In this document: positions 1-54,785 of the stretch, in pieces
How the letters are laid out: each line of letters opens with the position of its first letter
Position numbering within the stretch: the stretch's first letter is position 1
Source of the DNA: an uncultured Bifidobacteriaceae bacterium
Lineage (GTDB): Bacteria > Verrucomicrobiota > Verrucomicrobiia > Limisphaerales > UBA11358
Direction: 5' to 3'
NCBI GenBank assembly: GCA_964555775.1
Contig: CAZKTW010000002.1
Coordinates: forward strand, 1 to 54,785
DNA: 54,785 nucleotides
Program-made: the position numbers and the translations under genes
Notes under the pieces: model-generated
Told to the model about the DNA's origin: nothing
Databases searched by the model: none
What the model saw: only the letters and a program-made list of their open reading frames with translations

Positions 1-515
1 CCGCGACGCAACATCTGCTGAAGCTCGGCCACAAACGCATCGCCTATCTCACCGGACCGCCCGTGGCGCCATGGGCCCATGACCGGTTTGAGGGCTACCG
101 CCGCGCGCTACGCGAGGCCGGGATCGAGGTGGACGACAAACTGGTTTTTGCCGCCGGCAACACGATTGAAGACGGCACCAAGGCCGGCCTGCAAATGTTG
201 AATGAGTCCTGCCACGCCACCGCCGTGCAAGCCGTGAGCGACCCGGTGGCCATCGGCTGCGCCCAGGCCTTGTTCACACAGGGGTTGCGGATCCCCGAGG
301 ATATTTCGCTCGTGGGTTATGGTAACATCACCACGGCGGAATATTTTCGCGTGCCGCTGACGACCATCCGCCAGCCGAAGTTCCGCCTCGGTGTTGCAGC
401 GGTGGAAACCATGATGAATTTGCTGCGCGGCCAGCGCGTGGAAACCAAACGCCTGTCCGCCGAACTCATCGAGCGCAAAAGCACTGCGCCTCCCAGGGCC
501 GGAACGCCAAACTGA
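1..515 (+). CDS. LacI/GalR-family transcriptional regulator, C-terminal ligand-binding part (5' end outside window)
   Basis: The frame of ORF 63..515 stays open back to nt 3 (ATQHLLKLGHKRIAYLTGPP...). The motifs 'GHKRIAYLTGP' and 'VSDPVAIGC...GLRIPEDISLVGY' are typical of the LacI-family sugar-binding fold. Confidence 0.8.
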   Translation, partial: ATQHLLKLGHKRIAYLTGPPVAPWAHDRFEGYRRALREAGIEVDDKLVFAAGNTIEDGTKAGLQMLNESCHATAVQAVSDPVAIGCAQALFTQGLRIPEDISLVGYGNITTAEYFRVPLTTIRQPKFRLGVAAVETMMNLLRGQRVETKRLSAELIERKSTAPPRAGTPN

Positions 516-622
516 ACATTGGCCGCCGGGCGCGCTCCACCCGTCCAGGGCAAAATTTCCGGAGCATTCAGGCGATGGCGCGGAATTTCGTTTTTGGCTC
601 TTAGGAGCGGACCCCACGACGG

Positions 623-1249
623 TCAATCGGCCTTTTTTCCATCCGGCAGCAGCCGCATGATTTCCGCGTGAATTTTATCACTCACCTCCCGGGACAGGGC
701 GTCCCGCCCGGCCAGGGATTTCTCCAAATGTTTATGCCGAAGCCGGGCGGCCCGGCGGGATACCCATTTCCGGGTAAGGTTATAGGCCAATTGCATGACT
801 TCCGTCCGGTCAAAAGGCTTTTTCAGAAAGAACATCTGGTCCGAAGCGCCGATTTTTTCGAATATCTTTTCCCAGGAATAATCAGCAAACGCCGTACAAA
901 TCACGACAAACAGGTTTGGATCCGCCAGCCAAAGCCTTGGGGCAAGTTCTATTCCATCCCAGCCGGGTGGCATGCGCACATCCAAAAACACCATGGCATA
1001 CGGAGATCCCGCATCCAACGCGTGAAACACCTTGGCCAGACCGTGATGGCCTTGAAAGGCCGAATCCACTTCGAATCGGATCTGCGGTACGGCAGTGTCA
1101 CCTTGTCCAAACATGACCGCTTCCGCCGCCTCCAGTTTGGGATCCGTCTGCGCCCCTCCACAGAGGATTTTTCTGAAATCATCGTGGATTTCCGGAGTGT
1201 CATCAATCACGAGGATACGACAACCAGTTTCCGAAGAGGAACTTTGCAT
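623..1249 (-). CDS. Response regulator with a CheY-like receiver domain
   Basis: 'RILVIDDTPEIHDDF', 'VFLDVRMPPGWDGIEL', 'VVICTAFADYSW' and 'FLKKPF' match the REC acidic pocket, phospho-Asp, T/A and K positions. The start is taken at MQSSSS; the ORF extends to 1309. Confidence 0.8.
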   Translation of the reverse strand: MQSSSSETGCRILVIDDTPEIHDDFRKILCGGAQTDPKLEAAEAVMFGQGDTAVPQIRFEVDSAFQGHHGLAKVFHALDAGSPYAMVFLDVRMPPGWDGIELAPRLWLADPNLFVVICTAFADYSWEKIFEKIGASDQMFFLKKPFDRTEVMQLAYNLTRKWVSRRAARLRHKHLEKSLAGRDALSREVSDKIHAEIMRLLPDGKKAD

Positions 1250-1361
1250 ACAACAGCCAAAGAGTAATGGAAATGATCGCCGACGAAAGCTGAAAATTTG
1301 GCCTGCCACTGGGAAAGGCGAACAACCGATCCCGAATCGGCGGCCCGTTTTTTATTCGACA

Positions 1362-1389
1362 CTCAACGCTCAACTCTCAACACTCAACC
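1362..1389 (+). repeat. Heptamer array (ctcaacN) x4 ending 2 nt before the start codon
   Basis: ctcaacg ctcaact ctcaaca ctcaacc. Confidence 0.9.
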
Positions 1390-1391
1390 CC

Positions 1392-2192
1392 ATGAAATGG
1401 CCCGCTGATTATCACATGCACACGCCGCTTTGCCGGCATGCCACCGGGGAGCCGGGTGAATATGCGAAACAGGCGCTGGCCCTCGGCTTCACGGAAATCG
1501 GTTTCTCTGACCATTCCCCGATGTCGCGCGACAATTTCGACAACTGGCGGATGTACGCCCGCCAGCTCGACGAGTACGTGGCCAAGATCCAACAAACGCA
1601 AAAGGATTTCCCCCGGCTGACCATCCGCCTCGCCCTGGAAGTGGACTATCTGCCCGGGCACGAAGATTGGATCCGCAGCCTGGCCGCGCGGCATCCGTGG
1701 GATTACTTCATCGGATCGGTGCATTACGTCTCCGATTCCTGGGCGATTGACGACCCGCAGAAATTGTCAGAATGGAAGCAGCGCAATTCCGAAGAGGTCT
1801 GGACCGCCTACTTCGACCGGTTGACCCTGGCGGCGGAATCCGGTTTGTTTGAAATCATCGGGCATGCGGACCTGCCGAAAAAGTTCGGGCATCGCCCGCC
1901 GGTGGATTGCGCGCCGCTTTATGAAAAATTCCTCAACGCGGCAAAAAGGCAGGATTGCGCCATCGAACTCAACACTGCCGGGTTGCGCAAGGATTGCCGG
2001 GAAATCTATCCCACCCGGCGGATACTGGAAGCGGCATTTGAAAAAGGCGTGGCCATAACGTTTGGTTCGGATGCCCATGCACCCGGGGAGGTGGGCTTGA
2101 ATTTCGCCGAAGCCATCCAACTGGCGCGCGACGTCGGCTACGAGGAAACGCGGCGTTTCGCGCGCCGCAAAAGTGAAATGGTAAAAATTTGA
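1392..2192 (+). CDS. Histidinol-phosphatase, PHP (HisJ/HisK) family
   Basis: 'MKWPADYHMHTPLCRHA', 'GFSDHSP', 'GSVHYV', 'IGHADL' and 'FGSDAH' form the PHP-domain metal-binding His/Asp set. The in-frame ATG is at 1392; the upstream part of ORF 1095.. is repeat or intergenic sequence. Confidence 0.85.
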   Translation: MKWPADYHMHTPLCRHATGEPGEYAKQALALGFTEIGFSDHSPMSRDNFDNWRMYARQLDEYVAKIQQTQKDFPRLTIRLALEVDYLPGHEDWIRSLAARHPWDYFIGSVHYVSDSWAIDDPQKLSEWKQRNSEEVWTAYFDRLTLAAESGLFEIIGHADLPKKFGHRPPVDCAPLYEKFLNAAKRQDCAIELNTAGLRKDCREIYPTRRILEAAFEKGVAITFGSDAHAPGEVGLNFAEAIQLARDVGYEETRRFARRKSEMVKI

Positions 2193-2193
2193 C

Positions 2194-4149
2194 ATGCCGC
2201 CGGCCAATTTGACAAAAACACAACGGCTGGCCGCAATTTACGCCGTGCTCGCCTTGGTGACGTTTGTCTTGTACTCGCCCGTCTTTCATCATGCGTTTAT
2301 TAATTATGACGACCACGAATACATCACGGAAAATGCCCAGGTTAACACCGGCGTGACCTGGCCAGGAATTGTCTGGGCGTTTGAAAACAAGTATGCCGGC
2401 AACTGGCATCCGTTGACGTGGATTTCGCACATGGTGGATTGCCAGTGGTTCGGTCTGAATCCCGCCGGCCACCACCTGATGAACGTGCTTTTTCACGTCG
2501 GCAATGTCTTGCTGCTGTTTCTTCTGCTCCACCGGATCACCGGTGCGGTTTGGCGGAGTGCATTTGTCGCCGCCTTGTTTGCCTGGCATCCGCTGCACGT
2601 CGAATCGGTCGCGTGGGCGGCGGAACGCAAGGATGTCTTGAGCACTTTTTTCTGGCTGCTGGCCCTGATTGCCTACACGCGATATGTGTCCGATGGCCGG
2701 CAAGTGACTCGAACCGGCCCTCCGGCGTCACGTTTTACGCTTCACGTTTCATTTTACTACTTTCTCGCGTTATTTTTCTTTGCCTGCGGACTGATGAGCA
2801 AGGCGATGGTGGTGACCCTGCCATTTGTGCTGTTGTTGCTGGATTACTGGCCACTGGGGAGAGGCTCACGTTTCGCGTTTCACGTTTCACATTCTGAGGA
2901 AAGCTCAACGCTCAACGCTCAACCCCCGCCCCGATCTTTCCCCTGGTTAATGGTCGAAAAACTGCCTTTCTTCGCGCTGTCGATTGCCGGCAGCGCCATC
3001 ACGTTTGTGGCGCAAAAAACCAGCGGAGCCTTTTGGTCATCGGAAAACCTGCTGCCATTGGACCGGGTGGCGAATGCGCTGGTCGCCTATTTGCGCTACA
3101 TCTCGAAAACCGTGTACCCGACAAATCTTGCGCTCATCTATCCGCATCCGCATCACTGGCCGGTGCTCCTGGTTGCCGGCGCCGCGCTGATGTTGTTTGT
3201 GTGGTCGGGCCTGTTCCTCTGGCGCGCAAAATCACAGCCGTATCTGATCGTGGGGTGGCTCTGGTTTTTGGGAACCCTCGTACCAACCATCGGGATCGTG
3301 CAGGTCGGCGTGCAATCCATCGCCGATCGTTACATGTATATTCCGAGCATTGGCCTGTTCATGGTGGTGGCGTGGGGGATCGATGATTTTTTGGGGGTGT
3401 GGCCGCAAAAGGGAAAAATTGCCGCCACGCTTGGAACGGTTGCGTTGGTGGTTTGCCTTATTTGCACCTCACGGCAATTACAATATTGGGAAAACAGTTT
3501 GGACCTGTTCTCCCATGCCGTCGCAGCCACCACGGACAATTACGCGGCTGAAGTTTGTCTCGGCGAAGCTTTGGAACAAGCCGGGCAACCCAAAGCGGCC
3601 TTTGCCTTTTACTCCGACGCCGTGAGAATCGAACCGGATTACCCGCTGGGACAATTCAAGCTGGGAATGATTTTGCTGGCTGACGGCAAACCGGAGGAGG
3701 CTTCGAATCACCTTGCAATCGCCGCGCAATTGATGCCCCACAGCCCGGAGGTGCAGTATGATCTCGGCCTGTTCCTCCGGGCGCACGGCAAACCGCTTGA
3801 TGCCGCCAGCCATTTCCGATCCGCACTTGCGGACAAGCCGGACTTTCCCGGGGCGCTCAACGATCTCGCGTGGATCCTTTCCACGGACCCAGACCCGAAA
3901 CTTCGGTCGGGAACCGAGGCCGTCCGGCTGGCCTTGCAGGCCTGCGAACTGACCCAAAACCAACAGGCCGCCATTCTCACGACGCTGTCCGCTGCCTGGG
4001 CTGAAACCGGCCAATTCCCCGAAGCCATGGCCGCTGTCCGGAGGGCCCGCGACCTCGCCAACGCCAAGGGCCAAAAAAACATAGTCGCGCAAGATGAGGA
4101 ATTGCTGAAATTATACCAGGCTGGCAATCCTTATCGCGAAGCACATTGA
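2194..4149 (+). CDS. TMTC-like membrane protein: multi-pass N-terminal GT39/DUF1736-like domain plus C-terminal TPR repeats
   Basis: N-terminal 'YDDHEYITENAQV', 'WHPLTWISHM', 'FAWHPLHVESVAW..ERKDVLS' and many TM helices. The C-terminus has TPR-like A/L/Y-periodic repeats. It is a paralog of the next gene. Confidence 0.8.
   Translation: MPPANLTKTQRLAAIYAVLALVTFVLYSPVFHHAFINYDDHEYITENAQVNTGVTWPGIVWAFENKYAGNWHPLTWISHMVDCQWFGLNPAGHHLMNVLFHVGNVLLLFLLLHRITGAVWRSAFVAALFAWHPLHVESVAWAAERKDVLSTFFWLLALIAYTRYVSDGRQVTRTGPPASRFTLHVSFYYFLALFFFACGLMSKAMVVTLPFVLLLLDYWPLGRGSRFAFHVSHSEESSTLNAQPPPRSFPWLMVEKLPFFALSIAGSAITFVAQKTSGAFWSSENLLPLDRVANALVAYLRYISKTVYPTNLALIYPHPHHWPVLLVAGAALMLFVWSGLFLWRAKSQPYLIVGWLWFLGTLVPTIGIVQVGVQSIADRYMYIPSIGLFMVVAWGIDDFLGVWPQKGKIAATLGTVALVVCLICTSRQLQYWENSLDLFSHAVAATTDNYAAEVCLGEALEQAGQPKAAFAFYSDAVRIEPDYPLGQFKLGMILLADGKPEEASNHLAIAAQLMPHSPEVQYDLGLFLRAHGKPLDAASHFRSALADKPDFPGALNDLAWILSTDPDPKLRSGTEAVRLALQACELTQNQQAAILTTLSAAWAETGQFPEAMAAVRRARDLANAKGQKNIVAQDEELLKLYQAGNPYREAH
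2867..2924 (+). repeat. In-CDS heptamer arrays: (cRcgttt-like) x4 then (ctcaacS) x3
   Basis: cacgttt cgcgttt cacgttt cacattc (2867-94), then ctcaacg ctcaacg ctcaacc (2904-24), inside ORF 2194..4149. Confidence 0.85.
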
Positions 4150-4170
4150 TTTTAAACGCATTTTCCAGCC

Positions 4171-6171
4171 ATGTTCACGGCCAGGCTTACTCGAAACCAG
4201 TTGCGAGGTGTTATCTGTCTCACGCTCGCCCTCGTGACGGCGGTGTTGTATTGGCCGCTGCTGCACCATGGCTTCGTCAGTCTTGATGATGAGGCGTACA
4301 TCACTGCAAATCCTCATGTCCAATCGGGATTGACCGGCCGGGGATTTGTGTGGGCATTTCAAATCGGTTACGCTGCCTATTGGCACCCGTTGACATGGAT
4401 TTCTCACATGCTGGATTGCCAGCTCTACGGCTTGAATCCCGCCGGCCACCACCTCACCAACCTGCTTTTTCACATCGTCAACGCCCTGTTGTTGTTTCTC
4501 TGGTTGAATCAACTCACGGGCGCTCTGTGGCGAAGTGCATTCGTGGCCGCCCTGTTCGCATGGCATCCTTTGCATGTGGAATCAGTGGCCTGGGCTTGTG
4601 AGCGCAAGGACGTGCTGAGCACCTTTTTTTGGATGCTCGCGCTCATCGCCTATACGCGGTTCGTGACAAGTGGCAAATGGCAGGTGACACGAAACGTCTC
4701 CTTCCTGTCACATGTCACGTGTCACAAGTCACCTCATTACTGGCTCGCGCTTTTTTTCTTCGCCTGTGGACTCATGTCCAAGCCCATGGTGGTGACTCTG
4801 CCATTTGTATTGCTGTTGCTGGATTACTGGCCTCTGCGAAGGGTGGCGAGTGACAAGTGGCGGGTGACGAGATTTGGCATTCCTGCCCCTCAACTTTCAG
4901 AACTCAACGCGCTGCTGCTGGAAAAGCTCCCGTTCTTCGCCCTGGCCCTGATGGGGAGTGTCGTGACGTATTTTGCCCAGAAAGGTGGCGGGGCCGTGTG
5001 GTCGGCGGGACTTCCGCTTCAAACCCGGCTGGCAAATGCTTTGGTGTCGTATTTACGTTACATCTCCAAAACTTTCTGGCCGGTGGACCTGGCCGTCGTT
5101 TACCCATATCCCCACCATTGGCCCGCCCCCCTGCTGATTGCCGCGGTACTGGTGCTGATATTCTGGACCGGACTGTTTCTTTGGCGGGCGCCGCGGAATC
5201 CATATTTGCTGGTCGGCTGGCTTTGGTTTATCGGGACGCTCGTTCCGGTCATCGGCCTGGTGCAGGTCGGCCCACAATCCATGGCGGACCGTTTCACCTA
5301 TGTCCCGGGCATTGGGTTGTTCATTCTTATTGCCTGGGGCCTGAACGAGTTTGTGACTTCTCATCCACCCTGGCGGCAGGCTGTTATCACAGTCGGAGGC
5401 GCGGCGCTGATCGGTTGCCTGGTTTGCACCCGGATTCAATCAAGCTATTGGCAGGACAGCATTACCCTGTTCCGACACGCCATCGCGGCTACGACGGACA
5501 ATTATATTGTCGATAATTTCCTGGGCCGCGCCCTGGAGGACGCCGGCAAGAATGACGAATCGTTGCCGCTCTACACGGAATCGGTGCGGCTGGAACCTAA
5601 CTATGCGGAGGCACAATTCAACCTGGGAATGGCGTGGCTCAATCGGGGCCGCCCGGAGGAAGCCACCAGGCATCTCGACACCGCGGTAAGACTTGTACCC
5701 GACAATGCCGGGGCACGATATTACCTCGGCACGGCATTGATTAACAGCGGAAGGTGGGATGACGCCATTGCACAATTCACCGAAGCCGTACACATCAACC
5801 CCGATTTTGCCGAAGCCCACACCCAACTGGCTCTTGCCCTGGTCAAACGAGGCAAGCTCGCGGAAGCCAACGTCCAGTTTGCGACGGTGGTCCGGTTGCA
5901 GCCCGACAATCCCGATGCCCATTTCAATCTTGGGCTCGCATTGCTGGAGAATCATCAACCCACCGAAGCCGCCGGGGAATTCGTCGCGGAGCTCCGTCTG
6001 ACGCCCAATGAAACCAAGGCCCATTACCGCCTGGCCCAGGCGCGGCAACAACAGAACCAGCCGGCCGACGCCGTCCAACATTACCGCGAGGCTTTGCGCC
6101 TGACGCCGAGATTTTCCGAGGCCAAAACGGAACTGGATGAAATCCTGGCCACCCATCCGGAGTTGCGTTAA
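4171..6171 (+). CDS. TMTC-like membrane protein with TPR repeats (tandem paralog)
   Basis: Collinear with 2194..4149 and shares the same motifs ('LDDEAYITANPHV', 'WHPLTWISHM', 'FAWHPLHVESVAW'). The C-terminus has clear 34-aa TPR units ('AEAQFNLGMAW', 'AEAHTQLALAL', 'PDAHFNLGLAL'). Confidence 0.8.
   Translation: MFTARLTRNQLRGVICLTLALVTAVLYWPLLHHGFVSLDDEAYITANPHVQSGLTGRGFVWAFQIGYAAYWHPLTWISHMLDCQLYGLNPAGHHLTNLLFHIVNALLLFLWLNQLTGALWRSAFVAALFAWHPLHVESVAWACERKDVLSTFFWMLALIAYTRFVTSGKWQVTRNVSFLSHVTCHKSPHYWLALFFFACGLMSKPMVVTLPFVLLLLDYWPLRRVASDKWRVTRFGIPAPQLSELNALLLEKLPFFALALMGSVVTYFAQKGGGAVWSAGLPLQTRLANALVSYLRYISKTFWPVDLAVVYPYPHHWPAPLLIAAVLVLIFWTGLFLWRAPRNPYLLVGWLWFIGTLVPVIGLVQVGPQSMADRFTYVPGIGLFILIAWGLNEFVTSHPPWRQAVITVGGAALIGCLVCTRIQSSYWQDSITLFRHAIAATTDNYIVDNFLGRALEDAGKNDESLPLYTESVRLEPNYAEAQFNLGMAWLNRGRPEEATRHLDTAVRLVPDNAGARYYLGTALINSGRWDDAIAQFTEAVHINPDFAEAHTQLALALVKRGKLAEANVQFATVVRLQPDNPDAHFNLGLALLENHQPTEAAGEFVAELRLTPNETKAHYRLAQARQQQNQPADAVQHYREALRLTPRFSEAKTELDEILATHPELR
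4663..4733 (+). repeat. In-CDS inverted pair of heptamer arrays (gtgRcaa x4 / tgtcacN x4)
   Basis: gtgacaa gtggcaa atggcag gtgacac (4663-90), then tgtcaca tgtcacg tgtcaca agtcacc (4706-33). Arm complementarity is about 19/27. Confidence 0.85.
4843..4870 (+). repeat. In-CDS heptamer array (gtgRcRR) x4
   Basis: gtggcga gtgacaa gtggcgg gtgacga, inside ORF 4171..6171. Confidence 0.85.
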
Positions 6172-6252
6172 ATCCGACAGAACTGGACAACCTCACCGAC
6201 CTTTTGTAAAGCTTCGTTGGTGCAGCCTGCGAACTGGCCTGCCGGAAATTTT

Positions 6253-7581
6253 ATGATACGAACTGCTACATGCCGGATCCTTCCAAAGGTGCTGGCCGGA
6301 ATTTTGTTGGTGGGCTGGGTCCACCGGGCCTCCGCTCTAAGTCCCGACATCTCGGACAGCGCCATCAGCAATGTCATCAACTCCGTTGCGAATCATTGGC
6401 AGCACCCACTCGCTGACGGGAGCTATCCGGTGGCAACCCACCTCCCGGAGGCCCAAGCGGCGGCAGAACCGGTCGGGATCAACTGGGAATATGCCTGGGG
6501 TGTGAATCTGGCCGGCCAGTTGCACGTGACCGACGCAACGGGCAACCAGACCTTTGAAAATTTTGTGCTGAATCACAACCTGATTTGCGCCCGCTATTTT
6601 GTCTGGCTGAAGGACCTGACCAACACCCTGGCCGACACGTCCGGACTCCGCAATTTTCAAAGAAAGAGCAACGTGCTGGGGACTTTTTTCATCCTCGACC
6701 GGCTGGATTATTGCGGTGCGATGGCCGCGCAGATGCTGGAAGGCGCGTTGCATCATGCCAAGGGTTTGTCGAGTGAAGAATTGCAAATGGCCAAAACCAC
6801 CGCCGACCACATCTGCAAGGTCCAATCCCGGCTGCCGGACGGCACGCTCTGGCGATCCACCGCGCAGGGCGGCACAATTTGGGGCGATGATCTTTACATG
6901 AGTTGTCCGTTTCTGGTTCGCTGGTATCAACATACCGGCGACACAAACTTGCTCAACGATGCCGCACAACAGGTGATCAACATGGCCGGCTATCTGCAGG
7001 ATACCAACGGCCTCTGGTTCCACGGCTATTACCAGCGCACGCATTCGGTCAACGGCATCAAGTGGGGCCGGGCCAACGGCTGGGAGATGATCGCCACGAC
7101 CGACGTCCTTTCCGTCCTGCCCGCCAATCATCCCGCCCGTTCAAAACTGCTGGACATCCTCCGCCGCCACATTGCCGGGGTGGAAACAGTGCAGGCGTCC
7201 GACGGCATGTGGCATCAGGTCCTCGATCATCCTGAAGTCTGGGAGGAAACCTCCTGCACCGCCATGTACGCTTACAGCATCGCCCGGGCGGTCAACCACG
7301 GCTGGATTGACGCCACCAACATGGCCGTGGCGCGCAAGGCCTTTGCCGCCATTGCGCAGATGGAGGTCAGCCCCACCGGGGTCGTCAGCAACATCTGTCC
7401 CGGCACCAGCCTCAACACCAACATCGCCTATTACACCAATAAAATCAGCCTGCCGCCGACCACCGACGACCGTCATGGCCCCGGCCTGGTGATGTTGGCC
7501 GGCGCCGAAATCCTCCTGGCGCAAAAGACGGGCGCAGTTCACGACGGAAACCCGACCACAGCTTCCCCGAACTTGAAATAA
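6253..7581 (+). CDS. Glycoside hydrolase family 105/88 (unsaturated rhamnogalacturonyl/glucuronyl hydrolase-like), secreted
   Basis: Signal-peptide-like 'MIRTATCRILPKVLAGILLVGWVHRASA'. 'GDDLYMSCPFLVRW', 'WGRANGWEMIA' and 'DGMWHQVLD...EETSCTAMYAYSIARAV' match the YteR/GH105 alpha6/alpha6 barrel. Confidence 0.7.
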   Translation: MIRTATCRILPKVLAGILLVGWVHRASALSPDISDSAISNVINSVANHWQHPLADGSYPVATHLPEAQAAAEPVGINWEYAWGVNLAGQLHVTDATGNQTFENFVLNHNLICARYFVWLKDLTNTLADTSGLRNFQRKSNVLGTFFILDRLDYCGAMAAQMLEGALHHAKGLSSEELQMAKTTADHICKVQSRLPDGTLWRSTAQGGTIWGDDLYMSCPFLVRWYQHTGDTNLLNDAAQQVINMAGYLQDTNGLWFHGYYQRTHSVNGIKWGRANGWEMIATTDVLSVLPANHPARSKLLDILRRHIAGVETVQASDGMWHQVLDHPEVWEETSCTAMYAYSIARAVNHGWIDATNMAVARKAFAAIAQMEVSPTGVVSNICPGTSLNTNIAYYTNKISLPPTTDDRHGPGLVMLAGAEILLAQKTGAVHDGNPTTASPNLK

Positions 7582-7635
7582 CCCTTTTTGTCTCCGGCTG
7601 GACATGCCAGCGGCCTTTTGCAAAACTCCGCGAGC

Positions 7636-8241
7636 GTGAAACAATCAATTGTCACCCTGGACATGGAAGGCGTGTTGACGCCGGAAATCTGGATCGCTGT
7701 GGCCGAGAAAACCGGGATCCCGGAATTGCGCCGCACCACGCGCGATGAACCGGACTATGACAAGCTGATGCGTGGACGCCTGGCCATTCTGGATCAACAT
7801 GGCTTGAAGTTGTCCGAAATCCAGAAAGTCATCGGCACGTTGAGTCCGCTGCCCGGCGGCCGGGAATTTCTGGATGAACTCCGTTCGCTGGTTCAGGTCG
7901 TCATCCTGTCCGACACGTTCGAACAATTCGCCGCTCCCCTGCTCCGCCTGCTCAACTGGCCGACGCTGCTCTGCCACCGGCTCGTGGTGGAGAACGATCG
8001 CATCGTGGATTACCAGTTGCGCCTCCGGGAGCAGAAGCGCGAAGCCGTGGCCGCCTTCAAGCGGATGAATTATCACGTCATCTCCGGCGGCGATTCGTTC
8101 AACGATATTGCCATGCTCTCCGAGGCGCACGATGGCATCCTTTTTCGCGCACCCGACAACGTGAAGCAGCAATTCCCGGAATTCCCCGCCGTCGAAACCT
8201 ACACGGATTTGATGAAACGGATCAAGGCGGCGATGGCCTAA
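7636..8241 (+). CDS. thrH: Phosphoserine phosphatase / homoserine phosphotransferase ThrH (HAD family)
   Basis: Near-collinear with my memory of Pseudomonas ThrH: 'LDMEGVLTPEIWIAVAEKTGI', 'TTRDEPDYDKLM', 'VVILSDTFEQFAAPL', 'PTLLCHRL', 'GDSFNDIAMLSEAH.GILFRAP'. The start is uncertain: GTG 7636 or TTG 7588. Confidence 0.75.
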   Translation: MKQSIVTLDMEGVLTPEIWIAVAEKTGIPELRRTTRDEPDYDKLMRGRLAILDQHGLKLSEIQKVIGTLSPLPGGREFLDELRSLVQVVILSDTFEQFAAPLLRLLNWPTLLCHRLVVENDRIVDYQLRLREQKREAVAAFKRMNYHVISGGDSFNDIAMLSEAHDGILFRAPDNVKQQFPEFPAVETYTDLMKRIKAAMA

Positions 8242-8282
8242 GCACGGTCGAACGTCGACAGTCGAGGGCCGAGGGCAAGTTG

Positions 8283-8310
8283 CGTAAATCGGCAATCGTA
8301 AATCGTAAAT
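8283..8310 (+). repeat. Heptamer array (cgtaaat-type) x4
   Basis: cgtaaat cggcaat cgtaaat cgtaaat, in the convergent gap between thrH and gpsA. Confidence 0.9.
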
Positions 8311-8314
8311 GCCC

Positions 8315-9292
8315 CTAGTCTTCCGCCTTGAACGTGCGGGAAATCAGATCGCGCACCGCCTGCTTCGGTTTTTTCCCCTCGTAAAGCAGTTTGTAAACCT
8401 CCTCAATGATCGGGGTGGCCACTTTATTTTGCTTTGCCAGACGGTGCGCGGAACGCGCGGTCGGATGGCCTTCCGCCAGTTTGGGGTGCGAAGCCTGGAT
8501 GTCCTTCATGGTTTCGCCACGGCCAAGCCTCTCGCCCAGGTCGCGATTGCGGCTCTGCTTCGAGAAGCACGTCAGCATGAGGTCGCCCAGGCCGCTCAAG
8601 CCCGCGAACGTCTCCGCCTGGGCGCCGCACGCCACGCCCAGCCGGCGCATCTCGGCCAGCGCCCGCGTGACCAGGCCTGCCTTGGTATTGTCACCATAAC
8701 CCAATCCGTCGCTCACGCCCGCGGCAATGGCAATGATGTTTTTCAACGCGCCGCCGTATTCCACCCCCAGCACATCCGTACTTCGATAGATGCGGAATTC
8801 CGGGCGATGCAAAAGTCCCTGCACGGTGCGCGCCGTGTCGTCGCTCTCGGAGGCGCAGACCACCGTGGTGGGAATACCCAGTGCGACTTCGCGGGCAAAG
8901 CTCGGGCCCGAGAGCGCCACCACGCGTTCCGCCGGAGCCTGTTCGCGCAAAATCCGGCTCATGGTGTCGCCGGTCTCAAACTCGATGCCCTTGGTCACAC
9001 TCACCATGATGGCTGGATGCCCCTTCAATTTGGCCGCCACCGACCGGAAGAATTGCGAAGGAATGGCCAGCACAAGGCCTTCGGCCCCGGCCACCGCTTT
9101 CTTAAAGTCCGCCACCGCCTTCCAGGCTGTCGGCAACTCCACGCCGGGCAGATAACGCTCGCTGCGGCCGTGGCGCAATTCCTCCAGGGTTTCGGCGTCA
9201 ATGTCCCAAAGCGTCACGGCATTGCCATTTTCATGCAACACCTTGGCCAGCGCCGTGCCCCACGCACCGGTGCCCAACACGGTGATTTTCAT
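8315..9292 (-). CDS. gpsA: NAD(P)H-dependent glycerol-3-phosphate dehydrogenase
   Basis: 'MKITVLGTGAWGTALA' Rossmann motif, 'LSGPSFAREV' and 'GLGDLMLTCFS..SRN' are GpsA signatures. It overlaps plsY by 4 nt. Confidence 0.95.
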   Translation of the reverse strand: MKITVLGTGAWGTALAKVLHENGNAVTLWDIDAETLEELRHGRSERYLPGVELPTAWKAVADFKKAVAGAEGLVLAIPSQFFRSVAAKLKGHPAIMVSVTKGIEFETGDTMSRILREQAPAERVVALSGPSFAREVALGIPTTVVCASESDDTARTVQGLLHRPEFRIYRSTDVLGVEYGGALKNIIAIAAGVSDGLGYGDNTKAGLVTRALAEMRRLGVACGAQAETFAGLSGLGDLMLTCFSKQSRNRDLGERLGRGETMKDIQASHPKLAEGHPTARSAHRLAKQNKVATPIIEEVYKLLYEGKKPKQAVRDLISRTFKAED

Positions 9293-9927
9293 TTCGTTGC
9301 CTCCTGGATTGCAGGCTTTTTGCCAATCCGACTTTCGGTTCCAGCCATAAGACGTTTGATGTTTGATTTATGTTTGTAAATTGCCATGGCTCCCAGCGCG
9401 GTGGTCACCAGGCCGAGGAACACGTTGTGGTCCGGCAGGCACCAGACCGCCGCCGCCAAGGCAATCGCCGCAGCGATGGAACCAATGGAAACATAACGCG
9501 TCAAACACAAGGCCAGAATAAAGGCCGCCAACGCGATGCCCACCGCCAGCGGTGCCAGCGCCAGATAAGCTCCCCCGCTGGTGGCGATGCCTTTGCCACC
9601 CTTGAATCTCAGCCAGCAGGTGAAATTGTGGCCGAGCACCACGGCAATGCCCGCAACAATTCGAAGCGTTTCAATATCCGCATCCGGGTTTGATATTTTC
9701 ATCAGCAAGGGGACAATCCACTCAACTGCGGCATAACCCTTGAGCGCGTCCACCAGCAATACGGTGATTCCCGCCGGCTTGCCCAGCACCCGCATGGCAT
9801 TGGTGGCGCCGATATTGCCGCTGCCCACGGTGCGAATATCAATGCCCTTTGCCCGGGCGGCAAGATAACCCGTGGGAATCGAGCCCAGCAAATACGCCGC
9901 CACGACGGTGATGATGTAAGCGAGCAC
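9289..9927 (-). CDS. plsY: Glycerol-3-phosphate acyltransferase PlsY
   Basis: 'LLGSIPTGY', 'GSGNIGATNAMR', 'HNFTCWLRFKGGKG' and a multi-TM profile. GTG start. Confidence 0.95.
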   Translation of the reverse strand: MLAYIITVVAAYLLGSIPTGYLAARAKGIDIRTVGSGNIGATNAMRVLGKPAGITVLLVDALKGYAAVEWIVPLLMKISNPDADIETLRIVAGIAVVLGHNFTCWLRFKGGKGIATSGGAYLALAPLAVGIALAAFILALCLTRYVSIGSIAAAIALAAAVWCLPDHNVFLGLVTTALGAMAIYKHKSNIKRLMAGTESRIGKKPAIQEATK

Positions 9928-9950
9928 GAACTGAGTTTATGGGGCCAGGG

Positions 9951-10001
9951 TCCAAAGTTCAAAGTCCAAAATTGGAGTTGGAGTTGGAGTTCAAGCTTTG
10001 G
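9951..10001 (+). repeat. Adjacent period-7 (tccaaag-type x3) and period-6 (ttggag-type x5) arrays
   Basis: tccaaag ttcaaag tccaaaa, then ttggag ttggag ttggag ttcaag ctttgg. Confidence 0.85.
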
Positions 10002-10089
10002 CTTGTCAGGCCTGCACGCTGAAGCGTGTACTCCAACGCGCTGCTGATTTCAGCTTTTAGAAAAGCACGCTTGCTGGCACACTGCCCGC

Positions 10090-11127
10090 ATGGCATCAAA
10101 GGTCAAAGTCGCCGTCCTCGGCACCGGCTCGCTGGGTCAGAATCATGTCCGCATTTACTCGGAACTCGCCGCCGCCGGCCAGGTGGAATTCACCGGCCTC
10201 TTTGACACCCACCCCGACACCGCCCGTAAAATCGCCACCAGGCACAATGCCCGCATTTTCAATTCCGTCGCCGAGGCCGTCACCGCCAGCGACGCGTTGA
10301 ACATCGTCACCCCCACCACCACGCATTTTGAACTTGCAAAAACATTGCTGGCGGCTGGCAAGCACGTCCTTGTCGAGAAGCCAATGACTGACGACACGGC
10401 CCAGGCCGCCGAACTTGTCCAACTGGCCAGGCGAATGAATTGTGTTTTGCAGGTCGGCCACGTCGAGCGGTTCAATCCCGTGTTCAAATATCTCGAATCA
10501 GTCGCCACCCAGCCGCGGTTCATCGAGTGCCACCGGCTCTCACCCTACCCCGCCCGCTCAACCGACATCGGCGTTGTGCTCGATTTGATGATCCATGACC
10601 TCGACGTCGTGCTCGCGTTCGTTAAATCACCGGTTGCCAGCATGGACGCCGTGGGGATTCCGGTTTTGAGCAAATCCGAGGACATCGCCAACGTGCGGCT
10701 GCGCTTCGCCAACGGCTGTGTCGCCAACCTCACCGCCAGCCGCATCAGCCCCGAACGGATGCGGAAAATACGCGTCTTCAGCGGCCCAACCAATCCCTGT
10801 TACATCTCGCTTCATTACGACGTGCAGGAAGGATTCATCTATCGCGTCGCCCGCGACGACGAACCGGAAAGTTCGTTGCTGAAAAAGGTTCTCGCCACCA
10901 AGCTCGGCCTCGGCAAAGACTCCGCCATCGTCAGCGAATTTGCCGGCAAGAAGATCGTGCGCGAGCCGGTGCCGATTGCGAAGGACGAACCGCTCAAGCT
11001 GGAGCTGCAACATTTCGTGAATTGTGTCCGCGAAAAACAGACGCCCATGGTCAGCGGCGAATCGGCCAAGCTGGCCCTGGACCTGGCCTTTGAAATCACC
11101 CGGCAGATTCAAAATCAAAAAACTTAA
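10090..11127 (+). CDS. Gfo/Idh/MocA-family NAD-dependent oxidoreductase (possibly GnnA-like)
   Basis: N-terminal Rossmann 'KVAVLGTGSLGQNH' and 'EKPMT' motif, followed by a C-terminal alpha/beta domain. Without the two inserted genes it would sit directly upstream of lpxB. Confidence 0.8.
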   Translation: MASKVKVAVLGTGSLGQNHVRIYSELAAAGQVEFTGLFDTHPDTARKIATRHNARIFNSVAEAVTASDALNIVTPTTTHFELAKTLLAAGKHVLVEKPMTDDTAQAAELVQLARRMNCVLQVGHVERFNPVFKYLESVATQPRFIECHRLSPYPARSTDIGVVLDLMIHDLDVVLAFVKSPVASMDAVGIPVLSKSEDIANVRLRFANGCVANLTASRISPERMRKIRVFSGPTNPCYISLHYDVQEGFIYRVARDDEPESSLLKKVLATKLGLGKDSAIVSEFAGKKIVREPVPIAKDEPLKLELQHFVNCVREKQTPMVSGESAKLALDLAFEITRQIQNQKT

Positions 11128-11150
11128 CGCAAAGGCGCGAAGACACAGAG
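11124..11150 (-). repeat. 'ctttgcgttaa'-type repeat (family E), inverted copy
   Basis: ttaacgcaaaggcgcgaagacacagag. It overlaps the oxidoreductase stop codon. Confidence 0.6.
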
Positions 11151-11153
11151 AAA

Positions 11154-11603
11154 ATGGACGCGTCAGATTACAAAGAGAAGTTGAGACAAGCTCGCGAAAG
11201 AAAGGGTTGGTCAATTCATGAGGCTGCAACACAAGTTGCAGAAAATTCCATTACGAGCAGAGCGAATTATTACGACATTGAACAATGTGAAGGCGATCTG
11301 ACGAGTTGCTGCTCTTTGAATGAGATTTCACGGATTAGCAAGTTGCTGAATGTTCATCCCCGCGATTTGTTTTGTGATGAAAAACCCGCTGTAATTTCCA
11401 TTTCGGATGTGGTTAAGAACATTCAAAAGCACGGTGTCGAAAAGAAGATTCCCATCAATGAATTTGAGGACATTGTTGGCTGGCGAGTCGAAGATTGTCT
11501 GACAAATCCCGCCAAAGTACTGAATGAATGGAATATTGATTGTTTGCTGGATGTCAGCCGTGAATTGAACATTGACTGGCGATGTGTAATTGCAGGCTTA
11601 TGA
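11154..11603 (+). CDS. XRE-like helix-turn-helix protein with an unassigned C-terminal half
   Basis: 'LRQARERKGWSIHEAATQV...SRISKLLNV' looks like an HTH_3-type motif. G+C is clearly lower (hand count 26/60 for nt 11281-11340). Inverted repeats flank the gene. Confidence 0.55.
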   Translation: MDASDYKEKLRQARERKGWSIHEAATQVAENSITSRANYYDIEQCEGDLTSCCSLNEISRISKLLNVHPRDLFCDEKPAVISISDVVKNIQKHGVEKKIPINEFEDIVGWRVEDCLTNPAKVLNEWNIDCLLDVSRELNIDWRCVIAGL

Positions 11604-11606
11604 ATT

Positions 11607-11640
11607 CCTCTGCGCCCTCTGCGTCTCTGCGTTAAAAAAA
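11607..11640 (+). repeat. Family E repeat
   Basis: cctctgcgccctctgcgtctctgcgttaaaaaaa, directly after the HTH ORF stop. Confidence 0.6.
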
Positions 11641-11696
11641 CTGTGACCCCAAAACCCTTCATACGCATCGCCGGTGAGACGAGCGGTGATTGCTCT

Positions 11697-11721
11697 GTAG
11701 GAGACGAGGTAACGAGTCTCT
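11697..11721 (+). repeat. REP family A copy (gtaggagacgaggtaacgagtctct), 5' of the RayT-like gene
   Basis: Matches the reverse complement of 12349-12373 at 22 of 25 positions (hand alignment). Confidence 0.8.
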
Positions 11722-11733
11722 AATTTCTCCGCC

Positions 11734-12381
11734 ATGAATTTTCAACGCCCCGTCAAACCGCCCCGCGACCAGCTCAACCGTGCCTTTTATTTGCCGCGCC
11801 CGCCGCGCAAGCATTATCAAGCCGACGCCGTGGTTTTTTGGACGCTTACCATTTTTGACAAAGCCCGGGGCTGGTTGACACCGGCTTTTCACCACTGCTT
11901 CCGGGAATTGATGTTCCACAGTGCGGCCCGTGAAGGGTTGCTTTGTCCAATCTACTGCCTCATGCCGGATCATCTGCATCTGATCTGGATGGGCTTGCGG
12001 CCAGACTCAGACCAATTTACCGGCATGGCGTTTCTGCGAACGTATCTTGAACCGGAACTCAAACCTGACAAATTCCAACCACAGGCACAGGACGAGGTGT
12101 TGCGTGAGGAACAAAGGAAACGGGACGCTTTTGCCAAAGTCTGCTTTTACATTGCCGCCAATCCAGTGCGGGCGGGTCTGACAGGCGAGAAAGAACTCTG
12201 GCCATTCACGGGCTGCGTGGTTCCCGGTTATCCAAGATTGAATCCGATGGAGGAGGATTTTTGGCCGACTTTCTGGCGAATCTATGGCAAACTGCGACAC
12301 ACAGATGCAGGAAACACAAAACGTCAGGCCATTGTTCCAAATGAAATCAGAGACTCCTCACGTCGTCTCCTACAGAACTAA
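11734..12381 (+). CDS. REP-associated tyrosine transposase-like protein (RayT / IS200-like HUH Y1 family)
   Basis: HUH motif 'MPDHLHLIW' and Tyr motif 'CFYIAANPVRAGL'. Inverted REP copies flank it at 11697-11721 and 12349-12373. Confidence 0.7.
   Translation: MNFQRPVKPPRDQLNRAFYLPRPPRKHYQADAVVFWTLTIFDKARGWLTPAFHHCFRELMFHSAAREGLLCPIYCLMPDHLHLIWMGLRPDSDQFTGMAFLRTYLEPELKPDKFQPQAQDEVLREEQRKRDAFAKVCFYIAANPVRAGLTGEKELWPFTGCVVPGYPRLNPMEEDFWPTFWRIYGKLRHTDAGNTKRQAIVPNEIRDSSRRLLQN
12349..12373 (-). repeat. REP family A copy, inverted, at the 3' end of the RayT-like gene
   Basis: agagactcctcacgtcgtctcctac. It encodes the last residues (..DSSRRLLQ) of ORF 11734..12381. Confidence 0.8.
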
Positions 12382-12384
12382 GGA

Positions 12385-13539
12385 ATGACTCCAAAAACCT
12401 TCATGCTCATTGCCGGTGAGGCAAGCGGCGATTTGCTCGCGGCGGAACTGGTGGTCGCCCTGCGCAGCCAGATGCCGGATGCGAAGTTCATCGGCGCCGG
12501 TGGACCAAAAATGAAGGCCGCCGGAACCCGCCTGGCGTTTGATCTGACCCAGCACTCGGTCATCGGAATTTCCGACGTGCTGAAGAATCTTTCCAAATAT
12601 CGCCGGCTGTTCAACCAATTGCTGGCACTGGCAATTGAACAAAAGCCGGATGCCGTCATCGGCGTTGACTATGGCGGATTCAACCTGCGTTTCGGCCATG
12701 CGATCAAGCGTTATGCGCGTAAACATCGATCGGCATCCACGCCGTGGAACCCAAAAATCATCCAGTTCGTTTCACCGCAGGTCTGGGCTTCGCGCCCGGG
12801 CCGGGCCAAACGGCTGGCCCGCGATTACGATCTGCTCCTGAGCATTTTCCCGTTTGAGAAGGACTGGTACGCCAAGCGCGTGCCCCAATTGCGCGTCGAA
12901 TTCGTCGGACATCCGATGGTGGAACGTTTTGGTTCGGAAGAGCGGGTGCCACCAGCCCCCATTCCCCAAAAAAGAATTCTCCTGCTGCCGGGCAGTCGGG
13001 AAACCGAACTGCGACGCCATTTGCCGGTGATGCTCGACGTGATCAGATTGGTCCGGGAAAAACTGCCGGAGTTACAGGTTAAAATGGTTTTGCCCAATAA
13101 CGGCTTGAAACAACTTGCCGACCAGCTGGGCGCGCCTCAGTCCCGGGTGGAAATCCAGACGGGCAACCTGCCACAGGCACTCACGCAGGCGGACGTGGCC
13201 ATCGCGTCCACGGGCACGGTGACAATGGAATGCGCGTTCTTCGGCGTGCCAACCGTGACGCTCTACAAAACATCGTGGCTCACCTACCAGATCGCCAAAC
13301 GCATCGTCACGGTGAAGTCACTGACGATGCCGAACCTCCTGGCGAACGAGGAGATCTTCCCCGAATTCGTCCAGGGCGCCGCCACGCCCGGGAACATCGC
13401 CGGAGCGGCGTTGGACCTGCTGCAAAACGAACCGCGCCGTGCCCAAATCAAAATATGGCTCAAGGCGATTGTCTCGACCCTGGGCGAAACCGGCGCCAGC
13501 GAGCGCGCGGCAACGGCCATTTTGAGCTTGTTCCCATGA
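12385..13539 (+). CDS. lpxB: Lipid-A-disaccharide synthase
   Basis: 'FMLIAGEASGDLLAAEL', 'GAGGPKM', 'DYGGFNLR', 'QFVSPQVWASRPGR', 'LLPGSRETE' and 'ASTGTVTMECAFFGVP'. Confidence 0.95.
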   Translation: MTPKTFMLIAGEASGDLLAAELVVALRSQMPDAKFIGAGGPKMKAAGTRLAFDLTQHSVIGISDVLKNLSKYRRLFNQLLALAIEQKPDAVIGVDYGGFNLRFGHAIKRYARKHRSASTPWNPKIIQFVSPQVWASRPGRAKRLARDYDLLLSIFPFEKDWYAKRVPQLRVEFVGHPMVERFGSEERVPPAPIPQKRILLLPGSRETELRRHLPVMLDVIRLVREKLPELQVKMVLPNNGLKQLADQLGAPQSRVEIQTGNLPQALTQADVAIASTGTVTMECAFFGVPTVTLYKTSWLTYQIAKRIVTVKSLTMPNLLANEEIFPEFVQGAATPGNIAGAALDLLQNEPRRAQIKIWLKAIVSTLGETGASERAATAILSLFP

Positions 13540-13618
13540 CTTTATCGCCCTCGTTCTCCTCCGCGTCCGCGATTTCTTGCTCTCGATTGCGAGGACGAGA
13601 AGCGAGGAGGCTTTTGCC

Positions 13619-13873
13619 ATGAAAGATCTGACCAGCCCAACCTCGATAAAAATAAAGGGCCTGTTATTTTTTGTGCTGGGAATTGCGGCCTCAGTTCTCT
13701 TGATCCTCGATAATCCGTCCTGGAAAACCATCCTGCTGCTCCTGCTGGCCATCTGGAGTTTTTGCCGGTTCTATTATTTTGCTTTCTACGTTATCCAGCA
13801 CTATGTGAACCCGAACTACCGGTTTTCCGGGTTGATTTCCTGTTTGCGTTATCTCCTCCGGCGGCGACTTTGA
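13619..13873 (+). CDS. Small hypothetical membrane protein (2 predicted TM helices)
   Basis: ORF with two hydrophobic stretches ('GLLFFVLGIAASVLLIL', 'ILLLLLAIWSFCRFYYFAFYVI'). I recognise no family. Confidence 0.45.
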   Translation: MKDLTSPTSIKIKGLLFFVLGIAASVLLILDNPSWKTILLLLLAIWSFCRFYYFAFYVIQHYVNPNYRFSGLISCLRYLLRRRL

Positions 13874-13904
13874 CTTTCGCTGACGCAACGATTACCCTCC
13901 TGCC

Positions 13905-14390
13905 ATGGAATCGCTGCACGCGCCGTGGCGCATCGAATACATCCTGGCGCCGAAACCACAACTCGACGACAGCCTGTTCACGCGCATCGCCCAATCCAAT
14001 GATGACGTGGCGAACCGTGTCATCGTGCGCGACCGCACCTGTTTTGCCCTGCTCAATACCTATCCCTACAACGGTGGACACCTGCTGATCGTGCCTTACA
14101 AGGAGGTCCCCGACCTGAACGGCCTGACCGAGGAGGAACTGGCGGATTTATGGAAGCTCACCCGCCGCTGCATCAATGCGCTGACGCAGGTGATGAAGCC
14201 CGATGGTTTCAACGTGGGCATCAACCTCGGCAAGGTTGCCGGCGCCGGCATTGCCGGGCATTTACACATCCACGTAGTCCCGCGCTGGAACGGCGACACG
14301 AATTTCATGCCGGTGCTGGCCAACACCAGTGTTGTGCCGCAGGCGTTGGACGAGGTTGCCGCCAAATTGCGGGCGGTACTGGTGCAATGA
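13905..14390 (+). CDS. HIT (histidine triad) family nucleotide hydrolase/transferase
   Basis: Histidine triad 'GHLHIHVVPRW', plus 'FALLNTYPYNGGHLLIVP'. Confidence 0.9.
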   Translation: MESLHAPWRIEYILAPKPQLDDSLFTRIAQSNDDVANRVIVRDRTCFALLNTYPYNGGHLLIVPYKEVPDLNGLTEEELADLWKLTRRCINALTQVMKPDGFNVGINLGKVAGAGIAGHLHIHVVPRWNGDTNFMPVLANTSVVPQALDEVAAKLRAVLVQ

Positions 14391-14491
14391 AGCTTTCCGC
14401 TCCTGAAAATGCCCACTGAAATCCTGTATTTTGAATATGTGCCCGGTTTTATCCCGCTTGCAAACAAACTGGAACCGTTTAATTTTTGATC

Positions 14492-14698
14492 ATGACAACG
14501 ACCGTTGACGCGATTTACGAACACGGCAAATTGATTCTACCGGAGCCGTTGTCTTTACCCGAGAAAACCCGTGTCCGCGTTACCATCGAATCCGGCGACA
14601 CCGAACGCGAAAACTGGCTCAAACTTTCCGAGACGGCTCTGCTGAAAACGTGGAGTAATGACGCCGCCGACGTCTTCAATGAACTGCTCAAGAAATGA
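14492..14698 (+). CDS. DUF104/AF2212-like putative antitoxin (no adjacent cognate toxin seen)
   Basis: 'VDAIYEHGKLILPEPLSLPEKTRVRVTIE' matches my recollection of the DUF104 antitoxin-family consensus. Confidence 0.6.
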   Translation: MTTTVDAIYEHGKLILPEPLSLPEKTRVRVTIESGDTERENWLKLSETALLKTWSNDAADVFNELLKK

Positions 14699-14767
14699 CG
14701 TGCTTCTCCCGCGGATTCCGTTCACAAGCTTGCCAAAATTGAAATTTGCCGGATAATCAGGTAAACC

Positions 14768-14971
14768 ATGAGCGCAACCGAAATCATCGAGCAAATCAAA
14801 GCGTTGCCTCCGAACGAACGGGCGCAAGTGACGAAATATGTCGTGGAGCACGACGATTCGTGGATCCCAGAATCGTTCAAGAAAGGCATGGTCGACGTCG
14901 CAGCCGGGCGATTTGCCGACATCGAAACGGTTTTAAACGACGCGCCACCGCCGTCACGCCGGCGGAAATGA
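14768..14971 (+). CDS. Putative addiction-module antitoxin component
   Basis: 'MSATEIIEQIKALPPNERAQV' resembles the N-terminus of the 'putative addiction module component' family. Its stop overlaps the next start (ATGA at 14968-14971). Confidence 0.55.
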   Translation: MSATEIIEQIKALPPNERAQVTKYVVEHDDSWIPESFKKGMVDVAAGRFADIETVLNDAPPPSRRRK

Positions 14972-15243
14972 AATATCGCTTCAAACCAACCGACAATTTT
15001 TGGGAAAGCTTTTACGATTTAAGTCCCGGGCAAAAGGATTCCACACGTCGGGTCTGGAAAATATTCAAAGAGAACCCGTTCGATCCGCGCTTGCGAACGC
15101 ATAAAATCCATCGACTTTCCGCGCGATACGGACGCACCATTTACGCCGTGGACATCGAAAACAACCTGCGCGCGGTTTTTCTTATTGAGGGTGATTGTAT
15201 CATAACGGTGGATATCGGCACGCACGACATTTACAAAGGTTGA
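14968..15243 (+). CDS. RelE/ParE-superfamily toxin-like protein
   Basis: 91 aa and basic. 'HKIHRLSARYGRTIYAVDIENNLRAVFLIEGDCIITVDIGTHDIY' has the RelE/ParE-like C-terminal pattern. It is translationally coupled to 14768..14971. Confidence 0.55.
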   Translation: MKYRFKPTDNFWESFYDLSPGQKDSTRRVWKIFKENPFDPRLRTHKIHRLSARYGRTIYAVDIENNLRAVFLIEGDCIITVDIGTHDIYKG

Positions 15244-15245
15244 TT

Positions 15246-16235
15246 GTGCCCACGGAAACCCTTCATTTCGAAAACGCGCGCGCCGCCCAGCAGCTTTTCA
15301 ACCATGAACCGCGCAACCTGCAGCAACTCGAGGAACAACTCGGCGTCAAAGCCACCGCGCGCGATGGCTGGATAAAACTGGAAGGCGCCGCCGACGCCGT
15401 TGAGCGCGCCAAGCAGCTTTTTGTATCGCTCGAAAGCCTGTTGAAAGCAGGTTCGCCGGTGCGGAACCGCGAGTTTACCCATGCGCTGAACGTCGTGAAA
15501 CACGAAGGGGTTTCGACACTCAAGGATTTGATGAACGACCGGGTCACGACGCACGAACGCAAGCCCGGCGTCACCGCCAAGACGGTCGGCCAGAAAAAAT
15601 ATGTTGATGCCATCCGCAAGCACGACATCACGTTTGGCGTCGGTCCGGCCGGCACGGGCAAAACCTATCTGGCCGTGGCACTGGGGCTGGCGGCGTTGCG
15701 CGAAGGGAAGGTTTCACGAATCATCCTGACGCGGCCTGCCGTCGAAGCCGGCGAGGCGCTCGGCTTTTTGCCCGGCGACCTTTACGAAAAGATCACGCCT
15801 TATCTGCGGCCGTTGCATGACGCGTTGCACGACATGCTGCCCGTCGAGGAAATCCAGAAGCACACCGAGCGCGGCACCATCGAAATCGCCCCGCTGGCCT
15901 ACATGCGCGGACGCACGCTGAACAACGCCTTTATCATTCTCGACGAGGCGCAAAACTCGACCACCGAGCAGATGCTGATGTTTCTCACCCGCCTGGGCCA
16001 TGGCTCGAAGGCCGTCATCACCGGCGACGAAACCCAGATTGACCTGCCGCCGCACAAGAGTTCCGGTTTGCTCGAAGCGCATCACGCCTTGAAAAACACC
16101 GAGGGAATCGCCATCGTCGAATTTGGCAAACGCGACGTTGTCCGCCACCCGCTCGTCCAGCGCATCATCACCGCCTACGAAGAGCATCGCGGCAAAAAGC
16201 CCGGCGCGCCCGGCCCGGCCCGGCCGTCAGCGTAA
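15246..16235 (+). CDS. ybeZ: PhoH-like ATPase (YbeZ)
   Basis: 'ITFGVGPAGTGKTYLAV', 'LTRPAVEAGE.LGFLPGDL', 'APLAYMRGRTLN.AFIILDEAQN' and 'VVRHPLV' are collinear with E. coli YbeZ. GTG start lies 2 nt after the toxin stop. Confidence 0.9.
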   Translation: MPTETLHFENARAAQQLFNHEPRNLQQLEEQLGVKATARDGWIKLEGAADAVERAKQLFVSLESLLKAGSPVRNREFTHALNVVKHEGVSTLKDLMNDRVTTHERKPGVTAKTVGQKKYVDAIRKHDITFGVGPAGTGKTYLAVALGLAALREGKVSRIILTRPAVEAGEALGFLPGDLYEKITPYLRPLHDALHDMLPVEEIQKHTERGTIEIAPLAYMRGRTLNNAFIILDEAQNSTTEQMLMFLTRLGHGSKAVITGDETQIDLPPHKSSGLLEAHHALKNTEGIAIVEFGKRDVVRHPLVQRIITAYEEHRGKKPGAPGPARPSA

Positions 16236-16265
16236 CGGGCGCCGTGGAACTCCGTCCCCGAAACG

Positions 16266-16751
16266 ATGAACGTGGTCATCACCAACCGTCAGCGCGCAAA
16301 AAAAATCAACCTGCGGCTGCTGAAAAAAATTTCCGGCGCCTTGCTGGCGGAACTGGGCGTTGAACAGGCCGAAATTGGAATCTGCCTGGTTGCCGCGCCG
16401 GAGATGACGCGGCTGAATGAAACTTTCCTTCGGCATGCCGGCTCGACGGACGTGATCACGTTTGATTATGCAGCCCCCAAAACCCGGACGCGAAACCCCC
16501 ATCCCGAAATTCATGGCGAAATTTTTGTCTGCGTGGATGAGGCGGTTCTGCAGGCGCGCAAATTCGGCACGAACTGGCAGTCGGAAATCGTCCGTTACCT
16601 TGTCCATGGAACCTTGCATTTGCTGGGGTTTGATGATGCGAGCGCCGGCGCCCGCCGCAAAATGAAACCGGAGGAGGAACGCCGGCTGGCCGGGCTTTCC
16701 CGCCGGTTTTCACTCGCACAACTTTCCCGTCCGGCTAGAATTTCCGCATGA
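16266..16751 (+). CDS. ybeY: rRNA maturation endoribonuclease YbeY
   Basis: Metal motif 'HGTLHLLGFDD', size, and position after phoH. Confidence 0.9.
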   Translation: MNVVITNRQRAKKINLRLLKKISGALLAELGVEQAEIGICLVAAPEMTRLNETFLRHAGSTDVITFDYAAPKTRTRNPHPEIHGEIFVCVDEAVLQARKFGTNWQSEIVRYLVHGTLHLLGFDDASAGARRKMKPEEERRLAGLSRRFSLAQLSRPARISA

Positions 16752-17428
16752 GGAAATCCCTTTTGGCGCGCTGGCGCTCGAGTTTTTTGACGGGACTGGC
16801 AATCACCTTTCCCGCCCTGCTCACCCTGGCGGCGGTCAAATGGCTCGTGGGTACGATTTCCAGCGTGACCGATTTGCTGCTTTTTTTCCTGCCCCGCACT
16901 CTCACGCACGAAAGCCTCGTCAATGCCAACGACGGCAAGGGGCCCATGTTCTGGTATTGGAGCCTGGTGGCACTGGTGCTGGCCTTGGTCCTCATTTCGG
17001 CGGCCGGCGTGCTGGCCCGTTATTATATCGGCAAAAAAGTGATCGATTGGACCGACCGCGTGCTGATGCAGGTGCCGCTGTTGAACAAGTTTTACGGTGC
17101 CATCAAACAGGTCAACGATGCGTTTGCCGGAAGCAAGCACTCGTTCAAGACCGTCGTCCTCGTGGAATTTCCCGGGCCGGGAAATTATTCCGTTGGTTTC
17201 ATCACCAGTGAACAGCAGGGCGAAATCCAGGGAAAGGCCGGCCGAAACCTCATCAGCGTCTTTGTCCCCACCACGCCCAACCCCACCTCCGGCTTCCTGA
17301 TCCTGGTGCCGGAAGAAAAACTCACCAAGCTCGACATGTCCGTGACTGATGCCATCAAGTACATTGTCAGCCTGGGTGCCATTTCCCAGGAATACGCTCC
17401 GCCGTCGCCGGAAGAAAAGCGAGGGTAG
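16748..17428 (+). CDS. DUF502-family membrane protein
   Basis: 'FLTGLAITFPALLTL' N-terminal TM, a second TM, 'PLLNKFYGAIKQV' and 'VFVPTTPNPTSGFLILVP' are typical of DUF502. ATGA overlap with ybeY. Confidence 0.7.
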   Translation: MRKSLLARWRSSFLTGLAITFPALLTLAAVKWLVGTISSVTDLLLFFLPRTLTHESLVNANDGKGPMFWYWSLVALVLALVLISAAGVLARYYIGKKVIDWTDRVLMQVPLLNKFYGAIKQVNDAFAGSKHSFKTVVLVEFPGPGNYSVGFITSEQQGEIQGKAGRNLISVFVPTTPNPTSGFLILVPEEKLTKLDMSVTDAIKYIVSLGAISQEYAPPSPEEKRG

Positions 17429-17505
17429 CAGATGGAGAATTGAGCATAGCTCAACGCGCCAAAACATATGCCATCTTCCCTTCTCCTCTCTCCATCTTTG
17501 CGTTT

Positions 17506-18153
17506 ATGATCGAAAGCGCCACCGGCCTCATCCTGCGCACGCGACCGCTGACGGAGACCAGTCTGATCGTTCACTGGCTTACGCCACATTTCGGCCGGAT
17601 GGCGACGGTGGCCAGGGGCGCGCGACGCGCGAAATCGCCGTTCCTCGGCCGGCTCGACCTGTTTTACCTCGCGGATTTTTCCTTCAGCGGGAGCCGCCAG
17701 TCCGGGTTGCATGCGCTGCGGGAGGTCAGCCTGCGCGACCCGCAAAGCGCGCTGCGCCAGGACATCCACCGGTTGCGCCAGGCCGCGTATGCCGCCGCCT
17801 TCATCGAGCAGGCCACGGAAACGGAGACGCCTCTGCCCGGCGTCTTTGAATTGGTGACCGGATTTCTCGATTACCTTTGTCATCACCCGCCGGGGCCACA
17901 AATGGTTTTCGCCTTTGAACTCAAACTCCTGCACGAACTCGGCCTCCAGCCGGACCTGTACAAACTAAAACTGACGCCCGGCGCAAAACAAATCATCCGC
18001 TCGCTGGCGCAAGGCGATTGGCCGGCGGTCCTGCGCCTCAGACTGACCCCGACCCAAACTGAAGAGCTGACTCAATTTCTTCACGGCTTCCTGATTTTTC
18101 ACCTCGGCCGCCTGCCCCGGGGCCGGGCCGGAGCGCTGTCAAACACTCCATGA
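17506..18153 (+). CDS. recO: DNA repair protein RecO
   Basis: 'GLILRTRPLTETSLIVHWLTPHFGRMATVARGARR' is an OB-fold N-terminus. Size and synteny with ybeY also fit. Confidence 0.8.
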   Translation: MIESATGLILRTRPLTETSLIVHWLTPHFGRMATVARGARRAKSPFLGRLDLFYLADFSFSGSRQSGLHALREVSLRDPQSALRQDIHRLRQAAYAAAFIEQATETETPLPGVFELVTGFLDYLCHHPPGPQMVFAFELKLLHELGLQPDLYKLKLTPGAKQIIRSLAQGDWPAVLRLRLTPTQTEELTQFLHGFLIFHLGRLPRGRAGALSNTP

Positions 18154-18321
18154 TCCGCCAAAATCATCGGATCGGCCATTCCCGCCAAAGTCCCCTTCCC
18201 TCTCCACCATTATCCGCCGCCACTGTCCCGGTATCGGCATTTGGCGTACCGAAATGAATAAAATGGCCTTGCGAATCAACATTTCAATGGCACGATTTCT
18301 GCGCAATTTCAGCATCGGCGA

Positions 18322-20673
18322 ATGATAAAAAAGATCTTCAAGTTCTCCACATTGCGCATGCAATTGGTCGGGACCGTGTTTTTGCTCATCACCCCGGCCG
18401 GATTGCTGATGTACATTTTTCGACTGGAGTTCAGCGGATTTGTGGTGGGATTGCTGGCCCTGGGGGCGGCGTGGTTTGGCGGCGAACATTTCATCATGCA
18501 TCAGGTGCGCGCGCTGTCCGCCACCGCCAAGAAAATTGCCGATGGTGATTTGAGCGCCCGCACCGGGTTGAAGGCCACGGGAAACGAACTCGGCCAGCTC
18601 ACCAAACTTTTCGACCAGATGGCCGAGTCATTGGAGCGGCATGTCAAGAGCCTGGAAAGCGCGGAAAAAAATCTGCTGAACCGCACCTTCCAGCAGACCG
18701 TCGTGGCGGCCCTGGGACAATTTGCGCTGACCAACAGCGACCTGGATGCCCTGTTGAATCAGGCCGCCATGCTCGTGGCGCAGACCCTGGGCGTGGAATA
18801 TTCCGCCGTGTTTGAACAACTGCCCGGCGGCCAATTGCGGCTGCAGGCCGGCGTGGGCTGGAAACCGGCATACAACCGGCAGACGGCCCTCCCCGGAAAT
18901 GAAAATTCGCCGATTGTCAGCGCCTTGAGTTCCGGTGAGCCGGTGATTATCGCTGACTTGAAAGCAGAAACGCGCATCTCCGTGTCCCCCTTCCTGGCGG
19001 AACACGGCGTGGTCAGCAGTGTCACCGTCGCCATTCCCACCCGTGGCCGCCCTTTTGGCTTGTTGGGAGTTTACAGCACGCACCCGCGGAAATTCAACTC
19101 GGATGAAGTCCAGTTTCTGCAGGCCGCCGCCACCGCCATCGGTCTGGCGGTCGAACGCAAACGCGCCGATGCCGAACAGCAAAAACTCGCCGCCTTCGTC
19201 CAGTTGAATCCGAATGCGGCGATGGAATTGAACACCAACGGCACCATCACCTATTTCAACGAGGCGGCACAACAACTGGCCATTTCCGTGAAACGAACTC
19301 ACCCCAGCGAAGTGTTGCCACCGGAGATCGGTCCCATCATCAGCGAATGTCTTGCCACCGGGGAAAGCAAGGTGCACATGGATACCAAGGTGGAAGGCCG
19401 CACCTTTTCGTGGTCGTTCCATCCCGTCATCGCCAGCAATGTGGTGCATTGTTACATTGAAGACATCACTGAGCGGCTGAGCCTGGAGGCCCAGTTGCGC
19501 CAGTCGCAAAAGATGGAGTCGGTGGGCCAGCTCGCGGCCGGCGTGGCGCATGACTTCAACAACATGCTCACCATCATCCAGGGACACACCAGCTCGCTGC
19601 TGGCCAAGCCAACCCTGCCGCCGGAGATAGTGGATTCCATTCAGGCCGTTTACTTTGCCGCCGAGCGCGCCGCCGGTCTCACCCGCCAGTTGCTCATGTT
19701 CAGCCGCAAGAACGTCATGCAACTCCGGTCGCTCGATTTGCAGGAGGTGGTTGGCAACATGACCAAAATGTTGCAGCGCCTCCTGGGAGAAACCATCACG
19801 CTTGAATTTGAACCAGCCGCAGAACAGGCCTTTGTCATGGGCGACTGCGGCATGATCGAGCAGGTGGTCATGAACCTGTCCGTCAACGCCCGCGACGCCA
19901 TGACCCGCGGCGGCCGGTTGACCCTCAACATCGAAACGGTGGATGTGGACGATGCTTTCAACGAAACCCACCCACAAGCGCGGCCGGGACCTTTTGTCCG
20001 GTTGCGGGTTACCGACACCGGATGCGGCATGGATACCGCGACGATGAACCGCATTTTCGAACCCTTTTTCACCACCAAAGACATCGGGCAGGGCACTGGC
20101 CTGGGTCTCGCCACGGTTTATGGTATTGTCAAACAACACGACGGTTGGGTGGATGTAAGCAGTGAGCTCCGCAAAGGCAGCACTTTCGACGTGTATTTTC
20201 CCGCCAGCGACGAAGTACCCACAACGATAAACCGGGTGGAGAATACTTCCACCACCACGATCGCCAGCGGCAGGGAGACCGTGCTGATTGTTGAAGATGA
20301 ACCCATCCTGCGCAGCATGGCCCGCGACATCCTCGAAGAATGCGGCTATCGCATTCTGGAGGCGTCCTCTGGCAAGGATGCGCTTGATCTCTGGAAGAAA
20401 CGGGCAGGTAAAATTGATCTGCTTTTGACCGACATGGTTATGCCCGAAGGCATATCCGGGGTGGACCTCGCCGAAAAATTGCTGGCCGGACAGCCGGAAC
20501 TGAAAATTGTCTTTACGAGCGGCTACACCGCCAACGAGGTCAACCAGGAAATGCTCGTCCGGACCGGCGCCAGTTTCCTTTCCAAACCCTACACCCACGC
20601 CGAACTGGCCAAAGCCGTGCGCGACTGCCTCGACCAAAACAGCCGCAAAAATGGTGCGGCGGCCGACAATTGA
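18322..20673 (+). CDS. Hybrid sensor histidine kinase/response regulator (TM-HAMP-GAF-PAS-HisKA-HATPase-REC)
   Basis: H-box '[12 protein letters not shown]', N-box '[10 protein letters not shown]', G-boxes 'DTGCGM' and 'GTGLGLA', and C-terminal REC 'VLIVEDEP...LLLTDMVMP...SKP'. Confidence 0.9.
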
Positions 20674-20681
20674 CGCCACGC

Positions 20682-21671
20682 ATGGAAACCCGCCCGCCAG
20701 GCGATGTGACGATCGCCATTTTGAGCGACATTCATCACGCCGGGCCAATTGAGCGTGCCCGGGGCGAAGATTACGAATTTCGCAACATTGCCAATCCTCT
20801 GCTGCGCGCCGTCGCCCGTATCTACCGCCATTGGATCTGGATGCGCCACCCGCTCGATCAGGGCCGGCAACTCGACCGGTTTCTGGCCGGAATCGGGCCG
20901 GTGGATTATGTCGTGGCCAACGGCGATTACGCGTGCGACACGGCATTTGGAGGCGCAAGCGACCCGGGCTCATTGCAGAGCGTGCAGGAATGTCTTGGCA
21001 AGCTCCGCACAAAATTCGGCGACCGCGCCCATTTCACCCTGGGCGATCATGAGTTTGGCAAACTAACCTTGTTTGGCGGGAAAGGAGGCATGCGGCTGGC
21101 CAGCTGGCATGCGGTCACGCAGCAACTTGACCTGCAGCCGTTCTGGAAGCTGGCCATTGGGCGCTACCTGCTCATGGGGGTTGCATCGCCTCTCATCGCC
21201 CTGCCGTCAAACCAGGCAGACGTCCCGCCGCTGGAATGGCCGGACTGGCAGCCCTTGCGGGAGGCGCACCTCGCTGAAATCCGCGGCGCCTTCGAAGCCC
21301 TCCTACCGGAACAGCGCGTTATTTTGTTTTGCCACGATCCCACGGCGCTGCCGTACTTGTGGCACGAGGAATCGGTGAGACGGCGCCTGCCGCAGGTGGA
21401 ACAAACGATCATCGGCCATCTCCATACGCGGCTGATTCTGTGGAAGAGCCGCGTGTTGTCGGGAATCCCGCCCATTCGTTTTCTGGGCCGTTCCGTCAAC
21501 CGCTTTTCGTCGGCCTTGCACAAGGCGCATCATTGGTGGCCATTCCACGTGCGCCTCTGCCCGGCATTGTCGGGGATCCAACTGCTGAACGACGGCGGTT
21601 ATTACACGGTGAAAATTGATCCCAAAGCCAGCCAACCCGCCCGCTTCACCTTTCACCCGTTGCCCCGGTGA
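20682..21671 (+). CDS. Calcineurin-like metallophosphoesterase
   Basis: 'IAILSDIHHAG', 'ANGDYACD' and 'GDHE' are metallophosphoesterase motifs I-III. The start is ATG 20682 or TTG 20670, which overlaps the kinase stop. Confidence 0.7.
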   Translation: METRPPGDVTIAILSDIHHAGPIERARGEDYEFRNIANPLLRAVARIYRHWIWMRHPLDQGRQLDRFLAGIGPVDYVVANGDYACDTAFGGASDPGSLQSVQECLGKLRTKFGDRAHFTLGDHEFGKLTLFGGKGGMRLASWHAVTQQLDLQPFWKLAIGRYLLMGVASPLIALPSNQADVPPLEWPDWQPLREAHLAEIRGAFEALLPEQRVILFCHDPTALPYLWHEESVRRRLPQVEQTIIGHLHTRLILWKSRVLSGIPPIRFLGRSVNRFSSALHKAHHWWPFHVRLCPALSGIQLLNDGGYYTVKIDPKASQPARFTFHPLPR

Positions 21672-21720
21672 TGCTGGCAAAGCGCGGTCCGTCGCTGCAT
21701 TTCCCGACGGCGCATCCAGG

Positions 21721-24700
21721 TCAGTGTTTTATGCTTTTGATCAATTGATTCAGAACCCCTCCCACCTGCGATGCTGTATTGGTGGTCGTGCTGAGAATGC
21801 CGTTGCCGAGGGATTTCACCGCCAGGCTGCCCAGGGCCACCATGTTTTTGTCCGCCTTCGGATTGCCGAGCGTGCCATTCATTGTCAAGAACTGCGGCAA
21901 CGGCACATAGGCGGCGGCGGCGGAACCCTTGCTGGAAGTGAGATTGAGCTGGCCGGCAATGGACTGGCTCACCGAAACAACCACCGGAATGTTGATGGGC
22001 GAGTTGGTCAGCACCGGAGCGAGGGTGATGCTACCCTGGCCGTCCGCTTTGAAGACCGCGCTTTGCACCGAAGCCGATGATAAATCAATCCGTCCGGCGC
22101 CCGCCTTGATCTGTGCGTTGATCACCTGGATGGGCGACTTCTTAAGTTCATCCATCAACCCGCCGCCCTGTCCGGTCACTTGGCCAAGCAGGGAGGTGAC
22201 GGCCTTTTCGGGATGGCCCAACAGTTCCGGGATGGTTGCAATCACGTTGACCAGGGTCTTAAGGATCGGATTGTGTACGTTGACCACGGACAGGTTGAAA
22301 TTGGTGACACCGCCGGCAAATTGGCCGGTGAGGTTTTTTTGCAGATTGATGCCGGTCACGCCCGCGCCTTTGATCTGGGTATTCGCCGTCAGGGTTCCGC
22401 CCATCTGGCCTTTGCGATCGGGCAGGAAGGTGTTCACCAATGGCGCCATCGGAACCCGATCGGCACTGAATGCCACATCGTAACGGTAACCCGGCACGCC
22501 CAGGTTCAAAGCCACCGCGGCATTCACCGGCGCGCCATTGAGCGTGAGCTTGAAGGGCTTCACCGTCACCTGTCCGCCATCCACGTTTACCTTCGTCTGC
22601 CAGCCGGTGACTTCCACTTCGTGCAGATAAAGTCCGCCAATGTCGGCTGTCACCGCAAAATTCTTAAAAGGTAAACTTTTTGCCGGCGGTTCCTCGTCAG
22701 TTTGGGTGGAAGCCGGTTCGGCTGGCATTGCTCCGGCAGCCGTTTTTTCCCCACCCTTTTGACTTCCGGCGAACAAATCGTAGTAGCTGGTCAGATCCAG
22801 CGAATCGGCGCTGAGTTTGAGGTTGCCGCGGATTGCGTTCGTCCGCGAATAATCCACCTGTCCTTGCAATTGAATCTGGTTCTTTCCGCGTTTGGTGGGC
22901 GTGAGGCTGATCTGGAACTGGCGGATGTCAGCCGCCGACTTTTCCACGCTGGTGTCCATTTGCAATTTGGCTTCCAGCGGGGTGGGCGGGAGCTTCCGTT
23001 GCGGGTCATTCACGATCAGATTGGCCACCTGCATCGAGGCCTGAATGGCGGAACTGCCCTTGGGATCATAGTCCACGGAAGCCTTGCCATTGAGGGCGAC
23101 GGAGACGAGTTGCTTGCCCGTCAGCAGCGGTTCCAGAAACGGCCGCAAGCCGTCTTGATTGAAGTCCGACAGATTGGCGGTCAACTGCATCACCTGGCTC
23201 ACAGTGTTAAATTTGCCGGAAACCTCAAAATGGCCGCCGGCCCCGCCATTGGCCATCAACTGGCCGTTGATCTGGTTGATTTGCACCCGGTCCTCGGACT
23301 GGCTGATGTCGAGCGCCATCGTACTGCTGAAATTGCGAAACTGGCTTTTGCCGGCATGACCGGTGAGGTTGGCGAGCGCGATTTTGCCGGTGACGGTCCG
23401 GGTGTTTTCTTTCTGCGTCACAGTTCCTTTCAACTCGGCGGTGCCGGAGGTGAAACTGGTATCCGATTGCAGGATCTGGCCCAGCGCGGCAAATGAAGCC
23501 TGCAGGGCCACCTGCAAGTCCAGAGCTCTGGTCGCAACGTCGTAGGTGCCCGAGCCGGTGACGATGGCCAGCGACTGGTTTTGCCGGGTGACCTGCACCT
23601 GGTAATCGGCAAGCTTGAATTGCTTGAGATTGGCCGCCTCACCCCGGGCCTGCAGTCCCACGCCAACCTGGATCGTTTGCTTGCCACCGATGGGCGCCTT
23701 CAGATTTTGAATCTGCGAATCGAGGTCAAAAGCGAGCTGTTGGCCGCCCTTGAGTGACGACAATTTCAAGGTCAAACCCAGGCTGCCTGAATCGGCGGCG
23801 TTGCCGATCAGCGGCTGCCAATCTGCGAGGTTCAAACCCGCAATCGTCAGATCGAGAACGGAATCTGCCGCGCCACTCGTGCCATTGCCCCAGGCAAGGT
23901 TCAGGGGCCGGGCCAGGCGCACGGTCAACAGCGGGTTGCCGTTCTGCGTGCCCGTCATATTCAACCCGCGCACCAGCAATGTCTGCGCCGCGTTGTCCAC
24001 GGTGACGGAGTAAGTGGCGTTGAAATTGAGCGTGGGGGTGGTTTGTCCGGCCCGGACCAGTTGGAGTTTGCCTGCGTCGCACCGGCCCGTAACGCTGATG
24101 ACCGAACCCGCCTTGGTCAGTTCGATTTCGTTGCTGGAACCGATGGTCGTGGTGCCGAAATCCGTTCCGCCCGCGCCGGCCACCAGATTCAACAATCGCC
24201 GGTCAACCCCCTGCAATTCCACCTTCAACCGGCCTTCCATTTTTTGCATGTCCAGCGGCCCGCTGACCGCCAACTGGCCCAGCGGCGCGCCGGCTTTTTG
24301 AAAATGGAGCGCCGTTTGTTTGATTTCCGTCGGGGTCACGGCGCAATCCAGCACGGCGCTGAACCGGTCGAAGTCGCCAAACCCTCCATCTGCGCGTGAA
24401 ACATCAAAGCGGGCCTGGCCGTTGACCGGCGCGGGTTTCAAGTCGGCACTCAACGCAAAACTGAAATCGCAGTTAAACGCGGCCTGCAAATGTCCCGCGT
24501 TGCCGGCCGGCGGATTGTTCTCCATCTGGATGAACGCGCCCAGTTTCAGGGTGCCGGCCTGTCCGTTCTTCAGGTTGGCCAGCACCACGCTCGCGTTCGC
24601 CACTTCCAGAAAATCGCGCCGGTTGCCGGCATAATTTCTTATCTTCCGGAAGGTCGCGTTGCTCACGGTGAACTTCCCGACATCAATGCGCGGCGGCTTC

Positions 24701-25173
24701 GCCGGATGGGGAGACGCTGGCGGGGCGGCTTCGCCGGATGGTTTTGCCGATGCCGGCAACAGGCCGCCCAGGTTGCTGGTACCGTCCGGGTTTTCAACCA
24801 GCGTGACCGTCGGCGACACGAGGGCGATTTCAGACACCCGCAGGTTGCCGCGAAGGATGCTCCAAAGGCTGTAACTGGCACGGATTTCCGGGGCGGAGAA
24901 GATCGGCTCCTGGCCTTTCGCCTGTATTTTCAGGCCACGGACCATGATTTTGCTGAAGGGATGGACGGAGATTTCAGTGACGGTGATGTCGGCATGAAGG
25001 GCAGCGCCAACGCGGGGGAGAATGACGCGTTTGATGAAGGCAGGGCTGGTCCCAACCATATAGGCCGCGATCAGCAGAAGCACCACCGCCAGGCCAAGCC
25101 AGACCACAATCCGTATTGCCTTCCGCAGCCGGCTGCGTCCCTTTTCGATTGTCAGTGAGGAAATCGTTGCCAT
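21721..25173 (-). CDS. AsmA-family (DUF748-like) large envelope protein
   Basis: N-terminal single TM anchor, then about 1100 aa of beta-rich low-complexity sequence (T/G/N/Q/S/V-rich), as in AsmA/TamB-like proteins. The N-terminal '[16 protein letters not shown]' and '[24 protein letters not shown]' match the AsmA N-domain pattern. Confidence 0.65.
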
Positions 25174-25376
25174 AAAAAATCACATTTCAATGACCGCTCG
25201 CCGTTGTTTTGCCTGGTCCTGACCCGCGCCACCTGCTCCTGCCGGACGTAATTTCCTGTTTTTACACTGGCATCACTCGATTATTCAATTTAAATCAGAG
25301 CAAAACAATTGTTTTAACCCCGGCGCGCCCCGTATTTTCGCTTCCCCACTTCCATCCAGCCAATCATATTCCTGTC

Positions 25377-26435
25377 GTGATCAACACCGACGCAAAGCTG
25401 TCCGCGTTTCTGCCCGCGCTCACCTCGGCCGCCTGGCTGGCTCTCGACACCGAGGCCGACAGCCTGCACGCCTACCCGGAAAAGGTCTGCCTGATTCAAA
25501 TCAGCACCGCCAGCGGCGACCAGTTGATCGATCCGCTGGCGAAAATCAACCTGGAACCCCTGCTCGCCGCGCTGGCCGGGCACGAACTCATCATGCATGG
25601 CGCGGACTATGATTTGCGGCTGCTGCGCAAGCACCACGAGTTTGTTCCCCGCGCGATTTTCGATACGATGCTCGCGGCCCGGTTGCTGGGCGAAACACAA
25701 TTCGGCCTGAGTTCGCTCGTGGAAAAATTTCTGGGCGTGAAACTGGACAAGGCCTCGCAAAAAGCCGACTGGGCCCGGCGCCCGCTCACCGAGCGGATGG
25801 AAATTTACGCGCGCAACGATACGCACCATCTCAAGGCGCTTTCCGACAAGTTGAAACTGGAACTGCAGCAAAAAAACCGCCTGGGCTGGCAGCAGGAATC
25901 GTGCGCCCGGCTGATCGTGGATTGTTCGCATCCCCCCGTGCCGGACGGGGATTCCGTCTGGCGTGTCAAGGGCAGTCATAGATTGGGCCGGGCAGCCCTT
26001 GCCGTGTTGCGTGAGCTTTGGCAATGGCGCGAAACCGAAGCCATTGCCGCGAACCGGCCGCCGTTTTTCATCCTGAGCCACGAGAAGATGGTTGAATTCG
26101 CCGAAACTGCCGCCGGGCATCAACCCGTCGAACCGCTCCTGCCGCCGCGCATGTCGCCGCGCCGTCGCGATAGTCTGGTGACGGCCATCAAAACGGGCCA
26201 GGCGCTCCCAGCCGACCGGCATCCGGAAAGAATCCGGCATCATTTCAGCCGGCCCAATGAAGCCGTAATGCGCCGTTATCGCGAATTGGAAAAACGTCGC
26301 GACGCGCAGGCACATCAGTTGGTTATTGACCCGACGCTCATCGCCAGCCGCGCCACGCTTGGGGACCTGGCCCGGGATTGGGACCGGCATGCGCCGGAGC
26401 TGATGATCTGGCAAAGAGAGCTGCTGCAATCCTAG
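25377..26435 (+). CDS. rnd: Ribonuclease D (DEDD 3'-5' exonuclease + HRDC)
   Basis: 'LALDTEADSLHAY..KVCLIQIS', 'MHGADYDLR', 'W..RPL......YARNDTHHL'. GTG 25377 is chosen by analogy with the E. coli RNase D N-terminus; the ORF is open from 25209. Confidence 0.85.
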   Translation: MINTDAKLSAFLPALTSAAWLALDTEADSLHAYPEKVCLIQISTASGDQLIDPLAKINLEPLLAALAGHELIMHGADYDLRLLRKHHEFVPRAIFDTMLAARLLGETQFGLSSLVEKFLGVKLDKASQKADWARRPLTERMEIYARNDTHHLKALSDKLKLELQQKNRLGWQQESCARLIVDCSHPPVPDGDSVWRVKGSHRLGRAALAVLRELWQWRETEAIAANRPPFFILSHEKMVEFAETAAGHQPVEPLLPPRMSPRRRDSLVTAIKTGQALPADRHPERIRHHFSRPNEAVMRRYRELEKRRDAQAHQLVIDPTLIASRATLGDLARDWDRHAPELMIWQRELLQS

Positions 26436-26628
26436 AGGCGGCTTGCTTGCAGGATTTTCCAGCGTTCAGAAATTTATGGCGAAGGTGTCGCCGGGAATTG
26501 GCCTGCGATATAGGAATTTAAACGTTAAATCCCTTTATTTTGGACGGCCTGTGCGTCCAAACGCACATTGTGCCGGGTCTCATCTGCTGCGAAAGTGGGT
26601 ACATTCAGCTGATTAAAGCGATCATCAA

Positions 26629-29265
26629 ATGAAATCGAAATCTCTTTGGCTGGTAGTGGTCGTATCCGGTTTCTTCGTCGTCTCCGCGCCGGCCACCATC
26701 CGCTATGTGGCCCCGAACAGTGCAACCCCGCTGCCGCCCTACACGAGTTGGGCCACGGCGGCAACGAACATCCAACCAGCGGTGGAGGCGGCCCTGTCGG
26801 GCGACGTGGTGCTGGTAACGAATGGAATTTATCAGACCGGCACCCGGACGATTGCCGGAGTGAATCGCGTGGCGGTGGACAGCAAAACGGTGACGATCCT
26901 GAGTGTGAATGGGCCGGCCGTGACGGTGATCAAGGGCAGTTGGGATCCGGCCACCAACGGGCCGGCTGCCGTACGATGCGTCTATCTGGCGAGTGGTTCC
27001 GTTTTGTCCGGTTTCACCCTCACGAATGGCGCGACGGCAGCTTCCGGAACAACGTTTGGGGGCGGGGTGTATTGCCAGTCTGTTTCCGCGGTCGTTTCCA
27101 ATTGTATCATCACGGGGAATGGCGCTGCCAGCGACGGAGGTGGAGGTTATTCGGGCACCTACCTCAATTGCAAAATTAGCGGCAACGCGTCGTTCAATAA
27201 CGGCGGTGGGATCAATGGCGGCGCGGTTAAAAACTGTGTCATCACCGGAAATTCAGCTAAGACCGGCGGCGGGACTTATGGCAACTTGCCGGAGAATTGC
27301 ACGATAGCGGGAAACGTGGCTGCGGTGGAGGGCGGAGGGGTCGATGGTGCGAGCACCGGGGCCATGAATAATTGCATTGTCTATGGCAACACTGCCCCCA
27401 GCGGGAGCAATAATATTTTCATAAAAATGAATAATTGCTGCACCGTGCCGGTCATCGGTTCCGCCAACAACTTTACCAATGCGCCTATCTTCGTTGATCC
27501 AGCGACCGGCAATTTCCATCTCCAGCCCTGGTCGCCCTGCATCAACGCCGGAAATAATTCCCTGGTGACCGACAGCGCGGACCTGGACGGGAACCCGCGC
27601 ATCGCCGGCGGTACGGTGGACATGGGCGCTTACGAATTCCAATCTACGGTGCGTTTTGTGAATGTGAGCAATCCCGCGCCGGTGTCGCCGTTCACGAATT
27701 GGGCCATGGCAGCGACCAATATTCAGGATGCGATTGACGCCGCCAACGCGGGGGATTTCATCCTGGTGAGCAACGGCGTTTATAAAACCGGCGGCCGCGC
27801 GGCTTATGGCGTCGCCACCAATCGCGTGACCGTGGACAAAGCGGTCACCGTGCAAAGCGTCAACGGAGCGGCGGCGACCATCATTGCGGGTGCCGGCAAC
27901 CGCGGCACTCCCGGCATTCGTGGTGTTTATTTGACCAACGGCGCAGCGCTGATCGGATTTACTCTGACGAACGGCACCACCCGTTTTTCAGGAGATGTCG
28001 TCAACGAGCAAAGTGGTGGCGGCGTCTGGTGTGAAACCGGCGGGGTGATTGTCTCCAATTGCGTCTTCACCGGCAACTATGCGAATCAAAACGGTGGCGG
28101 GGCATTCCGAGGCACCCTGTTCAATTGCCTCCTCACGAACAATATTGGCAATCGAGGCGCAGGCGCCTGTTCCAATAGTCTGTTCAATTGCGTCCTGACA
28201 AAAAACTTTGCTCTTTTCCAAAACCTGGACAGCGGTGGCGGCGCGATTTATTCGTCTCTGAGCAACTGCCTGCTCGTCGCCAATTCATGTGACGGCGGCG
28301 GCGGCGGCGCGGCCTTCAGTTCCTTGACCAGTTGCGTGGTCAGCAACAACACCGGAAACACCGCCGGCGGGGGTGTGTGCATGGGCATTGCCAATGACTG
28401 CCTTATTTCCAGCAACCGAACATTCAACTCCGGCGGCGGCGCCTACTCGAACCTGTTGAACAACTGCGTATTGAAAAATAATCTTGCGAACGGCAATGGC
28501 GGTGGCGCTTACAACAGCGCACTGGACAATTGCACGGTCATCAGCAACAAGGCAGCGTTTGCTCCAGGAGCTGTCGCCGGCGGCGGAATTTATGGAGGCG
28601 TCGCAACCAATAGCATTTTATATTACAATTCGGCCGATAACGGTTCGAATTTCTATTTTCCAGGCAACATGACCATAAACTACTGCTGTACGACGCCACT
28701 TCCAACCAATGGCGTTGGCAACGTCACTAACGAACCGGCATTCGCAAACCTGGCCACCGGCGATTTTCATTTGCAGTCCAGCTCTCCCTGCATCAATGCC
28801 GGCAACAATGCCGCCGTCACCAGTTCATCCGATTTCGCCGGCAACCCGCGCATCGTCGGTGCCACGGTGGACATGGGCGCCTATGAATTTCAATCGCCCG
28901 GATCGCTCCTGTCCTATGCTTGGGCGCAGCAATACGGTTTGCCGACGGATGGAACGGCGGATAACGCAGATTCCGATGGCGACGGCATGAGCAACTGGCA
29001 GGAATGGCAGGCGGGAACGATTCCCATTGACGCAACTTCCGTCCTGAAGATGGTATCCCCATCAAACAGCATTTCGGGCACAGCTGTGACGTGGCAAAGC
29101 GTGAGCGGTAAAACTTATTTCATCCAGCGCAGCGGTGATTTGTCCGCCCCATCACCATTTTCAACCATCCAAAGCAACATTGCCGGTCAAGCGGGCACGA
29201 CGACTTACAACGACACCACCGCCTCCGGCCCCGGCCCGTTCTTCTACCGCGTCGGCGTGCAATAG
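26629..29265 (+). CDS. Secreted right-handed parallel beta-helix repeat protein (internally duplicated), with a C-terminal Ca-binding-like DxDxDG motif and a beta-sandwich tail
   Basis: Signal peptide '[22 protein letters not shown]'. There are dozens of 'GGG(V/I)Y...N C.(I/L).GN' turns and two copies of a module ending '[11 protein letters not shown]'. '[17 protein letters not shown]' lies near the C-terminus. Confidence 0.75.
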
Positions 29266-29269
29266 CCAC

Positions 29270-29362
29270 GGAGCGCGGACAGCTTAGTCCGCACAAAACC
29301 GCATAAAGTTTGGTCACGCGGTTATAAAGATGTGAACACGCGGACAAGGCTGTCCGCGCTCC
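29270..29362. terminator. Nested hairpin/REP cluster in the convergent gap between the beta-helix gene and fbaB
   Basis: Perfect 14-nt outer inverted repeat ggagcgcggacagc (29270-83) / gctgtccgcgctcc (29349-62). Inner hairpins are gcggac-agctta-gtccgc and gcggaca-aggc-tgtccgc. Confidence 0.5.
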
Positions 29363-29395
29363 TGAACGAATCACCGGGAAACACCCGGAAATGGA

Positions 29396-30478
29396 TCACG
29401 CCACGGTGATTTCCTTGCTCAGATAAACGTCCTGGATGGCGTTGAGCAGGCCAATGCCTTCATTCATCGGACGCTGAAATGCCTTGCGACCGGAAATCAA
29501 GCCCATGCCGCCGGCCCGCTTGTTGATGACTGCGGTGGCAACGGCCTGTTCGAGATCGCCCTGGCCCTTGGATTCCCCACCGCTGTTGATCAGGCCGGCG
29601 CGGCCCATGTAACAATTCGCAACCTGGTAGCGGCAGAGGTCAATTGGATGATCACTGGTCAACTCGGTGTAAATCCGTTCATCGAGTTTGCCGTAGCTGG
29701 AACTGCCCGTGTTGAGCGCTTTGAAGCCGCCATTATTCTCGGGCAGCTTTTGCTTGATGATGTCCGCCTGGATGGTCACGCCCAGATGATTGGCCTGGCC
29801 AGTGAGGTCGGCGGAGACATGGTAGTCGGTGGTCTTGCCGTCTGCACCCTTGATCTTAAACGCGTTGTTGCGGAGGTAGCACCACAGCACGGTGGCCATT
29901 CCCAACTCGTGCGCGTGCGCAAACGCCTGCGCGACTTCCACAATCTGCCGTCCGCTGTTGTCGGAGCCGAAATAAATCGTGGCGCCGACCGCCGCGCAAC
30001 CCATGTCCGCTGCTTCTTTCAAGGTGCCAAACATGATTTGATCCGCCTTGTTCGGATACGTGAGCAGTTCGTTGTGGTTGATCTTCACCAGGAACGGAAT
30101 TTTATGCGCGTATTTGCGGGCAACCGCGCCCAGCACGCCGTAGGTGGATGCCACCGCATTGCAGCCGCCTTCGATGGCCAGCTTCACGATGTTCTCCGCG
30201 TCAAAATAATCCGGGTTCTTGGCAAAACTCGCGCCGGCGGAATGTTCAATGCCCTGGTCCACCGGCAGAATGGAAACGTAGCCGGTGCCGCCGAGCCGGC
30301 CATGGCCGAACAGGCGCTGCAGGTTGCCGAGCACGCGGTTGTTGCGGTCGGACACGGAAAAAATCCGGTCCACGAAGTCCGGCCCGGGCAGGTGCAGGCG
30401 GTCCTTCGAAATTTTCGCGTTTTTGAAATTGAGGAGAAAATCGGCCTTGTCGCCGAGCAATTGCGCAATTTGTGTCAT
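29396..30478 (-). CDS. fbaB: Class I fructose-bisphosphate aldolase (FbaB/DhnA type)
   Basis: Collinear with E. coli FbaB from 'MTQIAQLLG' through '[21 protein letters not shown]', '[11 protein letters not shown]', '[13 protein letters not shown]', '[17 protein letters not shown]' to 'ITVA'. Confidence 0.95.
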
Positions 30479-30861
30479 AATCCAGTTTCTTTCATTTGAT
30501 GCCGTCGGGAAAACCCGCCGCGCGGAATTCGCGCTCAATAACCGGCGGGAAAACCATAGCAACACCCGGTCCACCGCGCCACAACCAATTCTGACTTTCC
30601 TCCCCATGAACCTCCTGTGCCCTGGCTCAAAGGTTCAAAGTGCAAAATTCCATTTCGGAGAATTCTCACCCTGTCTTGTCTTCCACGATCCGTTCAGAAC
30701 TCCGGAACAAGTCAGCCGCAACCTTGCCATGGTGCCGGCCCATGCCGCCGCTGTCGGCATCCCGGTCTGGAGGTGAAAATGCAGTTCAGCCTTCTGAAAT
30801 AATCGTGATTTTTTCAAATTCGTCTGCATAATCAGTCCGTCATTTCCATCAAATCTTATTT

Positions 30862-31845
30862 ATGAAAAACATCGTCATCGTTCTTCTGCTCGCCGCCACC
30901 CTTGGGTTGGCCGCATTCAGCTGGCATCAGAAAAACCAGCTCACGCAGTTGCAGACCCGCCTCGCCGCCGCCCAAAACCAGTTGCAGGAAAAGCCCGCCG
31001 CGAACGAACAAATCGCCCGCGCGGAACGGAAAGCGAAACTGTTGCAGGATGTCCTGGTGGACACCTCCAAGTTCGCCACCGAGAAATCGAAGCAGGCCGA
31101 ACAATTGCAGCAATCCCTGGCCGCCGCCAAAACCAACGACTCCAATCCGTTCGCGGGAATATTCAAAGACCCGAAGATGAAGGAAATGATCAAGTCGTCG
31201 CAAAAAGCCTTCATGGGGCCGATGATTGACAAGCAATATGCCGCACTGTTTCAACAACTCAATTTGACGCCGGAGCAATCCGCGACCATGAAGGATTTGC
31301 TCCAGAAGAAGATGCTCGCCGGCGCCGATGCCGGCATGTCCATGATGGACGGCAGCCTCGACGCCGCCCAGCGCGCGGACCTGGCGAAACAAATGAAAAG
31401 TGAAACCGACGATTATGACGCACAAATCAAACAATTCCTGGGCGATGAAAATTATCAGGCGTTCCAGGCTTATGAAAAAACGACGCCCGACCGCATGACC
31501 GTCAGCCAATTCAACGATCAACTTTCCGGCGGCGCGACCGCGCTGACCGCCGACCAGCAGCAGCAATTGGTGCAAATGATGAGCGAGGAACGAAACGGTT
31601 TCGCCTGGACCACCGATTACAACAATAAGAATCCGGCCAACGGCGATTTCGCCTCGATGTTCAGCGAAGACAAAATCAATCAGTTCGCCAAGGAGAAGGA
31701 ACGGCTCGACCAGCAGGTTTTCGACCACGCCCGGCAATTTTTGTCCGCGGATCAACTCACGGCTTTTCAGGCATTCCTGAAGTCGCAGCGCGAATTGCAG
31801 ATCGCCGGCATGCAAATGGCCGCCAAAATGTTCGCGCCAAAATAG
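30862..31845 (+). CDS. Secreted Gln-rich helical protein with LTxxQ-like motifs (Spy/CpxP-like?)
   Basis: Signal/anchor 'MKNIVIVLLLAATLGLAAF', then repeated 'LTPEQ', 'LTADQQQQL' and 'LSADQLTAFQAFL' motifs. Confidence 0.45.
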   Translation: MKNIVIVLLLAATLGLAAFSWHQKNQLTQLQTRLAAAQNQLQEKPAANEQIARAERKAKLLQDVLVDTSKFATEKSKQAEQLQQSLAAAKTNDSNPFAGIFKDPKMKEMIKSSQKAFMGPMIDKQYAALFQQLNLTPEQSATMKDLLQKKMLAGADAGMSMMDGSLDAAQRADLAKQMKSETDDYDAQIKQFLGDENYQAFQAYEKTTPDRMTVSQFNDQLSGGATALTADQQQQLVQMMSEERNGFAWTTDYNNKNPANGDFASMFSEDKINQFAKEKERLDQQVFDHARQFLSADQLTAFQAFLKSQRELQIAGMQMAAKMFAPK

Positions 31846-32004
31846 CGATGACCACCCCGGCGTGGTTTTGGCGTCAAGGCTGATGTCCGGTGATCATCGC
31901 GATCAGCCCGGCCAGGACCACTGTTGCCCTCAGCGGCCACGTTCCCTTCTCCAATGCTGATTCAAGAACTGGCATTAACCGCACACTGTGGTAAAAGGAA
32001 GAGG

Positions 32005-33051
32005 ATGAATTTTCCGCCCAAGTCACTGACGACCATGATTGCCGCAGCCGGGCTGGTGCTCTGCGCCAATGCAAATGCGGAAGCAGCCGATGAGGCCATC
32101 GACCCGGTTTTTGCGCCCGGGCTCGCCACCCTGAAGCAGGTCACCGGCACCATTGAAAGCCAGCCGGATCGGGCGCGCCCCGATTGGAGCCCTAATCTCC
32201 AGTTGTTGATCGGCGTCAAAGCCGTCGAGGCCACCAAACAAACGGTCGGCTTCGTGGAATTGGCGACCTTGTACACGCCGTCGACCAACGCCACGGGACA
32301 ACCCTGGAGCCCGGCCACGCAAACCAACACATTCTCCTGGTCCAACACCAACGGAGCGGTTCCGGTCAGCCATGAAGCCAGATACATTTCACACCTCTAT
32401 CCGGTACGCGTGCGCGTTTTCGACGAGACCGGCCGCAAGGTCAAGGAGGGGGAAACCACGCTGCCGTGGGGAGTGTTGACGAACGGACTGGCGGACATGT
32501 GCCGCCTCAGCCTGGAGCTTTCTGTCCACAAGAACCGGTCCGCCGCCGATGGGCCGGTGGGCAACAAATCCATCCGGGTAACCGCCGGTGAAAATCCCAC
32601 CCATCCTGAAGACCTTGACCGGCTCGCACAATCCCTGGGCGGCGGATTCATCTGGTTAATGACGATGTTGCAACAAATCCAGACCGAGCCGGCGGTGCAT
32701 GATCTCTGGAAAAAGGCCCATTGCGCCTTCCGCCTGCCGGAGTTGAAAACCATGGCTGTTAGCGTGGTTACGGGCGACTTTGCGCTTTCAGTGCAACCGC
32801 ACCTGGAGGAAGTATCCCGGACGGAACCCACGCCGGTAGGGAGGACCGCGCTGGAGCAGTATCGGCTCCCGGTTGATTTGTACAGTGGCACCCGCGACCT
32901 GACCCGGGCCGAGCTGGTCGTTGGCCCTGCCAGTGGAGCCGGGATGTTGTTGGGCGGTATCCGATCCATCCGGGCAACGCATCCGCTCAAACCGGAACAA
33001 CAGTTTTTTGTCCAAGTTCTCTCGACCGGCACGGTGCGTGGAGAGCCGTGA
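32005..33051 (+). CDS. Hypothetical secreted protein
   Basis: ATG 32005 is followed by the signal-like 'MNFPPKSLTTMIAAAGLVLCANANA'. I recognise no family. Confidence 0.45.
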   Translation: MNFPPKSLTTMIAAAGLVLCANANAEAADEAIDPVFAPGLATLKQVTGTIESQPDRARPDWSPNLQLLIGVKAVEATKQTVGFVELATLYTPSTNATGQPWSPATQTNTFSWSNTNGAVPVSHEARYISHLYPVRVRVFDETGRKVKEGETTLPWGVLTNGLADMCRLSLELSVHKNRSAADGPVGNKSIRVTAGENPTHPEDLDRLAQSLGGGFIWLMTMLQQIQTEPAVHDLWKKAHCAFRLPELKTMAVSVVTGDFALSVQPHLEEVSRTEPTPVGRTALEQYRLPVDLYSGTRDLTRAELVVGPASGAGMLLGGIRSIRATHPLKPEQQFFVQVLSTGTVRGEP

Positions 33052-33395
33052 GAGCTTGTCTGAAAACGTAGCGGCGGGCCTCCCGGCCTGCCATAGAGGG
33101 CGGCATCCTGCCGCCCGGAAAAAGCGCCGCCATGACCTTTGCATTACCCACAAGTCGAACCGGATTTCGGCAATCCCAAAGGGATTCACGGAATGCTGTC
33201 GGGAATTATGGGTAATGCAAAGGCCATGACGCCGGTGCTTGGGATTTCAAAGGCGCAAATGATTGTGAACGTTTTTTCCGCAGGCTGGAATCCCGCCTCT
33301 ACGTCAGCCAAGATGGATTTTAAAACCGTGTAAACGGCAGGGCGTGCCACTCCCGCACACGTCGTGGTCAATAACTATCGACCACAGATTACTGA

Positions 33396-33513
33396 CAGGG
33401 TCTTTTGCTTGGTGAGCGTGAGTTATTGGAATTCATGCTTTGGCATGTTTTCGGCCCAAAACAGCCTGAAGGCTGAACCCCAACAGGTTTCCCCGACAGA
33501 ACAAAAGACCCTG
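33396..33513. mobile_element. MITE-like element: 12-bp perfect terminal inverted repeats with a flanking ttactga duplication
   Basis: cagggtcttttg (33396-407) and caaaagaccctg (33502-513). ttactga lies at 33389-95 and at 33516-22. Confidence 0.4.
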
Positions 33514-33613
33514 GGTTACTGAATGCTGGCCTCTATTTCTCCTTGCCTCAAGTTTGCCTCCGCGCCATTTTTTCCACGGTCCGTCGCTGTTAACTGAACC
33601 CAAGGAGAACGAT

Positions 33614-34519
33614 ATGTCCATCAGACCCATCAAACGCCTGGTCAAGTCCAAGCCCACTCTCGAAGGCGCCGGCGTACACCTGCGCCGCGCATTCGGTTTT
33701 GGCAACACGTCTGACTTTGATCCTTTCCTCCTGCTGGATGATTTCCGCAACGACATTCCGGACGATTATCTGGCCGGTTTCCCATGGCATCCGCATCGCG
33801 GCATTGAAACCATCACCTACGTCCTCGCCGGGACGGTCGAGCACGCCGACAGCCTGGGCAACCATGGAGCCATTGCTCCCGGCGACCTCCAGTGGATGAC
33901 GGCCGGCCGCGGCATCATCCACCAGGAAATGCCCAAGGGCGATCCACTCGGCCGCATGCACGGGTTTCAATTGTGGGCCAACCTGCCGTCTTCGCTCAAA
34001 ATGACTGCGCCGCGCTATCAAGAGATCAAGGCCCTGGAAATTCCCGAAGTCACCGAAGACGACGGCACGCAGGCCCGGATCATTTGCGGCAGTTTCTGGG
34101 GCAAGCGCGGCCCGGTGGAAGGCATCGCCGCCGATCCGACCTACATTGACGTCACCGTGCCGCCCGGCAAACGCAAGCGGTTGCCCGTCGAGAAGACGCG
34201 CCATGCCTTCGCCTATGTGTTTTCCGGGAGCGGCAAGTTCTGCAACGCGTCCGCCCCGCTGGCGGTGCCGACCGAAAGCCTCGGCTGGGCCGACACTGCG
34301 CTGCCCACCGAGGCGGACAATCGCTCGCTCATCCTGTTCGATTCCGGCGACGACGTGGAAGTTCAGGCCGGGGAGGATGGCATCCGCTTCCTGCTGGTCT
34401 CCGGGAAACCGCTGCAGGAACCGGTGGCATGGTATGGCCCCATCGTGATGAACACCCAGGAACAACTTCAGCAAGCCTTCGAGGAACTGCAAAAAGGGAC
34501 GTTTCTGAAAAAAGCCTGA
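33614..34519 (+). CDS. Pirin-family (bicupin) protein
   Basis: 'GFPWHPHRGIETITYVLAGTVEHADSLGN', 'QWMTAGRGIIHQEMP' and 'HGFQLWANLP'. An AAGGAGA RBS precedes ATG 33614. Confidence 0.9.
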   Translation: MSIRPIKRLVKSKPTLEGAGVHLRRAFGFGNTSDFDPFLLLDDFRNDIPDDYLAGFPWHPHRGIETITYVLAGTVEHADSLGNHGAIAPGDLQWMTAGRGIIHQEMPKGDPLGRMHGFQLWANLPSSLKMTAPRYQEIKALEIPEVTEDDGTQARIICGSFWGKRGPVEGIAADPTYIDVTVPPGKRKRLPVEKTRHAFAYVFSGSGKFCNASAPLAVPTESLGWADTALPTEADNRSLILFDSGDDVEVQAGEDGIRFLLVSGKPLQEPVAWYGPIVMNTQEQLQQAFEELQKGTFLKKA

Positions 34520-34583
34520 ACTGGTGGACTTATAACAACAAAGATAAAAAGACGCGGAGGGTTTTACCTCTCCTTCCCGCCCG

Positions 34584-35558
34584 TCAAAGCTGATGAGTGA
34601 AAATTGGCGGTTCATTTTTCTTCCTGGGCAGGGAAAGCAAAGTGTAAACCGTTTCGTATATAATTACGGTGCCCCACGTGACCGCCATCCAGAGGATGGG
34701 TTCTTCGACCGGCAGACCGCAGAAGCCGTTGATCAACAATCCAAGCATTTGCCGGGGTTGAAAACCCCACCATTGATAGGGCACCGCAATGGTGGCTTCC
34801 CAAAACAGGCTCACGAACAGGATGAACAAAAATGCGAGGCTGAACGCGCGCCAGTTGATGAAACGGCCGGCCACCGGGAAAAAGACGATGCTCGGCGTGA
34901 TGGCGATTAAAGTAAGGAAGAGAAAATAGCCGGGAAAACCCTCGTGCCACGGATGCGGGCCGAATTTCTTGTAAAGCAGGCCCAGCCCGAAAACGATCAC
35001 CCCGAAAATGGCCGAGCCGGGATGAAAGGCAGCCAGTTCGCGCAACCGGACTTCCCGCCGCGGCCCATCGTCAACATTGTAGGCACCAAACCAGAATTCG
35101 TCGCCCCAGACGTAGGCCAGCAACACCGCCAGCACCCCAAACGAATAGAAACCGATTTCCTCGATCGGAATCGTCTTCTGCCAGCCGTTCGCGAAGGAAT
35201 ATCCCCAGAACGTCACCCCGAGCGTGGCCTCGCGGTTGGCGAAGGTGAAGAACGATAGGCCGAAGAAGATGTCCAGAGCCATGCCACACGCGGTGATGGC
35301 GGCGGCGCTGAACCAAAACGCGCTTTTCTGGACCGAAGTGTGTTTGCGCAACGACACCCACGCGGCCAGCACCAGCACGGGAATGATAAAGAGCGAAAGG
35401 CTCCACGTGTAACCCTGCGGGGTGGGATTGGCTTCCAGTGCGGTCACCAACGGCCGCGGCTCCTTGATCGTCATCAACGTCAGCGCGAACGGAGCGCCCA
35501 GCACCAGTATCATTCCCACCAGCACCTTGAAATCGGTGCGCGAAGCCTTGTCTTGCAT
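34584..35558 (-). CDS. Polytopic membrane protein with two lycopene-cyclase-domain-like motifs (CrtYc/Yd-like fusion)
   Basis: About 8 TM helices and two 'P(I/V)EE' motifs inside TM regions ('IPIEEIGFYSF', 'LPVEEPILWM'), as in heterodimeric-type lycopene cyclase domains. Confidence 0.45.
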   Translation of the reverse strand: MQDKASRTDFKVLVGMILVLGAPFALTLMTIKEPRPLVTALEANPTPQGYTWSLSLFIIPVLVLAAWVSLRKHTSVQKSAFWFSAAAITACGMALDIFFGLSFFTFANREATLGVTFWGYSFANGWQKTIPIEEIGFYSFGVLAVLLAYVWGDEFWFGAYNVDDGPRREVRLRELAAFHPGSAIFGVIVFGLGLLYKKFGPHPWHEGFPGYFLFLTLIAITPSIVFFPVAGRFINWRAFSLAFLFILFVSLFWEATIAVPYQWWGFQPRQMLGLLINGFCGLPVEEPILWMAVTWGTVIIYETVYTLLSLPRKKNEPPIFTHQL

Positions 35559-35682
35559 AATCGTTCCGGGCCTGTCCCCGCGCCCAAAATCCGGCGATTG
35601 CCGCCGGCTGTCGAGTTATTATTTGCCGGAAAATAAAATCATAAAGACAGACAGGATTTTAACCGCAGATGGACGCAGATAA

Positions 35683-36438
35683 TCACTTTACTGAGTTGAC
35701 GAGCGGCGTGAGGCCTTGGATCCGTACTTCCAACTTATCGCCGCTTTTGATGGGGCCGACGCCACTGGGCGTGCCGGTGAGAATCACGTCACCGGGCAGC
35801 AGCGTGAGGTTGGTGGAGATGAAGCTGACAAGTTCGGCGGGCTTGAAGATAAGCTGCTTGGTGTTCGAGTTCTGGCACAACTGGCCGTTCTGGAAAAGCT
35901 GGATGGCCAGTTCATTCGGATCAATCTTGGTCTCCACCAGCGGGCCGAGCGGCGTAAAAGTGTCGAAGGACTTGCAGCGCGCCCATTGCGACTCGGCCTT
36001 CTGGATGGTGCGGTCGCTGATGTCCTGCGACGCGGTGTAACCAAAAATATAGCGCGCTGCCTGCGTCGGCGAGACGTTGCGGATTTTGCGCCCGATGACG
36101 ATGGCCAGTTCGGCCTCGAAATCGGTGCGGTGTTCGCGAAAGGGGATTTCAATCTTCCCGCCGTCCGGCAAAAGCGACGTGGTGGCCTTGAACCAGATGA
36201 GCGGCTCCCTGGGCAGTTCGCGGCCCATTTCACGGACGTGATCGGCGTAATTCAGTCCCACCGCGATGATTTTGGACGGAACGACCGGGACCAGCGTCTT
36301 CACTCCCTTGCGCGGGGTGGCTTTGCGTTCGAAAGACGGCGAACCGAAGACGTCGCCGCGCAGCCGGAACAATTCGCCTTCGACAACTTTGGCATAAAAA
36401 ATCTCGTCGTCCTTTTGAAATCGGCCAATGGCTGCCAT
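35683..36438 (-). CDS. Fumarylacetoacetate hydrolase (FAH) family protein
   Basis: 'KIIAVGLNYADH', 'EAELAIVIGRK', 'GYTASQDISDR', 'KSFDTFTPLGP' and 'PGDVILTGTPSGVG'. Confidence 0.9.
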   Translation of the reverse strand: MAAIGRFQKDDEIFYAKVVEGELFRLRGDVFGSPSFERKATPRKGVKTLVPVVPSKIIAVGLNYADHVREMGRELPREPLIWFKATTSLLPDGGKIEIPFREHRTDFEAELAIVIGRKIRNVSPTQAARYIFGYTASQDISDRTIQKAESQWARCKSFDTFTPLGPLVETKIDPNELAIQLFQNGQLCQNSNTKQLIFKPAELVSFISTNLTLLPGDVILTGTPSGVGPIKSGDKLEVRIQGLTPLVNSVK

Positions 36439-36555
36439 ACAGTAGGATTTCAAACTAACAAGCTTTGTGCCGCCCTCGCAAGATTAAAGCCGTTTTGCAT
36501 GTGCGGATTCGCCGGAGTACAAGCGCATTGGCCGGCGGCTTATGGCGTTTCAGGC

Positions 36556-36583
36556 ACTTGCGGAGTCATGCTCCGCGCTCCGG
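36556..36583 (+). repeat. Dispersed repeat family C (acttgcggagtcatgctccgcgctccgg)
   Basis: Matches the reverse complement of 43887-43914 at 25 of 28 positions. It contains the hairpin gcggag..ctccgc. Confidence 0.75.
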
Positions 36584-36651
36584 CCGAACCACGCCGCAGC
36601 CTCCCATTAGTACGACTTGCCGAAGTCACCCTTTTCCGTTAGATTACTGCC

Positions 36652-36783
36652 GTGAATCGGCTGACCAAGCAGGAACAACTGGTTCTCTGTATTGTCTTGG
36701 GATTGCTGCTGACGGGCTGGGCGGTGAAATGGTATCGCACGAGCCATCCGGCCGCGGCAACCATCCGACTGGCGACACCTTAA
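36652..36783 (+). CDS. Possible 43-aa single-TM protein (not in the supplied ORF track)
   Basis: GTG 36652 gives 'VNRLTKQEQLVLCIVLGLLLTGWAVKWYRTSHPAAATIRLATP'. TAA 36781-36783 lies 1 nt before the next ATG. Confidence 0.3.
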   Translation: MNRLTKQEQLVLCIVLGLLLTGWAVKWYRTSHPAAATIRLATP

Positions 36784-36784
36784 A

Positions 36785-37204
36785 ATGCAAGAAATCAATT
36801 TTGACGAAGCGGTGGAATCCATTCTCGCCCGCGACCCGCGTTTCGCGCGCGAAGCCTACACCTTTGTCCGCGAAGCGCTCGATTTCACCCAAAAGCTCAT
36901 CGTCAGGGAAAACCGCGGCCAGATCCGCCATGTCAGCGGCCAGGAACTGCTCGACGGCATCCGCCAATTCGCCCTCCAGCAATTTGGCCCGATGGTGGTG
37001 ACGGTGCTGGAAGAATGGGGTGTCCGCCACTGCCGGGATTTTGGCGACATTGTTTTCAACATGGTGGAAGCCAGCCTGCTGGCCAAAACCGACCGGGACA
37101 GCCGTGACGATTTTCGCAACGGTTACAATTTCACCGACGCCTTCCGCAAACCGTTCTGGCCGTCGCACAAATCCACTCCCGAAACCAAGCCGGTGGTTGA
37201 ATAA
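36785..37204 (+). CDS. Conserved hypothetical protein (resembles the Planctomycetes/Verrucomicrobia-restricted Minf_1886-type family)
   Basis: 'ILARDPRFAREAYTFVREALDFT....HVSGQELLDGIRQFALQQFG' matches my recollection of that family. The family name is unverified. Confidence 0.5.
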   Translation: MQEINFDEAVESILARDPRFAREAYTFVREALDFTQKLIVRENRGQIRHVSGQELLDGIRQFALQQFGPMVVTVLEEWGVRHCRDFGDIVFNMVEASLLAKTDRDSRDDFRNGYNFTDAFRKPFWPSHKSTPETKPVVE

Positions 37205-37309
37205 GGCCGGTTTGGGCTGATTGGGCGGAGGCTTCCCTGAATCCTGCGTCCGTGCGCCCATCTGGCGGCAATTGAGGGCACGGTAGCGATGCCTTCCCGG
37301 ACGGGCGAA

Positions 37310-37344
37310 CTGGACACCCTCCTTGTCTGCGGCAGGGACATCGC
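37310..37344 (+). repeat. Dispersed repeat family D
   Basis: ctggacaccctccttgtctgcggcagggacatcgc. 32 of 34 aligned positions are identical to the reverse complement of 54136-54171. Confidence 0.75.
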
Positions 37345-37549
37345 GCTGCGATCTCCCCGCCCGCGGAGCAGTGGGCGGAACGAACGCCAATGAACGAACG
37401 GGGAATTGCGCCGCTGAACGCGGCGCGGACGGCGCAGCGCGCCATCCCTACCAAGGCCAGTGCCCGGGTGCGCCCTCCTGGAATTGGCCAACCGAATTGG
37501 GTTGCCCAAAACGAATTTCAGCCTATTTTTCCCCGTCTGATTTTATCTT

Positions 37550-40132
37550 ATGAGTGACACCTCTTTTTCAACCCGGGTCGCCGCGATGAAAATTCCGTCG
37601 CTGCCGCCCGGTGTTGCCATGACCACGCTCGAAAATGGCCTGACGATCATCTTGCGCGAAGATCACAGTGCGCCAGTCGTCTCGGCCCAGGCGTGGTGCA
37701 TGGCCGGCAGCGTCCACGAAGGCAGATGGCTCGGCGCCGGATTGTCGCACGTGCTCGAACACATGCTGTTCAAAGGCACGACCACGCGCCCCGGCAGCCG
37801 GATTGACCAGGAAGTACAGGAAGCCGGCGGTTACATGAACGCCTACACCAGCTTCGACCGCACAGTGTATCACATCGACGTCCCGGCCACCGGCGCGCGC
37901 ACGGCAATTGACATTCTTTGCGACATCATGCAGCACGCCACGCTGCCCGCCGATGAACTGACCAAGGAACTCGACGTCATCCGCCGCGAGATGGACATGG
38001 GCCAGGATGATCCCGGACGTCGTTCCAGCCGCCGGCTCTTTGAAATCGCTTACACGCGCAGCCCGTATCGTTTCACCATCATCGGCTATCCGGACATTTT
38101 CAACGAACTCAAAGCCATCGACATCCGCGGTTATTACGCTGACAAATACGCGCCGAACAATGTTTTTTATGTGGTCGTCGGCGACGTGAAGCGGGATGAG
38201 GTCATCGCGCAAATCCGCGCCGCCTATGAAAAATCCAAAACCCGGGCGATGCCGCCCATGGTGTTGCCGGAAGAACCCCGGCAGACGGCGCCGCGCGAAG
38301 TAATCGAGGAAGCCGCCATCGAACTCGGACATTTTCACTTTGCGTGGCACATTCCCGAATTGCGGCATCCCGACGTGCCGATCCTCGACGTGCTGGCCGT
38401 GCTGTTGGGAAGCGGCCGCAGTTCGCGCCTGTTCCAGCAGGTCCGCGAAAAGCAGGGGGTCGTCCATCACGTGGATGCGTGGACTTACAGTCCCGGGAAT
38501 TCGGGCTTATTTGGCATGAGTGCCATCGTGGATCCGGAGAAGATGATTGCTGCGCGCGACGCCATGCTCGCCGAGGTTGAAAAAATGAAGACGGCGACCA
38601 TCTCCACGGGTGAACTGGGCAAGGCGGTAAAACAATTCATTTCCGCCACCCTTGCCATGCGCAAGACGATGGAAGGCCAGGCGCAGAATCTGGGATCGAG
38701 CTGGCTGGCCGCAAACGACTTGAATTTTTCCGAACGTTATCTGGCCGCCGTCAAGCAGGTCCGCCCCGACGACATCCTGCGGGTGACGCGGGATTATCTC
38801 ACGGCGGAAAACCGCACCCTTTACACGCTGCTGCCCAATGGCACCGCCCCAAAACCCTCCATTTCCGTCGAGGAAATGAGCGCCCATGCGATTCAGAAAT
38901 TTGAATTTCCCAACGGTCTTCGCCTGCTCGTGAAGGAGGACCATCGCCTGCCCTTCGTTGAATACCGCGCCATGTTCCAGGGGGGCGTGCTCGCGGAAAC
39001 CAAGGAGGACAACGGCATCACGCAACTGGCCAGCCGGATGCTGCTCAAAGGCACCTCGCACCGCAGCGCCCGAGATATTGCCACAGAAATTGAATCCGTC
39101 GGCGGCAGCATTGACAGCTACGGCGGCAACAACAGCTTCGGCGTCAATGTGGAAGCCCTGAGCAGTGATTTTGCCACCGGCCTCGATTTGCTGGCTGACG
39201 TTTTGCTGAACCCGGTTTTTCCGGCCGATGCCCTCGAACGCGAACGCGAGGTGCAGATTGCCGACATTTACGCACAAAAGGACAACCTGCTGAAAAGCGC
39301 CAGCCTGGCCATGCGGCGAGCACTTTTTGGCAGCTCCGGTTACGGTCTGGATTCAACCGGCCGGGAAGAAACGGTGGCGAAGATCAAGGCCGCCAGTTTG
39401 AAATCGTTTCACAAAAAACTGGCCACGCCGAACAATTGCGTGCTCGCCATCTACGGCGACGTGGAAACGGCCGAGGTCAAGTCCGCCGTTGAAAAGGCCT
39501 TTGGCCATTGGAAGGCCGGCAGCGCTGCCAAGGAATTGATCCAGATTCCCTCCGGCATGCCCGTTGCCCTGGTGCAGCGGGTCGAGGAAGCCCGTGACAA
39601 AAAGCAGGCGGTGATTGTGGTTGGGTTTCCCGGCACCACCATCCACGACGAGGACCACTTTGCGCTGGAATTGATCCAAGAATCGTGCAGCGACCTCGGT
39701 TCGCGGCTGTTTTTGAGGATTCGTGAGCAACTGGGCCTGGCTTACTACGTCGGCGCGCAACATTTCGCCGGCCTGGCGCCCGGCTATTTTGCCTTTTACG
39801 CCGGCACCGAACCGGCCAAGGCGGCCCTGGTCGAACAGGAAATCCTCAAGGAAGCGGCGTTGTTGCGCATCGAGGGCCTGACCCCCGAGGAGCTCAAACG
39901 CGCCAAGGCCAAAATCATCGGTCAGAAAAAAATCGCGCGGCAGGACCTCGGCCACCTCGCCTCCACCACTGCGCTTGATGAACTTTACGGCCTTGGTTAC
40001 CAGCGCGCGGAATTGGACGACGCCAAATATGAAGCCGTGACGCAGGAACAGGTCAAGGCGGCGGCGCAAAAATATCTCAAGCCTGACGCGGTGGTCGTGG
40101 CAGTGGTGAAACCGGAGAAGGCCCAGGGCTGA
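37550..40132 (+). CDS. M16 (pitrilysin/insulinase) family zinc peptidase, fused double unit
   Basis: Inverted zinc motif 'HVLEHMLFKGT' in the first half and a second M16-like half without the motif. The length of 860 aa fits two M16 pairs. Confidence 0.9.
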   Translation: MSDTSFSTRVAAMKIPSLPPGVAMTTLENGLTIILREDHSAPVVSAQAWCMAGSVHEGRWLGAGLSHVLEHMLFKGTTTRPGSRIDQEVQEAGGYMNAYTSFDRTVYHIDVPATGARTAIDILCDIMQHATLPADELTKELDVIRREMDMGQDDPGRRSSRRLFEIAYTRSPYRFTIIGYPDIFNELKAIDIRGYYADKYAPNNVFYVVVGDVKRDEVIAQIRAAYEKSKTRAMPPMVLPEEPRQTAPREVIEEAAIELGHFHFAWHIPELRHPDVPILDVLAVLLGSGRSSRLFQQVREKQGVVHHVDAWTYSPGNSGLFGMSAIVDPEKMIAARDAMLAEVEKMKTATISTGELGKAVKQFISATLAMRKTMEGQAQNLGSSWLAANDLNFSERYLAAVKQVRPDDILRVTRDYLTAENRTLYTLLPNGTAPKPSISVEEMSAHAIQKFEFPNGLRLLVKEDHRLPFVEYRAMFQGGVLAETKEDNGITQLASRMLLKGTSHRSARDIATEIESVGGSIDSYGGNNSFGVNVEALSSDFATGLDLLADVLLNPVFPADALEREREVQIADIYAQKDNLLKSASLAMRRALFGSSGYGLDSTGREETVAKIKAASLKSFHKKLATPNNCVLAIYGDVETAEVKSAVEKAFGHWKAGSAAKELIQIPSGMPVALVQRVEEARDKKQAVIVVGFPGTTIHDEDHFALELIQESCSDLGSRLFLRIREQLGLAYYVGAQHFAGLAPGYFAFYAGTEPAKAALVEQEILKEAALLRIEGLTPEELKRAKAKIIGQKKIARQDLGHLASTTALDELYGLGYQRAELDDAKYEAVTQEQVKAAAQKYLKPDAVVVAVVKPEKAQG

Positions 40133-40134
40133 TG

Positions 40135-40157
40135 GGAACGCCGGGCGCCGCCCCGGC
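40135..40157 (+). repeat. REP family B single arm
   Basis: ggaacgccgggcgccgccccggc, compared with ggaacgccgagcaccgtctcggc at 40399 (19/23). It starts 3 nt after the M16 peptidase stop. Confidence 0.6.
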
Positions 40158-40198
40158 TCGCTGCCAATCGGAGCGGCTTGTTGCCGGTCACTTCACCA

Positions 40199-40966
40199 TC
40201 ATGCCGGGCCGGAGGCCGGCGTTCCGGCGGGAATCAACAACTGGTTAAATCCATCCCGAAACCGGTTGCTGCTGAAAGGCCAATCCTTGTCCACCCGGCA
40301 CAATCGCGCCTTCACCGGATTATTATCAATGTAACGGACGGCCTTTTGTTCCTGTGCCGCATCGCGCATGAATGTATCCCAATATTCCCGCTGCCATTGG
40401 AACGCCGAGCACCGTCTCGGCGTGTTGGAATCTGATTGTTTTTCGCGCCGAGGCGGCGCTCGGCGCTCCAATAAACGCCAGCTCCTGAATTCTGTCACCA
40501 CGTGAATTTTCCAGTTCTGGAGTATCTTCCATAGCGGTATCTGCCACACGTGCGCAAGCACATGGACGTGATTGGGCATCACGCACCAGGCAAGCAATTC
40601 TTAACGTTGACTGGGAAAATGCAGCAAGGCGTCTTCCACGAGCCGGGCAATGCGCGGGTCACGCAAATGACACTCGCCGTGGCCACGATCGAGATATTCC
40701 TCCAGTTTCGTGCGTTTCTCCCGCTCATCCTCAATTCGTAACAAATGTTCCCATTCACCACGGCGCGAATTCGGCATGGAATCCGCAAGTCGAAATGTGA
40801 CGAATTGAATGAGACCAGGATAATCGCAGTGCGGCAGATAACCCCGTTCGTGCCAGCCGAGGAAACCTAAAGCCTTCTCTTCATCCGTCAGCGGACGAAA
40901 CGCCGTGTTCTTCCCTTCGACAAGCTGACGAAGATATTCGCGCTTGGTCCGCGGTGGAACGGGCAT
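40199..40966 (-). pseudogene. RayT/IS200-like HUH Y1 transposase gene interrupted by an in-frame TAA (40601-40603) and carrying an internal REP hairpin
   Basis: ORFs 40601..41023 and 40199..40597 are in the same frame: '...LLHFPSQR * E (L)LAWCVMPNHVHVL...YIDNNPVKARL'. The HUH and Tyr motifs are both downstream of the stop. Confidence 0.7.
40399..40469. repeat. REP family B hairpin located inside the RayT-like pseudogene
   Basis: The arms are ggaacgccgagcaccgtctcggcg and cgccgaggcggcgctcggcgctcc. They are near-perfect 24-nt inverted repeats with a 24-nt spacer. Confidence 0.85.
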
Positions 40967-41009
40967 GGCCAGACATCTACCAAATTCCGGACATGGAAGA
41001 CAATCCCTT

Positions 41010-41076
41010 GGAGCGCCGAGCACCGCCTCGGCTTGTTTCGATTATAGCATCGAGCCGAGGTGGTGCTCGGCGCTCC
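41010..41076. repeat. REP family B hairpin between the RayT-like gene start and the acnA stop (possible acnA terminator)
   Basis: The arms ggagcgccgagcaccgcctcggc and gccgaggtggtgctcggcgctcc are complementary at 22/23 positions. Confidence 0.85.
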
Positions 41077-41079
41077 GGC

Positions 41080-43794
<2,715 letters not shown>

Positions 43795-43886
43795 TTAATT
43801 CCTTAATTCCGTCAATCAATGAATGAAAATGAAGCCTGCGCGCGGATGTGTCAAGCGAAGTGCATGATCGCCGGTGTCCCAATTTA

Positions 43887-43914
43887 CCGGAGCGCGGAGC
43901 ATTGCTCCGCAGGT
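43887..43914 (-). repeat. Dispersed repeat family C, inverted copy
   Basis: ccggagcgcggagcattgctccgcaggt, in the acnA upstream region. Confidence 0.75.
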
Positions 43915-44048
43915 TACGTCGGTTTCAAGCATTTGCGGGACCAGACGCCGCACCCCGCCATCTGAGCAACACGGTCCGGGGACATATCCCGAGACATTCC
44001 ACGTTGCTTTGTCTCGACAGCCGGAGAAATTCACGGTAGCTTTTTTTT

Positions 44049-44140
44049 GCCAGGGCCCATGGAATGTGGACTTACGAACCCCGCCAGGGCCGGAAGGCAG
44101 CAACGGTAGTTTGCTCCGTATCTGCCGTGGTCACCCTGGC
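44049..44140 (+). ncRNA. ffs: Signal recognition particle RNA (small/4.5S type)
   Basis: Domain IV core 'CCGCCAGGGCC-GGAA-GGCAGCAACGG' (44081-44106) has a GGAA tetraloop and flanking AGG / AGCA loop residues. A 7-bp closing helix pairs GCCAGGG (44049-55) with CCCTGGC (44134-40). The whole folds as one long hairpin directly upstream of dnaX. Confidence 0.75.
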
Positions 44141-44147
44141 ATTCTGA

Positions 44148-44175
44148 ATTTACGATTTGCGATTTCGAATTCACG
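44148..44175 (-). repeat. Heptamer array (atttacg-type, the reverse complement of cgtaaat) x4
   Basis: atttacg atttgcg atttcga attcacg, followed by the perfect palindrome gattgcccgggcaatc (44175-90). Confidence 0.9.
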
Positions 44176-44200
44176 ATTGCCCGGGCAATCAACAACGACG

Positions 44201-44228
44201 CGTAAATCGTAAATCACAAATCAAAAAT
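44201..44228 (+). repeat. Heptamer array (cgtaaat-type) x4 running into the dnaX ATG
   Basis: cgtaaat cgtaaat cacaaat caaaaat. The last unit overlaps ATG 44227. Confidence 0.9.
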
Positions 44229-45978
44229 GTCATATCAGGTCATTGCCAGAAAATATCGTCCGCAGCGGTTTGCGGACGTGGTCGGCCAGGAACATGTCAC
44301 GCAGACGCTGGCCAATGCCATCGGGCAAAAGCGCATTGCCCACGCCTACCTGTTCTGCGGCCCGCGCGGCACCGGCAAGACGACCATCGCCCGCATCTTT
44401 GCCAAATGCCTTAATTGCACCGGCGGCCCCAAAATCGATTTTGACGACTCGGACCCGCGCTGCATTGAAATTGCCGAGGGCCGGTCGCTGGACGTGCTGG
44501 AAATTGACGGGGCCAGCAACAACGGCGTCGAACAGGTCCGTGAACTTCGCGAGACCTGCAAATACGCGCCCGCTCATTCACCGTTCAAGGTTTACATCAT
44601 CGACGAGGTGCACATGCTCTCGACGGCGGCGTTCAACGCGCTGCTGAAAACCCTGGAAGAGCCGCCGGCGCACGTGAAGTTCATGTTCGCCACGACCGAC
44701 CCGGAGAAGGTCCTGCCCACGATCCTGTCGCGTTGCCAGCGGTTCGATCTGCGCCGGATTCCCAGCGCGCTCATCGTCAAACACCTCGCCCAAATCGCAA
44801 AACTGGAGAAGGTCAAAATCGACGACCCGGCACTTCTGGCCATCGCCCGGGGCGCCGATGGCGGGATGCGCGACGCCGAATCCACGCTCGACCAGCTCAT
44901 CAGTTTCTGCGGCGAGAAGATTGAGGAGGCTGACGTGCTGTCCATGTTTGGCCTGGCCGCCCAAAGCCAGGTGCTCGGTTTGAGCCGGGCCGTGCTTGCC
45001 GGCGAAATCCAGACCGCGCTCGGTCTTCTGAACGAACTGGCGCAAAACGGCAAGGACCTCGGGCGGTTGCTTTCGGATCTGCTCAACCATTTTCGCAACC
45101 TGCTCATTTTCCAGGTTTCGCGCGGCGACCTGAACCTGCTCGAAGTGTCCGAAATCGAGGTCGCGGCGCTCAAGGAACAATCCCCGCTGACCAACACCGG
45201 ATCGCTGACCCGGATCCTGGAGGCACTCACCGATGCCGAGCTTCGCCTCCGCGACACCGCCTCAAAAAAAATCCTGGTTGAAGTCACCATGCTCAAGGCC
45301 ATCGAAGCCGGCAATGCAGTGAGCCTCGACTCGGTCTTGAAGCAACTTAACCAATTGCGCGGCGGCCAAAGCAGCGCCGGTATCGCCCCGGCGGAACGCC
45401 AGGCACCGGCCCGGCCAGCAATGGAAAAAACAAAAATCGTTCACCGGCTCGCCGAACCGGCGCCCGGCGTCGCAACCCCTTTAACTGAAACTCCACCCGT
45501 CTCCGGTGACTTGAGCGAGTTGTGGACCAGACTCATCGAGGCCGTCGGCCGCGTGAGCCAGTTCACCCGGACCTACCTGCTGGACGCGCATCCGGTTTCA
45601 TTTGCCCAGGGAATCCTGACCATCGGCTTCGACCCTGAATTTGAGGATCATCTCGGCCTGGTGGACAACGCGCGCAATCACACCCTGCTGCAAACCAAGC
45701 TGGCCGAACTGGGACACGCGAACACCCAGATCAAATTCATCAAGGCCGAGGCGCCGGTTGGAGCGACCGCCAAACCCGCGGCGCCCGCGGCGGCCCCGGC
45801 AACCAGTTCCCCGCCGGCGATTGCACCCGCTGCGGCTAAACCCGCCGCGGCGGCCACTGCATCCGGAAAGGAAAAAACCTCGCCGGTGGCTTTCAACAAG
45901 AACGATTTCAAGAACGACCCGTTGATTCAAAAGGCCCTGGAAATCTTCCGCGGCCAGATCATCGAAGTTCGCGCGTGA
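44227..45978 (+). CDS. dnaX: DNA polymerase III subunit gamma/tau
   Basis: 'MSYQVIARKYRPQRFADVVGQEHV', 'GPRGTGKTT', 'KVYIIDEVHMLS', 'FNALLKTLEEPP.HVKF' and 'SRCQRF'. Confidence 0.97.
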   Translation: MSYQVIARKYRPQRFADVVGQEHVTQTLANAIGQKRIAHAYLFCGPRGTGKTTIARIFAKCLNCTGGPKIDFDDSDPRCIEIAEGRSLDVLEIDGASNNGVEQVRELRETCKYAPAHSPFKVYIIDEVHMLSTAAFNALLKTLEEPPAHVKFMFATTDPEKVLPTILSRCQRFDLRRIPSALIVKHLAQIAKLEKVKIDDPALLAIARGADGGMRDAESTLDQLISFCGEKIEEADVLSMFGLAAQSQVLGLSRAVLAGEIQTALGLLNELAQNGKDLGRLLSDLLNHFRNLLIFQVSRGDLNLLEVSEIEVAALKEQSPLTNTGSLTRILEALTDAELRLRDTASKKILVEVTMLKAIEAGNAVSLDSVLKQLNQLRGGQSSAGIAPAERQAPARPAMEKTKIVHRLAEPAPGVATPLTETPPVSGDLSELWTRLIEAVGRVSQFTRTYLLDAHPVSFAQGILTIGFDPEFEDHLGLVDNARNHTLLQTKLAELGHANTQIKFIKAEAPVGATAKPAAPAAAPATSSPPAIAPAAAKPAAAATASGKEKTSPVAFNKNDFKNDPLIQKALEIFRGQIIEVRA

Positions 45979-46003
45979 GTTTTGGGCCACTCCATCAGCC
46001 AGA

Positions 46004-46029
46004 GGCAGGGCGCGTCACTCCGTGCTCGC
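46004..46029 (+). repeat. Left 26-nt inverted repeat bounding the dnaX/ybaB insertion
   Basis: ggcagggcgcgtcactccgtgctcgc matches the reverse complement of 49914-49939 at 24 of 26 positions. Confidence 0.8.
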
Positions 46030-46037
46030 CGTTTTGT

Positions 46038-46108
46038 GCAGGAGACGAGGTGACGAGACTCAAATTTCTTTTTTTTAAGCAAGACGGAGACTCCACGTCG
46101 TCTCCTAC
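46038..46108. repeat. Inverted pair of REP family A copies separated by a T-rich 24-nt spacer
   Basis: gcaggagacgaggtgacgagactc (46038-61) and ggagactccacgtcgtctcctac (46086-108), 60 nt after the dnaX stop. Confidence 0.8.
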
Positions 46109-46212
46109 TTTGTTAACGGCTGCTAGCCGGCTTGAGTTGCGCCGGATGCGGCTGCCCTCGACGACGCCCCGGCCCGTCGCTTTCAACGCGGGATCATTAT
46201 GCCCGGCTATCG

Positions 46213-47241
46213 TCACGGCTTCGGGCGCTTGAGTTTTTTTGGTTTCGGCAACTGTTGCAACTGTTTCGCGACCTGCTCAAAATCGGCATCCACTGGACGC
46301 GGCTGGGCATCGGCTAACGCTTGGTAACGCTCGTATTCCCTTTCCGCCTTGGCCCGGGCGGTTTCGGAGGAAATCTTCCCGGCGTGATGCAACAACTCGC
46401 GCCCGGATATTTTCAAGAATTCGTCCAGCTTTTCAATCCAGTTGCGCATCGTCATCGGCTTGCGGTCGAGGGCCTGAAGTTCGGCGAACTCGATGTAGAG
46501 GTTCACGATCCGGTTCAGCGTTTGCAGTTCCGCTTCGTTGAGATAGTTCTTGGCCACCGAAACATCCTCCCGGCGGATGATTCGACCGGGGCGTGTGGTC
46601 GCCAGCCCCATCAACGGCTGCGCCGCGTCGGCGCGCTGGTGGATGACCTCCGCCGCCGTGTGTCCATGCGTCGCCCAATGCATCTTGTTCTGCACCGTGG
46701 CGAAGAACTGTTGTGACGCCTCCTCGCGCGGATCGTAATCAACGCTCGTCGCGTAAATATCCAGCACCTTCTGGTAGAAACGCCGTTCCGAGGAGCGGAT
46801 GTCCCGGATGCGCTGCAACAACTCATCAAAATAATCCTTCTGCCCCTTGCCGGGCGGATTTTTTAATCGCTCGTCGTCCATTGTAAATCCCTTGACGATA
46901 TATTCGCGCAATCGCTGCGTGGCCCACTGGCGGAACTGCGTGCCCCGGTGCGATTTCACCCGGTAACCGACCGCAATGATGACATCGAGATTATAGTGCT
47001 GCGTGTCGTAGGTTTTACCATCGGCGGCAGTTATCCGGAATTTCCGGATAACTGAATCGGGCACCAGCTCACCTTCCTCAAAGATGTTTTGAATATGTTC
47101 GTTGACCGTGCGAACATCCTTCTGAAAAAGCTCGGCCATCAGCTTTTGTGTGAGCCAGACGGTTTCATTTTCGAGTCGGACTTCAATCCGCGTCCGGTTG
47201 TCCTCGGTCTGGTAAAGAATCAATTCTGACTTCGGTTTCAT
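46213..47241 (-). CDS. rhuM: RhuM-family protein (virulence/DNA-binding-like)
   Basis: 'ILYQTEDNRTRIEVRLENETVWLTQ..MAELF....TVNEHI.NIF.EGEL' and 'YNLDVIIAVGYRV.S..GTQFRQWAT..L.EY..KGF' match my recollection of the RhuM family. Confidence 0.7.
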   Translation of the reverse strand: MKPKSELILYQTEDNRTRIEVRLENETVWLTQKLMAELFQKDVRTVNEHIQNIFEEGELVPDSVIRKFRITAADGKTYDTQHYNLDVIIAVGYRVKSHRGTQFRQWATQRLREYIVKGFTMDDERLKNPPGKGQKDYFDELLQRIRDIRSSERRFYQKVLDIYATSVDYDPREEASQQFFATVQNKMHWATHGHTAAEVIHQRADAAQPLMGLATTRPGRIIRREDVSVAKNYLNEAELQTLNRIVNLYIEFAELQALDRKPMTMRNWIEKLDEFLKISGRELLHHAGKISSETARAKAEREYERYQALADAQPRPVDADFEQVAKQLQQLPKPKKLKRPKP

Positions 47242-47296
47242 GTGCTCAATTATACTTCACCCGGTGCGACAAAGGCTGTCCAAGCTTCATTGTGGT

Positions 47297-49573
47297 TTAC
47301 TGGTCGACATCGTCGAATACTGAACGTGAATCATCACCGCCTCCGCTGTGAGATCCGCCACGGTAATCATCAGAATCAGGTTCTTGCGGTTGCCCTCGCC
47401 TCAAGTCCTCCACAAGCTCTTCAATTTCTACCAATGCGGAATCAATTTTTGAAACGGCCTTTGAATCCTGCGCAAGTTCGCTTTTATAATCCTTCAGGGC
47501 ATCAACAAGCGATTCAAAGTGACTTTCGGGGTCTCTTTCGTTGTCCCAATTATGCTGCCAGTGAGAAATCTCGTCGTCTATATTTGGAATTAACTTCGTT
47601 CTCACGTCTTCCATGATTTGGGTGAATTCTTCCGGCTTAATCATTTTCCGAATGCCTTCAGTGAGAAACCCGGAATCTGGCGTCTCGACTGCCAATCCTC
47701 GAATGATAGAAACAACAGATGCTCTTGTGACTTCATGGAGAATACCAAATTCATGAAGTCTTACGAAGACATCAACGTCAGACACAGCAGTCAGATAAGA
47801 GCCGACACTTAATGACGAAATAAATTGAGTATTTCGCTCGATATAGCGCGACAGAAACTTTTGGTCGCACCGAAATGCAAGAAACGAGTGCAATGACCTT
47901 TGATTGTCTGACGTTGAAGTGTCAAATTTTTCAAGTCGGGTAATCAGCGTGTCGTAACGGTCTTGCGGAACAATAACTTTTACACCTTGAATGCCAACAT
48001 CGCCACATGAGACTTCCCCAAACAACTTTGCAATTGGAGTTCCAGCAAGATAGATGTCCAGCAATTCACGGTCTTCTGCCACTACTGTTGCAAAGGCATC
48101 TCGGATCGTCGGATGTTTGAAGCGCCACAAGTAAGCACCTGCTTGTAGTAACTGAAGAATGAGGCTGCCATCCAGTGCATTGAGCGCATTGCGCACATCT
48201 GAAAGCGAGCCGCCGAGTAGTGTAATCGCTCGCTCTTCGTCGGGAGACATTTTTACTGGGCTGGCGAGCGACCCACCGCGCATGAATACCAATGCCAAAG
48301 CAGAACGGCTTCCGGCATCGAGGGTCTGAATAATTTCACAAAGTAATTCAAGCGGACGCTCCACGAAATCATCTAAATCGTCTTTAGCGATTACCAAGTG
48401 CTTTGTGAATAATGGATTGCCAAGCCGCCTCGCTATTTCGGGGCTAAAGCGAGGATGGGCCGAGACATTTGGTAGATAAGATTTTATTTGGGTCTTGAAT
48501 CGCCTCGGCTGACCTCCTAGGCGGACATGATTGTAGAGAATCTGTTCGCGCTCTTCCTTCGTGAGTTGTTCAACATGAATCACGACTTGCGATTCACGAA
48601 TGACAGGAAGTGCCGATTCTTTCAAGTGCTGTTTCGCTGAACGATAGATATAGTCGCGTGAAGTGAAAAGCACTCTTGCACCACGACGAATGGCAGCATG
48701 TATATGTGGAAATGTTTGATTCCAACTTGCCACGCTTGACCAATCAAATTGAGTCGCTCCAAAAGCATCATTCACCCAAAAGAATTGCTTTGGCTCATGC
48801 GGGTTTGATCGCGCAACGAACTCACTTGCGTCACGGATTTTGAGTGTCGAGCATCTCCATTCATCCAATGCACCTACGGCTAAAGCAGCAGCGATTGTTG
48901 ATTTGCCACAGGCTGGCTCGCCCAAAAGCAGCACAAATCCATGTTCTACCAATGCCTTCGCACTACGCTGGTAGGCATCTGTAATGACAAATTTCGACAA
49001 ATCATCGCCGAGTGCGCTCAATATCTCGCGTGCTTGGTCATAACCCCGCTCATCCAGAATTTGACCAAGATCACCCAGGCCATAAACACGAGGAACTAAC
49101 ATTCGCAGTCGGGATGAGTCGCGAATGAAATGGGAAATCCGGTCACCACCATATGCTGCAAACTTTTTGATGCCGGCAATCTCAAGAAATGCATTCTGGA
49201 TGGTTTCCTCATTCGTTCCGGTAAGGCGCGCATTAGTGAAAAGAAAGTAGTTGTCGGAGAGACCACGAGCAGCGAGGCGCTTTGCTTTATCGAGTTCGTC
49301 AGTCAAGTCAGCAAGCTGTATTTGCTTGTCTGCTTTTGCTGTGAATTTGCATTGTGCTGTGAATGACCCCTCGAACACTTCACCTGATTTTGATTTCCAT
49401 GTTCCTTGAAATGCGCCGTCCCTTCCTCCATCGTGTGAATCAAAGAAACTCTGAACGGTCTGCCCCCACACTTCGCCCACAATTGTGACACACAGAGTTT
49501 GAAATGCTTTCCAGCCGAGTGTATGGAGTTCGCATGTAATCTCGGACGCCTGGACTTTGCTTGGGGCATTCAT
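47297..49573 (-). CDS. Mrr-like PD-(D/E)xK nuclease + P-loop NTPase + long helical C-terminal domain protein (candidate defence protein)
   Basis: 'HDGGRDG' (nt 49435-49415) and 'AQCK' (49357-49346) give the Mrr_cat-type core. Walker A is 'GEPACGKST' (48922-48896) and Walker B-like is 'FFWVNDAF' (48784-48761). G+C is low. The start is ATG 49573; the ORF is open to 49633. Confidence 0.65.
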   Translation of the reverse strand: MNAPSKVQASEITCELHTLGWKAFQTLCVTIVGEVWGQTVQSFFDSHDGGRDGAFQGTWKSKSGEVFEGSFTAQCKFTAKADKQIQLADLTDELDKAKRLAARGLSDNYFLFTNARLTGTNEETIQNAFLEIAGIKKFAAYGGDRISHFIRDSSRLRMLVPRVYGLGDLGQILDERGYDQAREILSALGDDLSKFVITDAYQRSAKALVEHGFVLLLGEPACGKSTIAAALAVGALDEWRCSTLKIRDASEFVARSNPHEPKQFFWVNDAFGATQFDWSSVASWNQTFPHIHAAIRRGARVLFTSRDYIYRSAKQHLKESALPVIRESQVVIHVEQLTKEEREQILYNHVRLGGQPRRFKTQIKSYLPNVSAHPRFSPEIARRLGNPLFTKHLVIAKDDLDDFVERPLELLCEIIQTLDAGSRSALALVFMRGGSLASPVKMSPDEERAITLLGGSLSDVRNALNALDGSLILQLLQAGAYLWRFKHPTIRDAFATVVAEDRELLDIYLAGTPIAKLFGEVSCGDVGIQGVKVIVPQDRYDTLITRLEKFDTSTSDNQRSLHSFLAFRCDQKFLSRYIERNTQFISSLSVGSYLTAVSDVDVFVRLHEFGILHEVTRASVVSIIRGLAVETPDSGFLTEGIRKMIKPEEFTQIMEDVRTKLIPNIDDEISHWQHNWDNERDPESHFESLVDALKDYKSELAQDSKAVSKIDSALVEIEELVEDLRRGQPQEPDSDDYRGGSHSGGGDDSRSVFDDVDQ

Positions 49574-49629
49574 CACGGAAGAAGACTTCTTAAGTCGAGC
49601 CGCGGGCTCGACGCTACAATCCCCGTCTC

Positions 49630-49749
49630 CCAAGCATGGCGCGCCTCATCTTCCTGGCAAGCAGGGGAAAGATGAAATTTCTCGTCGGTCCAAAAATCCG
49701 CCACAAGCTGTTTCACCCGCCCAAAGGTTGCCTCGAAGGTCGTCAACAT
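49630..49749 (-). pseudogene. Remnant resembling the N-terminus of a type I/IIG restriction-modification enzyme (HsdR_N-like leader)
   Basis: 'MLTTFEATFGRVKQLVADFWTDEKFHLSPACQEDEARHAW' resembles the '..LV..F......Y.S..Y.E.E.R.(D/E)FI' N-termini of Eco57I-like/type I enzymes. The similarity ends at about 49630, next to a perfect palindrome (49594-49612). Confidence 0.35.
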
Positions 49750-49835
49750 GAGTTTGGAGTGTGCGCCGGAGCGGCGGCGGCGGCAATAAATTAGTTGCTG
49801 GTTGATGAGGGCCGGGAAAAGCAGCAATTGAAAAT

Positions 49836-49872
49836 TTGCGCCTTTGCATATCCGCGTCTTTGCGTTAAAAAC
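49836..49872 (+). repeat. Family E repeat near the right edge of the dnaX/ybaB insertion
   Basis: ttgcgcctttgcatatccgcgtctttgcgttaaaaac. Confidence 0.6.
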
Positions 49873-49913
49873 ATTTTTGCGTTTTCCGTGCGTTTTTCAA
49901 TCGGTTCTGAGCG

Positions 49914-49939
49914 GCGCGCACGGAGTGACGCGCCCTACC
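49914..49939 (-). repeat. Right 26-nt inverted repeat bounding the dnaX/ybaB insertion
   Basis: gcgcgcacggagtgacgcgccctacc. Confidence 0.8.
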
Positions 49940-49997
49940 ATCAAACAATTTGGCAATATCGGATTGGAATTTTTACATGCTCATGTAATCTGCCGGC

Positions 49998-50309
49998 ATG
50001 TCGAGCATTGGAAAACTGATGAAACAGGCTGCGCGAATGCAGCAACAAATGGAACAGGTGCAAACCCAACTGGCGGCGCGCACCGTGGAGGCCACCAGCG
50101 GCGGCGGCGCGGTCAAGGTCATTGCCAAATGCGATGGCAGCATCGCCTCCATCAAGATTGATCCCCAGGCGCTCAATCCCGCCGATGCGCAGTTGCTGGA
50201 GGACATGATTGTGACCGCCGCAAATCAGGCTCTCGGCCAGGCCAAGGACATTTCCAATACGGAAATGGGGAAAATCACCTCCGGATTGAGCCTGCCGGGG
50301 ATGGGATGA
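49998..50309 (+). CDS. ybaB: YbaB/EbfC-family nucleoid-associated protein
   Basis: 'LMKQAARMQQQMEQVQ..L....VEATSGGGAVKV...DG.I.SIKIDP', 103 aa. Confidence 0.95.
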   Translation: MSSIGKLMKQAARMQQQMEQVQTQLAARTVEATSGGGAVKVIAKCDGSIASIKIDPQALNPADAQLLEDMIVTAANQALGQAKDISNTEMGKITSGLSLPGMG

Positions 50310-50315
50310 AATAAA

Positions 50316-50375
50316 TCGTCCTCGGCCTCCTCCTCGCACTCGTAATCGAGAAACCGAGGACGAGGACGAGGACGA
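50316..50375 (+). promoter_or_regulatory. Long imperfect hairpin built from (cgagga) x4 repeats between ybaB and recR
   Basis: The left arm 50316-36 pairs with 50355-75 at 19/21. The 18-nt loop holds the mini-hairpin ctcg-taat-cgag. The recR SD-like gaggagga (50374-81) abuts the 3' arm. Confidence 0.5.
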
Positions 50376-50384
50376 GGAGGACTG

Positions 50385-50981
50385 ATGTTACCCGATTCCA
50401 TCACCGAGTTGATTTCCGCCCTGGCCCGGCTACCCGGCGTCGGGCCGCGTTCCGCCGAACGCATGGCCCTGCATCTTGTCCAGGCCGAGTCGGTGGCGGT
50501 GAAGCAACTGGCGGACGCGATGGTTCATGCCCGGGAGAAAATCCAGTTTTGCACCACCTGCGGTGCACTGACTGAAAAATCCCCGTGCTCCATCTGCACC
50601 GATGACCGGCGCGATGCCGCGCTGGTGTGCGTGGTGGAACGGGCGGTGGACATTTTGAGCGTGGAAAAATCCGGCACCTATCGCGGCAAATTTCATGTGC
50701 TCGGGGGAAAAATTTCGCCTCTCGACGGGGTTGAGCCGGACGATCTGCGGATTGCCGGATTGGAAAAGCGCCTGACCCGGGAGCCGATCAAGGAGGTGGT
50801 CATCGCCCTGGGCATGGACGTGGAGGGAGACGCGACAAGTTATTATCTGGCCAAACGGCTGGCGCGCCCGGGGCTGAAAATTTCCCGCATTGCCTACGGT
50901 TTGCCAGCCGGCAGCGGACTGGAATTTGCGGACGAACTGACGTTGAGCCGGGCACTGGAAGGACGAAGGGAGATGAACTGA
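50385..50981 (+). CDS. recR: Recombination protein RecR
   Basis: 'LISALARLPGVGPRSAERMALHL' (HhH), the C4 zinc finger 'CTTCGALTE..PCSIC', and a Toprim region ('VVE...D'). Confidence 0.97.
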   Translation: MLPDSITELISALARLPGVGPRSAERMALHLVQAESVAVKQLADAMVHAREKIQFCTTCGALTEKSPCSICTDDRRDAALVCVVERAVDILSVEKSGTYRGKFHVLGGKISPLDGVEPDDLRIAGLEKRLTREPIKEVVIALGMDVEGDATSYYLAKRLARPGLKISRIAYGLPAGSGLEFADELTLSRALEGRREMN

Positions 50982-51272
50982 TTTTCGATGGCCAAAATCG
51001 GAACAAACTTGGGTGGGGCGGGCAGTTCCCTGCCCCGCTCGTTCAAACGCAAACAACGGCGCGCACGGAGTAGGCGCGTTGCCCAACCGTTTGGCGCGGA
51101 TCGCGGCTGTCCCAGCCGCAGCATGTTCGACCATGCAAAACTTTCCGGCATTTCGTGTGCTCATTTAGCAATGCTGGCTGCTGCGGGTGGGACACCCGCG
51201 GTCCGGTCCTTTGGGCAACACGCCCGAGTAACGCGCCTGGCAATTTCGAGCCGGCTTGGATGATATGAATCC

Positions 51273-51875
51273 ATGAATTCTCCCGTTGTTGTCTTTGACC
51301 TGGGCAAAGTGTTGGTGGATTTCGACTATTCGATTGCCGCCCGCCGGATTGCCGCCCAAAGCCAAAAACCGCTGGCTGAAATCAAGGTGCTGATCGAGCA
51401 ATCCCGATTCATCATTGATTACGAGACCGGACGGGTGACGCGCCAGGAATTCTATGAGCGGGTGCGGGAAGCGACCGGCTTTGGCGGAACCCTTGGCGAG
51501 TTCAGCGGTTTTTTCGCGGACATTTTTTCTGAAATTCCGCTGATGATCGAATTGCACGCCAGCCTGCGCCGTCGCGGCATGCCGACCTGGATTTTTTCGA
51601 ACACCAACGACCTCGCGGTTGAGCATATCCGGAAGAATTTCCCCTTTTTCCAGAATTTTGACGGTTATATTCTATCCTACGAAGTGGGGGCCATGAAGCC
51701 GGACGCCAAAATTTATGAAGCGCTGGAAAAAATCACCGGACGCCACGGGACGGACATTTTATATCTGGACGACCGGGCCGAAAACGTAGCGGGAGGCGCG
51801 GCGCGAAGCTGGCGGACGATTCTGCATGAAACTCCGGAAAAAACGCTCGCGGCGGTGGAAAAGCTTCAGTTGTAG
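51273..51875 (+). CDS. HAD-superfamily hydrolase (subfamily IA-like)
   Basis: Motif I 'VVVFDLGKVLVD', motif II 'IFSNTN', 'MKPD', and motif IV 'LYLDDRAENV'. Confidence 0.8.
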   Translation: MNSPVVVFDLGKVLVDFDYSIAARRIAAQSQKPLAEIKVLIEQSRFIIDYETGRVTRQEFYERVREATGFGGTLGEFSGFFADIFSEIPLMIELHASLRRRGMPTWIFSNTNDLAVEHIRKNFPFFQNFDGYILSYEVGAMKPDAKIYEALEKITGRHGTDILYLDDRAENVAGGAARSWRTILHETPEKTLAAVEKLQL

Positions 51876-51922
51876 AGTCGGTGTCGAGCGCCGATACTTC
51901 AAGTCACACACTTGCACGACCG

Positions 51923-52204
51923 TTAATTCAAACGCGGCTTGATGGGTTTAACCGGTTTGAGGCCGACCTCGTGGGCGATGTCGTCGAATTCCTCGTGGCT
52001 GACGGTTTCGAGTTTTTTGCCGCGCGCCTTGAGCTTTTCGTTGATCTTGATGGCTTTCTCGGTCATCTGCTCATGCGTGCCTTCCGTTCCGCCAATCAAC
52101 GCAAAATTCGGCCCGGTAGTGAGACGTTTGTGACCGTCCGAATCCAATCCGACGCCCAGCATTAGTGCTTTGCGTTTCTTCTTTTGGGAGCCGTCTGACA
52201 TCAA
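51923..52204 (-). CDS. Small conserved-looking hypothetical protein
   Basis: 93-aa ORF with a basic N-terminus ('SQKKKRKALMLGVGLDSDGHKRLTTG'). It shows ordinary codon usage and fits the gap cleanly. Confidence 0.45.
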   Translation of the reverse strand: MMSDGSQKKKRKALMLGVGLDSDGHKRLTTGPNFALIGGTEGTHEQMTEKAIKINEKLKARGKKLETVSHEEFDDIAHEVGLKPVKPIKPRLN

Positions 52205-52259
52205 TTCAGCCTAGATGCGAATGCCGTTGTGGTCAAGGACGTGGCAGCCCAATAACCAT

Positions 52260-52994
52260 CTAATCATTCGCGCCGCGGATGGGTACGGTCAGCGGACGGC
52301 CATTGTCCGAAGGGCCGAGTTTCAACAGGAACGGCACGGCGGCTTTCGCCCATTCGAGCGGCGACGGGTAGCCTGACGCCGAACCGCCAAAGCAACTGCG
52401 CAGCATGTCGGTATTGATGATGCCGGGATTGAGCGGCACGGCGGCCATGCCCGGTGGCAATTCCTGCGCCAGGGCCTGCGTAAGCCCTTCAATCGCCCAC
52501 TTGGTGGCGCAATAGGGCGCAACTTCCGCCGCCGTCGAACGGCCCCAGCCGGAACTGAAATTGACGATGACCCCGGTGCCGCGGGCGACCATCGCCGGCA
52601 CAAAATGGTGGATGACATTTGCCGAGCCCTTGAGATTTACGTCCACCACGTCGGAAAACTCTTTCGCACTGATCTGCCAGAGCGGCGCGTTGCGGTTGAT
52701 GCGCCCGGCATTGTTGAGCAGCAAATCAGGCGCTCCGCGGGTTTCCAAAATGCCTTTCGCCCAGGCGGCAACCTGCTTATCAGTGGAAACATCAACGGTG
52801 GCAAAGTGGCTTGGCGGCGGAAATTGTTTCTGCAAATGCGCGATCTCCGTTTCCGAACGTCCGCAGCCGACAACGGTATGCCCAAGGCGGATGAATTCAC
52901 CGGCCATGGCGCATCCCAGCCCGCGCGTTGCGCCGGTGATCAAAATCATCTTTCCAGTGCCTTTCACACTTTTGTCTGGCTTCTCGCCTGCCAT
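52260..52994 (-). CDS. Short-chain dehydrogenase/reductase (SDR)
   Basis: 'ILITGATRGLG' (TGxxxGxG), 'LLNNAG' and 'YCATKWAIEG' (YxxxK). Confidence 0.9.
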   Translation of the reverse strand: MAGEKPDKSVKGTGKMILITGATRGLGCAMAGEFIRLGHTVVGCGRSETEIAHLQKQFPPPSHFATVDVSTDKQVAAWAKGILETRGAPDLLLNNAGRINRNAPLWQISAKEFSDVVDVNLKGSANVIHHFVPAMVARGTGVIVNFSSGWGRSTAAEVAPYCATKWAIEGLTQALAQELPPGMAAVPLNPGIINTDMLRSCFGGSASGYPSPLEWAKAAVPFLLKLGPSDNGRPLTVPIRGAND

Positions 52995-53062
52995 CGCCGG
53001 GCGTGGCAAGTCGGACGGCTCGCACTAAAGCGCTCGCAGACAGGCGAGACGCCTATCCTACT

Positions 53063-54022
53063 TTAAGTTCGCGGATCGAATTTGGATTCGCGTTTGAGTT
53101 GCTCCCATATTTTTTTCTCTGCGTCTGATATTTTTGCCGGCACAACAATTTTGGTGACGACCAGCAAATCGCCCGTCGGCGGCAGGCCGCGTCCGCGCAC
53201 ACGGAGTTTCTGGCCGCTCTGCGTTCCGGCAGGAATTTTGATGTTCACGCGGCCGGTGAGCGTCGGCACGGAAATTTCCGCACCGAGCACGGCTTCCCAC
53301 GGCGCGAGTTCGGCCTCGTAAAGCAGATGGTGATCTTCAACTTCAAAGTCGGGATGTTTTGCCAGGCGGACGCGAAGATATAAATCGCCTGCCGCACCGC
53401 CGCCGGAACCGTGCTCGCCGCGTCCGGTAATCCGCAACCGCTGGCCTTCAGCGACGCCCGCGGGGATTTTGACCTGGTGCGTTTCGGTGCGCGAGCCGTG
53501 TTGCACGCTGACGGAACGAACCGAGCCGCGCGCGGCCTCTTCGAGCGTAACCATGATGTCGCCCTCCACGTCGCGTCCGCGGGCGGCGAATTCCTCCTCG
53601 GAAAAACCGGGTGAACGGCCAAAGCCGCCCGCACCGCCACGCATCCGTGATCCGAACAACTGTTCGAAGAAATCGCTGAAGCCCGTGCCGCCAAAGTGGG
53701 TTTCAAAATCCACACCGCCGGTCCCGCGGCCGCGGGAATTTTGTCCGCCGGCGAAGTCTTCCCAACCGGACGGCGGACGAAAGTCGGCGCCCGACTTCCA
53801 GTTGGCGCCGAGCTCATCATATTTCTTGCGCTTCGCCGAATCGCCCAGAACCTCGTAAGCCTCGTTGATTTCCTTGAATTTTTCCTCGGCCTTCTTTTTG
53901 TCTTTGGCGACGTCAGGATGATATTGCCGCGCGAGTTTGCGGAAGGATTTTTTGATTTCCTCGTCACTCGCCGTACGGGGCACGCCAAGGATTTCGTAGT
54001 AATCTTTGTATTGAACAGGCAT
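53063..54022 (-). CDS. cbpA: DnaJ-class co-chaperone without a zinc finger (CbpA type)
   Basis: J domain '[24 protein letters not shown]', a G/F-rich linker, and C-terminal substrate domains. No CxxCxGxG repeats. Confidence 0.85.
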
Positions 54023-54135
54023 AGATGCCGCCCTGGTTCAGGCAGCGTTCCGCAAGAATGTGCCCACCGCAGGGGTTTTGTCAAAATTTTGCGGATTGGG
54101 GGATGTGACTCAATTTGCCGTGGTAGGGAAGCCAT

Positions 54136-54171
54136 GCGATGTCCCTGCCGCAGACAAGGACAGTGTCCAAG
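54136..54171 (-). repeat. Dispersed repeat family D, inverted copy
   Basis: gcgatgtccctgccgcagacaaggacagtgtccaag. Confidence 0.75.
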
Positions 54172-54333
54172 TGCGCCCCGTTCCAACCTCATTCCGGCGT
54201 GAAGTTGCCGTTTTTTTCACGTTGACCGGCGAATGTTACGAGCCCGGGGTTTTGTCACCGGATTGTAACAATCCCGCCGCATGTTCGTAACGCTGCCGTT
54301 TCAATCTTACATCGAAATCTGAACCCATAAACC

Positions 54334-54785
54334 ATGAAAAAGCTAAGAAAGCATAAAACTTCCCCAAAAATAGTGCTGTTTGCCGGCGCAACGACGTTGA
54401 TGGCTCTCACGCCGCAAATCCAGGCGCAAACGTCCGTGGACGCGTTGCTCAACAAACTGGAGCAAAAGGGCATCCTCACGGTGGATGAAGCAAAGGAATT
54501 GAAGGCTGAAAACCAGCAGGATTCCGCCGCCGACCTGAACAAGGCCATGAACTCCAAATTCCAGATGCCGGACTGGGTGACAAGTTACAAATTATATGGC
54601 GACTTTCGCGGACGGTTTGACGACGAACTCACGGACAGCCCCGGCAACACCGCGACGGGATTGGGCGGTCAGGACCGCATCCGTCTGCGCTACCGTTTGC
54701 GAGTGGGTTTGAACGTCAACCTGAAGGACGACCTGCAGGTGGGCTTTCGGCTGGGCTCGGGCGATTCCGGCGGCAATGCCTTGTC
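54334..54785 (+). CDS. Putative outer-membrane porin (3' end outside window)
   Basis: ATG 54334 opens with the signal 'MKKLRKHKTSPKIVLFAGATTLMALTPQIQAQ', then a coiled 'LLNKLEQKGILT..EA.ELK' lead-in and beta-strand-like 'YKLYGDFRGRFD' and 'IRLRYRLRVGLNV'. The frame is open to the window end. Confidence 0.6.
   Translation, partial: MKKLRKHKTSPKIVLFAGATTLMALTPQIQAQTSVDALLNKLEQKGILTVDEAKELKAENQQDSAADLNKAMNSKFQMPDWVTSYKLYGDFRGRFDDELTDSPGNTATGLGGQDRIRLRYRLRVGLNVNLKDDLQVGFRLGSGDSGGNAL

Follow-up and report, generated by a model that had tools for sequence, protein, structure and literature searches.

Core defence hot spots have been described in Pseudomonas aeruginosa, where cDHS1 and cDHS2 hold variable content between fixed core genes, with a non-coding RNA gene nearby and an atypical composition. 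They lack obvious machinery of mobile elements, and homologous recombination in their flanks has been suggested as the way they spread (PMC10250203). The genes found at the present locus resemble two further groups. For RhuM, a role as a toxin encoded within restriction-modification (R-M) loci has been proposed (PMC3710099). Avs (AVAST) proteins share a tripartite layout; Avs4 (PDB 8dgf) has an Mrr-like nuclease effector, and Avs5 (PDB 9nc9) has a SIR2 domain as effector and the Pfam domain nSTAND3 as NTPase. Finally, GTAG REPs consist of a GTAG head and, after it, a G+C-rich hairpin, and occupy many dispersed extragenic sites, mostly as head-to-head dimers (REPINs) with short spacers. They also pair with members of a sister family as heterodimers, and inverted copies enclose a cognate RAYT gene (Nunvar 2010; PMC3116915; PMC3733652).

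The window, meaning the whole stretch of 54,785 nt that was analysed, is from a soil Verrucomicrobium; dnaX and ybaB are normally adjacent genes. A first-pass annotation had reported that they are separated here by two minus-strand genes and a gene remnant, without integrase or transposase, and both statements hold: the end of dnaX and the start of ybaB are as given (Table 1), and no integrase or transposase was found within the interval. Two RAYT transposase genes lie elsewhere in the window, outside the dnaX-ybaB interval. We consider it likely that a defence islet, small and mosaic, has accreted in the interval (45979-49997), at a dnaX-ybaB hot spot, and that the inverted repeats near its ends, here called R1, are generic REPs. 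The cassette as one unit was rejected, as it consists of two modules which differ in composition and in relatives.

Table 1. Features in and around the dnaX-ybaB interval.
Feature	Position	Strand	Evidence or remark
ffs (small SRP RNA), upstream anchor of the conserved cluster	44048-44144	+	Rfam RF00169 Bacteria_small_SRP, 71.7 bits, E 4.8e-14
dnaX, left flanking core gene	44227-45978	+	Pfam DNA_pol3_delta2, DNA_pol3_gamma3, DNAX_ATPase_lid; syntenic in 74 related loci
Left R1 REP copy, diverged	46004-46031	+	
REP-A doublet (REPIN-like)	46037-46108	.	Family also flanks RAYT gene 11734-12381
rhuM, RhuM family, PADLOC candidate PDC-S05	46213-47241	-	Pfam PF13310 E 2.9e-115; PDC-S05 E 1e-145
nSTAND3 gene, Avs-like STAND NTPase (predicted)	47297-49573 from ATG	-	Pfam PF20720 E 3e-40; PADLOC candidate PDC-S73 E 1.5e-26
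Non-coding or remnant stretch	49574-49830		
Hairpin, 8-bp stem and 3-nt loop	49594-49612	.	20 nt upstream of nSTAND3 ATG
Conserved upstream piece, gene remnant or leader	49651-49764	-	Travels with nSTAND3 gene
Family-E repeat copy (TTAACGCAAAGACGC...)	49854-49868	-	
Right R1 REP copy	49912-49939	-	Equals family consensus GGTAGGGCGCGTCACTCCGTGCGCGCCG
ybaB, right flanking core gene	49998-50309	+	Pfam YbaB_DNA_bd E 5.9e-30
recR	50385-50981	+	Pfam RecR domains

The locus shares the features listed above with cDHS1 and cDHS2. Unlike them, the site interrupts a housekeeping cluster that looks like an operon, and it is much smaller, with 0.5-4 kb and one or two genes where theirs have a median of 26 kb. 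Here species within an order were compared, there strains of a single species. Furthermore, what fills the site in relatives is mostly a small, uncharacterised gene and not a recognised defence system.

Using the RecR protein as anchor, 80 related loci were fetched, and the dnaX-ybaB spacer was compared in 74 Limisphaerales MAG loci. In 64 of these the spacer measures 6-54 nt (median 38.5). The remaining ten have spacers of 486-1044 nt with about one gene each; nine insert ORFs were compared and are mutually unrelated; no clear gene is present in the tenth. Nine of the ten inserts have a GC content 8-22 points below their own locus, and neither rhuM nor nSTAND3 was found in these ten filled spacers. 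The 4.0 kb filling described here is the largest among the spacers compared. As most relatives have a short spacer and ten carry unrelated single genes, the site is a recurrent insertion hot spot. The proposed horizontal acquisition at a hot spot is thus borne out by the short spacers, by the differing and mostly low-GC fillings, by the foreign composition of the nSTAND3 gene and by its homologues under source names from several phyla; the insertion is real, and within the order Limisphaerales single foreign genes have entered this site repeatedly. No relatives above 89% RecR identity were found except near-identical contigs; there are three such contigs of this species, all carrying the islet.

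Base composition separates the two genes. The interval has a GC content of 0.505 against 0.574 for the whole window, and the hand counts of 22, 30 and 38 G+C per 60 nt, on which a lower-GC cassette had been proposed, are exact, but low GC is not uniform within the interval. The only clearly atypical gene is nSTAND3 (GC 0.475, GC3 0.434, codon score -0.137), about 3.5 standard deviations under the background in composition, where the background means are 0.68 for GC3 (sd 0.07) and 0.155 for codon score (sd 0.077). The rhuM gene (GC 0.55, GC3 0.705, codon score 0.144) is host-like in GC3 and codon use.

At the DNA level rhuM is 92.7% identical to copies that other metagenomic genomes (L211-L215) carry at a different locus. 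DNA identity to other copies is confined to 46226-47283, which delimits the transferable module. There, in a variable region distinct from this one, the copies have AAA_15/DUF4276, Fic, HNH and integrase genes as neighbours, defence-type surroundings of the kind known for RhuM-like genes (PMC3710099). The gene here is a full-length match to the RhuM family and to PDC-S05, and it adjoins a STAND NTPase gene instead of lying within an R-M operon. It would have come from another locus in one or more genomes of similar GC, probably of the same broad clade, and its product may serve as a toxin or defence accessory.

The nSTAND3 gene, which reaches 49633 if an upstream TTG is taken as start, is a foreign, low-GC gene with close homologues across phyla. 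These are 63-87% identical and come from sources named Acidobacteriota, Planctomycetota, Proteobacteria and Verrucomicrobia; the closest gene, in a MAG named Bryobacteraceae, has 81.7% DNA identity and has the upstream piece in common. A stretch similar to this piece lies just upstream of the 87%-identical homologue in L210 (tblastx E 2.4e-5; blastn 79.7% over 59 nt), and no family match was found for it. What had been called a perfect palindrome just upstream of the gene has the form of a stem with a loop, and in the alignment it is not present upstream of the closest homologue.

The encoded protein (758 aa) carries the Mrr-type motif DGGRDG...QCK at its N-terminus, an nSTAND3 NTPase as in Avs5 in its centre, and a helical region at its C-terminus. 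Residues D52, Q74, C75 and K76 are invariant across 36 homologues, and PADLOC gives a weak REase match. By sequence, none of the solved structures matched significantly; by fold, the top matches are Avs4 8dgf (E 3.9e-6) and AVAST5 9nc9 (E 2.1e-4), with low TM-scores of 0.18-0.20. The tripartite layout and the D...QxK motif of Mrr type recall Avs4, which is longer; the SIR2 effector of Avs5 is not shared, and PADLOC files the protein only as candidate PDC-S73. By likeness to Avs proteins, the C-terminal region would sense a phage protein, the NTPase would then oligomerise, and the Mrr-type domain would cut DNA and abort infection.

Homologues of nSTAND3 occur singly, with type I R-M, PemK and TIR genes as neighbours. 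None of the homologue loci examined has an adjoining rhuM, and joint working of the two genes is therefore not supported. The two are independently acquired single-gene modules, and both are candidate anti-phage genes by their PADLOC assignments.

The inverted repeat, reported as 26 nt with 24 identical positions, is real and in fact longer (28 nt, 26 of 28 complementary). These are the only R1 copies in the window, and a match occurred in 0 of 100 shuffles. R1 is a GTAG-headed REP with sharp edges, and its consensus folds as a hairpin (z = -3.0). The left copy has the head GCAG in place of GTAG and one stem mismatch, and its tail variant occurs in none of 136 other copies among the matches listed. 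An exact 18-mer of the R1 core was found in at least 120 contigs by the metagenome scan. Among the matches listed, 135 copies have 129 distinct flanks, i.e. at least 129 metagenomic sites; 85% of copies have a GGTA head; and 74 of 80 close doublets of R1 or its pairing sister family, R2, are head-to-head, with a median gap of 19 nt. Copies also occur at unrelated sites in related MAGs (L010, L029, L044), and in L154 they flank a RAYT gene (84.8 bits against an NCBIfam cut-off of 80). We take R1 to be a family mobilised by a RAYT transposase.

R1 thus resembles the GTAG REPs in all features listed above and in its length of 28 nt, and differs in that 3.9 kb of acquired genes happen to lie between two of its copies here. 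The GTAG families that the available text of PMC3733652 names do not include it, as judged by description and not by sequence comparison; the same text places GTAG-17 and GTAG-19 in Opitutus terrae. The first-pass annotation had taken the repeats as bounds of the island, and had named an abundant REP as the result that would speak against this. A widespread generic REP, dispersed and mostly in doublets, is what the search of metagenome contigs and related MAGs returned. Consequently, the 28-nt repeats were rejected as mobile-element ends in favour of two copies of a common host REP.

The placement of the two copies nevertheless has to be explained. They occupy the two intergenic regions of the islet, each outermost next to a core gene, and they face each other exactly like the partners of an R1 doublet. 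This is tidier than two random landings predict, which counts against the preferred reading, although the pair was chosen post hoc from several repeat families. An ancestral spacer could have held an R1 head-to-head doublet, whose hairpin or cruciform acted as fragile site or target, so that foreign DNA entered between the REPs in one or several steps and pushed the halves 3.9 kb apart. Both the geometry, with GTAG ends outside, and the outermost positions agree with this. Furthermore, according to Di Nocera et al. dimers are under-counted partly because of DNA inserted between partners (PMC3733652), and REPs are documented as IS element insertion targets (PMC1525189; PMC11208160). We still find such a split unlikely. 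None of the 74 related loci has a REP in its spacer, nine of the ten other insertions at the site lack flanking repeats (one has inverted repeats), 2 of 28 positions distinguish the two copies, with a tail variant private to the left one, and the islet was assembled from at least two separate modules. Among the matches listed, 13 widely spaced R1/R2 pairs have orientations that look random (5 ++, 4 --, 3 -+, 1 +-), and none of the other 12 is head-to-head.

Mobilisation of the whole unit in trans by an R1-specific RAYT, like a RAYT gene between inverted R1 copies, would give the geometry seen in L154 and in the REP-A-RAYT-REP-A unit at 11694-12376, and it would suit an islet with no other mobility gene. 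It is very improbable, as the unit was found at no locus but this one, in three near-identical contigs, the homologues of rhuM and nSTAND3 elsewhere have no R1 nearby, the islet has no RAYT remnant, no target duplication was seen, and the modules differ in origin. RAYT units are inherited vertically and as single copies, and to our knowledge no REP pair carries kilobases of cargo. That both genes stood at the site in a common ancestor and were deleted in relatives has one point in its favour, the islet in all three contigs of this species, and is scarcely credible: relatives would have had to lose the genes cleanly at least 64 times independently, each time restoring a spacer of about 40 nt, the nSTAND3 gene is foreign in composition with cross-phylum homologues at 63-87% against RecR at no more than 89% even within the order, and rhuM sits at another locus in other genomes.

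The islet encodes no recombinase. Under the reading as a mosaic islet with generic REPs, it would have arrived, and could spread, through recombination in the conserved core genes on either side or else through illegitimate recombination. The insertion would have created two new intergenic regions, now occupied by the R1 copies, the REP-A doublet and the family-E copy; REPs are known to build up with time in the non-coding DNA of their hosts (PMC3390384). The REP-A doublet and the family-E repeat of the first-pass annotation are both real, and several other REP families are present in the window.

The left R1 copy together with the following TTTTG resembles an intrinsic terminator by consensus match, and it probably now serves as terminator for dnaX. 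The ybaB-recR genes must have their own promoter.

With RecR as anchor, 80 loci were collected from species-representative genomes, all of them Verrucomicrobiia or Limisphaerales-type MAGs with a RecR identity of 79-88%. The 74 loci containing both dnaX and ybaB were used for comparing the spacer between these two genes. The spacer covers 6-54 nt (median 38.5) in 64 of the 74 loci and 486-1044 nt in the other 10. One clear ORF each is present in nine of the ten long spacers, while the tenth, in the related locus L044, has no clear gene. No similarity was detectable among the nine inserted ORFs; one insert encodes a HAD hydrolase and the remaining inserts are without a family match. The GC content of 9 of the 10 inserts lies 8-22 points under that of the rest of their own locus. 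In the window, the corresponding interval (45979-49997, here called the islet) covers 4,019 nt, the largest filling among the loci compared, and carries two minus-strand genes, rhuM and an nSTAND3 NTPase gene, neither of which occurs in the dnaX-ybaB spacer of any of the 74 related loci. The insertion between dnaX and ybaB is real. The two spacer classes and the unrelated low-GC inserts show that, in this order, foreign single genes have been taken up at the site repeatedly. The first-pass annotation had proposed a horizontally acquired island at a hot spot, and this agrees with 64 sites being empty, 10 being filled differently and the window being different again.

Genes of the conserved cluster and the islet, and RAYT-like (REP-associated transposase) ORFs of the window
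Feature	Coordinates	Strand	Role or match
RAYT ORF, divergent	11734-12381		NF047646 E 3.4e-12, below cut-off
RAYT-like ORF, second, disrupted	40199-40597	minus	NF047646 E 5e-18, model positions 50-146 only
ffs	44048-44144		cluster member
dnaX	44227-45978		left flank
rhuM (RhuM family)	46213-47241	minus	Pfam PF13310 E 2.9e-115; PADLOC PDC-S05 E 1e-145
nSTAND3 NTPase gene (758 aa from ATG)	47297-49573	minus	PF20720 E 3e-40; PADLOC PDC-S73 E 1.5e-26
ybaB	49998-50309		right flank
recR	50385-50981		cluster member

A search of 5.8 billion proteins returned no RecR protein between 89% and 100% identity, and no empty or intermediate site in a close relative was found in this search; the site is filled in both L001 and L002, which are the only further contigs from this species. 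They hold an identical islet with 0 differences across it. The window differs from L001 in three short patches, none of them within 45980-54785. This SNP pattern was considered as a recombination footprint and set aside as uninformative, because the two contigs are essentially one strain. The Logan contig L002 breaks at 46141 and 49937, which we take only as a hint of repeat-induced assembly breaks and from which no conclusion is drawn, as a 28-nt repeat is shorter than the usual k-mer. An Ala/Pro-rich linker near the 3' end of dnaX (45708-45912) is hypervariable against L001, with 71 differences including indels and product lengths of 583 and 581 aa for window and L001, respectively. Two further short divergent patches are located at 42988-43096 and 44164-44274.

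No integrase, transposase or tRNA gene is present within 45979-49997, as had been stated for the first two, and the hand counts of G+C made at first pass were exact on recount. The 26-nt inverted repeat described near the islet edges is also real and slightly longer, being 28 nt with 26 of 28 positions matching (46004-46031 and 49912-49939), and the 55-kb window contains no third copy. The hairpin of the left copy followed by TTTTG directly after dnaX matches a simple intrinsic-terminator pattern (a consensus match only). Since the two opposite-strand genes part ybaB-recR from dnaX, an own promoter would be needed for ybaB-recR.

The observation made at first pass is confirmed, and its interpretation was half right: the islet is a real horizontally assembled one at a genuine hot spot, but the inverted repeats do not mark the ends of an island and are copies of a generic host REP. 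These repeats belong to a family, here named R1, whose 18-nt core was found in at least 120 metagenome contigs and whose aligned copies give a sharply bounded 28-mer, GGTAGGGCGCGTCACTCCGTGCGCGCCG. Among the matches listed, 129 distinct outer flanks were counted for 135 R1 copies. Three of the related MAG loci (L010, L029 and L044) also carry copies, at positions unrelated to one another, and none was found at the dnaX-ybaB junction of the related MAG loci. R1 consists of a GTAG head followed by a G+C-rich hairpin, which is the classic REP anatomy (PMC3733652). The head GGTA(G) is found in 115 of the 136 copies listed; the right copy in the window starts with GGTAG and the left copy with GGCAG, a variant in 10 of these 136. 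The consensus hairpin has a folding energy of -10.3 kcal/mol (z = -3.0), and the diverged left copy folds weaker (-6.5 kcal/mol, z = -1.2). About 70% of the R1 copies listed are members of head-to-head doublets with R1 or the sister family R2 (GGTAGGGCGGGCAGTCCTCTGCCCGCCG) as partner. The matches listed include 74 head-to-head doublets, whose partners are 1-61 nt apart (median 19), against 5 tail-to-tail ones, and a doublet has a folding energy of -47 kcal/mol. On the metagenome contig L154, the ORF 816-1283 is a RAYT (NF047646, 84.8 bits with a cut-off of 80) bracketed by inverted R1 copies at 675-702 (+) and 1330-1357 (-). The family thus has all five REP/REPIN characteristics and is a generic host REP. 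Consequently, the repeats starting at 46004 and 49912 are R1 copies and not element-specific terminal inverted repeats. The first-pass annotation, which had read them as island ends, had itself named a generic REP as the result that would speak against this reading. In genomes rich in REPs, a host REP present in inverted copies can pass for transposon ends, and the islet serves as a cautionary case.

The whole unit from R1 to R1 was seen at this locus only, and the homologues of rhuM and nSTAND3 elsewhere are without R1. Visual inspection of the sequence adjoining 46004 and 49939 for a target-site duplication showed no direct repeat, and a direct-repeat scan of the interval gave short pairs at chance level only. 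We think that the flanking position of the R1 copies is mostly coincidence. A flanking repeat is missing at 9 of the 10 other dnaX-ybaB insertions. The only other insertion with an inverted pair, in the related locus L067, has a different, low-complexity dispersed repeat. There, an inverted pair of 36 nt (...ACACGGAT/GGACACGGAT...) encloses a single low-GC gene (9095-9639), and the motif of this repeat is also seen beside many R1 copies in metagenome contigs.

It is conceivable that the islet DNA was inserted between the partners of an existing R1 doublet. [quoted passage not shown] (PMC3733652). We nevertheless hold such a split doublet to be unlikely. Widely spaced R1/R2 pairs elsewhere have no preferred orientation (5 ++, 4 --, 3 -+ and 1 +-, the last being the window pair only, among the matches listed), the repeat-free insertions at this site are the majority, and the islet is made up of at least two modules. 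Furthermore, 2 of the 28 positions are not identical between the two copies, and the tail variant of the left one occurs in 0 of the 136 other copies listed. An R1-bounded unit of cargo mobilised by a RAYT is far less probable and hardly to be believed, because no second site carrying the unit was found and no RAYT remnant is present inside the islet. More generally, REPINs (REP doublets) in these Verrucomicrobia could be landing pads for foreign genes or brackets that a RAYT can mobilise, in which case the R1 pair would not be coincidence. We consider this rather improbable; if true, the islet would be a REPIN in which defence cargo has expanded the spacer from about 20 nt to 3.9 kb. Coincidence of generic REPs with the islet edges remains the reading we prefer.

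The cargo is a horizontally assembled mosaic of two unrelated modules and not the single cassette initially assumed, since both composition and relatives differ between rhuM and nSTAND3. The atypical composition reported for the inserted DNA holds for the nSTAND3 module (GC 0.475, GC3 0.434, codon score -0.137), which is far off the background means of GC3 0.68 (sd 0.07) and codon score 0.155 (sd 0.08), but not for rhuM, which is host-like (GC 0.552, GC3 0.705, codon score 0.144). Relatives of rhuM in other metagenomic genomes are 95% identical in protein and 92.7% in DNA, the DNA identity stopping at the edges 46226-47283. These copies are found at a different locus, a variable region with AAA_15/DUF4276, Fic, HNH and integrase genes. 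At this other locus (L211 8098-11029; L212 and L213 about 10001-11029) rhuM is placed at the edge of the variable region, adjoining an HMG-CoA reductase or a UvrD gene. The AAA_15 and DUF4276 genes beside it are, as we presume from their domain content, PARIS-like, and the region appears to be another defence hot spot of the clade.

The nSTAND3 family is large and well conserved, with proteins of about 760 aa and more than 3,000 matches listed. Homologues with 63-87% identity come from sources named Acidobacteriota, Planctomycetota, Proteobacteria and Verrucomicrobia. In the contexts examined, the gene stands singly next to genes for type I R-M, PemK or TIR, and rhuM was never found beside it. 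The closest copy (locus L210; 87% protein and 81.7% DNA identity) shares with the window about 110 nt upstream of the gene. We assign this piece (window 49651-49764), on sequence comparison, to the nSTAND3 module because L210 carries the same stretch. Of the "gene remnant" reported between nSTAND3 and ybaB, there thus remains a piece common to the nSTAND3 upstream region, but no family identity was found: 49636-49830 had no credible match in Pfam or NCBIfam, the one NCBIfam match (E 0.16, with a limit of E 10) being at chance level. It may resemble the N-termini of type IIG methyltransferases. A hairpin at 49594-49612, 20 nt upstream of the nSTAND3 ATG, has an 8-bp stem and a 3-nt loop (GTCGAGCC-GCG-GGCTCGAC); it is absent in the corresponding region of L210 and could be an operator or attenuator.

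For the function of the cargo, the nSTAND3 domain was located to residues 215-371, with a Walker A motif GEPACGKST invariant among homologues. An AlphaFold model (36 homologues, mean pLDDT 75.5) has an alpha/beta N-terminal domain and a helical C-terminus. Its best fold matches are 8dgf (Avs4 bound to a phage portal, E 3.9e-6) and 9nc9 (the AVAST5 filament, E 2.1e-4); Apaf-1 and NLR proteins come next in the whole-chain search. The TM-scores are low (0.18-0.20), which is expected as multi-domain proteins adopt different conformations. The sequence itself had no match among solved structures. In the N-terminal part, the motif DGGRDG...QCK is invariant in the 36 homologues (D52, Q74, C75, K76) and is taken by us as an Mrr-type PD-(D/E)xK signature; the PADLOC REase match is weak (E 0.0024). 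From the nSTAND3 domain, the Avs4/AVAST5 fold matches, the D52/QCK motif and the weak REase match we infer an Avs-like mechanism for the predicted product, in which the C-terminal sensor would bind a phage protein, the STAND NTPase would then oligomerise and the nuclease effector would then abort infection. The nSTAND3 domain is the NTPase domain of Avs5 (bioRxiv 10.1101/2025.07.08.663546), and RhuM has been proposed as a toxin accompanying R-M and PrrC-like systems (PMC3710099). With the PDC-S05 and PDC-S73 matches and the predicted Avs4/Avs5 fold likeness, rhuM and nSTAND3 are candidate anti-phage genes.

Defence genes at hot spots between core genes and without mobility genes are a known pattern (PMC10250203), of which the islet is a small instance, in a host genome rich in REPs and RAYTs. 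The islet alone adds no new mechanism. Although the dnaX-ybaB junction is usually seen as a fixed housekeeping cluster, foreign single genes have repeatedly entered it across a poorly studied soil order, where about one in seven species has something at this site and one species has two candidate anti-phage genes and no mobility genes. The genes dnaX and ybaB can be used as a simple anchor pair for mining defence candidates in Limisphaerales metagenomes.

The window is REP-rich, with at least four short repeat families besides R1, and a doublet of one of these, REP-A, is located just inside the left R1 copy (46037-46108). Based on R1, the REP-A doublet and this richness, the two intergenic regions of the islet are mosaics of host repeats, which fits the observation that REPs build up in non-coding host DNA with time (PMC3390384). 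The divergent RAYT has TnpArep (4er8) as its sole PDB match, with the HUH and YxxNPV motifs aligning, and it is flanked by inverted REP-A copies at 11697-11720 and 12350-12373, the unit covering 11694-12376. On its left side, a stretch of about 45 nt (11650-11695) resembles the 5' end of lpxB (12393-12440), which may be a duplicated target. A REP doublet at 40394-40471 seems to break up the second RAYT-like ORF, and a further doublet from this family (GGAGCGCCGAGCACCGCCTCGGC) adjoins at 41005-41076. Family E was dropped as a REPIN-type element, having 10 copies only in 2 Mb and being loosely defined and not dimeric. Inverted copies of family E (11124 plus, 11621 minus) bracket an HTH-domain ORF of low GC (11154-11603; GC 0.42, GC3 0.43), situated between a Gfo/Idh/MocA oxidoreductase gene and the RAYT and lpxB genes. 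After the islet, the region 11124-11635 is the second small insert in the window that looks foreign and has a host repeat at its flanks.

Other variations of the cluster were seen among the relatives. In L056 (7930-10001) about 1.7 kb part ybaB from recR, an insertion at the next cluster junction, and in L040 and L073 dnaX and ybaB were not detected upstream of recR. The spacer of about 40 nt in most relatives consists of 3-4 tandem heptamer-like units immediately 5' of the ybaB ATG (e.g. L003 9566-9607), reading CTCAACC/CTCAACT or variants such as CCAGACC and ATTCAAC. Similar runs are present in the window at 1362-1393 and 2904-2935, and such units could act as a signal for translation or transcription specific to the lineage.

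Follow-up and report, generated by a model that had tools for sequence, protein, structure and literature searches.

Within the window, by which we mean the whole 54,785-nucleotide stretch of DNA analyzed, one gene probably encodes a single-protein, Avs-like antiviral STAND nuclease of the PDC-S73 family that combines an Mrr nuclease, an nSTAND3 switch, and a short C-terminal sensor, that came in with an inserted cassette, and that carries a D268N substitution which may weaken or alter its switch. Protein architecture, conservation of motifs, structural neighbors, and the defense-island context of homologs, all observed in this work, carry the assignment. The preliminary description of this DNA had proposed a nuclease effector, an NTPase switch, and a C-terminal sensor acting in a defense context, and the motifs, Pfam, AlphaFold2 (AF2) and Foldseek results, and homolog islands agree with that proposal. 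The gene is a new member of a candidate family that has already been catalogued.

The open reading frame (ORF) listing gave a single ORF on the minus strand (47297-49633), of 778 aa from a TTG start. An in-frame ATG at 49573 yields a protein of 758 aa, a choice of start backed by the N-termini of homologs, and residues are numbered from it here (Table 1); the mutants proposed earlier as D68, K96, and K244 followed the 778-aa numbering and correspond to D48, K76, and K224. Coordinate mapping placed every motif quoted in the preliminary description exactly, within an intact 758-aa ORF, including HDGGRDG (residues 47-53, 49435-49415), QCK, GEPACGKST, and VLFTSRD (residues 301-307). More than 3,000 homologs of the gene product were found, with a length of about 760 aa; clustering at 50% identity divides the family into at least 477 groups, and it occurs in many phyla, with a patchy spread. 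Conservation was read from several alignments, among them A1 (34 members beside the window copy), A2 (105 sequences), and A4 (59 sequences). A set of 105 sequences with 30-58% identity conserves D48, D52, Q74, K76, K224, D269, T304, R306, and H487.

Table 1. Features of the STAND gene and its surroundings, in positions of the window
Feature	Residues	Position	Strand	Basis
Complete CDS (758 aa plus stop): Mrr-REase / nSTAND3 NTPase / HD-WHD / helical C-domain / conserved tail		47297..49573	-	ORF listing, Pfam, PADLOC, homologs, AF2
Mrr_cat-type PD-(D/E)xK nuclease domain	15-145	49139..49531	-	Mrr_cat matches in family, conservation, AF2
Catalytic D48/D52	48, 52	49418-49432	-	Conservation
Q74-x-K76	74-76	49346-49354	-	Conservation
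Pre-NBD stretch, RLRxLVPRxYGLGDLSxILDERAY, R157 invariant	146-194	48992..49138	-	Conservation profile
nSTAND3 nucleotide-binding domain (NBD)	195-351	48521..48991	-	Pfam PF20720
Walker A, GEPACGKST	218-226	48896-48922	-	Motif mapping
Walker B, FFWVNDAF	264-271	48761-48784	-	Motif mapping
Asn268 codon AAT, first acidic Walker B position	268	48770..48772	-	Family alignments
TSR sensor motif		48656-48664	-	Motif mapping
STAND helical domain and winged-helix domain (HD-WHD)	336-500	48074..48568	-	Conservation, AF2
His487-Pro488 within FKHPTIRDA	487-488	48110-48115	-	Conservation
All-helical C-terminal domain, three-helix bundle at end; putative sensor	501-728	47390..48073	-	Conservation, AF2
Acidic/Gly linker, variable	729-747	47300..47389 (linker and tail, 729-758)	-	Conservation, AF2
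Conserved C-terminal tail, SRSVFDDVDQ	748-758	47300-47332	-	Conservation, AF2
RhuM-family gene, PADLOC candidate PDC-S05		46213..47241	-	Pfam, PADLOC
Type IIG (MmeI/Eco57I-type) RM gene remnant, first ~38 codons		49639..49752	-	BLASTP
4,019-nt insertion between dnaX (44227-45978) and ybaB (49998-50309)		45979..49997		Related loci
28-nt REP-like repeats bracketing the insertion		46004-46031 and 49912-49939	inverted	Repeat search

The N-terminal domain is a predicted member of Mrr_cat by transitivity, because 49 of 51 diverse family N-domains match Pfam PF04471 at E ≤ 1 (31 of 51 at E ≤ 1e-3; best, 1.4e-8); the N-domain of the window protein itself drew no Mrr_cat match in Pfam even at E ≤ 10. 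No other family reached such E-values among the family N-domains. D48, G50, D52, Q74, and K76 are invariant in the A3 alignment, and the two aspartates together with Q74 and K76 are kept, invariant or nearly so, in homologs, which upholds the Mrr_cat-type layout that had been proposed. The fold agrees as well: AF2 returned a PD-(D/E)xK core in the order alpha-beta-beta-beta-alpha-beta (helix 21-34, strands 53-60 and 66-76, helix 87-102, strand 108-113) with pLDDT above 90. The PADLOC model of a pAgo-associated REase was matched by 31 of 59 family members.

Residues 146-194, directly before the NBD, show the highest conservation in the whole protein, and by comparison with the EfAvs5 paper we infer that they form a FISNA-like pre-NBD element. 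Pfam placed residues 195-351 in nSTAND3 (PF20720) with a score of 138 bits (curated gathering cut-off, 27.2; E = 2.8e-40), covering positions 1-154 of the 155-position model. Within this domain, every A4 sequence has G218, G223, and K224, which reach at least 90% conservation in A2. All 105 sequences carry T304, and R306 does not vary in A4 and occurs in 104 of 105 sequences in A2.

The stretch FFWVNDAF had been termed Walker B-like; its position stands, and the family alignments identify it as a true Walker B motif with Asn in place of an otherwise invariant Asp. The family motif reads FFWVDDAF, with Asp268 in all 138 other aligned members (34/34 in A1; 104/104 in A2), and the window copy alone has Asn, while keeping D269. 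Relatives more than 92% identical carry D268; N268 occurs only in identical copies, which are found in several independent assemblies. The substitution falls at the Mg2+-coordinating Walker B aspartate and may weaken or alter the switch and leave this copy attenuated. The substitution had been overlooked in the preliminary description.

It is quite possible that the gene is a decaying or attenuated relic, a member of a family of defense nucleases whose switch has been disabled or damped by D268N and which now confers little or no immunity; the preferred reading, too, must allow that D268N may leave this copy nonfunctional. N268 stands alone among 139 aligned members and is missing from the closest relatives, and the adjoining type IIG restriction-modification (RM) gene is down to about 38 codons. 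Against decay, the ORF is otherwise intact, with 8 departures from consensus compared to a median of 11 in A1 and 1 compared to 2 in A2; dN/dS relative to the nearest relative is 0.10; and the allele recurs in independent assemblies. Asn is, moreover, still able to ligate Mg2+. For EfAvs5, which is activated by filamentation, mutants of the Walker motifs abolish defense, although the protein functions without ATP hydrolysis (EfAvs5 paper). As a secondary reading, N268 could be a naturally selected variant with an attenuated or altered switch.

The roughly 400-aa helical region that had been described as lacking a recognizable motif resolved into a STAND helical domain, a winged-helix domain, and a variable helical domain of about 230 aa, and it does contain a motif: all 105 sequences have H487 and P488. 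AF2 places a beta-hairpin at residues 472-485 followed by a helix, the two together spanning 472-499. We read the His of FKHPTIRDA as MHD-like, taking its motif, on established knowledge, to be the counterpart of the MHD motif of NB-ARC proteins. The C-terminal domain (residues 501-728) has the lowest conservation and the highest dN/dS (0.17) among the folded domains and is modeled with pLDDT of about 95; it had no match in Pfam and no sequence match in the PDB, and it gave no TPR match, nor did any sequence test show it to be TPR-like. The protein closes with the family tail SRS[IV]FDDVD, in which F753 and D755 are invariant among sequences 30-58% identical. AF2 gave this block a pLDDT of 91, compared to 54-58 for the linker, and the tail shows no nonsynonymous change relative to the homolog in L134.

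A first AF2 run with 35 close homologs modeled the NTPase region poorly (pLDDT, 72.8), which was mended by the diverse alignment of 105 sequences; the resulting model of the protein has a pLDDT of 93.3 and a pTM of 0.85. Foldseek searches of this model against the PDB returned Avs4 as the best match (8dgf_B, E = 9.7e-8), EfAvs5 as second (9jap_A, E = 1.8e-7), and human SAMD9 as third (9zjw_A, E = 1.7e-5), with NAIP5, NOD2, and Apaf-1 next; all of the matches listed had E ≤ 1e-3 and a probability of 1.0. Global TM-scores against solved STAND proteins were low (0.17-0.26), as expected because these are multidomain proteins in different conformations. By sequence, solved structures matched the protein or the family profile only as P-loop noise and helical-bundle composition. 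Submitted to Pfam on their own, the N- and C-terminal parts of the protein found no match, nor did the protein in NCBIfam.

The protein, which the preliminary description could not place in any named system, matches the PADLOC model PDC-S73 (PDLC05079) over its full length (query 17-728, model 7-722 of 752; E = 1.3e-26), shares the NTPase family of Avs5, and belongs to a family represented by seed #409 of a STAND census. PDC-S73 was matched by 59 of 59 diverse family members (best, 5.2e-46); such scores are modest over some 750 aa, so that the model probably derives from a sister branch. PDC-S73 is itself a computational candidate, and we found no paper naming or testing it. In the accessible part of the census of defense STANDs by Lee et al. 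(2026), the Enterobacterales member WP_129639787.1 is listed as seed #409; nSTAND3 does not appear in the main text of Kaur et al. (2020).

Avs5 (AVAST type 5; EfAvs5 and PaAvs5) has the same nSTAND3 (PF20720) NTPase, a comparable size (solved chains, 767-833 aa), and a likewise tripartite organization with NBD-HD-WHD and a TT/SR motif; the earlier remark that the protein is about half the usual length therefore holds for Avs1-4 and fails for Avs5. The effectors differ: that of Avs5 is a SIR2 NADase, whereas the window protein has an Mrr-type nuclease and no SIR2 match. With Avs4, Avs3, and Avs2, the window protein shares the logic of an N-terminal DNA endonuclease, a STAND switch, and a C-terminal sensor. 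The N-domain of KpAvs2 is Mrr-type, and Avs3 and Avs4 are phage-activated nonspecific DNases. Avs2-4 are nonetheless about twice as long, have large TPR-like sensors of at least 400 aa, and belong to another NTPase clade, with no sequence-level match to the window protein. SAMD9 groups with Avs5 in published analyses, but SAMD9/9L, Avs6, and Avs9 are much larger, multidomain proteins, and their effectors (AlbA_2 tRNase in SAMD9 and Avs9, PNP in Avs6) are not of the Mrr type. Searched with 59 members, the AVAST models in PADLOC gave no match at E ≤ 1e-3, and the family profile picked up no Avs5 chain in the PDB at E ≤ 1. Because no AVAST model or solved-protein profile matched, the link of the family to Avs is one of fold and architecture, and this weighs against the preferred reading, as does a C-terminal domain that is much shorter than canonical Avs sensors and not TPR-like. 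Effector swapping in relatives of variant length (P0268, P0236, P0228, and others) was considered and set aside, as their N-termini either went unmatched in Pfam or resembled gene-call fusions.

Under the preferred reading of an Avs-like nuclease, the trigger, oligomeric state, DNA cleavage, and role of the tail are modeled by analogy with Avs2/3/4 and Avs5. In an uninfected cell, the protein would rest as a closed, nucleotide-bound monomer with its invariant acidic C-terminal tail docked on the body. An infection cue would bind the C-terminal domain, upon which the NBD and WHD would open and ATP-dependent oligomerization would follow; the Mrr domains, brought together in this way, would cut DNA nonspecifically and infection would be aborted. 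The identity of 63-87% among homologs from at least four phyla fits this model poorly, being atypical for sensors that race against phage proteins. A rather unlikely alternative is that the REase-nSTAND3 family forms an unnamed Avs family with a mode unlike that of the protein-pattern receptors Avs1-24, which would sense a conserved cue (interference with RM, another host perturbation, or DNA) and use the tail as an autoinhibitory latch. Sensing of such a cue is conceivable because the sensor is short and conserved across phyla and the invariant acidic tail is predicted to dock back.

If the preferred reading is confirmed, the Avs5/SAMD9-like group among the NLR-type immune receptors of bacteria would gain a widespread Mrr-nuclease branch. 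Members of about 760 aa with a short, conserved sensor would be tractable for asking what holds a minimal STAND receptor in its off-state, possibly the docked tail, and what such a receptor senses.

The genomic contexts of homologs support a role in defense, as had been predicted: in a descriptive sample without a control, 8 of 13 contexts held a known defense system within 10 kb. Homologs adjoin type I RM genes in two contexts and a type IIG RM gene in one (L134), and others lie near a Lamassu-like gene set and Hachiman, AbiE on a conjugative plasmid, SIR2 and an ATPase, Wadjet and BrxR, or a DISARM-like gene set and OLD nuclease. Homologs were also present in 67 plasmid records, 35 of them conjugative. 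Our literature search found no report of experimental phage protection by any family member.

Two of the contexts are unremarkable and housekeeping-like, which counts somewhat against an antiviral role and would suit a nonimmune STAND, that is, a regulator or housekeeping switch with a nuclease-like domain. In the accessible part of Lee et al. (2026), 391 of 589 STAND clades are not defense-associated. We nevertheless regard a nonimmune function as extremely improbable, given invariant catalytic residues in the nuclease, a patchy phyletic spread with atypical GC, plasmid-borne homologs, the defense-island setting of most sampled loci, and the match to a PADLOC candidate model.

An RM gene is directly adjacent in 4 of the 13 contexts and in none of the other 9, and two further explanations turn on this proximity. 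In Mrr, a modification-dependent enzyme, Mrr_cat is the domain that carries out catalysis. An NTP-gated restriction enzyme of type IV character, whose WHD or C-terminal domain senses modified or foreign DNA and which cuts without killing the host, would account for that domain, for the adjacent RM genes, for a short C-terminal domain that is not TPR-like, and for the high conservation of the family, which sensing of a fixed ligand, for instance DNA, would lead one to expect. This is nevertheless improbable: the NTPase is a STAND switch, with TSR, a WHD bearing the MHD-like His, and a fold nearest to Avs4, Avs5, and NLRs, rather than a translocase or McrB-type GTPase, and Pfam found no recognizable DNA-reading domain (SRA, winged-helix Mrr_N, and others).

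The gene could alternatively guard RM in the manner of PrrC in the EcoprrI locus, silent while RM is intact and firing upon anti-restriction attack by a phage. Its repeated occurrence inside or abutting RM operons, the RM remnant in the window, and the conserved sensor and conserved acidic tail, predicted to be docked, point in this direction. We consider it very doubtful, since most contexts have no RM gene alongside and the RM genes that do occur vary in type (type I and type IIG), since defense islands contain RM genes more often than anything else, so that chance adjacency is expected, and since neither co-variation nor a conserved gene pair is seen.

Returning to the cassette of the preferred reading, the STAND gene has a GC content of 47.3% (GC3, 43%), compared to 58-61% (GC3, 70-75%) in dnaX, ybaB, and recR, in line with the low G+C noted before. 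In 53 of 55 related loci, dnaX and ybaB are separated by 34-54 nt, and empty sites were seen in related genomes found through RecR relatives; a search for the exact empty site through an identical YbaB protein returned only the same island in another sample. From the disparity in GC3 and the empty site in related genomes, we conclude that the STAND gene was acquired horizontally, as a cassette, by a Verrucomicrobiota genome. It lies within the ~4-kb insertion beside a type IIG gene of which deletion has left very little. The remnant of the latter lies directly upstream of the CDS, and its identification as RM stood: in BLASTP it matched residues 25-62 of a 1050-aa RM protein (E = 6e-13, 61% identity), the type IIG enzyme that precedes the 92%-identical STAND homolog in L134. 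This neighbor gene led to the identification, tblastn against plasmids and a PADLOC scan having given no match for the remnant. The value of the window lies mainly in a well-resolved case of defense-cassette turnover, in which a low-GC gene sits in a junction that normally spans 40 nt, its partner RM gene has been deleted, and its Walker B change is unique.

The RhuM gene, correctly recognized before (Pfam E = 2.9e-115), lies 55 nt downstream of the STAND gene on the same strand and has a host-like GC3. A scan for consensus promoters and terminators, uninformative overall, saw no terminator-like site between the two genes. A functional link to RhuM, as had been suggested, finds no support, the adjacency being confined to this strain and absent from 12 of 12 other contexts. 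The inverted repeats that bracket the insertion were considered as the terminal repeats of a mobile element with the island as its cargo, an idea set aside as unproven; their 19-mer core is a dispersed repeat, found at more than 118 Verrucomicrobiota loci and often in close hairpin pairs.

The gene lies in a single long minus-strand open reading frame (ORF; window positions 47297 to 49633) that encodes 778 aa when read from a TTG codon, or a 758-aa protein when read from an in-frame ATG at 49573. The N termini of homologs lie no more than a few residues from this ATG, and the conserved region opens at K6-V7-Q8; the 758-aa numbering was therefore adopted. The four nuclease and Walker motifs of the preliminary description were all recovered in the ORF translation at exactly the positions reported there, and these are collected in the table with the other features discussed below.

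Features of the gene, its protein product, and the surrounding island
Feature	Window position	Strand	Remarks
Bacterial small SRP RNA (Rfam RF00169, 71.7 bits)	44048-44144	+	just upstream of dnaX; ordinary synteny
28-nt inverted repeats, 93% complementary	46004-46031 and 49912-49939		bracket the island
RhuM-family gene (PADLOC PDC-S05)	46213-47241	-	55 nt downstream of the nuclease-STAND gene, same strand
C-terminal tail SRS[IV]FDDVD, last 11 residues (748-758)	47300-47332	-	conserved; F753 and D755 invariant in relatives 30-58% identical
FFWVNDAF (Walker B)	48784-48761	-	ORF translation
Asn268, codon AAT, first acidic Walker B position	48770-48772	-	Asp in 138/138 other aligned family members
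GEPACGKST (Walker A)	48922-48896	-	ORF translation
Pre-NBD linker, residues 146-194	48992-49138	-	most conserved stretch of the protein; RLRxLVPRxYGLGDLSxILDERAY
QCK (nuclease motif)	49354-49346	-	ORF translation
HDGGRDG (nuclease motif)	49435-49415	-	ORF translation
Type IIG (MmeI/Eco57I-type) RM remnant, first ~38 codons	49639-49752	-	directly upstream of the nuclease-STAND gene

Residues 195 to 351 match Pfam nSTAND3 (PF20720; 138 bits, E = 2.8e-40), the family to which the NTPase of Avs5 also belongs, and the PADLOC phage defense candidate model PDC-S73 gives a full-length match (residues 17 to 728, E = 1.3e-26). In PADLOC profile searches, PDC-S73 was matched by 59 of 59 diverse relatives (best E = 5.2e-46) and AVAST models by none of them; 31 of 59 family members matched the model of the REase found in short-Argonaute systems. 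One family member from Enterobacterales (WP_129639787.1) served as seed #409 in a 2026 census that defined 589 STAND clades and named Avs7 to Avs24, and no Avs number for the family was found in the portion of the census text available to us. The family is thus already catalogued, and the earlier statement that the protein could not be placed in a named system does not stand; that analysis was otherwise sound but overstated novelty. No published experimental test of the family was found.

The N-terminal domain of this protein, searched alone, reached no Pfam Mrr_cat match. Among 51 diverse family N-domains, Mrr_cat was matched by 49 at E ≤ 1 and by 31 at E ≤ 1e-3 (best 1.4e-8), with no other family matched at a comparable level, and D48, G50, D52, Q74, and K76 are invariant in the family alignment. 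These family-wide data support the proposed Mrr_cat-type PD-(D/E)xK nuclease. We consider it improbable that the protein is a DNA-sensing, type IV-like enzyme.

Conservation was assessed over the full length in 105 relatives (30 to 58% identical). Walker A residues G218, G223, and K224, Walker B positions W266, D268, and D269, T304-S305-R306, and H487-P488, within FKHPTIRDA directly behind a beta-hairpin, are all invariant or at least 90% conserved. From general knowledge of NB-ARC proteins, we take H487-P488 to be the winged-helix MHD equivalent. T304-S305-R306 represents the TT/SR sensor motif described for EfAvs5, ZAR1, and Apaf-1 in the EfAvs5 paper. The nuclease-NTPase linker (residues 146 to 194), which contains an invariant R157, carries no Pfam annotation, and the C-terminal domain is the least conserved folded part of the protein.

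An AlphaFold2 model built from 35 close homologs rendered the NTPase poorly (mean pLDDT 72.8); a second model, built from the diverse set of 105 sequences, reached a pLDDT of 93.3 and a pTM of 0.85. In the latter, an alpha-beta-beta-beta-alpha-beta nuclease core (residues 21 to 113) is followed by P-loop, helical, and winged-helix domains and by an all-helical C-terminal domain (501 to 728) ending in a three-helix bundle. The roughly 400-aa helical region described previously therefore resolves into three parts: only about 230 aa form a sensor-sized domain, the remainder being the helical and winged-helix domains. The best Foldseek matches in the PDB were Avs4 (8dgf_B, 9.7e-8), EfAvs5 (9jap_A, 1.8e-7), and human SAMD9 (9zjw_A, 1.7e-5), then NAIP5, a second Avs5 filament, NOD2, and Apaf-1; sequence and family-profile searches of the PDB returned nothing meaningful, and the protein hence has no close relative of known structure. 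The conserved C-terminal tail is preceded by a variable acidic/Gly linker, and the difference in model confidence (pLDDT 91 for the tail versus 54 to 58 for the linker) suggests that the tail docks on the protein body.

Beyond architecture, conservation, fold, and context, the proposed mechanism is modeled on two precedents: Avs2/3/4, in which phage switches on a non-specific DNase activity, and Avs5, for which assembly is the activating step (EfAvs5 paper). A cue would bind the C-terminal domain, whereupon the NBD-WHD would open and the protein would oligomerize in an ATP-dependent manner; the Mrr domains would be juxtaposed, and DNA would be cleaved, aborting infection.

This copy departs from its family at Walker B residue 268. 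Relatives more than 92% identical carry Asp268, and Asn268 occurs outside the window only in sequence-identical copies from other assemblies; it is therefore a real, derived allele. In P-loop NTPases, the first Walker B Asp coordinates Mg2+. Given this role, and given that Walker motif mutants abolish EfAvs5 defense (EfAvs5 paper), we infer an attenuated or altered switch. That the copy is an inactive relic is a serious, if somewhat unlikely, alternative: apart from Asn268 it is no more deviant than its relatives, and dN/dS against the nearest full-length relative is 0.10 overall (nuclease 0.04, C-terminal domain 0.17, tail 0). The D268N allele, the invariant tail predicted to dock, and the short conserved sensor merit follow-up.

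More than 3,200 clusters (90% identity) match the protein at E ≤ 1e-3, and a 50%-identity library holds 477 representatives at E ≤ 1e-30. The top 120 clusters, all about 760 aa and 63 to 87% identical to it, span Verrucomicrobiota, Planctomycetota, Acidobacteriota, and more than one class of proteobacteria. A homolog is encoded on 67 plasmid records, including 35 conjugative ones, and essentially never in the phage genomes searched. Among 13 sampled contexts, homologs lie inside or adjoining type I restriction-modification (RM) operons and, at locus L134, directly behind a type IIG RM gene; a role as an RM guard is nevertheless quite unlikely. Single contexts place a homolog beside a Cap4-nuclease/SMC-like set and Hachiman, AbiEi/AbiEii, SIR2 and an ATPase, Wadjet and BrxR, or a DISARM-like set and OLD nuclease; three more have toxin-antitoxin, TIR, or Fic genes, and one is unremarkable. 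Amid such neighbors, a non-immune STAND function appears very remote. Since RhuM adjacency is confined to this strain among these contexts, the gene behaves as a single-gene unit. Fic-domain genes adjoin or lie near the homolog in 4 of the 13 (L003, L011, L131, and L133).

Of 55 related metagenomic loci, whose RecR proteins are 82 to 89% identical, 53 have a dnaX-ybaB spacing of 34 to 54 nt. In the window the two genes are 4,019 nt apart (45979 to 49997), and the island there holds, as previously noted, the RhuM gene and RM remnant beside the nuclease-STAND gene. The low G+C content reported earlier is also evident: at 47.3% GC and 43% GC3, against 58 to 61% and 70 to 75% in dnaX, ybaB, and recR, the gene is compositionally foreign in its surroundings. 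The GC3 of RhuM is host-like (70%), which suggests separate origins for the two genes; no terminator-like site was found between them. The RM remnant shares 61% identity (E = 6e-13) with the beginning of a 1050-aa MmeI/Eco57I-type enzyme at L134, whose intact gene (4811 to 7963) precedes a 92%-identical homolog. Window positions 47235 to 49593 and L134 positions 7980 to 10339 share 90% nucleotide identity. Homology extends no more than 20 nt upstream of the gene and 62 nt past its end, stopping just within the start of the downstream gene, which is RhuM in the window and an unrelated 154-aa ORF at L134. This pattern looks like cassette exchange.

A 19-mer core of the inverted repeats, missing from related empty dnaX-ybaB sites, is a dispersed REP-like repeat found at more than 118 Verrucomicrobiota loci, often in close +/- hairpin pairs. 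By this distribution the core identifies the host phylum as Verrucomicrobiota; it does not prove that the inverted repeats mobilized the island. Two other relatives carry different small inserts at the junction (671 nt at L194 and 940 nt at L195), so it may be a recurrent insertion point. The same island is present in a second sample (L130), whose 89 differences from the window all fall in three patches upstream of it (42988 to 43096, 44164 to 44274, and 45708 to 45912), one in the Ala/Pro-rich part of dnaX; the two are identical from 45913 onward. A 744-aa relative, P0268, aligns with residues 198 to 758, and its unrelated N-terminal ~190 aa, with a D...QVK-like pattern and no Pfam matches, may represent an effector swap.
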